A stretch of 64,000 nucleotides of DNA from an uncultured Gammaproteobacteria bacterium (GTDB taxonomy: Bacteria; Patescibacteriota; Microgenomatia; Levybacterales; GWA1-39-11): positions 71,525-135,524 of the forward strand of contig CAYVAJ010000001.1 of assembly GCA_964448725.1 (NCBI GenBank), given 5' to 3'. How positions within the stretch are numbered: position 1 is the stretch's first letter; each line of letters opens with the position of its first letter. Made by a program: the position numbers and the translations under genes. This document shows, piece after piece, positions 1-64,000 of the stretch. The notes beneath the pieces are model-generated. The model searched no databases. It was not told the DNA's origin and saw only the letters and a list, made by a program, of their open reading frames with translations.

Positions 1-1091
1 TACCGGCATATTCTCCACAACAAGAAAGTGATGGGCTTAAAAGGTTATCCCTACTACTAAGCTACATTTATCACCCTAAATGTATTTTTTTATCAATAGA
101 TGAACCTGAACTATTTTTACACCCCGATATGGCATCATTCCTACTTCAAGAAGTACACGAAGAAGTCAAATTTGGAAAACAGTTTGCTTTTGCTACCCAT
201 AGTCCAGAGATGATACAAATTGGAAGTGGTAACCTTTATTCCTATCTCTATTTCAATCTCCAAGACACCTTGGCCAAAACCCATATAGTTCAAGCTAGTA
301 GGGTTGGTGCAAACGAAATTATCGAAGAGTTGGGTTATTTACTGGATGTAAATCGACGAGCATTCCTATTTGCTCCAATTACACTGTTTGTCGAAGGTTT
401 GGCAGACGAAGTTGTGTATAACGAACTAAAACACCTTCGTAAAGTCGAGTGGAATAGGCGAATTTTCATGGTAAATACTGGCGGTGCAAGCTCAATGTTC
501 AACTTTTGGAGTTTATGGAAAAAATTTGACAAAGAAAGCCGAGTTTTATTGGATTTACCCAAACAGATGGACGAAAACGATTCAGTATTTAATGTTATTA
601 ACCAGTTTTGTGATGCTTTGGGTATAGACAAGTCATTACCATTTGATCAGAAGAAACTAAGATTAGGAGAACACCAAGTGTTCGTTGCTCCCTATACGGA
701 CGTATTAAATTTTAAGGATAAAACCATTGAATTCAAAGATGTTCATGGTGCGATGGCTAGTGGGAATCTTGATGTGACAGATCACACAAATACATTAAAT
801 TTAGCAATCGCTGTGCCATCTACCGGAAGAAAACAAGTCCGAAAAGAGGAAGAGGAATGGTTAAAAAGTATTATTCAGGAAGTAGTGGCGGAAGCTACAG
901 GCGTATCGGATAAATCTAAGGCCTTGGGAAATGTCGTTGAAAAGTTAAAAGAACAACATCCAAATTTACATATAGAACTATCCCAAGCATCTGGAGAAAT
1001 AATGAAGATACGATTCGAAGTAAGTAGGGATCGAACATTATTTATAGATATATCAGAGAAAACTCTTGATTCAAAGTATGGTGCTATATAA
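1..1091 (+). CDS. OLD-family / GajA-like ATP-dependent endonuclease (ABC-type ATPase + Toprim), 5' partial
   Basis: Reading frame is open to base 3 upstream of the listed Met. The translated upstream part gives ...LSIDEPELFLHPDM (ABC/AAA_21 Walker B/D-loop), followed by FAFATHSPEMI (ATHSP H-loop-like) and a C-terminal LFVEGLADEVV Toprim-like glutamate motif. Confidence 0.5.
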   Translation, partial: PAYSPQQESDGLKRLSLLLSYIYHPKCIFLSIDEPELFLHPDMASFLLQEVHEEVKFGKQFAFATHSPEMIQIGSGNLYSYLYFNLQDTLAKTHIVQASRVGANEIIEELGYLLDVNRRAFLFAPITLFVEGLADEVVYNELKHLRKVEWNRRIFMVNTGGASSMFNFWSLWKKFDKESRVLLDLPKQMDENDSVFNVINQFCDALGIDKSLPFDQKKLRLGEHQVFVAPYTDVLNFKDKTIEFKDVHGAMASGNLDVTDHTNTLNLAIAVPSTGRKQVRKEEEEWLKSIIQEVVAEATGVSDKSKALGNVVEKLKEQHPNLHIELSQASGEIMKIRFEVSRDRTLFIDISEKTLDSKYGAI

Positions 1092-1104
1092 TAACAAATA
1101 AATT

Positions 1105-1251
1105 ATGAAACGAATTGTTGTTGCAACTAATCTAGACAATGCCACACCAGAAGAGTGGGAAAGATTTATGAAGAATCTAGTGGATGCACACAGAATTCTA
1201 TATAGAACCGTATTAGAACGGGAAGCTAAAAAAATCCTCAAGTTGAAATAG
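1105..1251 (+). CDS. small hypothetical ORF (48 aa) immediately downstream of the OLD-like gene
   Basis: ATG at 1105 to TAG at 1249-1251, translated by hand; no similarity recognised. Confidence 0.15.
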   Translation: MKRIVVATNLDNATPEEWERFMKNLVDAHRILYRTVLEREAKKILKLK

Positions 1252-1378
1252 CAATAGTGGGACGTACTTTGTCCATCTCTTCCCGTAATTGACTAATGAA
1301 CCTAAAATCCTCAAAAATCTTGAATATGCGCACGAATTGGGTGGTTATATTAACATCACGATCCTCGAGCATGAAAAA

Positions 1379-1401
1379 GCCACCATAGAGGTGGTTTTTT
1401 T
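1379..1401. terminator. intrinsic terminator hairpin (possibly bidirectional)
   Basis: aaaaaGCCACCatagaGGTGGttttttt: 5-6 bp GC stem, 5-nt loop, A-run on the left and T-run on the right. Confidence 0.45.
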
Positions 1402-1544
1402 ATGTTCTGACAGAGAATGATTTGCCTCGAATCTAGGAGCGAAGCGGGTATCCTCGAAAGAGGACTAGTCGCGGAGCACCATCTATTTAGCCTCTTTTTT
1501 GTTATACCTAAATTGGACTGACAAACCTTTGATATAATTATCCA

Positions 1545-1982
1545 ATGAAGATAGATCCAAAGGCTCCATTAATTGCGAGAAAGAGTGAACTCATTAAGGC
1601 TCCTATAGATCATGTTTGGCAAATTCAATCTGACATAAATAATTGGCCCAAGTGGCAAAAAGAAGTCTCCCACGCAAAGCTTCAAGGAAAATTAGAAAAA
1701 GGCACAGTTTTTACTTGGAAAGCAATGGGAATGAATATCTACTCAGAATTACAAGAAGTCATTGAAAATAAAATAATTGGATGGTCAGGAAAATCGTTTG
1801 GAATGAATGCCGTTCATATTTGGACATTTATCAAAGAGGGTAACAACACAAGAGTTACAACAGAAGAATCATTATCTGGTTGGTTTCCAACTCTAATTAA
1901 AATCTTCAAGCCAAACTTTCTCGACAAATCTCTTGCAAATGCGCTAAATACTTTAAAAACCTATTCAGAAGCAACAAAATAA
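1545..1982 (+). CDS. SRPBCC (START/Bet v1/polyketide-cyclase-like) family protein
   Basis: 145 aa; pattern IKAPIDHVWQIQSDINNWPKWQ typical of the SRPBCC N-terminus. Confidence 0.55.
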   Translation: MKIDPKAPLIARKSELIKAPIDHVWQIQSDINNWPKWQKEVSHAKLQGKLEKGTVFTWKAMGMNIYSELQEVIENKIIGWSGKSFGMNAVHIWTFIKEGNNTRVTTEESLSGWFPTLIKIFKPNFLDKSLANALNTLKTYSEATK

Positions 1983-2007
1983 ACTTTAGACATTTTTATC
2001 AAAAAGT

Positions 2008-2400
2008 ATGAAGAAGTACAAGACACTTGAAGAATTCTTTGCAGATCAGGATCCGAACAAGCTTGAGCAAGTAATGCTCGTCAGGGAAATAATACTTACA
2101 GCAGAGCCAAATCTGCATGAAAATCTTAAGTGGAATGCCCCCAACTACGTTTACAATGGAGAAGACAGAATCACTCTCAATCTTCTGAATAAGGATAAGA
2201 AAGTAAAATTACTTGTTCATATGGGGGCAAAGATCAAAGAAGATAAAGCAGCTAGCCCACTATTGCAACAGGATTCAGGTATTGTTGAGTGGCAATCTGA
2301 TATAAGAGGAGTTGTCAATTTTAAAGATATGAATGATATAGAGTCTAAGAGAGAAGCTCTAACAAACCTTATTAGAGCTTGGCTTTTACTTAAGGTATGA
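2008..2400 (+). CDS. DUF1801 (YdhG-like) domain protein
   Basis: 130 aa; LEEFFADQDPNKLEQVMLVREIILTAEPNLHENLKWNAPNYVYNG matches the DUF1801 signature. A paralog lies at 2819..3202. Confidence 0.5.
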   Translation: MKKYKTLEEFFADQDPNKLEQVMLVREIILTAEPNLHENLKWNAPNYVYNGEDRITLNLLNKDKKVKLLVHMGAKIKEDKAASPLLQQDSGIVEWQSDIRGVVNFKDMNDIESKREALTNLIRAWLLLKV

Positions 2401-2518
2401 CCCCAAGATTTATAATAGAAATAATGAATCAAAAAAAATTATTTACATATACCATTAAACTGTAAATAACAAGAGAGGAAAGGTAATGTCATGCCCAGCA
2501 TTCCAATACCCAAAATAA

Positions 2519-2692
2519 CTACATATATTCCATTAATAACTGCTTTTTTTCTTCATAGTAATTAATCCCTCCACCAATATTTGGAACACCTATTTTCCTT
2601 CTACGTATCCCATTTACTCCCCAATATAAAAATACTATACCTATACTAGCTATTAGTATATTTCCCAAAGGCTCGTGAATTAATTCATCCAT
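2519..2692 (-). CDS. small hypothetical membrane protein (57 aa)
   Basis: Hand translation MDELIHEPLGNILIASIGIVFLYWGVNGIRRRKIG...; one hydrophobic helix; below the ORF-track size cutoff. Confidence 0.2.
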   Translation of the reverse strand: MDELIHEPLGNILIASIGIVFLYWGVNGIRRRKIGVPNIGGGINYYEEKKQLLMEYM

Positions 2693-2818
2693 ACATAGAT
2701 ATTATCATTTATATAGATCACGTAAGTCGTATTTAGATACAAAGATTCAAGGTTTTAAAATCAGTAAGAGTTCCTAGCATTTTCTATTAGAAGAAACACC
2801 TTATGTTAAAATAACTTA

Positions 2819-3202
2819 ATGGCAAATAAAAATATTTCCAGTGAGACAACATATAAACTACCTGATGATTGGCGCGGAAAGGTAATGTCAAACATTCGAA
2901 GCCTTATTAAGCAAGCAGATCCAGAGGTAATAGAGGATGTGAAGTGGAAAACACCTTCAAACCCAAATGGAGTTCTCGTTTGGTACCACGATGGAATGAT
3001 TTTAACCGGTGAAGTCTATAAAAAACATCTAAGGTTATCTTTCGCTAAGGGGCCAACTCTTAAAAACAATGATCCCAAAAATCTCATTAACTCATTTCGC
3101 GCTATTATTATTCATGAAGAAGATGCGCTTGATGAGAATGCTTTTAAAGATCTCATCCGTGCTGCAGTAGCGCTTAATCAAAAAGGCAAAAAGACATCAT
3201 AA
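2819..3202 (+). CDS. DUF1801 (YdhG-like) domain protein, paralog
   Basis: 127 aa; VIEDVKWKTPSNPNGVLVWYHDGMIL pattern as in 2008..2400. Confidence 0.5.
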   Translation: MANKNISSETTYKLPDDWRGKVMSNIRSLIKQADPEVIEDVKWKTPSNPNGVLVWYHDGMILTGEVYKKHLRLSFAKGPTLKNNDPKNLINSFRAIIIHEEDALDENAFKDLIRAAVALNQKGKKTS

Positions 3203-3372
3203 CAAAACCTCATGTCTATACCACTGGTGAGCTTCTCAAGTGTTTATCCCTGAAACCGAGTGTTTTAAATGACAAATACTGCCGTATTTATGACAGATAT
3301 CTCATAAAAATTTTACAGAACTCCTGTACTGTAGTGTATACAAAAATATATGTGAGGAGGTGAAAGATATTT

Positions 3373-3642
3373 ATGAGTATAATTTTATGGATTGTTTTTG
3401 GAGCCATAGCAGGATTTATTGCGGATTTTCTTGATAGATCAGTATCGCTCAGTTGGATTGAAAGAATCGTTGTGGGCATAGTTGGAGCCTTCGTTGGTGG
3501 AATAATTGCCACTTTACTTACAACAGGAGAACTTAGCCTCACTGCGTCAGCAGATTTTAATATTATTTCTCTAATCATTGCGGTGCTTGGTGCACTTCTG
3601 GCATTATTTGCTTGGAAGAAACTCAAACCACAGAACGTATAA
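3373..3642 (+). CDS. GlsB/YeaQ/YmgE family transglycosylase-associated membrane protein
   Basis: 89 aa; WIVFGAIAGFIADFL...IVGAFVGG; strong SD GAGGAGGTGA 8 nt upstream. Confidence 0.8.
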   Translation: MSIILWIVFGAIAGFIADFLDRSVSLSWIERIVVGIVGAFVGGIIATLLTTGELSLTASADFNIISLIIAVLGALLALFAWKKLKPQNV

Positions 3643-3658
3643 AAAATGTTTTTTAATA

Positions 3659-3695
3659 AAATACGCTGTCCTATACGTAGACAGCGTATTTTACT
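3659..3695 (+). terminator. rho-independent terminator of the glsB-like gene
   Basis: ATACGCTGTCctatacgtaGACAGCGTATttttact: perfect 10-bp stem followed by a T-run. Confidence 0.55.
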
Positions 3696-3700
3696 ACCTC

Positions 3701-3731
3701 TTGACCTTCACGTAACGTAATAGTTTATACT
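3701..3731 (+). promoter_or_regulatory. MerR-type promoter (19-bp spacer), leaderless
   Basis: TTGACC (3701-3706), then a 19-nt spacer ttcacgtaacgtaatagtt, then TATACT (3726-3731); ATG at 3738, i.e. 7 nt after the -10. Confidence 0.45.
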
Positions 3732-3737
3732 TGATTT

Positions 3738-4505
3738 ATGGACTATACTGTTAAACAATTGGCAAAACTAGCAGGAATCAGTGTGCGTACACTACATTAC
3801 TATGATGAAATAGGTCTGCTTAAACCTTCATTTATTAAAGAAAATGGTTATAGATATTATCAAGAAAAAGAATTAACAACTTTACAACAAATTCTTTTTT
3901 TTAGAGAATTAGACTTCTCGCTAGAAAAAATAAAGCAAGTGATGTTTTCTCCTCAGTTTGATCATATAGCAGCCTTAGAAGATCAAAAAAAACTTTTAGA
4001 GCTTAAAAAACAAAGGGTGAATAAAATGATCAAAACAATCACTAAGACAATTGATTCTTTAAAAGGAGGTGAACATATGAGTAATAATGATAAATATTCA
4101 GTATTTTCTGATCCTACTTACCAAAAATATAAAGATGAAGTAGAGCAACGGTGGGGGAATACTGATGCATACAAACAATCAATGGAGCGTGTCAGTAAAA
4201 TGAGCAGAGAAAGACTAGAAGAGATAAAGAAAGAAGCAGGTGAAATTACAGACTCAATAGCTCATCTCATGAAGAATGATTACCCTATAGATAGTCAGGA
4301 AGTACAAACACAAATAGGCCTTTTCTACCAGTATCTTCATCATTTCTATGACCCTAATTATGAAATGTTTAAAAACCTGGGAAAGATGTATGTTGATGAT
4401 CCGCGTTTCACCGAAACATATGAAAATATAGCATCTGGGCTTGCTTACTTTATGAGAGATGCTATGGCTTATTATAGTGATGTACATGAAAAGAAACGTA
4501 TGTAG
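3738..4505 (+). CDS. MerR-family transcriptional regulator with TipAS/Mta-like C-terminal effector domain
   Basis: N-terminal MerR HTH (QLAKLAGISVRTLHYYDEIGLL), a coiled coil, and C-terminal TipAS-like motifs (YEMFKNLGKMYVDDPRFTETYE). Confidence 0.8.
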   Translation: MDYTVKQLAKLAGISVRTLHYYDEIGLLKPSFIKENGYRYYQEKELTTLQQILFFRELDFSLEKIKQVMFSPQFDHIAALEDQKKLLELKKQRVNKMIKTITKTIDSLKGGEHMSNNDKYSVFSDPTYQKYKDEVEQRWGNTDAYKQSMERVSKMSRERLEEIKKEAGEITDSIAHLMKNDYPIDSQEVQTQIGLFYQYLHHFYDPNYEMFKNLGKMYVDDPRFTETYENIASGLAYFMRDAMAYYSDVHEKKRM

Positions 4506-4963
4506 TCAACCATTAGAATTTTAAAATTACTTTTGGTTGATATCTTTAATTGTTCTTTTCTTTGCGACAATAATAGATATATATTAGTAGTATTAGTAGG
4601 GGATGTTGATAAGTGGAATAAAGCACGTGCATGTGCCTGAAAATATGGGGATAAGTAGTGTAAAACATTGTGTATTGTTTGTTGAAAAAAAAATTAAAAT
4701 AATTAAATGATGATAACTTGAAATCTATACACGTATTGAGAACAAAAGATCCCCATAAATTTTATGCGTGTATTCCACATGATTTCCACAAAATAAAATA
4801 ATAAAATCAGAAAACGAAAATTAGCTATAGGTTGTTTAACTACTTGAAGAGTATGTCCTTTTACAAATATTAATTTTATAGAAAAATCTACTTTTTTAAT
4901 ATAGTTTTGTCTATAGATTTGTTGTACTATAGAATTATATTCTATCTTAATTATTTATAAAAA

Positions 4964-7900
4964 GTGCAAAGAAACAAAAAAAACACCAGGATACGAAATG
5001 GTCGTTCTTCTTTAGGACAAGATAGAAATTATTGGGATTATCTTGAGAAGCAAGGAAAACGCTTCCGTGTAGCGTTTTCTTTATCAGCTTTAGGTATTAT
5101 TTTATTTATAGCTCTTGCTATCACTCTTCCTTTTGAAGACAAATTATATAATTTTCTTTTTCCTAAAGCACCAACTCAAGCAGCAGTACCAACGGTTATT
5201 CAATCCTCAACAGCAAATAACGGAGATGCTGCGTCTTCTATTTCTGCAGCCTGGTCAGCCCCTACTACCAATGGGAATTTCCTCATAGCTGTGCTTTCAG
5301 CAAATGGAGCTACTGCTTCCACATCTGCCATTGCTCCAGACGGATGGACAGTGGTGTCAGAACAATCTAGTTCAAGCGGATTGAAGCAATGGGTATACTA
5401 CTATAATAATGCTCCCCAACAGACAGAACCAGTTTCATTTACTATTGAACCAGCGGTAAAATCTGCACTGGTATTAGCAGAATATAAAGATGTTGAATTG
5501 GCAAATCCCATAGAAAATCATAGTAATTCCATGGGGGATGATACGAATCCCACACATACTTTTACTCCTACTAGCACAGATCGTCTTCTCATTGGCGCAA
5601 TTAGCACAGCAACTGGAGCAACAGTAGACACATCAAATGCAGGATTTTCTCTCATTGCACAAACAGCTACAAGTACTGGAGAAGACTTATCAAATGCGGG
5701 CGCATCACTTCTTTTTACTCATTCGACTACTACAGAACCTGTTACTAATAATGTGGAATTAAGTACAGCTGCTCCATGGATTAATACTGTCATCGCTGTG
5801 AAAGCAGTACAAACAGCACCTACACCAACCTTAGTCCCTGGTGATTTAACAATTGCAGGGTTTACTTTGATGAATGCAGATACTGGAGAAGAAATTGGTG
5901 CTTTAATAAATAACCAAACACTTGATCTTGCTACTCTTCCAACACGCAATCTCAGTGTGGTTATAAATACCTCACCATCTCCAGTTGGTAGTGTACAAAT
6001 TGGTTATGATGAGGACAGTTCATATAGATCTGAAAGCGGATTACCATACTCGTTCAATGGAGAAACAGACTCTCATTTTAATCCATGGACCCCCTCAATC
6101 GGATCACACACCATTACTGCTACTCCCTACAGCGGAAAAAGTTTATCTGGTACACCAGGTACTCCAAGCAGTGTAACCTTTACGGTAATTGATTCATCTG
6201 TAACGCAGACAGAACTTCTTGCATTTCCTGGTGCTGAAGGTTTTGGGCGTTTCGCAGTGGGTGGACGTGGAGGACAAGTAATTAAAGTTACTAATTTAAA
6301 TGATTCAGGACCGGGGAGTTTTCGAGCTGCTGTTGATACAACAGGTCCTCGTATTGTGGTTTTTGAAGTGGGAGGAACAATAAATTTAACAAGCGATAAT
6401 ATTGATATTAAAAATCCTTATATTACGATTGCTGGTCAAACTGCACCTGGTGGGGGAATACAAATAAAAAATGGAATGGTAGCAGTCTCAACCCATAATG
6501 TTATTATAAGAGGGTTACGTATAAGAGTAGGAGATCAAGCAGGTCCGCCGCTTGAGTCTCGTGATGGAATTAAAGCATCAATAACAGGAGCAACAACAGA
6601 TGTAACCGATGTTATTTTTGATCATAATTCTATCTCCTGGGCTGTTGATGAAAGTGCTTCAACGTATCAAGGAGGCTCTGCACTTAAACTTTCTGATATT
6701 ACTTTTCAGTGGAATGTTTTCTCTGAGACTTTGCAGTACAGCAATCATCCGGATATTACTGGAGGAGGGCACCACAGTATGGGACCACTCATTGCTAATG
6801 AATCTAAAAACATATCATTTCATCATAATCTCATGGCTCATAACAGAGACCGAAATCCGTATATTCAAGGGGGCGTTACTGCAGAAATAATAAATAACGT
6901 AACGTACAATTACAGCTGTGGAGGAGCAATAAAAATTGGGAAGAATGTATCAAACAACCCATCTTTTGTAAATGTTATTGGAAACTATATAAAAAGAGGT
7001 CCTGTAGGAGTGGGTGCACAAACGTGTAAAGGAATTCGGGTGGAAACAGGAAATGTTGCGGGAACAAAAGTATATGTAAAAAGCAATATTGGTTATGGAA
7101 GACTAACTGATAGTGGGGATGACTGGCTCGCAGTCGAGAGTGATACCGAAGGAATCTTTCGGTCACTTACCCCAGCTATCACAGGAACAGGAATTACTAC
7201 ACATTCTCCCACTGAGGCATATGATTTAGTTTTAGAAAATGCAGGAGCAGTAGCTCCTGCTAGAGATTCTGTTGATGCAAGAGTTGTTAATGATGTAAAA
7301 AATACAACAGGAACATTTGTTGATTCACCAACTGATGTCGGAGGATGGCCCTCTCTTGCTAGTGGAACAGCACCAGTAGATAATGATGATGATGGTATAC
7401 CTGATACATGGGAAACGTCTAACGGCCTAAATCCTGCAAATGTTGCTGATGCTAATTCCACTGCTCCATCTGGATACACCTGGATTGAGGAATATATTAA
7501 CTCACTTATAGTGATAGCTCCTGCAGAAGAATCCACCCCAACTCCAACTGTTACTCCTACTCCTTCAGTAACGCAAACGCCTTACTTAGGAGAAACGATA
7601 GCAATTCCTGGACGATTTGAAGCTGAAAACTATGATAAAGGAGGACAAGGTGTTTCATATTCTGATACAGAGACAGCAAATCGTGGAGGTGAATATCGCA
7701 CGACAGAAGGAGTGGATATTGAGACCACTACGGATGTTGGAGGTGGTTATGCAGTTGGATATATTAGAGCTGGTGAATGGATGGAATATACAGTAAATAT
7801 TGCAAAAGCAGGTAAATATAACATAGACACTCGTGTTGCATCTAATGGACAAGGAGGAACATTTCATATAGAAATAGATGGGGCAGATGTAACAGGCCCT

Positions 7901-10900
7901 ATTACTATTCCTACGACTGGTGGTTGGCAAAACTGGATCACTCTTTCTACTGAGGAAATAGATCTTCCTTCTGGCACTCATATACTGCGGATAGCTATGG
8001 ATTCAGTAGGGACAAATGGTGGAGTTGGTAATATAAATTATCTGGAGATATCACCGTATCAGGCTCCATATAATGAAACTCCAGTCTCAATTCCAGGAAC
8101 TATACAGATGGAAGATTATGACCTCGGTGGAGAAGAAGTTGCCTATTTAGATACTGCATCAGATAATCCTTCAAATCGTGGTCGTCAGTATCGCACGACA
8201 GAAGGAGTGGATATTGAGACCACTACGGATGTTGGAGGTGGTTATGCAGTTGGGTATACAAAAGCAGGAGAATGGCTTGAGTATACAGTAAATGTGACAC
8301 AGTCAGCAACATATATAGTAAAGACACGCATAGCTTCTCAAGGAGAAGGAGGAATTTTCCATTTAGAAGTGGATGGTGTTGACATCTCAGGTCCATTACA
8401 GGTGCCAAGTACTGGAGGTTGGCAAAACTGGGAAGATATTACCATTACTGATGTGTCTATTAGCGAAGGGAAGCATGTAATCCGTGTAGTTATGGATTCT
8501 CAAAATTCTTCAGGTAATGTGGGAAATTTTAATTATCTCTCTTTTTCTACAGATGCAGGAGAGATAACTCCAACTGTGATTCCCACGTATACCTTGTCAG
8601 GTACTGTGTATGTGGACACAAATAGTAATGGAGTTAAAGATCTGGATGAGGACGGTAGCAGTGGAGTAACAGTAAGCATAGATACGGGGCAGAGTGTAAC
8701 AACAGATACTGAGGGAGAATATTTGTTTTCTGATCTTGTGGCAGGAACGTATACGGTTACCGTTACGGTGCCTGAGGGGTATAGTGTAACGACTACTAAT
8801 CCAACAACAGTAGCTGTGAGTACCAATACAAGCCAACATTTTGGGATTGTAATTCTAGCTCCGCCGACCGCAACTCCAGTGCCTACCGTTACTTCTACTC
8901 CGGTTCCGCCCACAGCTACTCCAACACCTACGCCAAACACACCCATTTACTATACCTTGTCAGGAACTGTGTATGTGGACACAAATAGTAATGGAGTTAA
9001 AGATCTTGACGAAGATGGACTGAATGGGGTGACTGTTAGTACAGATGGTGGGCACAGCACGACAACAAATAGTGAAGGAGTATATACAATTTCAGATTTA
9101 GCTGTAGGGACGTATAGTGTGACTGTTACGCCACCTGAAGGATATACAACTACTACTACCAATCCTGCTTCGATTGCTTTAAGTGATGATACAACTCAAC
9201 ATTTTGGTATTGCAAGCTTAGCAACTCCACTAGCAACAATTGTTGCTACAGTAAATGGAGACGATTGGCATTTGCCCAGTGATGTCCCAACGAGTAAGAC
9301 TTCTGGTGTGTATGGCTATAATAATAATGCATTGGTAACTGATAAAGCACCACAATACACCTGGGCACAGTTACATAGTGGTGGCTCAATAAATAATCCA
9401 ACTTTGACTACTTCAGGATTACATAATGAAGTTAAGACCCGTCGTACGGTATTAAGGATGAATAATAATGCAGAAGATGAAATTCCACTTCATGTCAGAC
9501 AACGCAATAACTGGCAATCGTATGTTATGAGAAACAATATCAGAGTTTATCCACTCTGGCAGGATAATTGGTTAACAGAATATAAGGCATTTTTAGACAA
9601 ATTACTGAATGAAACAGTAGCAGGAACACAATATAAGCTAAAAGATCATCCAAATTTTGTGGGAATTCAAATACAGATGAGTGGAAGTGGGAAGGGAGAA
9701 CCGTTTTATAGTGGGGGAGATTTGGAGAAAGAAGAAGCGATGGGACTTACCCCAACAAAATGGGAAAATTTCCTTTGGGAGTACAATCATGCATATCTTG
9801 ATTACCTTGGATCAGGTAATGAATGGAAGGCTTTTACTGTTGCTAAACCCAATTTTATAGGCAATTATAATGGAAGCTTTACCAAAGCGCAGTATGCTGA
9901 GGCGGTTAGATATGGGACTATTCTTTCAAGAACCTCAGCGCTTTCTCCTGGTGAACGGGGGATGGGGGTTCGTGTTGCAGGAGACTATGAAGGTTATCGA
10001 GGTTCTCCTTCGTGGGAAGAAATGGCAACAATTCCTGCAAATGGTATTATGCAAATACATGACTTTGGTCAATTTGCTTTTCCTCCTTTTGAACAAGAAA
10101 GTCATATCGATAATCAGATAGAAAATTGGTATGGTGGCAATAATAATACTCAGGGGCTTTCAAATACAGATCCTAACGATCAGAAGAAAATTGCTAATGG
10201 TATTCGTCATTCAATTATCCGTCTTCTAACAGAACGTCATACATTCACTTGGCTTGACGGTGAAGACGCTGATTTTATAGAAGACAGATATCCAGGAATC
10301 GTGACATATATGAAAAAATCATTCGGGAAGCTTGCAAATACCAGTCCTGACGCATGGGTGTATCTCGGAAAGTTAGGATCAATCACTGCGATGCCTCGTT
10401 GGATTACTCCGTTGTCTGTTGCCAATCCTGATGGAGGTGTGGCTTTTGATATGGGGAATAATCAATTTGCGAATGGAGTAGAAAGGCATGGATGGGCAAT
10501 CCCTTCAGCACTCAAATTTGATATTGATGATAGATTTATCATTCCTGGATCAAGTAATACAGTAGAGGCAGTAGTTACCTATTATGATAACAATAGCAAA
10601 TGGCATCTTGATTATGACTCAACCGCTGGAAATTTGTCTGCGCCTATCATTCAAGGTGCTGGCTCAAATCAGTGGAAATCAGTTACTATTAAGCTTGCTG
10701 GAGCAGATTTTGATGGAGGTATCTCTGGTGGAGATGTGCAAATCATAGCAGATAATGGTACTCCTATTATCGAGATGCTCAGGATTATTAAAACATCTAC
10801 TCCTTTACTTACCCCTACGCCTACAGAGGTTATTCAACATACTACCACTCCGACACCCACGGCAACATTGACTCCAACAGCTACTCCTTCACCAACAGAG

Positions 10901-13900
10901 ATACCGATTGGGGGAGGAAGTTTCTTAATAACAAGTCCGGAAGAAGGATCAGAATTAAGTGGAACAGTATTACTTCAAGCAGAGAATCCACCTGCTGATG
11001 CCACTATTGTTAATTTTCACCAACGACTAAAAGGAACTACTGAATGGTTCTTTATTGGTGCTGATAGTAATCCTGGAGGGGGATGGAACGTTAATTTTGA
11101 CACTACAGCGCTTCCTGACGGTATATATGAAATTGAGTTGCGTTCTAAAACCAGCTCCAGCGCTACACCAATAGCTGTACCCACACTTTTAACTGTTACC
11201 CTTAACAATGGAAATCAAATAACACCAACGGTAACTCCAACCCCAGTGCCGGTGTATACCTTGTCAGGAAGCGTGTATGAAGATACAAATAGTAATGGAG
11301 TTAAAGACTTGAGTGAAAACGGGTATGGTGATGTGGTAGTGAGCACTAACACTGGACAAAGTACCACAACAGACAATGACGGGATATATGTGTTCTCTAA
11401 TCTTGTGGCAGGAACCTATGTGGTGACAGTGACAGTACCTGAAGGGTATAGCGCGACAACAACAAATCCTGTATCAGTAGCCGTAAGTGTTAATACTAGT
11501 CAACACTTTGGAATTGTTCTTCCCACCCCACCAACACCAACTATAACGATAATGCCTACTGTTACGCCCACACCTCCTACACCAACATCGATATCTGGTG
11601 TGTTGTGGTTTGCAGGACATGAGACAGGAAATATGAATGAGTGGTATGAGGAAAGTTGTGGAGGAGAGTTCAATAATGGTGAGGCTACATCTGCGGTTAG
11701 TACCGATGTTGCAAAATCAGGACTTTATTCATCAAAACTTACCATTAATGCAACAGGGGCAGATACTGGCACACGTCTTTTTCGATGGTGCGAATCTAGA
11801 GACCCAAGTGAAGAGCTTTATTATGGTGCATGGTTCTATCTTCCTGAGAAAGTGCAGGCAGTAGGTGGTTGGTGGAATATCTTCCAATATAAAAATAAAT
11901 ATCCACAAGGAGGAAACGATCCGTATTGGATTATAAATATAGGGAACAGGAGCAATGGTGATATGTATTTATATTTATATGATTGGGTTAAACAAAAAAG
12001 CTATTCGCAAACTCTTAAGGATATACCTGTAGGGCAATGGTTTCATATAGAAACATATTTGAAAGAAGCTACTGGAAATACGGGGATAATCAAAGTATGG
12101 CAGGATGGTCAAGAAATATTTAACATTCCTAATGTTGCAACGACAATAGCAGGAACTGAGCTTCAGTGGAGTGTCAATAACTATAGTAGTCAATTAAATC
12201 CGTCAAATGTAACTCTTTATATTGATGACGCATCTATTAGTGAATCAAGAATATGGGAAAATCCTGTAATACCATCTAATACAGCAACACCAGTTTCTCC
12301 AACCCCAACAGTAAGTCAGGTGTATACCTTGTCAGGAACTGTGTATGAAGATACAAATAGTAATGGAGTTAAAGACTTAAATGAGGTGGGAAAAAGCGGA
12401 GTAACTGTAAATACAGATACGGGGGAAAGTGTAACAACGGATGGTGAGGGAATGTATGTGTTTTCAAATCTTATGGCGGGGACCTATTCAGTTACTGTCG
12501 CGTTACCTGAAGGGTATAGCGCGACAACAACAAATCCTGTTACTGTGGCTATCAATACTAATACTACTCAGCATTTTGGAATTGTCCTTCCAGTTCCGCC
12601 GACCGCAACTCCAACTCCAGTTCCTCCTACAGCTACCCTAACACCAATTCCTCCGACAGCAACGCCAATTCCTGCTATGCCTACTCCTACACCAACGTCA
12701 ACACCAACACCCACACCAATATCACCCACAGCGACACCTATGGCTACCGCAACTCCAACAACAATTCCTTCCTATACTTTATCAGGAACTGTATATGTGG
12801 ACACAAACAGTAATGGGGTAAAAGATCCCACAGAGACTGGATATTCTGGTACTACGGTGAGTGTTAGCACAGGACAAAATGCTATAACTGATCAAAACGG
12901 CAAGTATACTTTCACTAATCTTCCCACAGGGATATATTCACTCACCCTTACTGTACCTACAGGATATCAACTAACTACTGTTAATCCTGCATCAGTTGTA
13001 ATGAATACTGATACCACTCAGCACTTTGGGATTGCTCCAATTCCTAGTAATACACCAACTCCCACACTTACACCTACTGCAATTCCAACTCTGGCAGTAA
13101 CAGTTACAGATTCTCCGTCTCCGACTTCAATACCGACTGCTACTCCTACTCCTGTACAGACATACTCCCTTACGGGAGTGGTATTTATTGACTCCAATGA
13201 AAACGGAGTAAAAGATACTGATGAGATGCCTGCAGCAGGAATAAGTGTTTCTTCTGTGGAACTAGGTGAAAAAACCAGTAATGGTGCTGGAGTTTATACA
13301 TTTAGCAATATTGTCCCAGCAATGTATCAGTTATCTCTCTCATTACCCACAGGGTATTATTCAACAACAACAAATACTGTTACTGTGGTCATAAATGCCA
13401 ACACTACTCAAAATTTTGGTATTGCGCCTATTCCCACAGCTACACCTACAGTTGAGCTTACTAATACACCAATTCCAACCGTAGCACCAGTTCCTTGTAC
13501 AGTAACTCAAGCTCAATGGAGTACTGATACCTTCACAGTTGATGAAGGAACTATTATTTCTCTGATGGTTTCAACAGATGGAGATTGCGAAGGCCAAGAA
13601 GTTACATTTGAAGTGAGAGAAGATGATCCAGTGGGGGATGATGCCGTGGAGAAAAATCCTCTCAACGCAATGATCCAAAATGGACAGGCAACTACTACCT
13701 GGCTTGTTGAATGGCAAGAAGATTGTTTGGGGTTTGGACTTTGTGCAAATCCTGAGTATTTCTTTACTGTCACTTTAGTTGAGAGTCAAGCTTCAGTTCG
13801 TTCATCAAACCCATTGCTTACGGTAAATAGAACTAATTTGCCTCAGTTTACTTTGCAACCTGAAGCTATCGTTAATACCACAACAGCTCAGATTAGATGG

Positions 13901-14869
13901 GGGACAAGCCACGAAATGTCTTCAGAGGTTATTCTAGGTTTAAGTGACCAATATCTTATTAATAAAAAGGATGAAGATGAGCAAAAACGCGTTATCTCTC
14001 ATAATATATCTCTTTCTGATCTTGTTCCTTGTACAACATATCAATATATGGTTCGTTCACTTGATATGACCGGATTTAAGATAGAGAGTCCCAAACTTAC
14101 GTTTACTACAAAAGGTTGTCTGGGTGATGCGCAAATACTGAATGAAACAGAGAAAAAGGTCGCAGTATCTACCGGAGGCTCTCTGAGTTTCCAAAATAAT
14201 AATAGCGTACTAGCTAAAATAGAGATACCTGCTCAATATAGCTCTCGTGATTTGTATTTTCAGATGAAAAAGATGTTGATCACAGATGTCCAAAATAGTA
14301 TTGGGGTACCTGAACAAAAAAGTGCGGTTGGTAACTTTATTTATAATCTTTCAGCACTTTCTACCGTTTCATCGGAATCTGCTGAATTTGATGAGCCTGT
14401 TTTAGTATCACTCTCTTATGATCCTGCTGACGTTGAGGAATACGATTCAGATTCATTATCAATTTATCGCTATGATGGTAGTAGCTGGAATATTCTCTCG
14501 GAGTGTTCTTATTTAAATGATGTATATACATTAACCTGTCAGACCACTCAGTTCTCACTTGTTGGAATTTATGGAGATCTAAAGGAAGTTGCTTCTATAC
14601 CAAGTCCAACAGATGCGCCAATTCGCACGGGAGGAGGTACGTCCCATAACTCTTCATCAAACGAAGGAGGAAATTCATCTGGCGGATCATCCAGCGGTGA
14701 TGTTTCCTCGCCAAGAGGGGCTGACATCAATAGTGATGGAAAAGTAAATATACTTGATCTTAGTGTCTTACTTTCTCAGTGGAATAAGTCAGGAACAGCT
14801 GATATTAATGGAGATGGACGGGTAAATATAGTAGATCTTTCCATACTCTTATCTCAGTGGAGTAGGTAA
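4964..14869 (+). CDS. giant (3301 aa) modular cell-surface protein: N-terminal TM anchor, pectate-lyase-like beta-helix, 2x CBM6/35-like, 6x Cna-B/SdrD-B-like, unknown core domain, jelly-roll (lyase/LamG-like) domain, FN3-like, C-terminal double dockerin
   Basis: GTG start. TM helix at aa 37-56. PL1-like motifs VIIRGLRIRVGD and HHNLMAHNRDRNPYI. CBM6-like repeats (RTTEGVDIETTTDVGGGYAVGY ... GWQNW) appear twice. YTLSGTVYVDTNSNGVKD...GTY.VTVT.PEGY modules appear six times, separated by P/T-rich linkers. The C-terminus has DINSDGKVNILDLSVLLSQW twice (dockerin). Confidence 0.85.
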   Translation: MQRNKKNTRIRNGRSSLGQDRNYWDYLEKQGKRFRVAFSLSALGIILFIALAITLPFEDKLYNFLFPKAPTQAAVPTVIQSSTANNGDAASSISAAWSAPTTNGNFLIAVLSANGATASTSAIAPDGWTVVSEQSSSSGLKQWVYYYNNAPQQTEPVSFTIEPAVKSALVLAEYKDVELANPIENHSNSMGDDTNPTHTFTPTSTDRLLIGAISTATGATVDTSNAGFSLIAQTATSTGEDLSNAGASLLFTHSTTTEPVTNNVELSTAAPWINTVIAVKAVQTAPTPTLVPGDLTIAGFTLMNADTGEEIGALINNQTLDLATLPTRNLSVVINTSPSPVGSVQIGYDEDSSYRSESGLPYSFNGETDSHFNPWTPSIGSHTITATPYSGKSLSGTPGTPSSVTFTVIDSSVTQTELLAFPGAEGFGRFAVGGRGGQVIKVTNLNDSGPGSFRAAVDTTGPRIVVFEVGGTINLTSDNIDIKNPYITIAGQTAPGGGIQIKNGMVAVSTHNVIIRGLRIRVGDQAGPPLESRDGIKASITGATTDVTDVIFDHNSISWAVDESASTYQGGSALKLSDITFQWNVFSETLQYSNHPDITGGGHHSMGPLIANESKNISFHHNLMAHNRDRNPYIQGGVTAEIINNVTYNYSCGGAIKIGKNVSNNPSFVNVIGNYIKRGPVGVGAQTCKGIRVETGNVAGTKVYVKSNIGYGRLTDSGDDWLAVESDTEGIFRSLTPAITGTGITTHSPTEAYDLVLENAGAVAPARDSVDARVVNDVKNTTGTFVDSPTDVGGWPSLASGTAPVDNDDDGIPDTWETSNGLNPANVADANSTAPSGYTWIEEYINSLIVIAPAEESTPTPTVTPTPSVTQTPYLGETIAIPGRFEAENYDKGGQGVSYSDTETANRGGEYRTTEGVDIETTTDVGGGYAVGYIRAGEWMEYTVNIAKAGKYNIDTRVASNGQGGTFHIEIDGADVTGPITIPTTGGWQNWITLSTEEIDLPSGTHILRIAMDSVGTNGGVGNINYLEISPYQAPYNETPVSIPGTIQMEDYDLGGEEVAYLDTASDNPSNRGRQYRTTEGVDIETTTDVGGGYAVGYTKAGEWLEYTVNVTQSATYIVKTRIASQGEGGIFHLEVDGVDISGPLQVPSTGGWQNWEDITITDVSISEGKHVIRVVMDSQNSSGNVGNFNYLSFSTDAGEITPTVIPTYTLSGTVYVDTNSNGVKDLDEDGSSGVTVSIDTGQSVTTDTEGEYLFSDLVAGTYTVTVTVPEGYSVTTTNPTTVAVSTNTSQHFGIVILAPPTATPVPTVTSTPVPPTATPTPTPNTPIYYTLSGTVYVDTNSNGVKDLDEDGLNGVTVSTDGGHSTTTNSEGVYTISDLAVGTYSVTVTPPEGYTTTTTNPASIALSDDTTQHFGIASLATPLATIVATVNGDDWHLPSDVPTSKTSGVYGYNNNALVTDKAPQYTWAQLHSGGSINNPTLTTSGLHNEVKTRRTVLRMNNNAEDEIPLHVRQRNNWQSYVMRNNIRVYPLWQDNWLTEYKAFLDKLLNETVAGTQYKLKDHPNFVGIQIQMSGSGKGEPFYSGGDLEKEEAMGLTPTKWENFLWEYNHAYLDYLGSGNEWKAFTVAKPNFIGNYNGSFTKAQYAEAVRYGTILSRTSALSPGERGMGVRVAGDYEGYRGSPSWEEMATIPANGIMQIHDFGQFAFPPFEQESHIDNQIENWYGGNNNTQGLSNTDPNDQKKIANGIRHSIIRLLTERHTFTWLDGEDADFIEDRYPGIVTYMKKSFGKLANTSPDAWVYLGKLGSITAMPRWITPLSVANPDGGVAFDMGNNQFANGVERHGWAIPSALKFDIDDRFIIPGSSNTVEAVVTYYDNNSKWHLDYDSTAGNLSAPIIQGAGSNQWKSVTIKLAGADFDGGISGGDVQIIADNGTPIIEMLRIIKTSTPLLTPTPTEVIQHTTTPTPTATLTPTATPSPTEIPIGGGSFLITSPEEGSELSGTVLLQAENPPADATIVNFHQRLKGTTEWFFIGADSNPGGGWNVNFDTTALPDGIYEIELRSKTSSSATPIAVPTLLTVTLNNGNQITPTVTPTPVPVYTLSGSVYEDTNSNGVKDLSENGYGDVVVSTNTGQSTTTDNDGIYVFSNLVAGTYVVTVTVPEGYSATTTNPVSVAVSVNTSQHFGIVLPTPPTPTITIMPTVTPTPPTPTSISGVLWFAGHETGNMNEWYEESCGGEFNNGEATSAVSTDVAKSGLYSSKLTINATGADTGTRLFRWCESRDPSEELYYGAWFYLPEKVQAVGGWWNIFQYKNKYPQGGNDPYWIINIGNRSNGDMYLYLYDWVKQKSYSQTLKDIPVGQWFHIETYLKEATGNTGIIKVWQDGQEIFNIPNVATTIAGTELQWSVNNYSSQLNPSNVTLYIDDASISESRIWENPVIPSNTATPVSPTPTVSQVYTLSGTVYEDTNSNGVKDLNEVGKSGVTVNTDTGESVTTDGEGMYVFSNLMAGTYSVTVALPEGYSATTTNPVTVAINTNTTQHFGIVLPVPPTATPTPVPPTATLTPIPPTATPIPAMPTPTPTSTPTPTPISPTATPMATATPTTIPSYTLSGTVYVDTNSNGVKDPTETGYSGTTVSVSTGQNAITDQNGKYTFTNLPTGIYSLTLTVPTGYQLTTVNPASVVMNTDTTQHFGIAPIPSNTPTPTLTPTAIPTLAVTVTDSPSPTSIPTATPTPVQTYSLTGVVFIDSNENGVKDTDEMPAAGISVSSVELGEKTSNGAGVYTFSNIVPAMYQLSLSLPTGYYSTTTNTVTVVINANTTQNFGIAPIPTATPTVELTNTPIPTVAPVPCTVTQAQWSTDTFTVDEGTIISLMVSTDGDCEGQEVTFEVREDDPVGDDAVEKNPLNAMIQNGQATTTWLVEWQEDCLGFGLCANPEYFFTVTLVESQASVRSSNPLLTVNRTNLPQFTLQPEAIVNTTTAQIRWGTSHEMSSEVILGLSDQYLINKKDEDEQKRVISHNISLSDLVPCTTYQYMVRSLDMTGFKIESPKLTFTTKGCLGDAQILNETEKKVAVSTGGSLSFQNNNSVLAKIEIPAQYSSRDLYFQMKKMLITDVQNSIGVPEQKSAVGNFIYNLSALSTVSSESAEFDEPVLVSLSYDPADVEEYDSDSLSIYRYDGSSWNILSECSYLNDVYTLTCQTTQFSLVGIYGDLKEVASIPSPTDAPIRTGGGTSHNSSSNEGGNSSGGSSSGDVSSPRGADINSDGKVNILDLSVLLSQWNKSGTADINGDGRVNIVDLSILLSQWSR
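7576..8545 (+). repeat. tandem duplication of a CBM6/35-like module inside the giant gene (two ~480-bp units; identical 65-mers at 7694..7758 and 8189..8253)
   Basis: Direct read: tatcgcacgacagaaggagtggatattgagaccactacggatgttggaggtggttatgcagttgg occurs identically twice. Confidence 0.8.
8577..9200 (+). repeat. tandem Cna-B/SdrD-B-like module repeats (56-mer 8588..8643 repeated at 8951..9006 with 1 mismatch). Four further diverged copies lie at about 11245, 12315, 12765 and 13155
   Basis: tataccttgtcagg[t/a]actgtgtatgtggacacaaatagtaatggagttaaagatct repeated; protein-level modules YTLSGTVY.DTNSNGVKD. Confidence 0.8.
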
Positions 14870-14959
14870 CATGCAAGAGCGGACAATCCTTTTGTTGCTT
14901 GGCAGGAAAATGCTTGAAAAAACGTACCGAGTTGAATTAACAAAAAAAGTGAATGGAAT

Positions 14960-15403
14960 TTATTTAACAATGATTGTTCCTTTTCTCTCAGGATGAAAGT
15001 AATCGTGGTAGGTATAAGTACCAGAGTTCTCAAAAATATGAACTACTGTTGAACCTTGGGGAATTTCCCCAAGATTCAACTCAGGATATTTTTTATTCGT
15101 AGGATGATCATCTGAATTTACTGAAGCATGTTCATCATTTGTCTTGTTTGTCCATCGGACTGCGGCGCCTTTTTGTATGGTTATTTCACTTGGATTAAAT
15201 CCATCATTGGTTAACTCTACTGAAATTTCTGTAGGAAGAGCAGCAGGTTGGCTTTCATTCTTACCTCTTATTATAAACACTACTCCTATCACAAGGATCA
15301 CCAAAGCAATTACTCCCACTAAAATAAGTATTCTCAACAAAGTATTCTTCTGTGCAGAGAGTGATTGAGGGGAACCTTCTTTTTGATAGGATACTGATTC
15401 CAT
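14960..15403 (-). CDS. membrane-anchored cupredoxin-like domain protein (Cys ligand absent)
   Basis: N-terminal TM segment; ITIQKGAAVRWTNKTNDEHASV ... GTYTYHDYFHPERKGTIIVK resembles the plastocyanin/cupredoxin fold, with the Cys replaced. Confidence 0.4.
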   Translation of the reverse strand: MESVSYQKEGSPQSLSAQKNTLLRILILVGVIALVILVIGVVFIIRGKNESQPAALPTEISVELTNDGFNPSEITIQKGAAVRWTNKTNDEHASVNSDDHPTNKKYPELNLGEIPQGSTVVHIFENSGTYTYHDYFHPERKGTIIVK

Positions 15404-15497
15404 AAACTGTTTTTAGTATATGAACTCAGCTATGCAAATGTAAATAACCAATTGTGTATAACTCTGTAAAATGAATAGAGTTTTGAAACAGAAAAAA

Positions 15498-16091
15498 TTA
15501 TATGAATTGTTTCAGGCTTTGTACGTCATCAAGCAATGTTTTTTTACTGCTTCCCGAATACAGGGCAACTGCTGGATGGTAGAGCGGGACAATATGGATT
15601 GGTCCATACGCAGCATTTGTTTTGATTACTTTTCCATGCAGAGTTGTAATGGTTTGTGTCTGTTCGGCAGCGTTAAACTTTTCCAATATATATTTCATAG
15701 AAAATCGGCCGAGTGTCGCTATAACTTTTGGTTGAATTATATTTATCTGTGCATCAAGAAAAGGTGAATAGAGAGCAATCTCGGCAGGTAAAGGGTCTCT
15801 GTTTTCAGGAGGGCGGTCTTTTACAATATTGGTAATATAAACATTTTCTCGGGAGAGACCTATTGAGGTGATTATCTCGGTTAATATCCTGCCAGATGCA
15901 CCACAGAAAGGTTTGCCTTGCTCTGCCTCATTCTTTCCAGGTGCCTCACCAATAAAGACAATATTTGCATTATGACTTCCTTCTCCAATAACAGGAAAGT
16001 ATTTATTCTTTGTTCTGTATTCGTACAGTGGAGATTGGGTAAGGTTCCAAATGCTATCTCTGATTTCCCGCATTTGATCCTTTTTGCTCAT
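15498..16091 (-). CDS. uracil-DNA glycosylase, family 4
   Basis: GEAPGKNEAEQGKPFCGASGRIL and the HPAVALY motif; start re-placed at the ATG at 16091 (the track uses an upstream TTG). Confidence 0.8.
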   Translation of the reverse strand: MSKKDQMREIRDSIWNLTQSPLYEYRTKNKYFPVIGEGSHNANIVFIGEAPGKNEAEQGKPFCGASGRILTEIITSIGLSRENVYITNIVKDRPPENRDPLPAEIALYSPFLDAQINIIQPKVIATLGRFSMKYILEKFNAAEQTQTITTLHGKVIKTNAAYGPIHIVPLYHPAVALYSGSSKKTLLDDVQSLKQFI

Positions 16092-16097
16092 ATTTGT

Positions 16098-16125
16098 ATT
16101 ATACAAAACACTTGCTCATTGTAAA
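16098..16125 (-). promoter_or_regulatory. sigma70-like promoter, leaderless transcript for the UDG gene
   Basis: Minus strand: TTTACA, 16-nt spacer, TATAAT, then 6 nt, then ATG. Confidence 0.4.
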
Positions 16126-16161
16126 TCTTTTTGTCTATAATTAAAAACTTGCAAAGACAGT

Positions 16162-16770
16162 ATGATAGAAGTGTTTTTTGATATTGAAACAAAAAAGTTA
16201 TTTCACGAAGTAGAGAATCGTGATGTAACAAAACTAGGTGTCTCCATAGTATCAGTATATCAGCGTGAGATTGATTCAAATTTCAGAGAGGTAAGTGGAC
16301 ACATGCGAAGTTATTGGGAGAAAGACTTTCCTGAGCTTTGGAAAGTGCTTCATGACGCAGACCGGATCATTGGATTTAATTCAGTAAGCTTTGATGCAGC
16401 TGTACTCCAGCCATATGCTCCATTTGCATTACAAAAGCTTGCTCATTTTGATATGTTGGCAGAAGTGCGTAAGGTGCTGGGACACAGACTTAGTCTTAAT
16501 GCACTTGCCTCACAAACATTGGGATCAGTAAAAACTGATGTTGGAACAAATGCTGTTGTATATTTTGCGAATGGAGATCCTGAGAGTTTGCAGAAACTTC
16601 AATCATATTGTGAAGCAGACGTTGCAATAACACGCGACTTATATGATTATGGGGTGAAAAATAAACATCTTAAATATTTAGATAAATGGAACACTCCTCG
16701 AATTGTTGAAATTGATTTTTCTTACCCTGAACATGCAACAGAGTCTGGAAAACAGACAAGTCTTTTCTAG
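16162..16770 (+). CDS. RNase H-like DEDDy 3'-5' exonuclease (YprB-like)
   Basis: FFDIETKK (Exo I), FNSVSFDAAVL (Exo II) and YCEADVAITRDLYDY (Exo III, Y-x3-D). Confidence 0.55.
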   Translation: MIEVFFDIETKKLFHEVENRDVTKLGVSIVSVYQREIDSNFREVSGHMRSYWEKDFPELWKVLHDADRIIGFNSVSFDAAVLQPYAPFALQKLAHFDMLAEVRKVLGHRLSLNALASQTLGSVKTDVGTNAVVYFANGDPESLQKLQSYCEADVAITRDLYDYGVKNKHLKYLDKWNTPRIVEIDFSYPEHATESGKQTSLF

Positions 16771-17032
16771 TAATCAGATCTATTTCCGCCCAGCTTTATA
16801 CCTAACACTTACACAATCTTGCATTTCTTCATGTATCTTTTTCCTACAATAGGATTATATGGATTCAATATTACTTGCAACAATCTCAGTTGGCATTGTG
16901 TACTACATGAAAAGTTCATTACTATTATGAAATTTAGAATGTTTAAAAAACATCAAAAAAGCGCTGATAAGAAAAAGGATCAAGTACTGCAAATTGGTAG
17001 AAAACAATTTGAGAAATTAGCAAAAAAAGGAA

Positions 17033-17821
17033 TCATGATACAGCTGGTACAGGTATAGTAAAAGCCTCATTGCTCTGATACTCTCCAATTGTTAGTCTTT
17101 TTATTGAAAGAGCAAGTGCTGGTATACCTACTCTTGCTCCAATTTCATGAGCTAAAGATCTCATATATGCTCCTTGGGTAGCGTCTACTTGTATTGTTAA
17201 CACAGGAAAATCTTTTGGTGCGTGGGAAAGTTCCTTTTTCCATTGTCTCAGAATTTCATCTTGCCTGAAGTCTCCAGAGATATGAGCTATGATCGGGGTA
17301 ATTGAAGAGAGCAGTTCATGAGACGAATAGGTCTTTGAGGAGATGAGAGAGACCTCTTTTATTTCTATGTTTTTTGTAGGGATTGTAATAGTATCAAGTA
17401 ATCCTTTTCGTGCCCAGTAAAAAAGTGGTTTTCCATTTACTCTGGCAGATGAATATGGAGGATACGCTTGGTCATGTTTTCCAACAAACTCTGGCAGAAC
17501 TGTAGAGACTTTATGTGAAATATCAGCTGGGATACTCTCTGTGCGGTGAGTGATCAGCCCTAACATATCATAGGTATCTGTTGCAAAGCCAAACAGTATT
17601 GTTACCTCATATGTTTTTGGAAGCATTTGATAATGTTCACGTTTTTTACATTCATCTCCAACAAGTACTAATAAAAGTCCTTCAGCCATTGGATCAAGTC
17701 TACCCGCATATGCAAGCGTCTCATCCTGCAAAGAAGGATTTGCTTTTCGAAGACTATGAAGTGCTTGGAGTGGGGTTATTCCTAAGGGTTTATATACTGG
17801 AATGACAGATTGAGAAGGCAT
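17033..17821 (-). CDS. truB: tRNA pseudouridine(55) synthase TruB
   Basis: YKPLGITPLQALHSLRK...AYAGRLDPMAEGLLLVLVGDECKK. Start moved to the ATG at 17821 (MPSQSV...) so the gene does not overlap the sod gene. Confidence 0.8.
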   Translation of the reverse strand: MPSQSVIPVYKPLGITPLQALHSLRKANPSLQDETLAYAGRLDPMAEGLLLVLVGDECKKREHYQMLPKTYEVTILFGFATDTYDMLGLITHRTESIPADISHKVSTVLPEFVGKHDQAYPPYSSARVNGKPLFYWARKGLLDTITIPTKNIEIKEVSLISSKTYSSHELLSSITPIIAHISGDFRQDEILRQWKKELSHAPKDFPVLTIQVDATQGAYMRSLAHEIGARVGIPALALSIKRLTIGEYQSNEAFTIPVPAVS

Positions 17822-17828
17822 GAGTGGA

Positions 17829-18434
17829 TTAACGACTTTCTGCAAAGCGACGTGATACTTCTTCCCAATTGACAACACTCCACCATGCATCAATATATTC
17901 CGGTCGTTTGTTTTGATAGCGCAGATAATAGGCGTGTTCCCACACATCCAGTCCGAGTAGTGGCGTTGCGCCATTCATGAGAGGATTATCCTGATTTGGA
18001 GTACTTGTGACAGACAGCTCACCATCTTTTATGGTAAGCCATGCCCATCCACTGCCAAATACGCCGGTTGCGCTTTGTGTAAATTCTTCTTTAAAAGACT
18101 GTACATCCCCAAATGATGTTTGTATTGCTTCTTGGAGATCATCGGACATACTGCTTCCTTCATGAGGTGTCATGATTGTCCAGAAAAGTGTGTGATTTGC
18201 GTGTCCTCCAGCATTATTACGAACTTTTGTTCGGATATCTTCAGGTACTCGGTCAAGACTTTGAATAAGTTCTTCTATTGGGAGTGCTGCAAGATCTTCA
18301 TGAGCAGTGAGTGCATCATTGACGTTTTTTATATATGTTGCATGATGCTTGTCGTGATGCAATCGCATTGTTTCTTCATCAACTGCACGATCAAGTGCGT
18401 TATAGTCGTAAGGAAGATCAGGAAGTGTATACAT
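17829..18434 (-). CDS. sodA: Fe/Mn superoxide dismutase
   Basis: LPYDYNALDRAVDEETMRLHHDKHHATY, FGSGWAWL and DVWEHAYYLRYQNKRPEY hallmark motifs. Confidence 0.9.
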   Translation of the reverse strand: MYTLPDLPYDYNALDRAVDEETMRLHHDKHHATYIKNVNDALTAHEDLAALPIEELIQSLDRVPEDIRTKVRNNAGGHANHTLFWTIMTPHEGSSMSDDLQEAIQTSFGDVQSFKEEFTQSATGVFGSGWAWLTIKDGELSVTSTPNQDNPLMNGATPLLGLDVWEHAYYLRYQNKRPEYIDAWWSVVNWEEVSRRFAESR

Positions 18435-18503
18435 GATATAAGAGTATATCTATGATAAAACAATTATTCAAGATATGGGTAAGAGTTCTGTAACAGTTAT
18501 CTT

Positions 18504-19631
18504 TTATTTTTCTCGCCATTTTGTTGCAGCCCACGCAGACAAAATAGTTGCAATAGGTACTGCAAGCACCAACCCAATGCTTCCGGCAAGGGTACGGACT
18601 GCTTCCTCAACAATAATTTGACTATTTAGGATCACCCAGTAAGGTTGATGAGAAGGATTGAGAACAAAGATGATAAATAAGCTGAGTGATGCTCCTGCAT
18701 ACGCAAGAACTAAGGTATTCACGAGAGAGGCAATGTGTTCTTTTCCAACAGTATATCCGCGAATAACAAGATCCATAAATTCTAATTTTTTGTTTGCTCT
18801 TGCAATCTCAAACACTGCTGCTGCCTGTGATGTAGTAATATCATCAAGTACTCCTAGTGCGCCAATAATTATGCCACCAAGCAATAACCCTTTTAGATTT
18901 ATTGATGTTGGGCCAAATTGCAGGAGGTATGCATCCTCACTGCCAAGACCAGTAAGATCTGTAATATTGACAAAGAAGTAGGCAAGGATACCAGTTGCAA
19001 ACAGTGATATCGCAGTTGCTCCAAGCGCAATTGTTGTTCGTCTAGATATTCCATGTGCAAGGTAAATTGTTAACAACATAATGACTAGAGATCCAACAAT
19101 GCTTATAAGAAGAGGGTCTTTTCCTTGGAGTATTTGGGGAACAATAAACTGCAAAATGACGAATATGCTCACAATCATACCGATGATTGATCCAACCCCT
19201 TTTTTTCCAGCAATGAGTATAACGAGTATGAAAAATCCAATGATAATATAAATCAGAGTATCTAATCGATATCTATCCTGGACAGAGTAGGTAATGGTAT
19301 CTGCTTGAATTGTTTTTATAAGTATTACTGTTTCTCCTGGGATAAGTTTTTGTGATGAAGCAGACTGGAGGACTCCACCATGTTCTAAATTGACAATATT
19401 TCCTTTTTCTTCTCCTTCCATAATCTTGAGTTGTGCAGTCTGAACAAAATTAGTATATCCAGCAACCTCTTTTTGATCTTCTGCAGTAATTTCAACAACA
19501 GTTGCCTTGTAATAGTGTTCCTCAGGAGGCTCAGGTGGAAGAACTCCTTGTTGGGCAAAGCTTGATTTAGCAAAAAATGAAAGAAATAGTAAAAAAACAA
19601 AAAATGCGCGTAGTACCGTATTCACAAACAT
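18504..19631 (-). CDS. YibE/F-family polytopic membrane protein
   Basis: Signal peptide plus an extracytoplasmic N-terminal domain, then 7-8 TM helices; the GALGVLDDITTSQAAAVFE pattern is typical of YibE/F. Confidence 0.55.
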   Translation of the reverse strand: MFVNTVLRAFFVFLLFLSFFAKSSFAQQGVLPPEPPEEHYYKATVVEITAEDQKEVAGYTNFVQTAQLKIMEGEEKGNIVNLEHGGVLQSASSQKLIPGETVILIKTIQADTITYSVQDRYRLDTLIYIIIGFFILVILIAGKKGVGSIIGMIVSIFVILQFIVPQILQGKDPLLISIVGSLVIMLLTIYLAHGISRRTTIALGATAISLFATGILAYFFVNITDLTGLGSEDAYLLQFGPTSINLKGLLLGGIIIGALGVLDDITTSQAAAVFEIARANKKLEFMDLVIRGYTVGKEHIASLVNTLVLAYAGASLSLFIIFVLNPSHQPYWVILNSQIIVEEAVRTLAGSIGLVLAVPIATILSAWAATKWREK

Positions 19632-19709
19632 ACCGATAGTATACCAGGCAGTATCTCTTTATTGTAGAATGCTTCTTAGATAGTGTATAATCATTATCAC
19701 TATAAGACT

Positions 19710-20702
19710 ATGATTAACAGATCTCTGCTTGAATATCTTTTCAAAAACCAAATTATTGTTGCGCTTGTGGTGCTTGCATTTGCCTGGATATTACTCGAGC
19801 TCATAGGAGTTGTTATTGCTGGTTTTATTGCGTATATTATTATGGCTGCAATCGCACCAGTTGTGGATACACTCACAAGCAGAGGTGTCCCAAAAGCACT
19901 TGCGGCAGCAGCAGTATACTTGCTAATTGTAGCTATTTTAGTGCTCCTTATTTTCCCTCTTATTCCATTCTTCTCAACCCAAATAACCCAATTATTTAAA
20001 GGACTTCCTGTATACATTCATAATGCAACAGAAGTTCTTGGTGTTGAGGCAAATCAAGGAGAAATACAAAATATTATTTCTTCACAATTGGGCTCACTTG
20101 GGAGCAATGCAGTTCAACTTACTTCTCAATTATTTGGCGGTATTTTTAATGTTTTGACAATTGTTGTACTGAGTTTTTACCTATTGCTTGATCATAATCG
20201 GGTACAAGGTAGTATTGCTTCACTCTTTGCTCCAAATGTGCGAAAAAAAGCTCAACAAACGATAGAAAAAGTAGAGGATAAATTGGGCGCATGGCTACGC
20301 GGCCAAATATTTTTATCATTTGTCATAGGATTTGTAACATGGGTGGGTCTCTCAATTATTGGTGTTGAGTACGCTTTGCCATTAGCATTACTTGCCGGTA
20401 TGCTTGAGATCGTTCCAACACTTGGACCTATTCTTGCTGCAATTCCAGCAATCATTATTGCGCTTAGTATCTCGCCTACGATGGCTATTTTTGTTGCAGG
20501 TTTGTATGGACTTATCCAGGTCCTTGAAAACAACTTTTTAGTTCCTCGTATTATGCAGCGGGCAGTTGGTATCCATCCGATTGTGGTAATTTTAGGAATT
20601 ATTATTGGCGGACGCTTATTAGGAGTACTTGGTGCGTTACTCGCTGTTCCGTTCATCTCATTATTTATCGTTATTGTTTCTGAAATTCGTCGAAACGAGT
20701 GA
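19710..20702 (+). CDS. AI-2E family transporter (PerM-like permease)
   Basis: LVPRIMQRAVGIHPIVVILGIIIGGRLLGVLGALLAVP C-terminal signature. ATG at 19710 preferred over the GTG at 19683, which overlaps a TATAAT box. Confidence 0.75.
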   Translation: MINRSLLEYLFKNQIIVALVVLAFAWILLELIGVVIAGFIAYIIMAAIAPVVDTLTSRGVPKALAAAAVYLLIVAILVLLIFPLIPFFSTQITQLFKGLPVYIHNATEVLGVEANQGEIQNIISSQLGSLGSNAVQLTSQLFGGIFNVLTIVVLSFYLLLDHNRVQGSIASLFAPNVRKKAQQTIEKVEDKLGAWLRGQIFLSFVIGFVTWVGLSIIGVEYALPLALLAGMLEIVPTLGPILAAIPAIIIALSISPTMAIFVAGLYGLIQVLENNFLVPRIMQRAVGIHPIVVILGIIIGGRLLGVLGALLAVPFISLFIVIVSEIRRNE

Positions 20703-20714
20703 TACAATTGCCCC

Positions 20715-22034
20715 ATGATTTCAACATTTAACCAAGCGCAGAAGTATCTTTTTGCCCATATTCCAGATAGTAACGAGAGGAAGTTTCCTGGTGAGCAGGG
20801 GTTAGCACGTATGCGTGCATTAGTCTCTGTTCTTGGAAATCCGCAGGAAAAGTACCCCGTAATTCATATTGCAGGGACTTCTGGGAAAGGATCAACAGCA
20901 ACTCTTATAAGTACGATGATTGCAAGCCAGGGATTTAAAGTAGGACTGCATCTTTCTCCTCATCTGCTTGATATTCGTGAGCGAATACAAATTAATAACA
21001 CACTTTTAAGTAAGGAAAAGTTTGTTGCATATCTTAATGAAATTATTCCTGCTGTTGAAAAAGTATCAAGCGGAGAGTATGGAGCTGTAACATACTTTGA
21101 GATTCTTGTAGCACTTGCATATTACACATTTTGGAAAGAAAAAGTACAGTATGCGGTAATTGAGACTGGAATGGGTGGGAGGTTTGATGGAACCAATATC
21201 GTACAGAATCCTGAAAAATTATCAGTTATTACCAAAATCGGGTATGATCACACAACAGTATTAGGAAAGACTCTTTCTGCAATTGCATGGCAAAAGGCAG
21301 GTATTATTCATTATGATAACCGAGTAATCACCGTGGATCAGCCAAAGTCTGTCTCTAAAATAATTAAAGATGCAGCAGATACGCACAAGGGAGTTCTTAT
21401 TATTGTAAATAAAAAATCTTTTTCCATTAACTCAATAACTGAACAGGGAACAATCTATTATGATAATAAGCGTAAGCAAGAAGCACATTTAGGGTTGATT
21501 GGTGCTCACCAAGCAGAAAATGCAATGGTTGCACGCGAAGTTATTTCTCAGTTATCAAAGAGAGAGAAATGGGAAATAAACGAAGAGAGTTTGGTAAATG
21601 CAGTGCAAAATCTTCATCTTCCCGGAAGGATGGATATAGTGCATGACAATAAAAGTAAGCTCATAATAGATGGAGCACATAACAAACAAAAAATGAATGC
21701 ATTTTTGTCTGCTCTCACCACGCTATATCCAGGAGAAAAGTTCACATTTTTAGTTGCATTTAAGCATGGTAAAGACAGTAAACAGATGATAGAACTCTTA
21801 GAAGAATATGCAAAAGAGATTATAGTGACTGATTTCTGGGTAGACAGCCAAGATATGCTCAATATCTCAGAATCGATAGATACAGTTGTCTCATATGTGA
21901 AAAATATTCCGGTAACTGCGATAACCGGTCCGAAGAATGCACTTGCGTATGCCCAAACTCGTGACTCTCGCATCGTAATTACAGGATCACTGTATTTCTC
22001 TGCAGAAATATATGAAGCCTTAAGAACTGGTTAG
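20715..22034 (+). CDS. folC: folylpolyglutamate synthase / dihydrofolate synthase (Mur-ligase family)
   Basis: IHIAGTSGKGSTATLI P-loop, VIETGMGGRFDGTNIV and DGAHN motifs. Confidence 0.8.
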   Translation: MISTFNQAQKYLFAHIPDSNERKFPGEQGLARMRALVSVLGNPQEKYPVIHIAGTSGKGSTATLISTMIASQGFKVGLHLSPHLLDIRERIQINNTLLSKEKFVAYLNEIIPAVEKVSSGEYGAVTYFEILVALAYYTFWKEKVQYAVIETGMGGRFDGTNIVQNPEKLSVITKIGYDHTTVLGKTLSAIAWQKAGIIHYDNRVITVDQPKSVSKIIKDAADTHKGVLIIVNKKSFSINSITEQGTIYYDNKRKQEAHLGLIGAHQAENAMVAREVISQLSKREKWEINEESLVNAVQNLHLPGRMDIVHDNKSKLIIDGAHNKQKMNAFLSALTTLYPGEKFTFLVAFKHGKDSKQMIELLEEYAKEIIVTDFWVDSQDMLNISESIDTVVSYVKNIPVTAITGPKNALAYAQTRDSRIVITGSLYFSAEIYEALRTG

Positions 22035-22060
22035 CAGTCTATTGACACGACTGATAAAAA
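22032..22060 (+). promoter_or_regulatory. sigma70-like promoter for clpB
   Basis: TTGACA (22032-22037), 17-nt spacer, TACAAT (22055-22060); ATG at 22077 gives a very short leader. Confidence 0.45.
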
Positions 22061-22076
22061 CAGCTACAATATTTGC

Positions 22077-24236
22077 ATGGATAATGATGCAGTGCAAGAC
22101 TTTCTCAAGCCAGTAAGCCCTGAGGAAGCACTCAAAAAATTTACCATTAACCTTACTGAAATTGCCCGAGAGGGGAAAATAGATCCTGTGGTAGGACGAG
22201 AAAATGAAATTCGGCGTATTATGCAAATTTTGTCTCGTCGTACGAAGAACAATCCCATTTTGATCGGTGATCCTGGTGTTGGAAAAACAGCAATTGTTGA
22301 GGGATTAGCACAAAAGATTATCAACAATGAAGTACCGACAACACTCAAAGATAAAGAATTACTCTCACTTGATTTTGCACAGCTTTTAGCAGGAGCTAAA
22401 TTCCGAGGAGAATTTGAAGAACGGCTTAAAGCAGTCGTAAAAGGAGTTGAAGAAGGTGAGGGAAAGTATGTGGTTTTTATTGACGAGCTCCATACTATTG
22501 TTGGTGGAGGGGCCTCAGAAGGTGCGGTTGATGCGGCAAATATTCTTAAACCCTCACTTGCGAGAGGAACCCTTCGGTTGATTGGAGCAACAACTATTCA
22601 GGAATACCGAAAGTACATAGAGCGTGATCAAGCACTTGCACGAAGATTCCAGCCAGTACATGTTGATGAACCAAGTAGAGAAGATGCTGTTTCAATATTG
22701 CGGGGTATTAAAGAACGGTATGAACTGCATCATGGTATTAGAATTACCGATAATGCACTGATTGCAGCGGTTAAGCTATCTGCTCAGTATATTTCACATC
22801 GCTATTTGCCGGATAAAGCAATTGATCTGATAGATGAAGCTGCGTCAGGTATAAAAATTGAGACAGAAAGTATGCCAACAGAGCTTGAAGAGTTGAGGCG
22901 CAAGATCACGCAAATTGAGATTGAACAAGCAGCGCTTAAGAAAGAGAATACCCCTGTGGCGAAAAAGAAATTAGATGAAGGAAAAGAGCAGTTAGCAGAG
23001 TTGAAAACAAAAGAACAAGAGCTTGAAAAACAGTGGAATGAGCAAAAAGAGATAATGCAGCAGATGCAGACAGTAAGAGCTCAGATTGATGCACTAAAAA
23101 TTGAGCTTGAGAGAGCGGAACGATCAGTAAGTCTTGAAAAAGCGGCTGAGATAAAGTACGGAAAACTTCCTGAGCTTGAAAAAAAGCTTACCCAACTGCA
23201 TGCAGAATGGGATAAGATCCCGCGTGAAAAGCGGATTTTACGCGAAGAAGTTGATGAGGAAGACATAGCACGGGTTGTAGCTCGATGGACCGGTATTCCG
23301 GTGAATGCTATTCTTGAATCAGAGACAGAAAAACTCGTGCATCTTGAGCAAAAAATGCATGAGTTGGTGGTTGGACAGACAGATGCACTATCAGCGATTG
23401 CCAAAGCAATTCGGAGAAATCGTTCTGGAATTTCTGATATGACCCGTCCTATTGGCAGTTTTCTATTTTTAGGACCTACAGGTGTTGGGAAAACAGAAAC
23501 CGCACGAGCTCTTGCCCGCTTACTTTTTAACGATGAGCACGCAATGATCAGAATTGATATGTCTGAATATCAGGAGTCTCACACTGTTGCACGGCTTATA
23601 GGTTCTCCTCCGGGGTATGTAGGATTTGATGAAGGAGGACAGCTTACTGAAGCAGTTCGACGCAAGCCATACTCAGTAATTCTTTTTGATGAAATAGAAA
23701 AAGCACACCCACAAGTTTTCAATCTGTTTTTACAGTTACTTGATGATGGTCGTTTGACTGATAGTAAGGGTGTAACAGTTGATTTTCGCAACACTATTAT
23801 TATTATGACCTCAAATCTAGGGAGTGAGATGATCTATGAGTATGCTGGTAAAAATGAAAAAGAATTAGAATTAAAACTTTGGCAAGTGCTGCGTGCACAT
23901 TTTAAACCAGAATTTTTAAATAGACTGGATCGCGTTATTATGTATCATCCGCTTACAAAAGATGAAATATTGAAGATTAGTAGACAGCAGCTTGAGCGAG
24001 TGCAAAATAGGCTTGCTGAAAACAATATTCAATTAAAAATTACTGATGAACTTGTAAAATACTTCGCAGCTGCTGGATTTGATGAAACATTTGGTGCACG
24101 GCCACTGAAACGCTTGATTGATGAAAAATTGCTTGATGAACTTGCCTTACAAATTATTGAAGGTAAAATTGTGCCAGGAGATGCAGTCATTCCTCACGTG
24201 AAAAACGACAAGATAGAGTTTTCACTTCCGTCATAA
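22077..24236 (+). CDS. clpB: ClpB disaggregase (AAA+ chaperone), N-domain-less form
   Basis: Two AAA+ modules ([15 protein letters not shown]; [15 protein letters not shown]), a long coiled-coil M-domain between them, and GARPLKRLI at the C-terminus. At 719 aa it starts directly at NBD1. Confidence 0.9.
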
Positions 24237-24366
24237 CTATTAGTAAATCCCAATATACACATAACAATCTCCAAATAAATTCTAAATTAAAATAAGCCAA
24301 GTGAGTATTTGATTATTGGAGTTTAAGTGCTTTTGTAATAAAAGTAGGGATAGACTTGACAGGGAG

Positions 24367-24395
24367 TTATCCACATTCGTATACTGTTATCCACA
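24367..24395 (+). promoter_or_regulatory. two perfect DnaA boxes (TTATCCACA) upstream of dnaA
   Basis: TTATCCACA at 24367-24375 and 24387-24395, direct orientation, 11 bp apart. Confidence 0.6.
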
Positions 24396-24484
24396 ATGAA
24401 GAGTATATATAGCGTTTAATCATTAGTTTTCACACTATTTTAAGTATTTAAACGCGTGAAAATACTACCTCATCTAGCATTTTT

Positions 24485-25825
24485 ATGGACGATTTGTGGA
24501 AATCAGTACTTGCTGAAATTGAAATTACTGTATCAAAACCTACTTTTCACATGTTCTTTCGTGGTACTCATCTTGAAAGTCTCGAAAATAATGTCGCGAC
24601 TATTTCAGCTCCCACTATTATGATTGCTGATTACATAGAAAAACGATATTACGGCATGATAAAACAGAGTATTGATAAAAAAACAAATCAAGATGTGAGT
24701 CTGGTCTTTTTGACTAATACGAGTGCAAAGAGACGGGAACAGAACGGAAATGCCGGGCCGCTTTTTTCAGAACTTCCAACGCTTAATAAACCTCGTCCTC
24801 ATAGAATTAAGAAAGAATACACATTTGAGTCATTTGCGGTGTCTGAAACAAATCAACTTGCATATACCGCGGCTCAAGCAGTGGCGGCGAATCCAGGTGA
24901 CAGATATAATCCTGTTTTTCTATACGGAACAGTAGGGGTGGGAAAAACACATTTAATGCATGCAATTGCAAACTTCATTTTTGAAAAAAACAATGATGTT
25001 CATGTGTTGTATCTGACAACAGAAGAATTTACCAATGAGGTAGTAGAGTCAATTCGGGGTAAAACAACCACGCAAATGCGTAAGAAATTTCGTAATGTTG
25101 ATTTGCTACTGCTTGATGATATTCAATTTTTGAGTGGGAAAGAAAAAGTACAGGAAGAGTTGTTTCACACGTTTAATAGTTTAATTGAAAAAGGTGCACA
25201 AATTGTCTTTACATCAGATCGTCCGCCTGATGAAATCCCGAAGATAGAAGCACGTCTTGCTTCTCGTTTTGAAGGAGGTCTGACTGTGGATATTGAACCA
25301 CCTGATTTTGAATTGAGAACGGCAATTTTACTCATGAAATCTGAAAATTATGCGCTAGATTTTTCCATGGAAATGGCAAAACTTGTTGCAGAAAGAATTA
25401 CAGATACAAGAGCACTTGAGGGTTTCTTAAAAAAACTTTCTTCACTGATGAATGCAAATCCAGAAAAACATATTAGCGAGCAAGCGATACTGCGTCTGCT
25501 TGGGAAAAAGGCAGAAGTACCTCACACCATTAAACCAGATCAGATTATTGAATCAATTTGTGATTATTACACGATTAAAGCAACGCAGTTGAAAGGAAAA
25601 AAAAGAGATGCTCATTTGGTGAGACCTCGGCACGTTTGTATGTACCTTTTAAAAGAAGTGGGAGGGCTTACGTATGCTGAAATAGGTAATTTATTAGGGG
25701 GAAGAGATCATACGACTGTTATGCACGCAGTTGAAAAAATAAGCAAGCTTATGGCAGACTCGGGAGTTACGCAAGAAGAAGTTGGAAGTATAAAACAGAA
25801 AATGCGTGAGGATTACCTTCAATAA
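24485..25825 (+). CDS. dnaA: chromosomal replication initiator DnaA
   Basis: NPVFLYGTVGVGKTHLMHAI Walker A, LLLDDIQFL, and the C-terminal DnaA box-binding helix-turn-helix (HTTVMHAVEKI). Confidence 0.95.
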   Translation: MDDLWKSVLAEIEITVSKPTFHMFFRGTHLESLENNVATISAPTIMIADYIEKRYYGMIKQSIDKKTNQDVSLVFLTNTSAKRREQNGNAGPLFSELPTLNKPRPHRIKKEYTFESFAVSETNQLAYTAAQAVAANPGDRYNPVFLYGTVGVGKTHLMHAIANFIFEKNNDVHVLYLTTEEFTNEVVESIRGKTTTQMRKKFRNVDLLLLDDIQFLSGKEKVQEELFHTFNSLIEKGAQIVFTSDRPPDEIPKIEARLASRFEGGLTVDIEPPDFELRTAILLMKSENYALDFSMEMAKLVAERITDTRALEGFLKKLSSLMNANPEKHISEQAILRLLGKKAEVPHTIKPDQIIESICDYYTIKATQLKGKKRDAHLVRPRHVCMYLLKEVGGLTYAEIGNLLGGRDHTTVMHAVEKISKLMADSGVTQEEVGSIKQKMREDYLQ

Positions 25826-25854
25826 GTAACTGTTTTTCACACGTTTTCCTCTTT

Positions 25855-25874
25855 TTATCCACAACTTATCCACA
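25855..25874 (+). promoter_or_regulatory. two perfect DnaA boxes between dnaA and dnaN (oriC candidate)
   Basis: TTATCCACA at 25855-25863 and 25866-25874; a degenerate box TTTCCACAT at ~25902 and an AT-rich stretch follow. Confidence 0.6.
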
Positions 25875-26025
25875 AATTTTTATGTGTATAACCATGCTTC
25901 TTTCCACATATCCCCAAAAGGAAAGTATTCTTGTTTTTTCAATTCCTGACTACTTCAAATAATTATCTTGATGTGGTACTATTGCTGGACTGTAAGTAAT
26001 TTAGTAATCTTGCAGTACTTAAGAT

Positions 26026-27126
26026 ATGAAAGCACAGCTGCTAATTGAAAATATAGAGCCTTTTTTATCATCACTTGCTAAAGCACTCCCCAACCATTCA
26101 CCTGTTCCTGTGCTTTTAAATATCTTAATCGAAGCAACACACAAAGGAATATACATCTCTGCAACCGACTTAGAACTGGGGATAAAAGTAAAAGTTAATG
26201 GCAAAATAGATGAAGAAGGTTCTGTAACTGTGCCAGGAAAACAATTTATAGAAATTATTAACTCTCTTCCCAAAGGTAAAGTTACATTAACATACGAAAA
26301 AGAAGCGGTAACCCTTGAATCATCTGGTGGAAAAATAGTCTTGCAAACTATTCCAAAAGAAGAGTTCCCAAATCTTTTTGAAGAAAAAGGTGAAAAAGTC
26401 TACAGCTTTTCAAAGGCAGAGCTTAAAGATATTTTTACAAAAATTATATTTGCAGCATCAACAGACGACTCAAGGCCTGAGCTTACAGGGGTATATATTT
26501 CCCAAAAAGAAGATCACATAGACTTTGTTGCTACTGATGGGTATCGTCTTTCACTAAAGAGGGTTTCTGGTAAGCAAATATTAGAGACTGATAATGGAAT
26601 TATTGTCTCGTCTAAATTTATTGCCGAAGCGTTAACACTCAATAGTGATACCATGGATTTTTATGTGTATTCAGAGGGGAATCAGGTGCTTTTAGAAGCA
26701 GATAATACTATTTTAGTCGGTAGACTTATTCAAGGTAACTTTCCTAACTATGAGCGTGTTATTCCTCAAGAGGGCTCTACCAGTGCAGTGATTGATATTG
26801 AAGAGTTCTCAAAATCAATAAAGCTTGCAGCAGTTTTTGCTCGTGAAAGTGCAAATATTGTGCGGATTAGAATTGCAGATAAACAACTAAGCCTCTTTTC
26901 TCGTTCATCAGGAATTGGAGAAGGGGATATTCAAATTGCCGTTGAACAGACAGGTGAGGACAATGAAATTGCATTTAATGTAAAATTCTTAAGCGATCTA
27001 CTGAGAGTGGCTGGTGAGAAAAGAATTACACTTGCTATTAACGGCCCTCTTGAGTCTGCGCTTTTTACCCTTGAAAAAGATACCGACTTTCTGCACGTTA
27101 TCATGCCTGTTCGAGTGCAAGAGTAA
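26026..27126 (+). CDS. dnaN: DNA polymerase III beta sliding clamp
   Basis: 366 aa; three-domain clamp pattern (LLNILIEATHKGIYISATDLELGIKV ... VRVQE). Confidence 0.9.
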   Translation: MKAQLLIENIEPFLSSLAKALPNHSPVPVLLNILIEATHKGIYISATDLELGIKVKVNGKIDEEGSVTVPGKQFIEIINSLPKGKVTLTYEKEAVTLESSGGKIVLQTIPKEEFPNLFEEKGEKVYSFSKAELKDIFTKIIFAASTDDSRPELTGVYISQKEDHIDFVATDGYRLSLKRVSGKQILETDNGIIVSSKFIAEALTLNSDTMDFYVYSEGNQVLLEADNTILVGRLIQGNFPNYERVIPQEGSTSAVIDIEEFSKSIKLAAVFARESANIVRIRIADKQLSLFSRSSGIGEGDIQIAVEQTGEDNEIAFNVKFLSDLLRVAGEKRITLAINGPLESALFTLEKDTDFLHVIMPVRVQE

Positions 27127-27133
27127 CTATTCT

Positions 27134-27844
27134 CTACCTCTTTTGCTCGGTTGTCCAATGAATTTGGAATTCTAGAGTGTTTACTCCGAGTGACTCAAGG
27201 GTGGTGATTGTTTCATCTTTATACTGTTGGATTTGCTCTGGAGTAGGAGTACTGATGTCCTGAATATATATCTTTCCCTCAAATTTTTTCTGATCTAAAT
27301 CAAAGTAGACAAAGTAATTATCAGTCATGAGTGGAAGCTTATCATACCAGGGATAGTTAGTATAAATATCTGACACCCACTTTCCAAATTCTTCATCTGC
27401 TTTTGCCTGATTTTTAATTTGGTCATCTACAGGTACTTCCTCAGGATTTTCAGGAGTTGAGAAGCTCCAAGAATATAGAGGATTTGAGAAATAGGTAACA
27501 GTAAGCGAATATGAGTTTTGCATCCATAATGGAGCTGTTGGGGTGAATGTGAGAGAATTATCTGTTTGCCATTCATAGTTTCCGGTGATTCCCGGTTGTG
27601 CAACTATTTGTATGTGAGATTGTTCAGAATTAGAAAGTGATCTGGAGAAGGTAATAGAAATCGGTTCATAAAGACTTACTACTTGTGTCTGATTTGATGG
27701 GGTTACCGATGTAACAGAAAATGATGCAGAAGGCTCACTGGTATTATTAAAAATATATAAAATTGAGAACAATATCAGGAAGCTACCTGCAAGCACAGAG
27801 AGTATAATAATGATAAATTTTTTATATGTACTAAAGATATGCAT
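27134..27844 (-). CDS. hypothetical membrane-anchored protein with predicted beta-sandwich ectodomain (last gene of the T4SS-like operon)
   Basis: TM helix followed by a S/T-rich beta-strand region. Start moved to the internal ATG (MHIFSTYKK...) to remove overlap with the upstream gene. Confidence 0.4.
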   Translation of the reverse strand: MHIFSTYKKFIIIILSVLAGSFLILFSILYIFNNTSEPSASFSVTSVTPSNQTQVVSLYEPISITFSRSLSNSEQSHIQIVAQPGITGNYEWQTDNSLTFTPTAPLWMQNSYSLTVTYFSNPLYSWSFSTPENPEEVPVDDQIKNQAKADEEFGKWVSDIYTNYPWYDKLPLMTDNYFVYFDLDQKKFEGKIYIQDISTPTPEQIQQYKDETITTLESLGVNTLEFQIHWTTEQKR

Positions 27845-27861
27845 AAGTAAGTAGTAAAATA

Positions 27862-28551
27862 CTATCCACCAAAGCCTCTTGCCGGGTATGGAACACCTTG
27901 AATATTCCAATTTACCACCGTATATCTATGTCCATGGCGAGATGAGTTTGAGTCTATGGTGTCGATATATCCGTCTCCGTTACTATTTAAAGATATGCCG
28001 CTAACCATCGCAACATGTTCACTCCCTGTATGGGTACCTGAGACTTTTTCAAAAAAAATTGCATACCCTGGTTTTATCTGCTGAAGAGCTTGTTTTCGGT
28101 CAGCAGTGTCATATTCTACATAATGATAGCCTGATGCTTTTTTCCAATAGCTTCTCATTGATACTACTGCCTGATGGTCAAAATTTAAGCCTGATCTCCC
28201 TGAAAGATTATAAGCGTCTATAATTGAATTAGTACACCAATACAGTCCGTTTGAACTAGTACTTACTTCATGTCCTTGTCTGATAACTGCTGTGTGCGAT
28301 CCGTTTGTAATGTTTGAAACCATACGATTATAATATCCCCAAACTCCTGTTTGTAGCTCTGCATTAATTCTTTTGTTCCATTCAAGTGCTTGATTTGAAT
28401 CGATAGAGATCGTATTTGGTCTTTCTGCAGGGTTTCCCACACGAGTCGATGTCTCATTGCTTTCTTGTGCGTAAAGAGGAAAAGGGTAAAAAAGCACAGA
28501 CATTAAAAGGAGAGGAAAAAAATATAAGGTTGTTTTATTAATTATTTTCAT
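27862..28551 (-). CDS. secreted CHAP-domain peptidoglycan hydrolase
   Basis: Signal peptide MKIINKTTLYFFPLLLMSVLFYPFPLYAQ. CHAP-like Cys (LYWCTNSIIDAYN) and His (GSEHVAMVSGI) in the typical order. Confidence 0.65.
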   Translation of the reverse strand: MKIINKTTLYFFPLLLMSVLFYPFPLYAQESNETSTRVGNPAERPNTISIDSNQALEWNKRINAELQTGVWGYYNRMVSNITNGSHTAVIRQGHEVSTSSNGLYWCTNSIIDAYNLSGRSGLNFDHQAVVSMRSYWKKASGYHYVEYDTADRKQALQQIKPGYAIFFEKVSGTHTGSEHVAMVSGISLNSNGDGYIDTIDSNSSRHGHRYTVVNWNIQGVPYPARGFGG

Positions 28552-28572
28552 TAGAGGATTTTGGTTTAGTTT

Positions 28573-29733
28573 CTAGAAATTGAATTGATAAAGTTGTCCG
28601 CTAATAGTGAATAATATTGTGCGTGGCTGGTTAGTAGTAAGCAGTGAATTTGCGTCTATATCATTTGCATCAACTCCTTTTGGTAATGAAATCATCTCTC
28701 TTTCAAGTGTTGTAGGGTCAATAAGTACGAGTGAATTACCAAGAAGGGTGTAAATTTTCTCATCTGTTCCCCACGCAGATTTTTCAAGATAGAGATTTTC
28801 TCCTGCACTTCTTATCTCCTGGGTCTTGCTATTTACGACATATAATTCATAGGTAGCATTTGTTTTTAACCGGTCTGTAGTATGTTGAGAAAGAAAGAAA
28901 TTACCATTAGGTGAGGGAAGAGCACCAAATACTCTCCCATCGGTATTTAGTTGTGAGGATGATCCTGCGGAAAGGTCGTTGAGGAAAAATGTAATATCTT
29001 GAATAAAAGGTTCAGCAGGTGCAAGATACGTTGCAACAAGAGTATCAGTTATGTAATTCATTGCAGTTTGATTTCGAGTAAATGAAATATTTGTTCTCTG
29101 AGGACTGGAACCGTCAGGATCTGAATTAAACAGTACAAGCTGTGGGTTTTCAGGCTGTGATTCATCGAGTAATAAGTAGCTCAGACGTGAACCATCAGGA
29201 GAAAAGTTAATTGTCCGAATATTTTCATCAAGTTTGGTCAAGGTATTTGTTGCAACAGTATATCTCCATTTTTCTTCTGCAAAAGTATCTGTGCGGAGAA
29301 TAATGATTGCAGAAGCAAGTGTAGGTGACCATATAATATTTTCAACATCACCTTGAATAGGAGCAGATAATGCTTGTCTAGCATTTGTTGTTAAATTAAG
29401 GGAGTACAAACGGGAATCTGTTCCTGAAAAATAGTAGACTGATTGGTCTTTGTAGATAGGAAAGAAGATTTTTTTATCCTCTTCATACACAGGTATTGTT
29501 TTTGCTTCTTCAACAGGAAGCGAATGCCCAACGGGAGATAAATTTGAAGGAGTATTAGTAGGCGCAGGTACGTTGTTATCTGGGCCTTGGATGCGTGCCA
29601 TAAGCAGTGCACCAAGAACTATTAAAACAACAATAATGGCGAGTACAGAGGAAATGAGCACAATGTGTTTTTTAATGATCGATATCATACCTTCTGATTG
29701 TGGTGTGTAGTGTTGTTGTATTTGTTCGTCCAT
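28573..29733 (-). CDS. membrane-anchored PD40/TolB-like beta-propeller repeat protein
   Basis: N-terminal TM; repeats such as INFSPDGSRLSYLL and LPSPNGNFFLSQ are typical of PD40 propellers. Confidence 0.5.
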   Translation of the reverse strand: MDEQIQQHYTPQSEGMISIIKKHIVLISSVLAIIVVLIVLGALLMARIQGPDNNVPAPTNTPSNLSPVGHSLPVEEAKTIPVYEEDKKIFFPIYKDQSVYYFSGTDSRLYSLNLTTNARQALSAPIQGDVENIIWSPTLASAIIILRTDTFAEEKWRYTVATNTLTKLDENIRTINFSPDGSRLSYLLLDESQPENPQLVLFNSDPDGSSPQRTNISFTRNQTAMNYITDTLVATYLAPAEPFIQDITFFLNDLSAGSSSQLNTDGRVFGALPSPNGNFFLSQHTTDRLKTNATYELYVVNSKTQEIRSAGENLYLEKSAWGTDEKIYTLLGNSLVLIDPTTLEREMISLPKGVDANDIDANSLLTTNQPRTILFTISGQLYQFNF

Positions 29734-29753
29734 AATATTATCTTAACAAATAT

Positions 29754-30659
29754 TTATCCGCAGATATTGTGTTCTCGAGGAAATACTGCGCCTGGGGAAA
29801 GCTCATAATGGAGATGGACTCCTGTACTATACCCAGTATTACCCATTCCTCCGAGATAATCACCTTTTTTTACTGTCTGCCCTTGTCGCAGATGAGAAAC
29901 GCTATTTGAAAGAAGATGACCATACAATGCCCATGTTCCATTTCCTTCAATGATTATATGGGTTCCGTACCCATTTCCGGAACAGAGATTGTAGTAGGTA
30001 TTACATCCGGTAACAGTAAGAGTAGTGATCACTCCATCAAGAGTTGCATAAATAGGTGTCCCTTCAGCCATTACAATATCAACTGCGTTTAATGACCCAT
30101 GAGTAAATCCTCCTGAGTAGGGACATTGTGCAATATCAAATCTTCCGTTAACTGGCCATCCCCCCAGTGTATTAGGATCAATACTTCCTATAGGAGAAGA
30201 GTTTGGTTGTTCTGTAGTAGGATTACCAACTCGTACTCTTACTCTTTCACTTGCCTGTCTTTCGGGAGACGAAGGAGGGAGTCCTTCTTGACAGCTTACT
30301 GTTTCACACCAGCCTGTTGTCTGATTACATACTACATTTCCTCCTCCACCAGAAGTGCAGCTCGGAGAAAGAGTCTCACAATATCCAGGTGCTTGACGGC
30401 AGTCTGGACCTCCTGAATTAAGGGTTATGTTTTGTGATTGACAATCTGTATTTGCAGAGCATACTCCTTCCCCTGCAGGTCCTAGATTGCCACAGAAATA
30501 GGGATGAGTTGTAGGGCAGTTGTTGGTAGTTTGCGCAAAACTCGGTTGACTGGTACCAAAATACGCTCCTATAAAGAGTAGGAGAATAGGAAGAATATAC
30601 ATCCAAGAAGAAGATAAGAGGGTTTTGGATAGAAAGGAGCCTATAACTTTACCAACCAT
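29754..30659 (-). CDS. secreted M23/LytM-family metallopeptidase with Cys-rich N-terminal domain
   Basis: C-terminal GYGTHIIIE...ALYGHL...GVHLHYEL (HxxxD / HxH M23 motifs); more than 15 Cys in the N-terminal 120 aa; signal peptide ending in AQ. Confidence 0.75.
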   Translation of the reverse strand: MVGKVIGSFLSKTLLSSSWMYILPILLLFIGAYFGTSQPSFAQTTNNCPTTHPYFCGNLGPAGEGVCSANTDCQSQNITLNSGGPDCRQAPGYCETLSPSCTSGGGGNVVCNQTTGWCETVSCQEGLPPSSPERQASERVRVRVGNPTTEQPNSSPIGSIDPNTLGGWPVNGRFDIAQCPYSGGFTHGSLNAVDIVMAEGTPIYATLDGVITTLTVTGCNTYYNLCSGNGYGTHIIIEGNGTWALYGHLLSNSVSHLRQGQTVKKGDYLGGMGNTGYSTGVHLHYELSPGAVFPREHNICG

Positions 30660-30734
30660 TATTTCATCATAGCAAAATAAAAGACATTCGCACAATTATT
30701 ATAAAAATGAGAAAAATGTTTTTTTGTCTCACAA

Positions 30735-31271
30735 TTAACACCCAAGGGGTAATGGGCTAAACTCTGTATTTGTCTCGCGCAGTGATCGTGAAACAGAATA
30801 ATTTAAGTAGAACGTCAATGGTAAATAGCAAATATCAGTGCGCGAGAATCCTTCTTGCAATAAGAAAGTCTCAACGTCCTTCTTTGCTTGCTCAATATCG
30901 GTAGTCAGAATTTCTGACATAAATGTATCAGGAGATTCAATATATTCAAGTCGATACGTAGAGGTCTCACTCACAATACCACTGATATTATTCAGGCGGG
31001 CAAGGAGATTCTGCCGGACTATTTTACCCTGATCTGAGAGTTCAGGGCGTTGTTGTATTATGTCTATAAGTTTTCTTTTTGCATCATCATTGTATGGGAC
31101 GTTTTCTCTGAGTATCTTTCCTTGGGAGACAGGATAGGGTGTGGGAGTAATAGAAATTTCTTCGTTTTGGGAGCGTCTTTGGTCAGTATTATAAAGCAAT
31201 ATAAGCGTCAAGCTTATTACTGCTACAACGAGCCCTATTGTAATTGTAATAATAAAAAGTTTTTTATTCAT
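30735..31271 (-). CDS. hypothetical bitopic membrane protein (candidate VirB8-like scaffold)
   Basis: MNKKLFIITITIGLVVAVISLTLILL TM, then a ~150-aa extracytoplasmic domain. Start placed at the internal ATG at 31271 to avoid overlap. Confidence 0.35.
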   Translation of the reverse strand: MNKKLFIITITIGLVVAVISLTLILLYNTDQRRSQNEEISITPTPYPVSQGKILRENVPYNDDAKRKLIDIIQQRPELSDQGKIVRQNLLARLNNISGIVSETSTYRLEYIESPDTFMSEILTTDIEQAKKDVETFLLQEGFSRTDICYLPLTFYLNYSVSRSLRETNTEFSPLPLGC

Positions 31272-31281
31272 ATTATGCAAT

Positions 31282-33213
31282 TTATTCCGGTATTGTTCCC
31301 CACAGATGATCCGCACACGCCCAGTACTCAAAGGGCCCAGCGTTTCCTGGTTCAAATAATAGTTTATTATAATTTATTGCATTAGATGTCTGCTTTCTCC
31401 AGTCTACATCTCCATGGTCAAACTCGTTTGCTCTCCCTCTTCCCATTTGATATAGCCCCCATGCTCCTGCGGGGTCAGGGGTTCCGATACTCTCCTGAGA
31501 TGCATAGGCATTTGGATTAAAACCTGATTCACACGGAATAATATTATTAAACCATTCATCGGCATATTGTGGGTCAAGCTCTTTGAGTAGTGTATAGAGT
31601 TTGCTTTTGTCGCTTGGACGTCGGGCAGCAAGCAATGTACATGCAGGATCACCGAAATTCGCTCCAGTATCATCATCATAATAAGGATTATTGAGTGCGT
31701 AGTCTCCCGTATAGTAACCGTCGCAGGTTTCGGCATTGGCAGGTGTTTCTTCTCCTGAGCTAATAGGGGAAGCGCTTCCTCCAACCTCTTCTGCAGTTGC
31801 TTGATTATCTACATAAATATCATTTTGTGTTGGCTTTACGGTTAACAAAAATGTTTGATTAACAGTCTGAGGAGAAGAAGTACTTGAACTACCAGTATAT
31901 ACTTGTGCAAGTGCACTCATTCGATTAGAGAATCTTTGCATGTTTTCTCTATACCAGCTCCCCCAACCTTGCATTGTTGCACTCCAATTATCACGTGCTG
32001 CAATATCACCTGCGATCTCAAGAGAATTAGCTATAGCATTGATAGCTGGGTCCATAAGGAGAATAGCAATTAACTGTCGTGCTTGTGCTTGCTGTGGTGA
32101 TCCGTCTGGTGTTCCTGGAGATCCAGCTTCTTGCACGATTTGCTCTATTGATTTTGCAGGAAATGTGACTGGATTTGTTATCCCGCCTTCATCAATTACT
32201 TTCTGTCCAACTCTTTGGACTGTTGCTGCGTCACCTGATCCATATACAGCAATAAAGTCATCAACCAAATGATCACTTACCTGGGCAACTTGGACTCCCC
32301 CTACTTGCCAACCACCAGAATAGAATCCTCCTGCACAGCCCATGTTAATATTTATGTCTTTCATGTCTCTACAGTTCCAGGCGTAGGGATTTGCGGCTGA
32401 ACCTTCGATTGCGACTGTCCATATAACAGAAAGGAAGGGGTCTGCGTATTTAGGATCGTTATTGTGGACTTTTGATAAAATATAATTTTGATATTGATTG
32501 ACTAGACTCCCGAGTCTATTTGCCCGCTCAATCGTCTCAGGCGCGAAAGCAATATCTGATTCGCCATTGGGTACTGGGAGATTATAAGGTGCTTGGGTAT
32601 ATTTTGTAACATCTATCTGCGTTGTCTGCGCAGGAGGAACAGTTGGTCCGACAATGGTTAGATTATCATTAAGTGACCATTTGACACGTGTTACTTTCCC
32701 TGATGAATCTTTTTCTGCAGTGTAATTTCCTGATGCACTCACAAACTCTGTGTTAGCAGGGATAGGATCATATACCATGACATTTCCGGTTCCGGAATAG
32801 GAAACATTGATGGTATAGGTGATATTTTCTCCGTTACCAATTGCTTCAGGACCAGACTTCTGGAGTGTTACATTTGAAGGCGTTCCATCGCCTGAAACAG
32901 GAGAAGGAGTTGGTTGAGTAGTAAAATAGCTGTCATAATCTGCATCGTCTCCAAGAAGGATAAATATAAGTAGCAGTATGATAATAACAATAATAAGAAT
33001 AACCCAAAACCAAGGATTTGCAGCCATTGCTCCAGTACGTACGACTGTCATGGCAGTTCTAAGTCTTCTAATGTTTCTTGAGGCGTTTTTTATTGATTGA
33101 GCTCGTGCACGTAATCGTCTTGCATTAGAAACTGCATTATTTGCACGATCTATAATACCTTTTCTCTCATCACTTTGTTGTGGCCTTTGTAGAGGGTTTT
33201 CTCCGTTATCCAT
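31282..33213 (-). CDS. VirB1-like lytic transglycosylase (SLT domain) with TM anchor and Ig-like/DUF11-like region
   Basis: C-terminal IIPCESGFNPNAYAS...GAWGLYQM (SLT catalytic Glu and the GLMQ-type motif); N-terminal TM WFWVILIIVIIILLLIFILL; start overlaps the VirB4 stop by 8 nt. Confidence 0.65.
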   Translation of the reverse strand: MDNGENPLQRPQQSDERKGIIDRANNAVSNARRLRARAQSIKNASRNIRRLRTAMTVVRTGAMAANPWFWVILIIVIIILLLIFILLGDDADYDSYFTTQPTPSPVSGDGTPSNVTLQKSGPEAIGNGENITYTINVSYSGTGNVMVYDPIPANTEFVSASGNYTAEKDSSGKVTRVKWSLNDNLTIVGPTVPPAQTTQIDVTKYTQAPYNLPVPNGESDIAFAPETIERANRLGSLVNQYQNYILSKVHNNDPKYADPFLSVIWTVAIEGSAANPYAWNCRDMKDININMGCAGGFYSGGWQVGGVQVAQVSDHLVDDFIAVYGSGDAATVQRVGQKVIDEGGITNPVTFPAKSIEQIVQEAGSPGTPDGSPQQAQARQLIAILLMDPAINAIANSLEIAGDIAARDNWSATMQGWGSWYRENMQRFSNRMSALAQVYTGSSSTSSPQTVNQTFLLTVKPTQNDIYVDNQATAEEVGGSASPISSGEETPANAETCDGYYTGDYALNNPYYDDDTGANFGDPACTLLAARRPSDKSKLYTLLKELDPQYADEWFNNIIPCESGFNPNAYASQESIGTPDPAGAWGLYQMGRGRANEFDHGDVDWRKQTSNAINYNKLLFEPGNAGPFEYWACADHLWGTIPE

Positions 33214-35629
33214 GGTTTAGTGGACTGGTATTTGGTTCTGTACCAGATGCTGACGGAGCAGGAGGTGTTCCAGAGGGCTGTGGAGGGGTGGCTTGCTGGA
33301 CAGTAGCATCTTGAGCAGAAGGTGCGGTATTTTGTGGAACAGATTGTGCAGGGCTACTTTGTGGAGCACCAAATGAGAGTGGAGCCGCAACTGGTTCTGT
33401 TTGCGGTATAGCTGCTGTGTTTTCTAAAGGAGGTGGTGGTGTTTGTTGAGTATTTTCAGGCATAGGAGCAGGAGCGGGAGTGTTTTGTTGGACAGGCTGA
33501 GTTTGAGGAGCGACATTTGGAGTCTCTGATTCCGCAAGAGCTTCTGTAATAGTATCAGGAAGCTTTTCTTCCATTCCTTCATCAGAGGGAGCAGGGCTTG
33601 GTGGTGTTTCTTGTTCTTGTTGATTTAATAAATCTTGTGGTTTTGAAGTAATTAAATCATATTCAAATTGTGACGCAATAAATTGAGCTGAAATATGATT
33701 TTGGCCAGCAAAGAGTAGTCCTTCTCCAACTTGCGCGGTAAGTAGAAATTGTTTTTCTCCCTCAGAAAGGAAAAATGTTTTTGCTAAGGCCTCAACTTCT
33801 GCAGTTCCTTGTTTGAGTAATATTTGAATAGATGAGTTAGACACGATTGCTTTACCGTATTCATTGTTAATAAAATCACCAATATCCTGAGTCAGGGTTG
33901 TCATTCCTAAGTAGTATTTGCGGGCACGTTTTGCGATTCCTTGCAAGAAGCTAGCAGAATCTGGGTATTTCATCATATACCATGCTTCATCGACGATAAG
34001 CAAGCGTTTTTTCAGCTTATTACGAACACGGCTCCAGATAAAGTCTAAAATAACATGCATAGCAATAGGGCGAAGCGAGTCTTCTAACTGCTTGATAGAA
34101 AAGACCGTTAACTGACTGCGAATATCATAGTTTGTCTGGGCATTAAGCAGTCCTGCAAATCCTCCTTTAACAAATTTTTCAAGTCGGAATGCAAGTTCTT
34201 TTGCTTCTGCTTCCTCCATGTTAAGGAGTGTTTTATAGAGGTCTTCTAAAATCGGCGGTTCTTTATCATAGGTTGATGGGTCAGGAGTAATTCCTTTCTG
34301 TTTGTAGACGAGTACGAGAGAGCGATCCAGAATTGCTTCCTGAGTTGGAGTCATATCCCCAAGCATTGTTTTGAGTAATCCATGTAAGGAGAGAATTTTA
34401 ATTCCTAACTGAGCTTCAGTTCTGTCTTCAGACAAAAGTGCAAAAGGATTTATTTTTACTGCTGAAGTTTTTGAAAAATCTATGTACTCACCCTCAAGTG
34501 AATCGCAGAGTGTTCGGTACTCGTCTTCAGGGTCAATAATCAAAATCTCTGCATCAAACATCATCTGTCTCAATACTTCAAGCTTAACCAAGAAAGATTT
34601 ACCAGAACCTGATTTACCAAAAACGACTTCATTGGCATTTTCAAATGAAAATCGGTCTACAATGACCAGAGAGTTATTGAGGGTATTTACTCCATAAAGA
34701 ATCCCATCTGGTTGAGAAATTTCATATGAAGTAAAAGGAAATGTTGACGCCACAGAGGTTGTATCCATATTACGGGTAACAAAAAGCTTGTCTGAACCAT
34801 ATGGCATAGTAGTTTTAAAACCTTCTTCCATTTGCAGTGTCGCAGCTTTGAGCAACAACATGTTTGAAGCCAACAGAGTCTGAAGTTGTTTTGATTTTTC
34901 ATTGAGTTCAGGAATGGTGTCAGCGCTAATTGTGACATAGAGACCAAATTGGAAGAAACGTTCTAGTCCTCGTGCAAGTTCTTCTCGCAAAGCAATAGCA
35001 TCTTCTAAGGAAGCCTGAACTTTTGGATCAGGTTCAAGCCCAGCTTTATGATCTGCATCAATTGTTGCTTCCATTTCAGCAATTTTTCGTCTGAGGTTTG
35101 CAAGCACATCTTTACTTTCAATAGGATAGATAAACATCGAAATATTCATCGTCTCTTTATGATCAATTAAAATAGAAAGCCAATTAGGAGATACCTCACG
35201 AGGATAATCAGCCACAAAAAAGGTGCGGAAAAATCGGTCACCAACTCGTACATGCTTAAAATCTATTTCAGCAGAAGCTGGTGCAATGACATCTGCAAGA
35301 GATACAGATCCTTGACGTAGTGCTTCAAGTGTTGCGTGTTGTGCTGCTGCTGATTGTTGGGGTGTAGCACCTTTTGGCATAGCAGCTGCTTGAGGCTGAG
35401 GGTTCTGCTGCATTGTCTGTGGTTGTCCGTTTGCTTGTGGAATAGGTTGAGGAATCTGAGAAGCTGCACCTGCTTGAAGAACAGGCTGTTGCATTTGTGG
35501 AGCAGGAGGATTTCCAGGCATTTGCTGTGTTCCTGGTTGTATAGGCGGCACTCCTGGAGCAGATGCAGGCATGCCCGTCTGGGCAACGGGTTGTGATTGT
35601 GTAGGCTTTTTTTTAAATAAGTCAAACAT
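33206..35629 (-). CDS. VirB4/TrbE/CagE-family T4SS ATPase (ATPase portion) with PQ-rich N- and C-terminal low-complexity extensions
   Basis: Walker A VVFGKSGSGKSFLV, Walker B RLLIVDEAWYMM, and the IAPASAEIDFKHVRVGDRFFRTFFVADYPREV region typical of VirB4; about 100 aa of P/Q-rich sequence at the N-terminus and about 140 aa at the C-terminus. Confidence 0.85.
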   Translation of the reverse strand: MFDLFKKKPTQSQPVAQTGMPASAPGVPPIQPGTQQMPGNPPAPQMQQPVLQAGAASQIPQPIPQANGQPQTMQQNPQPQAAAMPKGATPQQSAAAQHATLEALRQGSVSLADVIAPASAEIDFKHVRVGDRFFRTFFVADYPREVSPNWLSILIDHKETMNISMFIYPIESKDVLANLRRKIAEMEATIDADHKAGLEPDPKVQASLEDAIALREELARGLERFFQFGLYVTISADTIPELNEKSKQLQTLLASNMLLLKAATLQMEEGFKTTMPYGSDKLFVTRNMDTTSVASTFPFTSYEISQPDGILYGVNTLNNSLVIVDRFSFENANEVVFGKSGSGKSFLVKLEVLRQMMFDAEILIIDPEDEYRTLCDSLEGEYIDFSKTSAVKINPFALLSEDRTEAQLGIKILSLHGLLKTMLGDMTPTQEAILDRSLVLVYKQKGITPDPSTYDKEPPILEDLYKTLLNMEEAEAKELAFRLEKFVKGGFAGLLNAQTNYDIRSQLTVFSIKQLEDSLRPIAMHVILDFIWSRVRNKLKKRLLIVDEAWYMMKYPDSASFLQGIAKRARKYYLGMTTLTQDIGDFINNEYGKAIVSNSSIQILLKQGTAEVEALAKTFFLSEGEKQFLLTAQVGEGLLFAGQNHISAQFIASQFEYDLITSKPQDLLNQQEQETPPSPAPSDEGMEEKLPDTITEALAESETPNVAPQTQPVQQNTPAPAPMPENTQQTPPPPLENTAAIPQTEPVAAPLSFGAPQSSPAQSVPQNTAPSAQDATVQQATPPQPSGTPPAPSASGTEPNTSPLNHG

Positions 35630-35723
35630 GGGCAGTAAATTTAAACTTAAAATATAAAATTAAAAAACAAAAATGCTATCAATACTTAGGATCATTTTAA
35701 GCTCTCAGTTTTACATTTTACAT

Positions 35724-36347
35724 TTACAATATAATATTTGTTACATCTTCAGATTGAAAATCGAGTGAAACTGTTTCCTGGTTATAGAGTTCATACAGTA
35801 CCTTTGCTACTTCGCTTGATTCAAGTGGTCGTGCAGTAAGTCCCATACGTTGAATCTGACTAATTACTCCATTTTGCTTACTTATAACTCCATCACGAAT
35901 TCGTTCCTGTAGTGTTTGTTTCTTGTTATTTGGAGCAGTAGGACCAAGTTCTAAAGAAGAAAAAGGAATAACAACATAGATTTTTTTGTTCAGTAAATTT
36001 TCTCCTTTAACCAGTTCCTGAATAAACTGCTTATACATAACTAAATGCTCTGATATACGGGGATCTTGTGCTTTTTCTACTTTAGCTTCAATCATCTCTA
36101 AATAATCAGTCATATCTACTTTTTTAGAAACAATAAAAATTTGTACTGCAGATGAGAGTGAGTTAAGAAATGACATAAATCCATAAATGCGGGCATTTTG
36201 TTCATCTGCTGAGAGAAGGAAGAAGTTAACAGACGATACCTCTAAAATTGAAGAGGCATTATTTCCTTTGAGGAAAAGAATTCCGTCTTTAATATCTTCT
36301 ACTTCTGTAAACTGTTGAGTTGTTGAGTTGATCTTTGCTTTTGCCAT
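35724..36347 (-). CDS. VirB4 N-terminal-domain-like protein (separate ORF; split VirB4)
   Basis: IKDGILFLKGNNASSILEVSSVNFFLLSADEQNARIYGFMSFLNSLSSAVQIFIVSKKVDMTDYL resembles the N-terminus of Gram-positive VirB4 homologs (TraE/PrgJ/TcpF-like). A 94-bp gap and a different frame separate it from the ATPase ORF. Confidence 0.5.
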   Translation of the reverse strand: MAKAKINSTTQQFTEVEDIKDGILFLKGNNASSILEVSSVNFFLLSADEQNARIYGFMSFLNSLSSAVQIFIVSKKVDMTDYLEMIEAKVEKAQDPRISEHLVMYKQFIQELVKGENLLNKKIYVVIPFSSLELGPTAPNNKKQTLQERIRDGVISKQNGVISQIQRMGLTARPLESSEVAKVLYELYNQETVSLDFQSEDVTNIIL

Positions 36348-36404
36348 AGTTCTAATAATATCAGTATACCGTATTCTGGATGCAGTTATTAAGAATTTTT
36401 ACTG

Positions 36405-37724
36405 TCATACCGTAGATACAGGACTTTGTGTTGGTGCTGGCATATTTCCAAACAAGTCTCTTCGTAATTTTTCCCTTTGGTCAATTGAAGTTATCTCAAG
36501 CGGGTTAAATATTTCTCCTTTCATCTCAACTTGTACTGTCTCAAATTCATGATTTTTTCCAGGATCGTCAAAATATATTTTATATGTACCATTAGGAAGC
36601 GGAGTAGCAGAGATAAATTGACCTAAAGCATTTGTTTTAAATGCTCTTACTGGTATCTCATTTGTATCAACTACTTCAACAAGAATGTTTTGAAGCACTT
36701 TTCCACGTGGATCTTTAATTATTCCTAGTACAATATTAGGAATATCAGGAAGAGAGGGGAATCCTGAAGTAAGATTGGATTGTGGGGTGATAGTTTTTAC
36801 AGTATTTGCTTTTGGCGCTTCTTTCTGTGTTGGGGTAACTGGTGTGGCTTGGGAAACTTGCTTTGCTTGCTGTAATACTTTTTGCTGATAAGATGCTGTT
36901 TGCCCTAATGATTCTGCTAATTTTTGCTCTAGATCTCGGACTTTTTGTTCAAGCTCGGCAGTGTATCCTGCTGTTTGTTCGTATGTCCGAATATCTTGAA
37001 TCTCTTTTTTAATCTCTGCAACTTCATCTGCTGCTTTTGGCGCAGGAGAAGCAACTGGTTTTACTACTTCTGTTTGTGCCATTTTTTGGTTAATTTCTTC
37101 TTCTGATACCTGAGGTAATACAGGTTTAACAGGATTGACTACTTCCTGTTCTTTTATAACTGGCTGGACTCTTACTGGCATAACTTTTTTCGTTTCGTTT
37201 GCAAGTGGGGTTGGTGTAACAATAGCTGTTCCAGGATTATCAAAGGAAGCTTTTAAGCTTGCAAAGTACTGCATCTCCTGATTGTCAGGTCTGAAATATG
37301 AGTTGCGCAGTGCACTTGCCAATGCTTGTCTTTTTGCAGTATCTTTTGACTGTTGTGGCGCTTGTTTCGGTTGCTGCGGTTGTTGCACTGTTTTTGGAGG
37401 TTTTAAAAATTCATACTGTGAGAGATCAATTCCTTTTTTGCGATAAATAAACTGATTTTCTCGTGGTACTGACCGGGCAAAATAAATAAGCATTTTATCA
37501 AGTGGTCTACCACCTACTGGTACAAAAGCAAGTGCTACACCAATAAGACCAAAAATTATCATAAGTGGGTACTTGAGCAAGAAGTGGAGAGGAGAGACAA
37601 AGGTAATGGTACAAAAAATTCCCGCTGCAACAACATATGCAAATTGCTTAACAGTCATTGAACCGATAATTTTAAATTTAAACCCAGTAACGTCTTGAGG
37701 AATTGGATGATTCTCCATATACAT
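36405..37724 (-). CDS. PrgI/VirB3-like membrane protein with long C-terminal extension (PQ linker, coiled coil, beta-sandwich domain)
   Basis: N-terminal HPIPQDVTGFKFKIIGSMTVKQFAYVVAAGIF matches the PrgI-family opening motif and is followed by a TM hairpin. The ORF track starts at a TTG; ATG 37724 is chosen. Confidence 0.5.
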   Translation of the reverse strand: MYMENHPIPQDVTGFKFKIIGSMTVKQFAYVVAAGIFCTITFVSPLHFLLKYPLMIIFGLIGVALAFVPVGGRPLDKMLIYFARSVPRENQFIYRKKGIDLSQYEFLKPPKTVQQPQQPKQAPQQSKDTAKRQALASALRNSYFRPDNQEMQYFASLKASFDNPGTAIVTPTPLANETKKVMPVRVQPVIKEQEVVNPVKPVLPQVSEEEINQKMAQTEVVKPVASPAPKAADEVAEIKKEIQDIRTYEQTAGYTAELEQKVRDLEQKLAESLGQTASYQQKVLQQAKQVSQATPVTPTQKEAPKANTVKTITPQSNLTSGFPSLPDIPNIVLGIIKDPRGKVLQNILVEVVDTNEIPVRAFKTNALGQFISATPLPNGTYKIYFDDPGKNHEFETVQVEMKGEIFNPLEITSIDQREKLRRDLFGNMPAPTQSPVSTV

Positions 37725-38039
37725 CAGCGTATAACGTGAAAATTTTAGATTCAAGCATCTCAAACTGTGTCAAAGGACAACAAAAGGTGTGAAAAGGAGA
37801 TAAAAAGCCTTAAAGTGGGCAGAGAAGAGATGGATTGTAGGTATTATGTAATGTCTGTCACTAAAAAATACAATGGAGTATGTTAACATCTGGGTAACTG
37901 AATAGAATTGCTGCCCATCGCGAGAGTTTAATTGTTGTGGCGTGATAGTACAACTGTCCTGGCTCTTTTTTACTGATATATAAGTAATTGCTTATAAAAA
38001 TCAGAATCTTTTTCCTATGCTCATAACATACAAAAAATA

Positions 38040-38933
38040 TTATTTTGTAGCGCTCGAGACAATGCTGAAAGTGCCTGCAATAAGCATCAATAATAATAAC
38101 CCAGCAAGCTGTGTATTGTCAGATTCAATAAGTTTTTTCAAACGGTTAGCTTCTTCAGGGTTATCATTACTAAGTTCAATAATAATTTCTTCCATTCGGT
38201 TTTGACGAAATAAATTTAACATTTCTTGGGCACGGGGATTCTTTTCTGCAAGAGATTCAATCTTTTCTTTATAGATTGTGCTTAAGTTAGTTATAGATTC
38301 TTGCAGGTTTTCTGGTAAATCTTGTACTGCCGTCTCTCCATTTTGGAGAATATCAATATATGTTTGAAATATTACTTGCTCATCGTCAGTAAACTGTGAT
38401 GCAATTACATCTCTTTCTGCTACGAGATAGGCAAATGCAACTTCTTTACGAGGAAGGACTTGAGTGATTAAGTTGCCATCAGGCATTTTAATGGTACAGG
38501 TAAGTGTACTCTCATCTCCGTTAGTGATTCCTTGGATTTCACCATTCTGCCCATTTATGGGAATCTGCATTGGGTTCTCACCAACCATTTTATATTTTTG
38601 GTCACTGTAACCCAACAAAAGTTCAGTCCCTTGTTTCAGTTTTTTCTGCGCTGGATCATCAATTTCCTCAAGCTGCTTTCCGTTAAATTCTTCAGATGCG
38701 GTAATTATCATAAGTGCACCAATTTCTTGAATTTGTTGAGCATATATAGCAGTTCTTGATTGCTCATCCTCTATACTTTCCTCCATAGTATCGGTATCAT
38801 TGGGTATATTTTCTTGAGGTTCTGAGTTATCAGTATTATCGTTTTGCTCTACATTTCCCGACAATGTACCAGCTTCTGAAGAGTCATTCGTATTAATCTC
38901 AGCTTCAGTCGGATGTGGTGACTGTTCTTCCAT
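38040..38933 (-). CDS. hypothetical acidic protein with C-terminal TM anchor
   Basis: About 300 aa, D/E/N-rich N-terminus, C-terminal LAGLLLLMLIAGTFSIVSSATK helix. Start at ATG 38933 (the track uses a TTG). Confidence 0.4.
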   Translation of the reverse strand: MEEQSPHPTEAEINTNDSSEAGTLSGNVEQNDNTDNSEPQENIPNDTDTMEESIEDEQSRTAIYAQQIQEIGALMIITASEEFNGKQLEEIDDPAQKKLKQGTELLLGYSDQKYKMVGENPMQIPINGQNGEIQGITNGDESTLTCTIKMPDGNLITQVLPRKEVAFAYLVAERDVIASQFTDDEQVIFQTYIDILQNGETAVQDLPENLQESITNLSTIYKEKIESLAEKNPRAQEMLNLFRQNRMEEIIIELSNDNPEEANRLKKLIESDNTQLAGLLLLMLIAGTFSIVSSATK

Positions 38934-38984
38934 ATAATAAGCATACTTGAAAACACTTACAGTAATCAACTAAGATTTAAGTAT

Positions 38985-41801
38985 ATGCCAGACATAATCC
39001 CAGAGCAGCAACCTGTTCAATCTTCATCAAGCGGAGTTTCTACTATGGAGAATCGTTTCCGTGCTGTTACATTAAAGCGAAATGATTTTATTAAGGAAAT
39101 AGATACGGGATTGATAATAAACGATAAAAATAAAGAGGTGGGGAGAAAAAATGAACATGTAACGTTTAGTGAGGATCTTCGCCAGCAATACTCAACATTT
39201 CTCGATAATTATGTTCGCAACCTTATTGAAATTCAGAACAAGGACAGAACGTTTTTGGAGACAAAAAGTAGAATACAAGACAAATTAATGCTTAATCTTT
39301 TATCTTCAGAAGAAAAGGACCCCCAAGGAAGAGCAATTACTACTCAAGAGGGATGGTCTCTAAGAAAGGTAGATGAGGCGAAAATCCAACAGTTTTTAGA
39401 AACTCAACAGGGATGGACGCTTGCAAATATGGCGCTTGAACAATATACCTCAATGATGATGTTTGCACTCTCACTCGAAGCATCTATTGTGCCTGAAGGA
39501 GATAGGGATAAGTTATTAAGAAATTTTAAGATTGATAATGGTATCAATCAAGGAGCGTTCTGGAAATGGGCAGCAAACAGACGTCCCCCGATCTATCCTG
39601 AAAAACCTGGTTTTTTTAAGAGAGGTAAAAGGACGGAAATTAAGCCTAACCCTGACGTACTGTTGGCGATGAAAAATAACCCTGAAGAAGCAAAGTTTAT
39701 TTGGGAGCTTACTGGAATTGATGTTGATGATTTTACCATTGATCCAGTAACTGGAGAGGTTATAGCAAATGCCGGTGTTAAGATAACTGACGCAGTTGAG
39801 GAGAAACAAAAAAGTATTATTGGAAATTTGAAGTCAAGACAGCAATTTTACGAGTCTTTAGGAATACCTTCAAAACAGTTGGACGCAATGGATTCTCAAT
39901 TTATATATAGCTATGTAAATGGAAGCTCTGAAGAAATTCCAACCCATGTACACCAAAGGATTATTGACCGTTTCAAACCAAACAGAACAATAGTTGATGC
40001 AGCAGGATTACACCCCGGTGAACCTGGTTTTGATCCTAACACCGTTAATGTAGAAGAAGTATTGCAAAAATACTTAAAGGTAAAACGAGATATATTTGTG
40101 CGGCTTGCTCAGGAAGCTGTTGCGCGGCAAGTACAAGGTACTGAAGACTTAAGTAAATCACTTACTGTAATTCGTACTGCGTTGGAAGATGTAAGAAAGG
40201 GTAGAGAGGGAACTATTGCACAGCGAAGAAATAAGGAAGCACAGGAAAGAATTGGGGTACTAGAAAAAGAAAAGCATGAGATTAGTGAAAAGAGAAGACC
40301 GTTGGAAGAGTTCGCTGAAAAACAAAAAGCAGTTCAGCAAACAGTCAAAGAACTTTCCGAATCATATGGTGTAAATATCCCTGCAGGAAGCGATTTTGAG
40401 ACAACGGTAACTACTGAACTTAATACTATTCAAAACCAGATTGAAGGAGTGACTCCTCCCGGTGGCGGAGCACGTGCAGGGGGTATTGAGCAGCAAATTG
40501 AGCAAGAAAGGCTTGCAATGCAAAATTGGATCGATACTCAAACAAATGCAGCTATTGCAGCACGTGTTGGTGCGTTGGGAGGAAGGGGAAGTCTACCTCA
40601 AAGTGAGATAACTAATATTGTAACTGGATATAGGGAGACTGCTGAGAGTTCATATGGAGCTCGTATTCAACGGTTAGAGGCGCAAAAAAGACAACTAGAA
40701 GAACGGCGGAATAATCTTAATACTCTTTTGTCTCGAAATAGAAACGCAGTTAGAGAAGAACGAGAATCTGAACAAAAAATTGTTAACCAAGCTCCAAAGG
40801 AGCTTGATGCTATGAGAGCATCGTATGAATTAGTTGTAAATTCTGCCGGGGCAACAATTACCGCAGACATGCTTGAAAACAGGAATGTTGACCAATTAAT
40901 TCCGCTATTAACTGCAGCGCCATATAATCAACCGAATACGACTCCTGAACAACAAGCTGCACTGCGTGAATTAGTTATCAGAGCAAAAACTGAACTGAAG
41001 GGAGAAAGACAAGAAGGATTTGAGCCAAGTCCAGCAAACCAGACACAAGAGTACAACGATATTATTAATCAAGCAGGTGCAACTATTACATCAAATGATC
41101 TTCTTTCTCTCTCAGATCAAGAGATTGAAAATAGGCTTACGCAACCTCCATATAATTTTCCTGCTGCAGGTATTCATGATCGTATAAATCTTGCCCGTGC
41201 AGAAGCACAAAAGAAACTGCGAATTCGTTATGCGGTACTGCTTGATGAACGGGAATCAGACCTAGGCAACCAAATCAAACAATTGGAAGATAAAATGAAA
41301 TCACAGACAAGCTTTGATAGAGAAGAGAAAATTCTACAAACAGCAGAAAGAGCGATAAGCAGGCAAGAAGAGGTATTTACTAATGCGATTGATATTGTTA
41401 GTGACATTGGTCGGTATACAAAGGTTGATCATGTGACAAATGCCGATACTACATACTCAGAGTCAGAAAGAGCAGCAGGTTATTCTAAAGGGTATTATGA
41501 ACTAATGGATTATCTTTTTTCTTATCAAGAAAACCCCGATATATCTGATAGAAATGAGTATTTTCAGGCCATTCAAGAATCACTTCCTCCTGAAAAACTT
41601 GCTGTAATTCTTAATGAGCGATTAAATCTTCGGCTAATTCCTGTTCCGCCTGGTTTTGTTGGTCCACTAGGAGCAAATATGATCAATCTTGAAAATGTAT
41701 TTCAACGAATGAGTAGAAAGAAATTATCTCCACGTGACATGCAAAGGACATTGTCAGATGTTATTATAAGATTGAAAGACGAAGCGATAGCAATAGTATG
41801 A
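38985..41801 (+). CDS. large hypothetical coiled-coil protein (938 aa)
   Basis: Long ORF with consistent codon usage and heptad-like E/K/Q-rich segments; no recognised catalytic motif. Confidence 0.5.
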   Translation: MPDIIPEQQPVQSSSSGVSTMENRFRAVTLKRNDFIKEIDTGLIINDKNKEVGRKNEHVTFSEDLRQQYSTFLDNYVRNLIEIQNKDRTFLETKSRIQDKLMLNLLSSEEKDPQGRAITTQEGWSLRKVDEAKIQQFLETQQGWTLANMALEQYTSMMMFALSLEASIVPEGDRDKLLRNFKIDNGINQGAFWKWAANRRPPIYPEKPGFFKRGKRTEIKPNPDVLLAMKNNPEEAKFIWELTGIDVDDFTIDPVTGEVIANAGVKITDAVEEKQKSIIGNLKSRQQFYESLGIPSKQLDAMDSQFIYSYVNGSSEEIPTHVHQRIIDRFKPNRTIVDAAGLHPGEPGFDPNTVNVEEVLQKYLKVKRDIFVRLAQEAVARQVQGTEDLSKSLTVIRTALEDVRKGREGTIAQRRNKEAQERIGVLEKEKHEISEKRRPLEEFAEKQKAVQQTVKELSESYGVNIPAGSDFETTVTTELNTIQNQIEGVTPPGGGARAGGIEQQIEQERLAMQNWIDTQTNAAIAARVGALGGRGSLPQSEITNIVTGYRETAESSYGARIQRLEAQKRQLEERRNNLNTLLSRNRNAVREERESEQKIVNQAPKELDAMRASYELVVNSAGATITADMLENRNVDQLIPLLTAAPYNQPNTTPEQQAALRELVIRAKTELKGERQEGFEPSPANQTQEYNDIINQAGATITSNDLLSLSDQEIENRLTQPPYNFPAAGIHDRINLARAEAQKKLRIRYAVLLDERESDLGNQIKQLEDKMKSQTSFDREEKILQTAERAISRQEEVFTNAIDIVSDIGRYTKVDHVTNADTTYSESERAAGYSKGYYELMDYLFSYQENPDISDRNEYFQAIQESLPPEKLAVILNERLNLRLIPVPPGFVGPLGANMINLENVFQRMSRKKLSPRDMQRTLSDVIIRLKDEAIAIV

Positions 41802-42160
41802 AATTAGGGACAAAGGATTTAATAAAAATATTACCGTTTGATGATCAGTTCAAGAAAGATATACTTGAACGATATGATTTTCTTGATGAAGATCAGAAGT
41901 TCAATATTCAAAATGTGGTCTGGGATACGTATAACCTCTTATTTGATATGAAACTGCAGGAAAATATTGACCTTGCACTTCAGATGGCTGCTCAAAATCA
42001 AGAAAAGTTGGATAAAGATTTTTATGATCGTGTTAAAGAGGTGACAGAGCAAGAGTTTTCGAGTGGAAGTTTTAAGTCAGTTGAACAAATGGATTTAGCG
42101 CAAACTAGAGAAAAGCTTCAAGAAATTTTACAAAAGATCGAAAGTGATGATTCCAATTAA
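41798..42160 (+). CDS. hypothetical acidic protein (120 aa), translationally coupled (ATGA overlap) to the 938-aa gene
   Basis: 4-nt overlap with the upstream stop; no recognised domain. Confidence 0.45.
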   Translation: MKLGTKDLIKILPFDDQFKKDILERYDFLDEDQKFNIQNVVWDTYNLLFDMKLQENIDLALQMAAQNQEKLDKDFYDRVKEVTEQEFSSGSFKSVEQMDLAQTREKLQEILQKIESDDSN

Positions 42161-42168
42161 CTGTTTCA

Positions 42169-42870
42169 ATGCATATACTCTTACTCATTGCTGAGTTAAT
42201 TTTCCTTTTTATAACCTCACGTTTTATTTCCAAATACCTTTTCATGCTTTTTTATAATCTCTTTAGAAAAGAGAGTGTTGCTGCGCGAGTAGTTGCATTT
42301 ATCTTTTTCCCAGGTACTCTTATCCACGAGCTTGCGCATTTTCTGATGGCAAAAACTTTATTCGTTCGTACAGGAAATATAGAATTGATGCCTGAAATAC
42401 AAGGAGATACTCTAAAATTAGGAAGCGTTCAAATTGCAAAAACTGATATTTTGAGACGTTTTTTAATTGGTGTTGCACCTCTTTTGATCGGGTCTATTCT
42501 TCTTATCATTATAATTTACTCATTTTTTAATTTTTTCCCTTTAACGAGCTTTGAATGGAGCTGGCAATATGTTTTATCAGTTCTGGTCGTGTTGTATGGA
42601 ATTTTTGTGATAACAAATACCATGTTTTCAAGTAAAAAAGATATGGAAGGAGCATTAGGCTTATTTATACTGTTAGTATTTTCTCTTTTAGTAATTTTTG
42701 TAGCTGGGAGAGGAGAGTGGGTAGTGAGAGTCATGGAAAATATTATTAACAATCCAACTATTCAGCAATATGTCAATAAAATAACTATATTCTTGTTTTT
42801 CCCAGTCATTATTAACGGTGTCGTGCTTCTCACCTACAATGGATTGAGGAAATTGAGAAAAAGGAATTAA
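42169..42870 (+). CDS. polytopic membrane protein with intramembrane HExxH motif (putative zincin-like membrane peptidase)
   Basis: FFPGTLIHELAHFLMAK within a hydrophobic helix; 5-6 predicted TM helices. Confidence 0.4.
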   Translation: MHILLLIAELIFLFITSRFISKYLFMLFYNLFRKESVAARVVAFIFFPGTLIHELAHFLMAKTLFVRTGNIELMPEIQGDTLKLGSVQIAKTDILRRFLIGVAPLLIGSILLIIIIYSFFNFFPLTSFEWSWQYVLSVLVVLYGIFVITNTMFSSKKDMEGALGLFILLVFSLLVIFVAGRGEWVVRVMENIINNPTIQQYVNKITIFLFFPVIINGVVLLTYNGLRKLRKRN

Positions 42871-43220
42871 AAACCTGGATCAATTATTATTCCTCCATCT
42901 GGATTTCCGCCAACTACATTTTGGTTAACACCTAATATTTCAAAAAAACCATTAAAAAATGCAAATGATAAGAGTATAAAAATAAGACCTATTATTGCAA
43001 ATGTTAATGTTTTTTTTGCAGAGCTGATTGCTTCAGGATCTCCTTGAGATGTAACAAATCTAATACCTGATATGATAATAAAATATAGAGCAACAATTGA
43101 TGACAGTATTATTGCAGCATTAATTAGATTTGAAAAAAGAGGCCAGATACAGCGAAGTGTCGCTACTTGTGCTTCACCCCCCTCTAAGCATCCTTCCCAT
43201 GGTCGTGTAAACAAATCCAT
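42867..43220 (-). CDS. T4SS pilin-like protein (CPR-type VirB2/TrbC-like), paralog 1
   Basis: Shared C-terminal motif IISGIRFVTSQGDPEAISSAKKTLTFAIIGLIFILLSF. Its stop overlaps the stop of the convergent gene (TTAA). Confidence 0.5.
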   Translation of the reverse strand: MDLFTRPWEGCLEGGEAQVATLRCIWPLFSNLINAAIILSSIVALYFIIISGIRFVTSQGDPEAISSAKKTLTFAIIGLIFILLSFAFFNGFFEILGVNQNVVGGNPDGGIIIDPGF

Positions 43221-43284
43221 AAAATAATTATAGTAACTTGCTCGGAAAAAATCTATTTATAATCGAAAGGTAAAAGGATAAAAA

Positions 43285-43719
43285 TTAATCAGTAATTTCA
43301 ACTTGATTTGGTATTAACTTTGGAATTTCAAGTGTATTAATTGATCCTAGCCCAAATATTTCAAGCACAAAATTTAAAATAACATACGCAAGAATCACAA
43401 GGATAAGGCCAATAATAGCAGCAATAATTTGTCCTCGTGCCTCAGAAACTTTTTCTTTATCTCCGCCTGAGACAATCCATTTAATACCACCCCAAATAAG
43501 CCAAATGAGTGCAGCAAGTATTGCAATAAAGAAAAGAGCATTGATTGCAAATCGTACTACTGTATTAATATCCAAATCTATCCCAAACATACCAGGTGGG
43601 CGTAGGTCTACCTTCTCATTACCATCAATTACTGGTTGAGCAAATGCAGGGACTACTGTTTGAAGGTAGACTGCGCTGGAAAGAGTAAGTGCGCCTAGTG
43701 GTCTGAATAATTTTTTCAT
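43285..43719 (-). CDS. T4SS pilin-like protein, paralog 2 (with signal peptide)
   Basis: MKKLFRPLGALTLSSAVYLQTVVPAFAQ signal peptide, then WGGIKWIVSGGDKEKVSEARGQIIAAIIGLILVILAY. Confidence 0.6.
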   Translation of the reverse strand: MKKLFRPLGALTLSSAVYLQTVVPAFAQPVIDGNEKVDLRPPGMFGIDLDINTVVRFAINALFFIAILAALIWLIWGGIKWIVSGGDKEKVSEARGQIIAAIIGLILVILAYVILNFVLEIFGLGSINTLEIPKLIPNQVEITD

Positions 43720-43810
43720 GTCTATATTTATTAGAGCAGTTTTTAAAATGCTTGTCAATAGAGTAATTTATTATCTGTTAGGAAAGGTTAACTCTTAAGT
43801 AATTAAATCC

Positions 43811-44182
43811 CTAGTCAGTACGTGTAAACGGGAATATGCTAATGCCCATAATGCTCCCGACTGTGCTTACTATAACAAACGAGAGAAGGATAACAATAAT
43901 TCCAATGATCGCATAGATGATTGTTTTACGGGCTTTATCAAGTTTTTCTTTGTCGCCACCAGATGTGATCCAGATAATGCCTCCCCTAATGAGGAAAACT
44001 AATGTAACAATTATACCGATAAAGAAAAGAGCGGATATGCCAAAGTTAATAATATCACTTAGCCCAAGCTGATCTTCTAGACTCAAAGGATCTTGAATTG
44101 GTTGATCCTGTCCTGGTAATTTGAGGGCGAGTAATTTTTCTTTCATACTATCTAGTAAAGCCTGGATAGAAAAAAATGTCAA
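43811..44182 (-). CDS. T4SS pilin-like protein, paralog 3
   Basis: IRGGIIWITSGGDKEKLDKARKTIIYAIIGIIVILLSF. TTG start at 44182, or ATG at 44146. Confidence 0.55.
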   Translation of the reverse strand: MTFFSIQALLDSMKEKLLALKLPGQDQPIQDPLSLEDQLGLSDIINFGISALFFIGIIVTLVFLIRGGIIWITSGGDKEKLDKARKTIIYAIIGIIVILLSFVIVSTVGSIMGISIFPFTRTD

Positions 44183-44214
44183 TATAGATGTATGAAAATG
44201 ATAGATAATATTTG

Positions 44215-44237
44215 ACGCCTGCGATTAGCAGGCGTCT
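44215..44237 (-). terminator. perfect hairpin downstream of the lipoprotein gene
   Basis: GACGCCTGCgattaGCAGGCGTC: 9-bp stem, 5-nt loop. The flanking U-run is weak. Confidence 0.35.
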
Positions 44238-44242
44238 GAAAG

Positions 44243-44809
44243 TTACCGATCTGGTAGTGCTTGAAAAGAGGCAAGCATCCTGGGAATTATCCCATTTTCA
44301 GTATATTTCTCAATACTGCCTGGTATTCCTTGGAATCTTACCTCGACTGCTCCATGCGTGCCTTGAGGATCTGTTCCTGTAATTATTGCGATTAAGAACT
44401 CATCCCCTTCGCTTGTTATCCCTTCTAGGATCTGAATATCTCCGTTTTGTTCTTCTCGGATAACATCAATGCGGCTAGAACTTGGACTTCTGAGATAGTA
44501 TGCTATATAACAGTCTCTCCAATCTTTTAAAGTTCCACCATCTGCTTCAATGTCATCAAGCTTACAATGACTTGTAGTTGCAGAGCCGAATCCAACCCTA
44601 AAGACCGATTTGTCACTGTCTGGAGGGATGATGTATGTATATCGACCTTGAGATTCCTCTTTCCAGGATAGAGGCCTATCAAGGGTTACCCTATAGAACA
44701 TCATTGTATACCACTCTTCCTTGGAGGTACTGTTATTCACAGCGCCTTCTGCGTTACTACCACACGCAGCAAGTAGAAGTATGGACAGAACAGCAAAAAA
44801 CCGTACCAT
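44243..44809 (-). CDS. lipoprotein, hypothetical
   Basis: MVRFFAVLSILLLAACGSN lipobox. Own promoter TTGACT-16-TATACT, a ~100-nt leader and a good SD (AAGGAGA). GC looks higher than neighbouring genes. Confidence 0.55.
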   Translation of the reverse strand: MVRFFAVLSILLLAACGSNAEGAVNNSTSKEEWYTMMFYRVTLDRPLSWKEESQGRYTYIIPPDSDKSVFRVGFGSATTSHCKLDDIEADGGTLKDWRDCYIAYYLRSPSSSRIDVIREEQNGDIQILEGITSEGDEFLIAIITGTDPQGTHGAVEVRFQGIPGSIEKYTENGIIPRMLASFQALPDR

Positions 44810-44959
44810 CGTCTGTCTCCTTTCTGAAGAAGTCGTACAATGTGGCGAAAGGTACAACCGACACGGTGTTAACGAGCAAGATAGGAAGAATTTGTTGCCT
44901 CTCTTCCAAATCTTTGTGATAGTATAACAGAAATCTACAACAAGTCAATACTATAGGTT

Positions 44960-46675
44960 TTATCTTGAGAAGCCTGGAAGAGCTAGAATATCGACACCGA
45001 TTATTTCCAGTATAGAGATAGAGAGTATAAGGAAAATAAGTCCAGTTACAGCAGATATAAGAATTTCACGTGCATGACCAATCTTTTCTTTATCTCCTCG
45101 TGAAGTCATAAGGATATATCCTGAATATATAGCGAAGATAAAAGCTGCTACAGTAGCTACACCTAGTAACCATTTTCCCAATGTTGCAATAAATTCTATT
45201 GGTTTTGTGCCAAATGGCCCAATTGCAGTAGCAAATGAAGCACAACGATAAAATTGGGTAGGATCATCAGTTCCCTTATCATTTATATCTACCCATTGAT
45301 TACATGGAAGTGGGCTGTTTTTATCCTCGTCTAGTGCATATATTAACTCTGATTGATTGGGATCAGCTTCTATCTCGTTCGTTTTTATATACGCATTTAG
45401 TACTCCTTGACTATTTTCTCCATGCTCAAGTACGACAAGAATTGGAATATGATAGTATGTAAATCCACCCTGACAATTATCCGTCCTCCAGAAAGAAGTG
45501 TCATTTATCTGTTCATTAATTTTTAGTAGGTAATTTCCGGCCAGAAGCGGTTGTCCATTTGGCTCATTACGTGAAATAATTGTTGAGTTATTATTGAAGT
45601 GGGTCATGAGGGAACCTGTTACTTGGTCTCCAGTTAAGTCACCGCAAAACTCATTTTTGTAATTATTTCCTATACCCTCAAGAACAATTTGAAAATTATT
45701 TACTTTGTTGCCTCCTACTTTAATTTTTTGGCTCAGTCCTATTATTAAAGGATTCTGAGCAGGAATATTTTCGGAAGCATTTTTTTGTTCTTGTCCGTTA
45801 ATAAACAACTTTCCTTTACTAACTGATAATTGTGTTCCAGTAAATATGTTGACTGTAGGATAATTTCTTCTTACATAAAATTCAGCTACTTGAATTGGTG
45901 AGCTCGTGTCTTTATCAAATAAGCTAACCCTATAGATACTTCCTTCATGAAAATAATCTTTTTTTGTATCACAATTTTCTCCAGAAGGCTCTTTTACGGC
46001 ATCAGGTCCATCCCCACACAATGCCGGTAAATCAAGGATATTATTTGTAGTGGACTTTGTTTTTTTCTTTTGACTGCGCTCACATTTTTCTATATCTGAT
46101 TCAAAGCAAACTTCATATTCGCTACTAGAAAGTCCAAAAAAACTTACTGAAACTTCCGGAGTGTATCCATTAATTTCTTCTGGAGGAGGGAGAATTTCAT
46201 ATCCAAAATCGGCAGGATTTGTTGATCTTGCTGGAAGAGGAGTAGGATTGACAATATCTGATGAAGTACTTGGTAATACTTGGATACTGGCTTTACAACC
46301 TTCATGTGTTGTTACTCCACCTCGTTGATTTATAGAGCCTTCTGATACATATACAAAAAGATCATAGCTCCCTGGTCCCAATTGCTCAGAAAATTCATAA
46401 TTAGATTGATTTGTGTACTCATTCTCGAAGTCGACATTTTTACCTTTTATTGTTAATGGGAATGTTGGAAGCTGATTTGTCCCTCTTCCGATATTGGAGC
46501 TTTGGGGTAAAATTGAGATATTATAAGGTTTTCCAAATTCAACTTGACTAGGAGCCTGAATTGTGCAAGTATGATCTGCATCTGTATGAGGAATATGATA
46601 AAAAAGGAAAAAGCTAGTAACTACTAGAAATATGGGTATAATAATAAAAGTTATTTTAGAATATACACGCCTCAT
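44960..46675 (-). CDS. large (571 aa) protein with N-terminal TM, ~480-aa extracellular region and C-terminal T4SS-pilin-like domain (paralog 4)
   Basis: C-terminal YSGYILMTSRGDKEKIGHAREILISAVTGLIFLILSI matches the motif of the three small paralogs. Confidence 0.6.
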   Translation of the reverse strand: MRRVYSKITFIIIPIFLVVTSFFLFYHIPHTDADHTCTIQAPSQVEFGKPYNISILPQSSNIGRGTNQLPTFPLTIKGKNVDFENEYTNQSNYEFSEQLGPGSYDLFVYVSEGSINQRGGVTTHEGCKASIQVLPSTSSDIVNPTPLPARSTNPADFGYEILPPPEEINGYTPEVSVSFFGLSSSEYEVCFESDIEKCERSQKKKTKSTTNNILDLPALCGDGPDAVKEPSGENCDTKKDYFHEGSIYRVSLFDKDTSSPIQVAEFYVRRNYPTVNIFTGTQLSVSKGKLFINGQEQKNASENIPAQNPLIIGLSQKIKVGGNKVNNFQIVLEGIGNNYKNEFCGDLTGDQVTGSLMTHFNNNSTIISRNEPNGQPLLAGNYLLKINEQINDTSFWRTDNCQGGFTYYHIPILVVLEHGENSQGVLNAYIKTNEIEADPNQSELIYALDEDKNSPLPCNQWVDINDKGTDDPTQFYRCASFATAIGPFGTKPIEFIATLGKWLLGVATVAAFIFAIYSGYILMTSRGDKEKIGHAREILISAVTGLIFLILSISILEIIGVDILALPGFSR

Positions 46676-46722
46676 CCTTATTATTGTATAGGGATTTTTA
46701 GTACAAATGCAATAAATTAAAC

Positions 46723-48033
46723 TTATTCAGCAAATTTTATACCTTTTCCTTTCACTGTGAGGATATATTGAGGATTATTTGGATCTGATTCTATTTTTTT
46801 GCGTAGCCTATAGACTATCTGATCGAGTGCTTGGTCTGTTACCCCTGCTTGAGTTTTTGAATCAGTCCAAACAGCATTAATAATCTCTTCTTTCTCAGAG
46901 GTCCTTCCTTTATGTATCAATAGATGCTTAAGGAGACGGAATTCAGATGGTGTAAGCGTATCGGTAATATTGACAGACCCTTTGTAAATTTCATTTTGTT
47001 CTTCTTGAAAAGAAAACGGTTCTTTTTCCTCTTTTATAGTTGCTATATATGCTTCAAAAAGTGGAATAGTGATTTCTCCATCGGCAATAAGTCCGACAAG
47101 TTCGAGAAATTTCAATTCATCGTTATGATTATGTAAATGTTTTACTCCGTGTTGTTCCTCAGGTGTGAGATAGTTCCAGATTTCCGTAAGTGCACCACGC
47201 ATTTGTCGGTGTCCAAGTAAATATTTCTCAAAATCCTGAGGAGATTCATTCTCTGAAAGAATGGCTTCATAAGCAATTTTAACGAGCTTGCCATGGCCGC
47301 CAGTGAGTTGTATGAGCTTCTCTCGTGCTTTTTCGTTTTTCTTTCCAGCTACTGTCTCAATATAATTGAGTCTGAAATCAGGCTCATTAGGATGTGCGAT
47401 TTGCATAAATACTGAGTTTCCGATTAAAAATTCATAGAATTCTGAAAGAGTAGAGAGGTCGATAAGTAAATCTATCGGACGTGAGAGTGCAAAAATACAC
47501 GCAAATTTGTATTTTGCCCTGTTCCGTAGTATTTTCAGATTGACAAAAAATTGCTCAGTAAGATCTTGTGTGTATTGATCAAGTCTGTCTATGAGGAATA
47601 TAACAGACATGCCTTTTTCAAGCGCAAGATAATCTATTGATTTTTTTAGGGCTTGAAAGAGGATCAGTTCGTCATTGAACTCAAGTGCCTCTTTTAAAAA
47701 ACTATTGACCTGAGTACTTTCAGTAATCATTCCTCGCTCACTTAACGAGTATGCAAGAGAAATGAGTATAAATTTTGTAACATCTGATAATGGACGATTG
47801 CGGACTTCTGAAAAATCCATATATACAAAATGGTATTTTTCCTGAGCATCTTTTAAATGAAATTCTCGTACTTTACGGTTATAGGCAAGTAGCCTGAGAA
47901 GGCGACTTTTACCTACACCAGGAAGGCCAAGAATTTGGCACGACGCACCTTTTGTAATAAAGCCAATGGTTTTATTGATCTCTTCATGCAAGGAATTTTC
48001 AGGATAGAGTGATTCAAAATATTTAGGGTCCAT
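46723..48033 (-). CDS. P-loop ATPase (AAA/NACHT-like) fused to a C-terminal OmpR/PhoB-type winged-helix DNA-binding domain
   Basis: Walker A ILGLPGVGKSRLLRLLA and Walker B VIFLIDRLDQ. C-terminus TDQALDQIVYRLRKKIESDPNNPQYILTVKGKGIKF matches trans_reg_C. Confidence 0.6.
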   Translation of the reverse strand: MDPKYFESLYPENSLHEEINKTIGFITKGASCQILGLPGVGKSRLLRLLAYNRKVREFHLKDAQEKYHFVYMDFSEVRNRPLSDVTKFILISLAYSLSERGMITESTQVNSFLKEALEFNDELILFQALKKSIDYLALEKGMSVIFLIDRLDQYTQDLTEQFFVNLKILRNRAKYKFACIFALSRPIDLLIDLSTLSEFYEFLIGNSVFMQIAHPNEPDFRLNYIETVAGKKNEKAREKLIQLTGGHGKLVKIAYEAILSENESPQDFEKYLLGHRQMRGALTEIWNYLTPEEQHGVKHLHNHNDELKFLELVGLIADGEITIPLFEAYIATIKEEKEPFSFQEEQNEIYKGSVNITDTLTPSEFRLLKHLLIHKGRTSEKEEIINAVWTDSKTQAGVTDQALDQIVYRLRKKIESDPNNPQYILTVKGKGIKFAE

Positions 48034-48094
48034 AAGTTAATTTGAAGTTTTCAATTTTTAATTTTAAACAAAACTTAAATCATTAAATTTGAAA

Positions 48095-48451
48095 TTATTT
48101 AGTATTAATTGCTATTTTTGAAAAAATAAGAGTAAGTTCTTGAGCTTCTTTCCAATGTATATTGCATTGCTTAGTTAGTTCTGGAACTGCTCTGATAAGT
48201 ATACGTAACCAGTATTTTGTCTCTTTTGCCTCCTTTTTACAAATAAATATTTTATTTTTAAAATCCTTCTTGCTACTTGCCCCGTTTGCTTCACAATAAT
48301 TTGCTCCTATACTTGTCCCAGATCGTACTAGTTGATTAATAATTGGCGTTACAATTACATTCTTTGGTGCTATTTTACATAAATCTATAATATTTTCAGC
48401 AAAACAGGCTGTTCTTTCTTCTAAGTCATAATTATTTGATATTTTACTCAT
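48095..48451 (-). CDS. four-helix-bundle protein (23S rRNA IVS protein / Avd-like family)
   Basis: VRSGTSIGANYCEANGASSKKDFKNKIFICKKEAKETKYWLRI is the family signature. Confidence 0.75.
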   Translation of the reverse strand: MSKISNNYDLEERTACFAENIIDLCKIAPKNVIVTPIINQLVRSGTSIGANYCEANGASSKKDFKNKIFICKKEAKETKYWLRILIRAVPELTKQCNIHWKEAQELTLIFSKIAINTK

Positions 48452-48577
48452 TGAAAATTCATTTCAAATATTAAATTTCAAATTAAAAATTTATCTATAT
48501 TCTACCTCATTTTTATAAGGAAGTTGTGAAGATTGTATCAAGTATGAATATTAGACACATCTTACAATAGCAATACT

Positions 48578-51500
48578 ATGAAAGATCGATTGACACGTGT
48601 GGGTAAATCAGGCCATACTAATAATATGGAAGACAGAGGGGAAAGTCCTGTTTTAACAGAAGTAGGAAAGGCTTTAAAAGAAGCTGATGCATTTGCAGAT
48701 AAGTTCGCAAATGCTATGAAAGAACATGTACATAAAGAAGCAAAACAGCGTGCAGAGGCTGAAGCTGAAAAGAAACGCCAAAAAGATTCAGAAGAACGAA
48801 GAAAAGAAGAAGATAGAATCAGAAATGAGCTTAAAAACACAAAACATCCAGAAAGAGCAGTATCTCCAGAAGATCAAGAAAGAGAATTCAATGATCTAGT
48901 CTCTCAATTACCCAAAAAAGAGCAAGCTGCTTATCGCCAATTAATGAATGGTATGGCAGATACAACACAAAGATCAAGTTTTTTAAATTCAATTCGTGCA
49001 TTAGTAAAAGGTGAAGCATCAGGAGATGATGTTCAGGCACCAGAAGACACGCTCAAGATGAAAATTGAAGATGTAGTAGGAAATAGCTCTCTTGAGAGAT
49101 TCTTTACAAAGAGGGTAACTCCAAAAGTAGAGGAGGTAAGTAAGAAAATTTTACAACATGTAGAAGAACAAGGTGCTGATCAAGAACAGATTATTACATT
49201 ACAACGTCAAATAAAATCCGCTGTAGAGAAGGATACTTTTGAGATTAAACAGAAAGCAAAAAAAGGAGAGTGGGATAAAATACAAAAACGTCTTTCTCAA
49301 ATGCTGCAAGACCTTGAGCAAAGAGAAAAAGAATTAGTACAAGAGACAAAAGACTCTCAATCAAACGATTTAGAAACTAAAAAACACGAGAAATTGTTAC
49401 CAGAGCAAGAAAAATCTGTTGAGGTTCAGCATAAGATACAAGAGGCAACTAATCGCTTTAAAGATGGTGAAGAGAAACTTACCCAAGGTTTGCAAAATAC
49501 AGTATCAAAGTCAAAAGATCCAATAAATAGAATTTCAGAGCAAAATGTGCTGAAGAATAAAACTCCAGAAACGGTCGTTACAGAGGCAAAAGAAAGATTT
49601 AAAAATGCAGTAGGTCAAAGTGATGAGGACCGCGTATCAAAGGGAAAGCTGGAAGTATTAAGACAAGAGGTTGAGAAGAATGCAATGTTATCACCTGAAG
49701 ATCGTATTAGAAAAGCAACAGAGATTTTACGGCAAGCAAAATTACTAAATAGAGAATTACATGAAAAAGAAGCAAATGCAATTCTTGATGCACATAAAGT
49801 CGGAGAAGGAGAGACTGGACTTGATGGGAGGAAAGCAGAAATTGAGAATTTTACTTTAAGTCAGTTGCTGAGAAAAGGAAGAATTTTACGTGGTGAAGGT
49901 GGATTTGATGATTCACAGATTCGTTTGCTTATGGAACATGGGATTACAGGACCAAGAGCTTCTTCAGTGATAGAAGATCGAGCTGTTATTTCTGGAACAG
50001 AAGCTTCTTCTGCAAGTAACAGTCACACTCCAACAGCAGATGCAGTAGAAGAATATATACGTTCAATTTCAAATTCAAAAGTAGATGCGGAAGAAAAATA
50101 TACACTGTCAGTTCCAAATAAAGACGAAAAGGGATATTGGGATCCTGATACTTTACAAGATCAGAATGCTCAACTGGTAAAAGAAGTAGTGGGTAAAACG
50201 GTGCTTGATGATGTTGAAGAATGGGAAGAAGATCTGGAAACAGACAATATAAGTGAATCATATTCAGGTTACTTACATGCATCTCTTGCTGATACAGATA
50301 CCTTTAGTATCAAAAGATTTAATAACTCAATTACAAGCGAACTCTTTCGACTGCATACACTCTCTCAGAATCTTCCAATTGATATGCAACAAAATGTAGA
50401 AGACGTGATTTCAAAGCTTGGTACAAAACTCAATTCCCTAAGTATGTATCAAAATCAGCATGAGCAAATTGAACAAGAACTTTCACATTTGAAAGACGAA
50501 TATTGGATGACTGACGGATCACGTGAGGCAAAACAAAAGATTCAAGATGCAGAAAAAAGACTAAAAGAGTTGGAAACAAGATTTAAATCTAATGTCCGTC
50601 CACTTATTAATGAACTGGAGAATGTAAGTAATCAAGCACATCAACAAGTAACGCAGCGAGAGAACAGTGGTAGTGGGGATGAAAGAAATCTTGATTCCGG
50701 TAGACCAGTTGTTCCTCCTGGTGGTGGAGTTGGCCGAGGAGGGGGCGGTGGTGGAGGCCCTGAAGGAGGAGAAAATGGTGGACATTTTGGGGGTAGAAGG
50801 GAAAGAAGAATACGTGGCGGGGGTGGTGAGGCACCACCACCTCCGCCAGAGCTCGGATTACGGGGACGAGGAGAGGGAGATGAGGCTGAGGAAGATCCTC
50901 TTGGTCGATCAGTTAGATCAATTGAAGATCTAGGGCATTTTATGGAACTTGTTACGGCAGAATTTAGAGGAAAAATTATGGCCTCTCTTTATCGGGGTGA
51001 AGATGGAAGTATTATTACAGAAGAAGACTTATTAAGCGATGTAACAGATCTCAATCAACAAGAAGAAATGAAATCAAAAAATAGACTTTATGCTTTTAAA
51101 GTTGGGCAAGGAGAATATGCAATGGATTATCTAGATACAAAAGTGCCTAATAATTATAAAGTGCCAGATGATGAACGTGGAAATAGAGTGTTGATGTTAA
51201 CTGCTGAGGAAATAAAACAAATTGATTCTCGAATGATTGATCCTCAAACTGGAAGACCATGGGCGAGACATGGTGGACAAAATGCTAAAGATTATTGGGA
51301 AGCCGTTCGGATTGTACGACCTGATCAATTTATGAATTGGGTCAGAAGCTATTGGACTCTGATTCATGGTGATGATCCTGATAATCCAGTTAACTTTTTT
51401 CAAGAGATCATTGTAAATCATCCTGATCAAAGAGGTGCAGTTAATGTAGGTGTTATGCATAAAAATGCAGGGACTTATTTACGCAGCAGATTTTTAACAG

Positions 51501-53776
51501 ATCCTTCCACTGGTGAGTTACGAGTATTTAATCAGTTAAGAAATCAGATTATTAATGAGGTCTGGGTACCGTCTGGTGAACGTAATAAAGAAGTACTTTA
51601 TAAAAAAATCATGCACGCAGATGAGGAATTGCCAAAAGTGATGCGTGATCAAATCACTGCAGATAATTTGGCTGCAAAAATCTCCGCAAATGGGAAGAAT
51701 ACACTAGCAATGTTTTTCACTCTGCCAGAACATTTCCAGGACGATTTTGATTGGAGAACAGGTAAGGAAAAAACACAATCTGAACGAGCAGAGGATATTA
51801 AATTTGGAGCGGGGATACTGTTAGCATATGAAATGTACTATAACATCAGTGATATAGAAGGTATGAAGCGATTGATTGGAAATAATGCCTCATTCTTTAC
51901 TCGGGATGCCATAACAAGAGCAGTCTTAGAAGTAGCAGGTGAAGAAATGCCTGAAAAGCTTGATAAATCCCACTATGAATTTGCCACTCAATATTTAATT
52001 CAACTAAAAGATCCTGGAGCAGGGACAGTAATTGATGCAAGCTTATATGATGAAAAAGGAAAAGTGGATGAATCGAACAAAAAAAATCTTAATAAGTGGC
52101 TACAATTTATGAATCCTTATTATCCAGTTCAAAAAGATGTCAAGATGCTTGGTGTAATTCGAAAAGTAGTTGAGAATCAATTGCAGGAGATCATTGGAAT
52201 TGAAAAAGGAGCATCTGGATCAGAGCTTGCAGAGCTTCATGCATATATGCGTACCTTCCATGATGGTGTTGCAGCGCGCCACGATGTACGAATGGGCAAT
52301 CGTAATTCACAAACAAAATATGAATTTGTTGGTGCGCCAGGAGGTTATCAAGATAAACAGTTCGGTCGAGATAGAGCTGGAAATTTATATAATAAAGGAC
52401 TACTTTGGAGAACTACAGTTGGTATGTTACATGCTATGCCTACAAGAAACGGTGAAGCCGTACAAGATATATTGCATCATGCAATATCTATACAGATGAA
52501 TGCATTGCACCCATACAGAGATTTGCTGGATAGGATTAAGCGGGGAGAAGTTCCTGATTCAAGGTATGAAGAAATTAAAGAACAGATCGCAAGACGGGAA
52601 GATTTTGAAGATGATCCAGAAGCAAATGCACTGCTTGCTCAAATAAGAAAAATTGATAAAGATTATAAAAAATTGAAAGAGGACGGATTTATAAAAGATG
52701 CACAGGCAAAGAGCCATGCACGATACCGACTCATAAATGAAACACTTGAATTGCATTTACGTAAGAAGTATGAACCGTTGGCAACTGCATGGGAAACATA
52801 TAACAAAAATATTCCTAAAACAAATTCTGATTTTAATTCAGTTCTGGGAAGACTTGAATTTGATGAAGCTCAGTATACGCAGTATGGAGGAATGCATTAC
52901 TCAAATAGCACGGGACTTTTTCATATGGAAATGGAATCACAAGATCTTCCTCTTGATAAATTGAGCGGAAGAGATTATCAGGGTAGACTATTCTTTAAAA
53001 CAGAAGAATTTGGAGGATGGCTTGAGGGAATGGAAAAACGAATGAGGTACACAATTGAAACATGGCCATTACCACTGGGAGCAACTGAAAGAAGGTTAGT
53101 AAATCCTCGTACCTCAGAGCCTCCTAAGTTTGTTGAGATGCCGCTAGTTGAGTCAATATTTGGATCTTATGATTATACGGGTGCGCGGAATGGTGGAGTA
53201 ATGGAAATGGCGCAGCGTATGATTAATCGTAAGTTGAAAGATCCTATTAATTTTACTGATGGAAAAGGAAATATTGTAACGGTTATTCCAAAAGAAGAAA
53301 ATGGACAAATCGAACGAGACAAACTTGGAAATCCTATTATGATTCCTGATTATGAGTCTCCGCAGGCATTAGAACGTAGAGAAGCACTTCGTAAAATTGT
53401 GGGATATGTTGATTATGATAAAGATGAAAATGGAAGAATTATTGGTATAAATGATATTGTAAAACCTTTAGTAAATGATCCAGCAAGTTTTTTTACGAAA
53501 GCATATGTAAAAGTACGTATTGCAAATTTTATCCTAGCTCATACAGACAAATACTCACCATATGAGAAATGGACGATAAGACAACGTGAAGATTTCTTTC
53601 ATTCATTAATGTTGTCAAGTTATTTTTCAGAGATAGACATTGATGATATCAGAGAATTCTCAGATAACAAATTTTGGAAAAATTTCAGAAGAGAGGCATT
53701 GAGAGAAACCGGGTTAGGTGCAATGCAAGGAATCTTAGATGCTTTTAAGACCTTTTTTAAAGGGGCTGTGTCTTAA
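48578..53776 (+). CDS. giant hypothetical protein (1732 aa): K/E-rich coiled-coil N-terminus, Gly/Arg/Pro-rich disordered linker, large uncharacterised C-terminal region
   Basis: Uninterrupted 5.2-kb ORF. GGGVGRGGGGGGGPEGGENGG...APPPPPE linker at 50690-50900. No recognisable catalytic motif. Confidence 0.7.
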   Translation: MKDRLTRVGKSGHTNNMEDRGESPVLTEVGKALKEADAFADKFANAMKEHVHKEAKQRAEAEAEKKRQKDSEERRKEEDRIRNELKNTKHPERAVSPEDQEREFNDLVSQLPKKEQAAYRQLMNGMADTTQRSSFLNSIRALVKGEASGDDVQAPEDTLKMKIEDVVGNSSLERFFTKRVTPKVEEVSKKILQHVEEQGADQEQIITLQRQIKSAVEKDTFEIKQKAKKGEWDKIQKRLSQMLQDLEQREKELVQETKDSQSNDLETKKHEKLLPEQEKSVEVQHKIQEATNRFKDGEEKLTQGLQNTVSKSKDPINRISEQNVLKNKTPETVVTEAKERFKNAVGQSDEDRVSKGKLEVLRQEVEKNAMLSPEDRIRKATEILRQAKLLNRELHEKEANAILDAHKVGEGETGLDGRKAEIENFTLSQLLRKGRILRGEGGFDDSQIRLLMEHGITGPRASSVIEDRAVISGTEASSASNSHTPTADAVEEYIRSISNSKVDAEEKYTLSVPNKDEKGYWDPDTLQDQNAQLVKEVVGKTVLDDVEEWEEDLETDNISESYSGYLHASLADTDTFSIKRFNNSITSELFRLHTLSQNLPIDMQQNVEDVISKLGTKLNSLSMYQNQHEQIEQELSHLKDEYWMTDGSREAKQKIQDAEKRLKELETRFKSNVRPLINELENVSNQAHQQVTQRENSGSGDERNLDSGRPVVPPGGGVGRGGGGGGGPEGGENGGHFGGRRERRIRGGGGEAPPPPPELGLRGRGEGDEAEEDPLGRSVRSIEDLGHFMELVTAEFRGKIMASLYRGEDGSIITEEDLLSDVTDLNQQEEMKSKNRLYAFKVGQGEYAMDYLDTKVPNNYKVPDDERGNRVLMLTAEEIKQIDSRMIDPQTGRPWARHGGQNAKDYWEAVRIVRPDQFMNWVRSYWTLIHGDDPDNPVNFFQEIIVNHPDQRGAVNVGVMHKNAGTYLRSRFLTDPSTGELRVFNQLRNQIINEVWVPSGERNKEVLYKKIMHADEELPKVMRDQITADNLAAKISANGKNTLAMFFTLPEHFQDDFDWRTGKEKTQSERAEDIKFGAGILLAYEMYYNISDIEGMKRLIGNNASFFTRDAITRAVLEVAGEEMPEKLDKSHYEFATQYLIQLKDPGAGTVIDASLYDEKGKVDESNKKNLNKWLQFMNPYYPVQKDVKMLGVIRKVVENQLQEIIGIEKGASGSELAELHAYMRTFHDGVAARHDVRMGNRNSQTKYEFVGAPGGYQDKQFGRDRAGNLYNKGLLWRTTVGMLHAMPTRNGEAVQDILHHAISIQMNALHPYRDLLDRIKRGEVPDSRYEEIKEQIARREDFEDDPEANALLAQIRKIDKDYKKLKEDGFIKDAQAKSHARYRLINETLELHLRKKYEPLATAWETYNKNIPKTNSDFNSVLGRLEFDEAQYTQYGGMHYSNSTGLFHMEMESQDLPLDKLSGRDYQGRLFFKTEEFGGWLEGMEKRMRYTIETWPLPLGATERRLVNPRTSEPPKFVEMPLVESIFGSYDYTGARNGGVMEMAQRMINRKLKDPINFTDGKGNIVTVIPKEENGQIERDKLGNPIMIPDYESPQALERREALRKIVGYVDYDKDENGRIIGINDIVKPLVNDPASFFTKAYVKVRIANFILAHTDKYSPYEKWTIRQREDFFHSLMLSSYFSEIDIDDIREFSDNKFWKNFRREALRETGLGAMQGILDAFKTFFKGAVS

Positions 53777-53815
53777 TGTGGCAGTATGGATATTATTGCC
53801 TGTGTCTTGATTGAT

Positions 53816-55465
53816 TTAACTTCTGGGACTAGGATTTCGGAAGAGAAAGTTTCTGGCTCTTGACGTCCATTGTCCGCGTATTATATTTCCATTATTATCT
53901 CTTTGAATACGTTGATCCATACGCCGTCTTATAGGATCAGCTATAAACCCTTTACTTTCTCCAGTTCGAGGATCTCGTTCCCATGCTCGTGATGTAATAG
54001 GACTGACAGATTTGCTTACTACACTTGAACCCATGCCGAAAGCCTGTCCAATTGCTGCTTGATATTTTACTGTAGGAGCATGTAGAGCATCTTTTACGAT
54101 GTTTACAACCTCAGGAGTCATGAGAATAATTGCCAGACCAATAAGAGCACCAAAATGCGTTGGATTGATAGGATTACCGATAAGCGGCGGTGTGAAGTAA
54201 TTTGTACCACCCTGGCTGAATACTTGAACGAAAACAGACCCAAGCAAGAACATAAAAAGAGTAACAGGAAAGACTGCTATATATGAAAAAATATGTTTAA
54301 ACCAGCTTCCTGCACTGAGAGGAGAACCAGGTATGAGGCTTCCTGCGATCCAAATAGGAGCAAGCACGGTATCAATAAGAATGAAAAGATATGCTTTAAG
54401 TAATAATATCCATAATCTAAAAAGAGAGAAAAGAATTGCGACCATAATTATAAAAAAGGCAATAAATGAACCGATGTAACCCATAATGTTATTGCCAAAT
54501 AAGCCTCCAAGAGCAAGTCCTAAAGATGATCCTATAACGCCTCCTAAAATATTTCCTCCTACGGGTACTACTGATCCTAATCCGGCTCCTATAACTCCGA
54601 GAACAATAGTTGCAATTGTTTGACCAGCATTCCCTTCAAATACAGTTGCAATAATATCACCTATACTTGAAGCAGAATGTTTTGCTATACTACCAATTCC
54701 GCCTAATCCTCCAGCGGCACCAAATGGAGTAGATCCTTGGAGATTGGTGGGGTTAAGTCCTGCTATGTGGACTCCAGGTATTCCTGCAATTATTTCATAA
54801 AACATGTACATAATAAGATACATTAAATCAATCAGAAAACCTGAAATAGCAAAAGAGAATGTTACAAGTACTAAAACAATGATCGCTCGGGGAATAGCAT
54901 TTTGAATAGTCATGACAGTACGAGGATCTACTTTAAAGCGGAAAATAATACCAAATCCGATGAGCATAAAGATAATGACAAATAGTACATAAACAATATT
55001 CCGGAAAGCTACCCAGGTATTTAAGAGTGGATTGAGGCTGTTAAAGCCTATTCCAGCTTCTTGAGCATAGGTGCCTTTCGCAATACCAAAATTGGACGCA
55101 GTATATTTGATATAGCTGTCAGAATTAATCGGAATATTAAAGCTACCAGCAATCATTGCACTCATTACTCCGATTGCACCGCCTCCATTTTCTACGTAAC
55201 CAATTTTGTTAGTTTCGGGGTCTACTCCTAGACATTTGCCAGTAGGGTTAATCGGGTCTATGCCAGCAAGATGACAGGTCATGGCTGCCATGATTTCAAT
55301 GAGGACAATTTGCGTGCGTGTTCCCATATCTAAAGGAACATCTGCATTTGTCCGTGCAGGGATTTGTGGAGGAGGCTGTGTTGCAGGTGTCTGAGCAAAT
55401 GCAGAGTATGCGGTAAAATTCAGAAAAATAGCGACGAAGAATAGGACAGAAAACAGGCGTTTCAT
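53816..55465 (-). CDS. polytopic Gly-rich membrane protein with signal peptide (VirB6/TrbL-like candidate)
   Basis: MKRLFSVLFFVAIFLNFTAYSAFAQ signal peptide; 8 or more predicted TM helices with G-rich loops. Confidence 0.45.
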   Translation of the reverse strand: MKRLFSVLFFVAIFLNFTAYSAFAQTPATQPPPQIPARTNADVPLDMGTRTQIVLIEIMAAMTCHLAGIDPINPTGKCLGVDPETNKIGYVENGGGAIGVMSAMIAGSFNIPINSDSYIKYTASNFGIAKGTYAQEAGIGFNSLNPLLNTWVAFRNIVYVLFVIIFMLIGFGIIFRFKVDPRTVMTIQNAIPRAIIVLVLVTFSFAISGFLIDLMYLIMYMFYEIIAGIPGVHIAGLNPTNLQGSTPFGAAGGLGGIGSIAKHSASSIGDIIATVFEGNAGQTIATIVLGVIGAGLGSVVPVGGNILGGVIGSSLGLALGGLFGNNIMGYIGSFIAFFIIMVAILFSLFRLWILLLKAYLFILIDTVLAPIWIAGSLIPGSPLSAGSWFKHIFSYIAVFPVTLFMFLLGSVFVQVFSQGGTNYFTPPLIGNPINPTHFGALIGLAIILMTPEVVNIVKDALHAPTVKYQAAIGQAFGMGSSVVSKSVSPITSRAWERDPRTGESKGFIADPIRRRMDQRIQRDNNGNIIRGQWTSRARNFLFRNPSPRS

Positions 55466-55529
55466 AGGTAATTTTAGTATGGCGTAAAGTTTGACAAAAA
55501 GTCAAACAAAGCGTTTAGTAAATAAGTGT

Positions 55530-55895
55530 TTAGCGTTTAGATTTAAGCTTAAGAATAATTGAATGGAGCATTTTTGACGTTTCATCTATAAGACCTTCTA
55601 GTTTTTTTGTGTCATTTGGAGTAATAAATACAAGCCTCTTAGCAATGATTAAATGTGTCTCTAATTCTAAAGCAGATCCATATGCTATTGAGTAAAACTG
55701 ATGATATTCTTTGACAGATTTTCTGCCATATCCTTCAGCAATATTGGCTGGGATTGATATTGCTGCTCTTCGCATTTGACTTACTAAATTATATAATTCT
55801 GTTTTCGGAAATCTACTTGTTACCTTATATACTTCTTCAACTAGTTCAATTGCTCTTTGCCATACAATCAGTTCTTTATATGTGTTTATTTGCAT
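55530..55895 (-). CDS. four-helix-bundle protein (23S rRNA IVS protein / Avd-like family), paralog
   Basis: MRRAAISIPANIAEGYGRKSVKEYHQFYSIAYGSALELETHL is the family signature. Confidence 0.75.
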   Translation of the reverse strand: MQINTYKELIVWQRAIELVEEVYKVTSRFPKTELYNLVSQMRRAAISIPANIAEGYGRKSVKEYHQFYSIAYGSALELETHLIIAKRLVFITPNDTKKLEGLIDETSKMLHSIILKLKSKR

Positions 55896-55998
55896 TGTAT
55901 TACTAAACGCTAGGTTCTTATTTTTACTATACGCTTTGCATAGATTGTTGACAACAATCTATGCTCTCGGTATGATTAGGCAAAGCGATGCAAGGAGT

Positions 55999-56568
55999 AT
56001 GAAAGGATTTATTGGACTGGTATTATTAATGTGTCTCCTCTTTACTACTGTATCTGTCTCTGCTCAAACAATTACTCTCCCTGCAACTGATAGTGCTGCT
56101 ATGGCAAGTGCTCCTGCACAGATCCACTATGACTTACCGTATCCAGGAATTCTACCTGATCATCCTCTGTACTTTTTAAAAGTTATGCGTGATAGGTTAG
56201 TTGGTTTTTTGATAAGTGACCCAGTGAAAAAAGCTGAGTTTAATCTACTGCAATCTGACAAAAAGCTTTTTGCTGCGCGTATGCTGTTTGAAGATGATAA
56301 GGATGAACTGGCTTTAGAAACATTATCGAAAAGTAATAACTATATGCATAATGCTATCTCTGCTGCCAATCGGGCAGAAGAAGCTGGTCGTGATCCAAGT
56401 AGTGTAGTGCAGAAAATTAAAACATCAATTGCAAAACATAAGCAAGCAATTGAAGAAGTTATTAATACAGACACTCCAGTTACCAATCAGCTCACCGGTG
56501 AACTAAAGCGACTAAAAGAAATAGAGAAATTTTACTTCCAACATTTTCCTCAAAAAAGTAACGAGTAG
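55999..56568 (+). CDS. DUF5667-like secreted protein
   Basis: Signal peptide MKGFIGLVLLMCLLFTTVSVSAQ; the DLPYPGILPDHPLYFLK motif is typical of DUF5667. Start re-placed at ATG 55999. Confidence 0.45.
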   Translation: MKGFIGLVLLMCLLFTTVSVSAQTITLPATDSAAMASAPAQIHYDLPYPGILPDHPLYFLKVMRDRLVGFLISDPVKKAEFNLLQSDKKLFAARMLFEDDKDELALETLSKSNNYMHNAISAANRAEEAGRDPSSVVQKIKTSIAKHKQAIEEVINTDTPVTNQLTGELKRLKEIEKFYFQHFPQKSNE

Positions 56569-56873
56569 TACACAATACAACTTATTTTCACGTCATAAGT
56601 TTTTCTTACAAATCTATTTGAAGCTAAGACGTTTTCCTATAGTAAAATGATATAGTTTGATCAATTGACACTGGGAGATATAGTGGTCTATATTGATATC
56701 TGCCACTAGATGTGGAGGAGAATTGAAGCTTACGACATAAATCTTGTAAGTTCTTCAAATTGCACATTTATACTTTTCAGTTTGAAGTTTTAAGTTTTCA
56801 ATATTATTTCATTAAATCGTAAATCATTGAGAATTTATTAAAAATCGAGAATTGAAAATTGAAATTTGTAACC

Positions 56874-57329
56874 ATGCGCTGTCCGTATTGCAATCATACC
56901 GGTTCTGAAGTAGTTGAGACTCGGGTAGGAGAAGAAGGATCAAATATCCGCAGAAGACGGTTATGTTCTGATTGTAATAAGCGATTTACAACATATGAGC
57001 GAATTGAGGGAGTTACCCTTATCGTTCGTAAACGTGATGGAAAGCGTGAGCAATTTAGTCGTGACAAATTAAAAATTGGATTGATTAAATCCTGTGAGAA
57101 AACAACTGTATCATTGCAGGAAATAGAAGAGGTTGTTGCCAGTATTGAAAGAGAGTTGCGTTGTGGAGATTCTTTAGAGGTAGAAAGTGAAAGAATCGGT
57201 AAAATGGTTGCTGATCAACTAAAGGAAAAGAATAAGCTTGCGTATATTCGATTTGCTAGTGTATTTAAGCATTTTGTAGATATTGAGGATGTAGCTCAAG
57301 AATTAAAAGTGCTAAATAAGAAAAATTAA
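56874..57329 (+). CDS. nrdR: transcriptional repressor NrdR
   Basis: MRCPYCN...CSDCNKRFTTYERIE zinc ribbon plus an ATP-cone domain. The track starts at an upstream TTG; ATG 56874 is chosen. Confidence 0.9.
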   Translation: MRCPYCNHTGSEVVETRVGEEGSNIRRRRLCSDCNKRFTTYERIEGVTLIVRKRDGKREQFSRDKLKIGLIKSCEKTTVSLQEIEEVVASIERELRCGDSLEVESERIGKMVADQLKEKNKLAYIRFASVFKHFVDIEDVAQELKVLNKKN

Positions 57330-57337
57330 AAATTACT

Positions 57338-59767
57338 ATGAAACTTGATGGAATTCGACAAAAAGTATTTTTAGACCGCTACGCTTTAAAAGATAAAGAC
57401 GGTTCTTTGCTTGAACATACTCCTGAGGAAATGTGGAAACGTGTTGCTCGCGGTGTTGCCCAGACAGAAGACAAAGAAGTACGATATCACTGGAAAAAAG
57501 AGTTTTACCGTGTGATGGAAGACTTTAAATTTGTCCCAGCAGGGCGAATTTTATCAGGTGCAGGAACAGGCTATCAAGTAACCTACTTTAACTGCTTTGT
57601 AATTCCTTCTCCAAACGATTCCCGACATGGAATTTTGCAAGCACTTGGTCAACTCGTTGAGATTCAAGCGCGTTCTGGTGGAGTAGGTCTTAATCTCTCT
57701 TCACTCAGACCAAAAGGTGCTCGTGTCAAAAAAGTAAATGGAACTTCTTCTGGTCCGGTTAACTGGGCAACATTATTCTCTGTTGCAACACATGATATTG
57801 TACAGCAAGGCGGATCACGCCGTGGTGCAACAATGCTTATGTTATGGGATTGGCATCCTGATGTTGAAGAGTTTATTACTGTAAAAGAGGATCTGACAAA
57901 AATTAATGGTGCAAATCTCTCTGTGTGTATATCTGATGCTTTCATGGAAGCAGTTAAAAATGATGCTGATTGGGATCTTGTTTATCCTGATCTTGACGAT
58001 CCAAAATATGATTCTCATTGGAATGGTGATATAGAGGAATGGAGAAAGCTTGGTGGAAAAGTAAATGTCCACAAGACTGTGAAAGCTCGAGAACAGTGGA
58101 ATCTCATCTGTAAAGCTGCATGGCAATCAGCTGAACCGGGGCTTCACTTTATGGACCGTTCTAATAAAAGATCAAACACCTGGTATTTTGAACGATTGAT
58201 TGCAACTAATCCATGCGGAGAGCAACCGCTTGGAGGATGGGCTGTCTGTAATTTAGGTGCAATGAACCTCTCTGCATATATAACTGGCTATACTGCTGAT
58301 ACTCCAGGAAAATTTGACTATAAATCATTTGCAGCAGATGTAAAAGTTGCAATGAGACTGCTTGATAACGTAATTGATCAGACGTACTACTTCTTCCCAG
58401 AAAATGAAAAATGTGCAAAAGAAATTCGCCGCACAGGACTTGGTATTATGGGGCTTGGTGATGCGCTCATCAAGATGAACCTCCCTTATGGGTCAGAAGA
58501 ATCACTGCCTGTTATTGAAAAAATCTTTAAGACATTGCGTGATAGTGCGTATGATGCATCAAGTGATATTGCAAAAGAAAAAGGATCATTCCCTAAATTT
58601 GATAAAGAACAATATCTGAAAGGGTATCACATCAAAGAATTGCCAAAAGAGTTACAGAAAAAAATTGAAAAGCAGGGTATTCGCAATGCAGTACTTTTAA
58701 CCATTGCACCAACCGGTACGACATCACTTGTATCAGGAGTAAGCTCAGGAGTAGAACCTGTCTATGAATTTGCATTCAAGAGACGCTGGCGCGGAGGAGA
58801 GGATATGATGTACCACCCGCTGTATGAGGAATGGCTAAAAGCACATCCAGGCGAAGAAAGACCTAAGTACTTTGTTTCTGCAAATGATCTTACTCCTGAA
58901 GAGCATGTAAAAGTACAAGCTGTTGCGCAAAAATATATTGACTCTTCAATTTCAAAGACTGTGAATGCGCCAAAAACACACAGTGTAGAAGATGTAAAAC
59001 GGTTATATATGATGGCGTATGATCAAGGTCTAAAAGGTATTACCTATATGCGGGATGGGTCACGACAAGGAGTGCTTGAACGGGTTGAGGAAAAGAAAGA
59101 AGAGAAAAAAGACACGCCAGTAATGAAACTGCAAAAACGACCACCAGTTATGGTAGGTGCAACATATGAGACAGAGACACCATTTGGTCATTCCTTTATT
59201 ACGATTAATAGCGATAAAGATGGGAATCCTTTTGAAGTATTTATTAATTCAGGTAAATCAGGATCAGATGTAATGGCAATGTCTGAGGCGCTAGGCCGTA
59301 TTATCTCCATGATTCTTCGGATGCAGAGCCCAATTGCGCATAGAGAACGAATTCGCCAAATTGTAAGCCAATTATCAGGAATTGGTGGCGCGCGGACTGT
59401 CGGATTTGGCATGAATAAAGTCCGTTCCATGCCTGATGCGTTAGCAAAAGTCTTAGCAGAACACTTTAGTTTTAAAGTAAATGGACGAGTTGTTGATGCA
59501 GCAAAGACACACTCTGCAGGCTCAGGGCAAGCAAGCACAACAAATGGTAATGGTGCAACAAATGGAAATGGTCATGGCTTAGCATTGAGCACACATACTC
59601 CTGTTCCAGCAGATGCTACACCGCAGACAACTGTTCTGCAACAATTAACACTGCCACAAGAAGAATCACGACAACTCTTTGATATCTGCCCCGACTGTGG
59701 TGGCGCATCCCTTGCACGCGAAGAAGGCTGTAAGAAATGCTACGCCTGCGGATATGCAGAGTGTTAA
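57338..59767 (+). CDS. nrdJ: class II (adenosylcobalamin-dependent) ribonucleotide reductase NrdJ
   Basis: N-terminal LDRYALKDKDG...EMWKRVARGVA, active-site NPCGEQPL, C-terminal CPDCGG...CKKCYACGYAEC zinc ribbon. No nrdB/nrdF present. Confidence 0.85.
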   Translation: MKLDGIRQKVFLDRYALKDKDGSLLEHTPEEMWKRVARGVAQTEDKEVRYHWKKEFYRVMEDFKFVPAGRILSGAGTGYQVTYFNCFVIPSPNDSRHGILQALGQLVEIQARSGGVGLNLSSLRPKGARVKKVNGTSSGPVNWATLFSVATHDIVQQGGSRRGATMLMLWDWHPDVEEFITVKEDLTKINGANLSVCISDAFMEAVKNDADWDLVYPDLDDPKYDSHWNGDIEEWRKLGGKVNVHKTVKAREQWNLICKAAWQSAEPGLHFMDRSNKRSNTWYFERLIATNPCGEQPLGGWAVCNLGAMNLSAYITGYTADTPGKFDYKSFAADVKVAMRLLDNVIDQTYYFFPENEKCAKEIRRTGLGIMGLGDALIKMNLPYGSEESLPVIEKIFKTLRDSAYDASSDIAKEKGSFPKFDKEQYLKGYHIKELPKELQKKIEKQGIRNAVLLTIAPTGTTSLVSGVSSGVEPVYEFAFKRRWRGGEDMMYHPLYEEWLKAHPGEERPKYFVSANDLTPEEHVKVQAVAQKYIDSSISKTVNAPKTHSVEDVKRLYMMAYDQGLKGITYMRDGSRQGVLERVEEKKEEKKDTPVMKLQKRPPVMVGATYETETPFGHSFITINSDKDGNPFEVFINSGKSGSDVMAMSEALGRIISMILRMQSPIAHRERIRQIVSQLSGIGGARTVGFGMNKVRSMPDALAKVLAEHFSFKVNGRVVDAAKTHSAGSGQASTTNGNGATNGNGHGLALSTHTPVPADATPQTTVLQQLTLPQEESRQLFDICPDCGGASLAREEGCKKCYACGYAEC

Positions 59768-59854
59768 GCTGAGAACGGAGAGTGTAGAGTGTAAAACAAA
59801 ATTTAAAACTTTACACTTTTAGTTCTAAGCTTTAATTTAAAAATATAATGTGTA

Positions 59855-60030
59855 GGTAAGAAGGTCCCGATGGTAGTTTCCATTCGGGATCCCCGATTTA
59901 ATCGGGGGGTGTAATTCCCTCTCAGTGCCGCTACTGTCCTTCGATAAACTCAGGATCCTGAGCCCGCCGAAGGGATAAAGACAGAAAACTACTCATTATT
60001 CATCATCCCGAGCCAGGAATTTTTTTATAT
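59855..60030 (+). promoter_or_regulatory. cobalamin (B12) riboswitch upstream of the adenosyltransferase gene
   Basis: AAGGTCCCGATGG ... GGTGTAATTCC ... GCCGCTACTGT ... ACTCAGGATCCTGAGCC (B12-box-like) ... CGAAGGGA, in consensus order on the + strand; T-run at 60019-60027. Confidence 0.6.
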
Positions 60031-60054
60031 CCAACTCGAGAATTCTATAATAGT

Positions 60055-60606
60055 ATGCCGATTTACACAAAAACCGGGGATAAAGGGAAGACTTCCTTGC
60101 GAAGCGGAGTGCGGGTGTGGAAAGACTCAACTCGGGTTGATACGTATGGCACGATTGATGAACTTAACTCATATCTTGGTATCATAGCTGCAGAAATTAG
60201 TGATGTACAAAGAGGCTGGAAAAAATACGTATTAGATATAGTTCTGACTATCCAACACGATTTATTTTACATAGGTTCCTCACTTGCTCAGAGCGAAGTG
60301 ATGCTTGACCGACTTGATCCACATACGCAAAACTTTGAACAAGAAATTGATGCAATGACAAAACAATTACCAGAATTGAGTAATTTTATTTTACCTGGAG
60401 GAGGGAAAATTGGTGCGCATTTTCAGTATGCCAGAACACTTGCAAGAAGATCAGAACGGCGTGTCGTAGCACTTGCACGTGCAGAAGAAGTAGATGAAGC
60501 ATTAATTCGGTATGTAAATAGACTTTCTGACTTATTTTTCACGATGAGCCGTTTTGCAAATTATAAAGAAAAAGTTGCAGAGACCATCTGGAAGCCGAAA
60601 TCTTAA
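60055..60606 (+). CDS. ATP:cob(I)alamin adenosyltransferase, PduO-type
   Basis: MPIYTKTGDKGKTSL...RVDTYGTIDELNSYLG opening signature of PduO/MMAB-type adenosyltransferases. Confidence 0.85.
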   Translation: MPIYTKTGDKGKTSLRSGVRVWKDSTRVDTYGTIDELNSYLGIIAAEISDVQRGWKKYVLDIVLTIQHDLFYIGSSLAQSEVMLDRLDPHTQNFEQEIDAMTKQLPELSNFILPGGGKIGAHFQYARTLARRSERRVVALARAEEVDEALIRYVNRLSDLFFTMSRFANYKEKVAETIWKPKS

Positions 60607-60674
60607 AAAGATATCCACCTAAACTAATCGAGATTCGAAAGTCTCTCTGGCAGATTAGGATAAAATGAAGTTTT

Positions 60675-61931
60675 ATGGAAAATAGAGCATATATACCAGA
60701 AGAAGCATATCAACAATATATTCATCCAGTACCTACAGAGAGAGAGTTAGAGCAGAGTGGAATAACAAATTTTGAACAAAAAAGATTTGGAGTATCAACA
60801 CGGAAAGTAGTACAGTACGAGCTAGATTTTGATCGTCAGCAAGCACGTGATTTGCTGAGGAATCATGATCAGACAGCGTATGATGACCAGGTTGCTAACT
60901 TTAAATCATTTACTGAGATGCAGCTGGTCACAGCACTTGGTGAACGATTTAATAGAGGATTGAGCCGTTATTCATATCGAAATATCGATGGCACGTTGTA
61001 TGGAGAACATAGTGATGAGCCATTCCTTAATGTGTTGGAGCGTGGAAGAGCGTATCGGGAGATACATGGAAATCCTATAGATCATGCACGGGAGAAAGCA
61101 GAAGTTGATGGTTTTAACAAAGTACAAGAAATACTTGGTGATGAGCAAACACCTAGTGGTACCATTATGCTTTCCATATCTCCACCGGGAGGAAAAGAAT
61201 CGATATATACGCATAACTTTTACGATGGATTCAGGAAAAAAGAGGATGGGGATATTGAAGTAGTGCGGTTTAGTAATGCACTTGATGCCTGTGAAACAAT
61301 TGAGAAGTTGCGGGAATTAGACCCCAATATTAGTATTCCAGAACAATTAGATGATGTTTCTTTGCTTTCCAATCCAATTATTATTTCACCAGATACTACT
61401 GCAAACCTTACATTGGATACTCTTCATACTCACCTTCATCAAGATCACGAAATAATGAGTGAAGAAGATTTTGAGAAAGTTAGAGAAATGTGTGCATTTC
61501 TCATAGTAAGTTATATTAACTCCTTATTAGATGATCCTGATGATACATATACTCATGCACGGCTTTATAATGCATTGTTGAATAAAGCTGATGAAATCGC
61601 AGATGCACTAAAAGGAAAATCAAAAGATATCTCATATATACAATCTTCTGCTGATATGACCGAACAGGAAATATATTATTTAGGGAGTATGCCAGTACGT
61701 GAAGTTGATACAGGATGTGGTTTTTCAGGTGGAGCAGAGAATGATATGGGAATACAGAAGAGTGCAATGGGTCCATACTCTGTAGCTTCATTTGGGGTTG
61801 AGGATCGATACGGTTCATTGACCTTTAAATGTCCGCATTGTAACTATGAGAATAAGCGTCCGTATGGAAAGCTCATTGAGAACTGTGGTGATGGACAATC
61901 AGGTGGTTGTAAAAAAAATGTCCGGTGTTAA
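60675..61931 (+). CDS. hypothetical protein with C-terminal zinc ribbon
   Basis: 418 aa; C-terminal CPHCNYENKRP...CGDGQSGGCKK. Confidence 0.45.
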   Translation: MENRAYIPEEAYQQYIHPVPTERELEQSGITNFEQKRFGVSTRKVVQYELDFDRQQARDLLRNHDQTAYDDQVANFKSFTEMQLVTALGERFNRGLSRYSYRNIDGTLYGEHSDEPFLNVLERGRAYREIHGNPIDHAREKAEVDGFNKVQEILGDEQTPSGTIMLSISPPGGKESIYTHNFYDGFRKKEDGDIEVVRFSNALDACETIEKLRELDPNISIPEQLDDVSLLSNPIIISPDTTANLTLDTLHTHLHQDHEIMSEEDFEKVREMCAFLIVSYINSLLDDPDDTYTHARLYNALLNKADEIADALKGKSKDISYIQSSADMTEQEIYYLGSMPVREVDTGCGFSGGAENDMGIQKSAMGPYSVASFGVEDRYGSLTFKCPHCNYENKRPYGKLIENCGDGQSGGCKKNVRC

Positions 61932-61941
61932 TCTCCATATT

Positions 61942-62100
61942 ATGAATAAAACAAAACTTTCTGATACAAATTGTGAGGTTTGTTTTAAAATTATTTGCAA
62001 ATCATGCGGGTGGGAGCCAAATAAAAAAGAAGTAGAGGCGATACAGAGTGGAGTACTTTCCAATTGTCCTGAGTGTGGGTGGAGTCCTAGAGTATCGTGA
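61942..62100 (+). CDS. small zinc-ribbon protein (52 aa)
   Basis: CEVCFKIICKSCGW...CPECGW: two CxxC pairs. Start re-placed at ATG 61942. Confidence 0.3.
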   Translation: MNKTKLSDTNCEVCFKIICKSCGWEPNKKEVEAIQSGVLSNCPECGWSPRVS

Positions 62101-62226
62101 AACATGTGTGGATAACTTTTCACAGAATAACTATATCAAACTGGTACATGTGTATCAAACTGTATCATTTAGCCTTGAAAAGTAGATATTGAAAAAAAGT
62201 CGAAACTGTGTATACACTAGAGCCAC

Positions 62227-62955
62227 ATGTGGAAAACTCTAGTAAACCTTATATTCCCTAAATACTGTGTTGCATGCCACCGAGTAGGAAATTATATCTG
62301 TGATGCGTGTTTTTCTTACATTCGCTTTGATCCTACTCCTATCTGTCCAGTCTGTAATAAGCACTCAATAGAAGGAGCAACCCATCCAAAATGTCAAACG
62401 TCTTATAGCATTGATGGCCTTGTTTCAGCAGTTGTATATGCTGGAGTGATAAAACGTTTAGTGTACCAATATAAATACGCACCATATGTGTCAGATTTGA
62501 AAGATGATATAGGAAAGCTAATGTGCGAAAGCTTAGAACAAAATGAAATATTCCATATGGTATTAAATGATAATCCATTGTTAGTACCTGTTCCACTCCA
62601 CCAGAGGAGACTTTCTGCAAGAGGGTATAATCATGCATTACTCCTCTGCTCTTATGTCGCACAATATTTTGAGTTGAAAACTGTTGATGATCTTATTGTT
62701 AGAAATCGTGCTACAAAGCCGCAGTTTAAACTCTCAAAAAAACAGCGCTACTCTAACGTAAAGAATGCATTTTCAGTAACTGAAAAACAACACATTGCGA
62801 TAGCAGGAAAAACAATAGTACTGGTTGACGATGTGGCAACCACCTGCTCTACTCTCAGTGAGGTTGCAAAGGTTTTAAAAAGACAAGGAGCAAAAGAAGT
62901 ATGGGGAGTTGTGTTTGCGCGGGAAGATACATTTGGTGGAGATGGGGGGCAATGA
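62227..62955 (+). CDS. comFC: ComF-family competence protein (double zinc ribbon + phosphoribosyltransferase domain)
   Basis: N-terminal CVACHRVGNYICDACF...CPVCNK; C-terminal PRTase motif IVLVDDVATTCSTL. The 3' end overlaps the ssrA 3' end on the opposite strand. Confidence 0.7.
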   Translation: MWKTLVNLIFPKYCVACHRVGNYICDACFSYIRFDPTPICPVCNKHSIEGATHPKCQTSYSIDGLVSAVVYAGVIKRLVYQYKYAPYVSDLKDDIGKLMCESLEQNEIFHMVLNDNPLLVPVPLHQRRLSARGYNHALLLCSYVAQYFELKTVDDLIVRNRATKPQFKLSKKQRYSNVKNAFSVTEKQHIAIAGKTIVLVDDVATTCSTLSEVAKVLKRQGAKEVWGVVFAREDTFGGDGGQ

Positions 62956-63347
62956 ACCCCCGTCCAATGAATGTGCATTAAAAACATCTACAAGCGTAGT
63001 CGATTATTGAAATTCATTATACCCGAACGAGAATCGACACCCGAAGATATAACTAAGGTCAAAGTTAGGATAAAAAGAAGACCAGCCTCTTTACCTTTTT
63101 CTCAACTAAATTTTTGCCTGAAACGCCCCGTTGAGAAAAGGCGTAGCAGACAGCTCGTGCCTATTAAGCAGCGAATGCCATAGCAGGTGCGAAACCTGTA
63201 TTTGGCATAAGGTCAGCAGCGAACCGCTGAACCTTGCGGCGGATGGTTGTTCCATCAGCATGTATGTTTTGAACCTGTTTTGCGACTATGATTCAAAGTC
63301 GGCTTGCAGTTTTTAAAGAACGATTCTTGTCGATACAATACATCCCC
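62934..63347 (-). ncRNA. ssrA: tmRNA (ssrA)
   Basis: Minus strand: 5' GGGGATG...ATCGACAAG; tag-reading frame ends ...GCT ATG GCA TTC GCT GCT TAA TAG (AMAFAA**); 3' tRNA-like end GGACGGGGGTTCATTGCCCCCCATCTCCACCA. Seven acceptor base pairs form with the 5' end; located directly downstream of smpB. Confidence 0.7.
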
Positions 63348-63509
63348 CCTCACTCTCCAATTTAATTACATTAAATTGGAAGCCTCATTTCCTGCCAACT
63401 AGTCAGCGCGGATGTTTACAACCAAAATTATTGATCGTAAAATTCTAAATTGAATAATTAAGAACGATTGTATAACACTTATTGCTAAGTTGTCCTATAT
63501 TATAGCATT

Positions 63510-63950
63510 TTATGCCCATTTTTTCAATTCTCTCTCAACATCTCTATCAATTGCTTTTCTACGTAACTCGCTGCGTTTTTCATGCTGCGCTTTGCCTTTC
63601 ACAAGTGCAATTTCAAGCTTAATGCGGTTATTTTTAAGATATAATGCAACTGGTACAAGCGTGAAGTTCCCCTGGTCTAATCGTGATTTAAGCGCAGTTA
63701 ATTCTTTTTTATGGATTAGTAACTTACGGCTGCGTGATTCATCATAATTTTCAACACGAGAAAATTTATACGGAAATATTTTTGCATTTACTAAATATGC
63801 CTCACCGTCTAAGATGCGTACATGTGCACCGTCAAGATTTACATGATTTGATCGAATTGCTTTTACTTCAGACCCAAGCAAGACAATACCAGTCTCAAGT
63901 CTTTCTACAATGGTATAATTCCGATTTAATTGTTTGTTAATAATTTTCAT
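63510..63950 (-). CDS. smpB: SsrA-binding protein SmpB
   Basis: 146 aa; LLGSEVKAIRSNHVNLDGAHVRI...YLVNAKIFPY...LLIHKKELTALKSRL. Confidence 0.9.
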   Translation of the reverse strand: MKIINKQLNRNYTIVERLETGIVLLGSEVKAIRSNHVNLDGAHVRILDGEAYLVNAKIFPYKFSRVENYDESRSRKLLIHKKELTALKSRLDQGNFTLVPVALYLKNNRIKLEIALVKGKAQHEKRSELRRKAIDRDVERELKKWA

Positions 63951-64000
63951 GCCTTCATTATAGCATTTCAGAAATATACCTATATGAGCATGAAGCGAAT

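Follow-up and report, generated by a model that had tools for sequence, protein, structure and literature searches.

A divergent VirB6-like channel candidate, its convergent giant neighbour and intervening-sequence-like cassettes in a Levybacteria type IV secretion locus

Gene content and setting of the locus

[quoted passage not shown] In the 64-kb window—that is, the whole stretch of DNA that was analysed—the T4SS genes comprise a VirB4-like gene (33206–35629), a PrgI/VirB3-like gene (36405–37763), an M23 peptidase gene, and an array of pilin genes (42867–46675), with four T4SS_pilin (PF18895) genes, three scoring above the curated cut-off and one just below it. The genes dnaA and dnaN are located at 24–27 kb of the window, and this dnaA/dnaN-adjacent position matches that of Patescibacteria T4SS loci (PMC12102498). 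Neither a coupling protein (T4CP) nor an rRNA gene was found in the window, a tmRNA being its sole Rfam match.

Between the pilin array and the genes considered below lies a conserved neighbour, the minus-strand regulator gene reg (46723–48033), encoding a 436-aa protein with an AAA-type ATPase and an OmpR/PhoB-type winged-helix domain (Pfam Trans_reg_C, E 2e-19); 57 related loci have this regulator gene downstream of virB6-like. All four open reading frames (ORFs) reported here by the initial annotation are present in the window where it had placed them: the minus-strand four-helix-bundle (4HB) ORF hb1 (48095–48451; PF05635 E 7e-15, TIGR02436 E 3e-20), the plus-strand ORF of a 1732-aa giant protein of a family designated type 1 (48578–53776), the minus-strand gene of a VirB6/TrbL-like polytopic membrane protein of 549 aa (53816–55465), and a second minus-strand 4HB ORF, hb2 (55530–55895; PF05635 E 9e-41, TIGR02436 E 8e-39, NF008911 151 bits). 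The giant and virB6-like genes are convergent, with 39 bp between their stop codons and a weak terminator-like hairpin between them (53780–53800, plus strand), of a kind no more numerous in the consensus scan than in shuffled sequence. The giant gene forms a convergent transcription unit by itself, outside any T4SS operon. A promoter-like TTGTCA-17-TATAGT (55926–55954, minus strand) could drive hb2 and the virB6-like gene, and a divergent TTGACA-17-TATGAT (55948–55976, plus strand) faces the DUF5667 gene; both come from a consensus scan only, in which the total number of promoter-like sites was not above that in shuffles.

The initial annotation had raised the co-occurrence of this gene set with the pilin cluster in relatives, and it is indeed seen there: the order of pilins followed by prgI/virB4 is kept wherever a related locus extends far enough to include these genes.

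The VirB6-like protein and the giant protein

The 549-aa product, described initially as a Gly-rich polytopic membrane protein with a signal peptide, has just these features, namely a Sec-type signal peptide at residues 1–24 (MKRLFSVLFFVAIFLNFTAYSAFA, followed by QT), some 6–8 hydrophobic helices, and a Gly-rich centre. Its hydropathy segments (residues 147–229, 282–380, 389–419, and 436–458) are spanned by long helices in an AlphaFold2 model (pLDDT 68), giving the polytopic architecture of five or more helices found in VirB6/TrbL, with a TrbL-like helical core at residues ~280–470. In the extracytoplasmic domain, Cys64 and Cys78 occupy invariant alignment columns. The protein belongs to a large Patescibacteria family, with 572 homologues collected and relatives in more than 450 species-level genomes. 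Homologues sharing 43–46% identity with it pass the PF04610 gathering score: P0081 and P0115 score 32 bits against a cut-off of 25.9. P0093, 45% identical over its full length, falls just below it with 24.9 bits. The homologues' match covers profile positions 42–209 of 215. Membership of PF04610 is nevertheless by transitivity only, because these homologues are matched whereas the window's own protein gives no match to Pfam TrbL even at E≤1. A comparison of the family profile A1 with the single VirB6 of Agrobacterium pTiC58 by hhalign detected no similarity (probability 1.3%). In a Foldseek search of the PDB, the most probable matches were to R388 TrwI/VirB6 (8rtd_L, 8rt9_F, and 7o3v_J; probability 0.41–0.77), none of them significant (E 0.25–0.42, TM 0.27–0.33) and all resting on the pLDDT-68 model.

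The protein is encoded together with VirB4 and other T4SS genes, and no other large polytopic membrane protein is encoded near them. Overall, the proposal of a VirB6/TrbL-like protein, a divergent channel candidate, is supported by its homologues and its neighbours. As in known VirB6/TrbL (PF04610) systems, a polytopic helical protein accompanies VirB3/PrgI-like, VirB4-like, and VirB2-like pilin genes; unlike in those systems, the protein carries a Sec signal, an extracytoplasmic domain of ~120 aa with the conserved Cys pair, and a long Gly-rich central segment, and its gene lies 18 kb from virB4, beside nrdR and outside the operon. VirB6 homologues have been called "scarce" in Microgenomatia (PMC12102498), and the present family was probably missed in that count.

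The giant protein lacks a signal peptide and transmembrane segments and is free of Cys. Charged residues abound in its N-terminal half, which is followed by the low-complexity Gly/Arg/Pro-rich linker noted at first sight, which was confirmed at residues ~700–765 (50675–50872, plus strand; G+P = 0.39 in residues 701–800). The remainder is predicted to form a 962-aa alpha/beta multidomain body (50888–53773, plus strand) for which AlphaFold2 gave a confident model (pLDDT 87.4, pTM 0.89) without a match to a known fold: the best Foldseek results were E 0.21 (probability 0.06) in the PDB and E 0.028 (probability 0.2) among the viral structures of BFVD. On this model, the C-terminal body is apparently a new fold. 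The last ~30 residues form a Gly-rich amphipathic tail ending …GILDAFKTFFKGAVS, and the tails of giants in general are amphipathic or hydrophobic and Lys-ended. Such a tail is equally compatible with a secretion signal and with the anchoring of a cytoplasmic protein in the membrane.

Searches with the giant sequence against Pfam, NCBIfam, PHROG, and PDB sequences gave no match, and a Pfam scan of 40 family members found none either, nor any known toxin or trafficking domain. It is not, however, the orphan that it had been taken for, since an exhaustive HMMER search recovered 103 cluster representatives at E≤1e-3, of which 60 also reached E≤1e-10. A family-specific motif marks the N-terminus (MKDRLTRVGKSGHTNNMEDRGESP; 48578–48652, plus strand; family consensus M.E..ELT.....YA..G.IFMPE). 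Visual inspection shows this motif in most giants of types 1 and 2, and a loose regular expression recovers it in 119 of 185 giants; a motif HMM run on all locus and window ORFs gave 58 matches, all in ORFs of at least 700 aa. Further along lies a conserved N-terminal module (…AILDAHKVGEGETGLDGRKAEIENFTLSQLLRKGRILRGEGGFDDSQIRLLMEHGITG; 49760–49957, plus strand), matched by BLASTP (E 2e-14) to the positional ortholog in L002, the closest relative. A comparable module ties the type 2 protein of locus L005 to the type 1 protein P0211 (E 5e-13), whereas the bodies (~900 aa) of type 1 and type 2 giants show no detectable relationship by rough alignment. Cys makes up 0.078% of residues in 185 giant-family members and 0.68% in the cytoplasmic proteins of the window, several of which also lack Cys altogether. 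A role as T4SS ATPase or coupling protein, or as relaxase, is not supported: neither a Walker A nor any other ATPase motif occurs in the giant, its only candidate for a relaxase histidine motif is a single non-conserved HVH at residue 50, and the 40 members scanned have no Pfam match.

Homologues of the giant and VirB6-like proteins share contigs, and the order of the two genes was read gene by gene in five loci. In all 77 loci with enough sequence, a large convergent ORF lies within ~80 bp of the virB6-like stop codon, although these adjacency counts do not represent independent events, because all 86 loci belong to Levybacteria or close relatives. The ORF in this slot has 863–1608 aa in 76 loci and is a 327-aa fragment in one; by HMM, 39 are type 1 and 38 are other. 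Between the window and L002, identity is 91.5% for NrdJ, 82% for the regulator, 55.5% for the VirB6-like protein, and 41.5% for the large pilin, and the giant retains 27% over only 482 aa of its positional ortholog. Among the neighbours checked, only one small unnamed ORF has diverged further.

The four-helix-bundle cassettes

Both hb1 and hb2, the only such genes in the window, match PF05635/TIGR02436, in agreement with the earlier description of four-helix-bundle genes. Their description as paralogous was not confirmed; their resemblance is at the family level only (phmmer E 1.6e-3, no BLASTP match). Each ORF is enclosed by inverted repeats in a cassette on the minus strand. The hb1 cassette (48037–48486; ~450 nt; inverted repeat I5 with arms at 48037–48062 and 48461–48486) lies directly upstream of the regulator gene in the same orientation, and the hb2 cassette (55496–55925; ~430 nt; inverted repeats I7/I19 with arms at 55496–55540 and 55900–55925, core GCGTTTAGTAA / TTACTAAACGC) is placed likewise with respect to the virB6-like gene. 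In both MFE and centroid folds, hb2 is closed by a long interrupted stem around the ORF (z −2.86, with 0/100 shuffles as stable); hb1 has a 10-bp closing stem in both folds, with an overall z-score of +1.5, no more stable than shuffles. An ortholog of hb1 (55% identity) occupies the same position in L002, and 16 of 57 loci have a 4HB gene immediately upstream of reg; at the hb2 position, no cassette was found in 82 related loci.

The inverted repeats are a general property of these elements. Cassettes had a median inverted-repeat score of 12, whereas 158 control pilin genes and the shuffles each had a median of 7 (p~6e-19), and 34 of 45 cassettes scored at least 10, versus 7 of the 158 control genes. 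The arms are composed of tandem units of 6–7 nt. The elements are concentrated on one side of the virB6-like gene, the 649 kb on the T4SS side containing 44–47 4HB copies and the 560 kb upstream none, an enrichment measured only against the 10-kb flank across virB6. Co-orientation was observed for 42 of 44 cassettes, and the genes directly downstream include reg (16), pilin genes (12), and prgI (5).

[quoted passage not shown] The window cassettes resemble the S23p IVSs of Coxiella and Leptospira (PMC4990558) in ORF family, with hb2 passing NF008911, in size (~430–450 nt vs 428 nt), and in terminal inverted repeats around the ORF with adjoining short tandem repeats. By this anatomy, hb1 and hb2 are S23p-type intervening-sequence-like cassettes. 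They differ in location, neither being inserted in a 23S or 16S rRNA gene and both lying between protein-coding genes of the T4SS locus, and in that the hb1-type copy has a recurrent, apparently inherited position.

The label "Avd-like" given to the 4HB genes at first did not survive. The accessory protein Avd of diversity-generating retroelements (DGRs) has the same four-helix-bundle fold family, and hb2 gives weak matches to it, including one to phrog_3206 (E 9e-8). The score of hb2 is 30.5 against a cut-off of 40 for PF22296 (bAvd) and 23.6 against 80 for NF033474, a Pfam scan of ORFs revealed no reverse transcriptase among them, and long direct repeats of template/variable type are absent from 46.5–57.5 kb; an identity as DGR Avd is not supported on these grounds.

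Candidate roles and significance

The T4SS of Patescibacteria is MPF-FATA-like and essential in Southlakia epibionticum (PMC10633639, PMC12102498); epibiotic growth depends on it in the single species examined so far, and nobody has yet put forward a substrate (PMC10633639, PMC11665869, PMC12857230). The present locus resembles these systems in having PrgI-like, TrsD-sized (207-aa), and VirB4-like genes in a row together with a peptidase gene, a divergent VirB2-like pilin array, and adjacent dnaA/dnaN, with no relaxase or coupling protein nearby; it is unlike them in the AAA/winged-helix regulator and the 4HB cassettes embedded in it. The cited accounts of the Patescibacteria T4SS make no mention of the giant family (PMC10633639, PMC12102498).

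On balance, we consider it probable that the locus is a conserved VirB6–giant module of the dnaA-proximal chromosomal T4SS of Levybacteria, with the giant as a host-interface partner or substrate and the 4HB genes as IVS-like cassettes. The 549-aa protein would be the VirB6/TrbL subunit of the lineage, forming the polytopic part of the translocation channel, and the giant would work with the T4SS at the host-cell interface, either as a translocated substrate or effector or as a machine-exposed component, possibly recognised through its conserved termini. The initial suggestion of T4SS cargo or a surface component is still plausible from sequence, since the giant is invariably paired with the virB6-like gene, is extremely divergent, and has no Sec signal; both the lack of a Sec signal and linkage to a T4SS, as looked for in a substrate, apply to it, with adjacency to the virB6-like gene in 77/77 loci. 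Against such a role, no coupling protein that could recruit a substrate was found in the window, and the giant gene stands outside any T4SS operon. The slot proteins appear to combine a shared short N-terminal motif, a variable body of ~900 aa of at least two types, and a Lys-ended tail; they have no Sec signals, contain hardly any Cys, and evolve faster than nearly all of their neighbours. In this they resemble polymorphic effectors and toxins, which likewise have a common N-terminal motif or module, alternative bodies without detectable relationship, one fixed locus, and fast divergence. Unlike in polymorphic toxins, the variable part is a multidomain body much larger than their small toxin domains, there is no immunity-like gene after it, and searches revealed no domain known from toxins or trafficking. 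The cassettes seem to have been inserted just upstream of T4SS-locus genes (the regulator and virB6); they could be selfish elements carried along, and RNase III might process the T4SS transcripts at the stem. In a bolder form, which we put forward only tentatively, the giants would be polymorphic T4SS substrates or host-contact parts with a common N-terminal recognition motif, exchangeable new-fold bodies, and a membrane-seeking tail, and S23p cassettes would have colonised the mRNAs of the locus as RNase III processing modules, the first IVS with a role outside rRNA.

Alternatively, the giant could remain unsecreted as a cytoplasmic T4SS scaffold or adaptor, tethered C-terminally to the membrane beside VirB6, where it might supply the hydrophilic domains of an "extended" VirB6 in trans or replace the missing coupling protein. 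The invariable adjacency to the virB6-like gene, the lack of a signal peptide and of an internal transmembrane segment, and C-termini resembling tail anchors or membrane-targeting helices all fit such a role, as does the lack of a T4CP in the window. Furthermore, the essential extended VirB6-like proteins of Saccharibacteria, 998 and 1088 aa long, carry ARM-like domains at their C-termini (PMC10633639), whereas the locus here has a short virB6-like gene and a separate giant gene. However, no similarity of the giant to ARM-repeat proteins or VirB6 extensions was detected, and it has no ATPase motif. Core machine parts are usually conserved, whereas only a third of the giant's length can still be matched, at 27% identity, between genomes in which the VirB4-locus regulator keeps 82%, and at least two body types exist without detectable relationship. 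A scaffold is a possible but rather doubtful role.

Improbable, in our judgement, is a giant unrelated to the T4SS—for example, a cytoskeletal or cell-envelope protein—whose adjacency would be synteny inherited within one order, a notion favoured by the separate convergent transcription of its gene, the single lineage of all 86 loci, and the upstream neighbours NrdR/NrdJ, which are also syntenic in a subclade. The pairing is, however, kept where the upstream synteny of DUF5667 and NrdR is lost, at VirB6-like identities as low as ~35%, and even where one body type has given way to another, and the evolutionary rate of the giant is closer to that of the pilins than to that of housekeeping genes.

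The original picture of a 7.8-kb mobile or accessory segment, bounded by paralogous Avd-like genes acting as nucleic-acid-binding accessory factors, drew on the flanking position and common strand of the only two 4HB genes in 64 kb and on the weak Avd scores of hb2, but it is now very improbable: those scores are below curated cut-offs, hb1 and hb2 have little in common in sequence, none of the 82 related loci has a 4HB gene where hb2 sits, and relatives with 0, 1, or more 4HB genes have the same gene order, with synteny extending on both sides. A genomic island or mobile cassette is likewise not supported, given this conserved synteny, a GC content (0.33–0.39) like that of the rest of the window, and the absence of long repeats linking the two ends and, in all ORFs scanned with Pfam, of integrase or transposase.

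If the locus is read as a VirB6–giant module, the Levybacteria, members of the class Microgenomatia in which VirB6 has been reported as scarce, gain a strong VirB6 candidate. The giants, a previously undescribed and fast-evolving family always found beside that candidate, offer a testable candidate for cargo or host contact. Finally, S23p-type cassettes also occur between protein-coding genes, concentrated in the T4SS locus, which bears on the nature of IVS elements.

Setting of the T4SS locus

The 7.8-kb stretch is a conserved VirB6-like/giant module of a Levybacteria T4SS locus, to which two intervening-sequence-like cassettes are added. The four ORFs listed in the initial annotation are all present as it had described them, and the observation itself is real, but the picture of two Avd-like genes bounding a segment that holds an orphan is not upheld. 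The window, with a GC content of ~0.37, belongs to a Levybacteria-type genome of the Patescibacteria (CPR). Because dnaA and dnaN (24485–27126, that is, 24.5–27.1 kb) directly adjoin the T4SS operon (29.7–37.8 kb), which encodes an M23 peptidase, a VirB4-like ATPase, a 207-aa protein, and a PrgI/VirB3-like protein, the locus is located at the replication origin. Four T4SS_pilin genes follow at 42.9–46.7 kb, and NrdR, NrdJ, tmRNA, and SmpB are found on the opposite side of the virB6-like/giant pair from the T4SS genes. The Patescibacteria T4SS has been described as related to the monoderm MPF-FATA class, with pilin arrays and often a place close to dnaA, and as usually lacking both a relaxase and a neighbouring coupling protein (PMC12102498). 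The window locus agrees with this picture, and its origin-proximal position agrees with what the same study describes for Microgenomatia.

Several other proteins of the window were noted. An AAA/winged-helix regulator, in which an AAA-type ATPase is joined to a DNA-binding domain of the OmpR/PhoB type, is encoded at 46723–48033(−), with the giant gene on one side and the pilin array on the other. It is kept at this position in 57 loci, is 82% identical in the nearest relative, and is a candidate controller of the pilin/T4SS genes. The 207-aa protein, encoded at 35724–36347(−) between the PrgI-like and VirB4-like genes, has no Pfam match; its counterpart in position in a related locus, L005, is a 211-aa protein. 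A TrsD-like component is the most abundant T4SS-associated protein in Patescibacteria (PMC12102498), and the position and size of the 207-aa protein are compatible with such a component. The block separating the PrgI-like gene from the pilin array (38040–42870) encodes proteins of 309 aa (with a C-terminal TM segment), 938 aa (Cys-free and with no Pfam domain), 120 aa, and 233 aa (with six TM segments). Since prgI comes directly after the pilins in L005, the block is, at least in part, either inserted or a lineage-specific addition. Farther away, 4964–14869(+) encodes a 3301-aa protein in which SdrD B-like, CBM6/CBM35, CarboxypepD_reg, SpaA, polysaccharide lyase, and dockerin domains were recognised; it is probably a giant surface protein that binds or degrades polysaccharides. 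A protein with an OLD-like TOPRIM domain (129–1091(+)) is possibly a defence nuclease. Many contigs with a Levybacteria-type locus (L009, L014–L018, and others) have been deposited as 'uncultured Gammaproteobacteria bacterium', one is titled Bacteriovorax, and one Eisenbacteria; these are probably mislabelled MAG records.

S23p-type cassettes

The genes hb1 (48095–48451(−), 118 aa) and hb2 (55530–55895(−), 121 aa) are the only PF05635/TIGR02436 four-helix-bundle genes in the 64-kb window. Although described initially as paralogous, Avd-like borders, the two are only remotely similar (phmmer E 1.6e-3, with no BLASTP alignment), no repeats linking the two ends of the 7.8-kb segment were found, and synteny continues on both sides. 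An assignment as DGR Avd genes was rejected because their DGR Avd scores fall under the cut-offs and no reverse transcriptase domain was detected in the 39 ORFs scanned with Pfam, out of 65 of ≥100 aa in the window. Among the relatives, four-helix-bundle genes are absent from L005 and L006, occur once, at the hb1 position, in L002 and L004, and are present in several copies in others. The L002 and L004 genes at the hb1 position are 55% identical to hb1, and no such gene is found at the hb2 position in any of 82 related loci.

Both genes are enclosed by inverted-repeat arms, located at 48037–48062 and 48461–48486 for hb1, and at 55496–55540 and 55900–55925 for hb2. In the predicted RNA fold of the hb2 cassette, the entire ORF is enclosed by a long, interrupted stem (z −2.86); the fold of the hb1 cassette has only a 10-bp closing stem and is not unusually stable. 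Across loci, the best flank-to-flank complementarity of the cassettes has a median of 12, and the median is 7 both for a set of 158 small pilin genes and for shuffled flanks, with scores of at least 10 reached by 34 of 45 cassettes versus 7 of the 158 pilin genes (p ~6e-19); the arms are often built from 6–7-nt tandem units. Counted over 82 related loci (L002–L086) and the window, cassettes number 0 in the 560 kb upstream of the virB6-like gene versus 44–47 in the 649 kb on the T4SS side. Their orientation is that of the T4SS genes in 42 of 44 cases, and the gene directly downstream is typically the regulator (16), a pilin gene (12), or prgI (5). One locus, L032, contains four such cassettes.

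The S23p-encoding intervening sequence in Coxiella 23S rRNA measures 428 nt, carries heptamer repeats ahead of its ORF, and has a terminal stem of 28 bp that RNase III cleaves (PMC4990558). It shares its anatomy with the hb cassettes, which, unlike the Coxiella element, sit between protein-coding genes. Judged by these sequence features, hb1 and hb2 are intervening-sequence-like cassettes; no description of a concentration of S23p-type cassettes in a T4SS locus was found in the literature searched.

The VirB6-like protein and its paired gene

The 549-aa protein encoded at 53816–55465(−) starts with a Sec-type signal peptide, followed by ~6–8 hydrophobic helices and a Gly-rich centre, and is the sole large polytopic protein around the T4SS genes. 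A database search yielded 572 homologues, of which the name-bearing ones are labelled Levybacteria, Patescibacteria, or Parcubacteria. Three of 30 aligned family members match Pfam TrbL/VirB6 (PF04610). Two of these, P0081 and P0115 (43–46% identical to the 549-aa protein), exceed the gathering cut-off of 25.9 with 32 bits over profile positions 42–209 of 215, and the third, P0093, aligns with the window's protein over its full length at 45% identity. The window's protein itself has no Pfam match, a PDB sequence-profile search with the family gave no match, and the family profile produced no alignment with Agrobacterium VirB6; plasmid tblastn matches for VirB6 came almost entirely from Rhizobiaceae. 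With an AlphaFold2 model (pLDDT 68) as the query, the highest-probability Foldseek matches in the PDB were R388 TrwI/VirB6 chains, with weak scores (probability 0.72–0.77, E 0.25–0.33, TM 0.33). On the basis of the homologues' Pfam matches, the weak Foldseek result, and the genomic context, and despite the missing Pfam match of the protein itself and the negative Agrobacterium comparison, the protein is very probably VirB6/TrbL-like, in line with the initial annotation. A Cys64/Cys78 pair after the signal peptide is invariant in the family alignment, and its location suggests that this region is an extracytoplasmic domain. Several close homologues (among P0007–P0016) are 700–770 aa long and presumably carry C-terminal extensions.

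The reported scarcity of VirB6 homologues in Microgenomatia has been put down to extreme divergence (PMC12102498). The present family, a relative of which is encoded by 450 or more of the scanned species-representative genomes, is likely the missing VirB6 component of the Microgenomatia T4SS, and the assignment amounts to a new member of a known family.

In four further genomes read gene by gene, the order is NrdR – DUF5667 – virB6-like → ← giant – (four-helix-bundle gene or none) – regulator – pilins; in L005, the only one of these loci long enough, PrgI, the 211-aa protein, and VirB4 come after the pilins. The VirB6-like profile retrieved 80 more loci, and in all 77 loci with enough sequence a large opposite-strand ORF starts within ~80 bp of the virB6-like stop, with a length of 863–1608 aa in 76 and as a 327-aa fragment in one. 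The virB6–giant pair is thus conserved inside the T4SS locus.

The paired ORFs either match the giant-family HMM (type 1, 39) or do not (type 2, 38). The two kinds of body could not be linked to each other: profile-profile comparison gave an hhalign probability of 4%, and an iterated HMM recruited no type 2 protein. Most proteins of both types begin with a common motif (consensus M.E..ELT.....YA..G.IFMPE), which reads MKDRLTRVGKSGHTNNMEDRGESP in the window's giant, and an N-terminal module is common to a type 2 and a type 1 protein with an E of 5e-13. All 58 matches of the motif HMM among the ORFs of the loci and the window lie in ORFs of ≥700 aa, and a signal common to neighbouring proteins was rejected on this ground. 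The C-termini, most of which terminate in lysines, are Gly-rich and amphipathic in type 1 (…G..KG…FFKG..K) and hydrophobic and TM-like in type 2. On the VirB6-like similarity tree the types are partly interleaved, with 59 of 77 members having a nearest neighbour of their own type.

The giant protein and its possible role

The giant (48578–53776(+), 1732 aa) has no match in Pfam, NCBIfam, or PHROGs and, as initially annotated, no recognisable motif; neither a Walker A nor another simple catalytic signature, and no conserved ATPase, protease, or nuclease motif, was found in it. Its N-terminal half is charged, a Gly/Arg/Pro stretch lies near residues 700–765, and its sequence contains no hydrophobic segment, signal peptide, or cysteine. 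Cysteine is nine-fold rarer in the giant family than in the window's cytoplasmic proteins, several of which are likewise Cys-free. The giant has no paralogue in the window, but is not an orphan: an exhaustive HMMER search with residues 771–1732 recovered 103 cluster representatives passing E≤1e-3, of which 60 also pass E≤1e-10; most are 800–1770 aa long, and the shared core lies at about residues 913–1300. A word-indexed search had returned one protein (the query itself) for the full giant and seven for the family alignment, because low-complexity words saturated the candidate list.

None of 40 family members contains an informative Pfam domain, and a PDB sequence-profile search with the family profile gave no match. 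Structure prediction, which had been proposed for both the giant and the 549-aa protein, yielded a confident AlphaFold2 model of the giant's C-terminal 962 residues (family alignment as input; pLDDT 87.4, pTM 0.89), with structural matches to the two proteins weak or absent. For the giant, Foldseek gave no credible PDB match (best E 0.21, probability 0.06) and no significant one in BFVD; the best viral match, to a 'large polyvalent protein associated domain', was rejected (E 0.028, TM 0.11). Because neither database gave a credible match, the modelled C-terminal part likely represents a new fold. No description of the giant family, its fixed virB6 pairing, or its apparently new fold was found in the literature searched.

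Compared with L002, the closest relative, identity is 91.5% for NrdJ, 85% for SmpB, 82% for the regulator, 55.5% for the VirB6-like protein, 55% for hb1, 41.5% for the large pilin, and 27%, across just 482 residues, for the giant. Among the genes compared, a 204-aa ORF at 44243–44857, which gave no BLASTP alignment with L002, is alone more diverged. Proteins in the giant slot combine common termini with variable bodies, very fast divergence, and no Sec signal.

The main rival reading is that the giant is a cytoplasmic VirB6 partner tethered to the membrane by its C-terminus. The tail resembles a membrane anchor, and the 'extended' VirB6-like proteins that are essential in Saccharibacteria, 998 and 1088 aa in length, contain hydrophilic domains of ARM-like type (PMC10633639, supplement), but the giant's rate of divergence and the replacement of its body make a core machine part less likely. 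In the preferred reading, the giant would work together with the T4SS where the cell meets its host, either as a substrate/effector or as an exposed accessory, and may be recognised by the T4SS via the conserved N-terminal motif or the C-terminal tail. As to what the T4SS of Patescibacteria handles, the giant is a concrete candidate.
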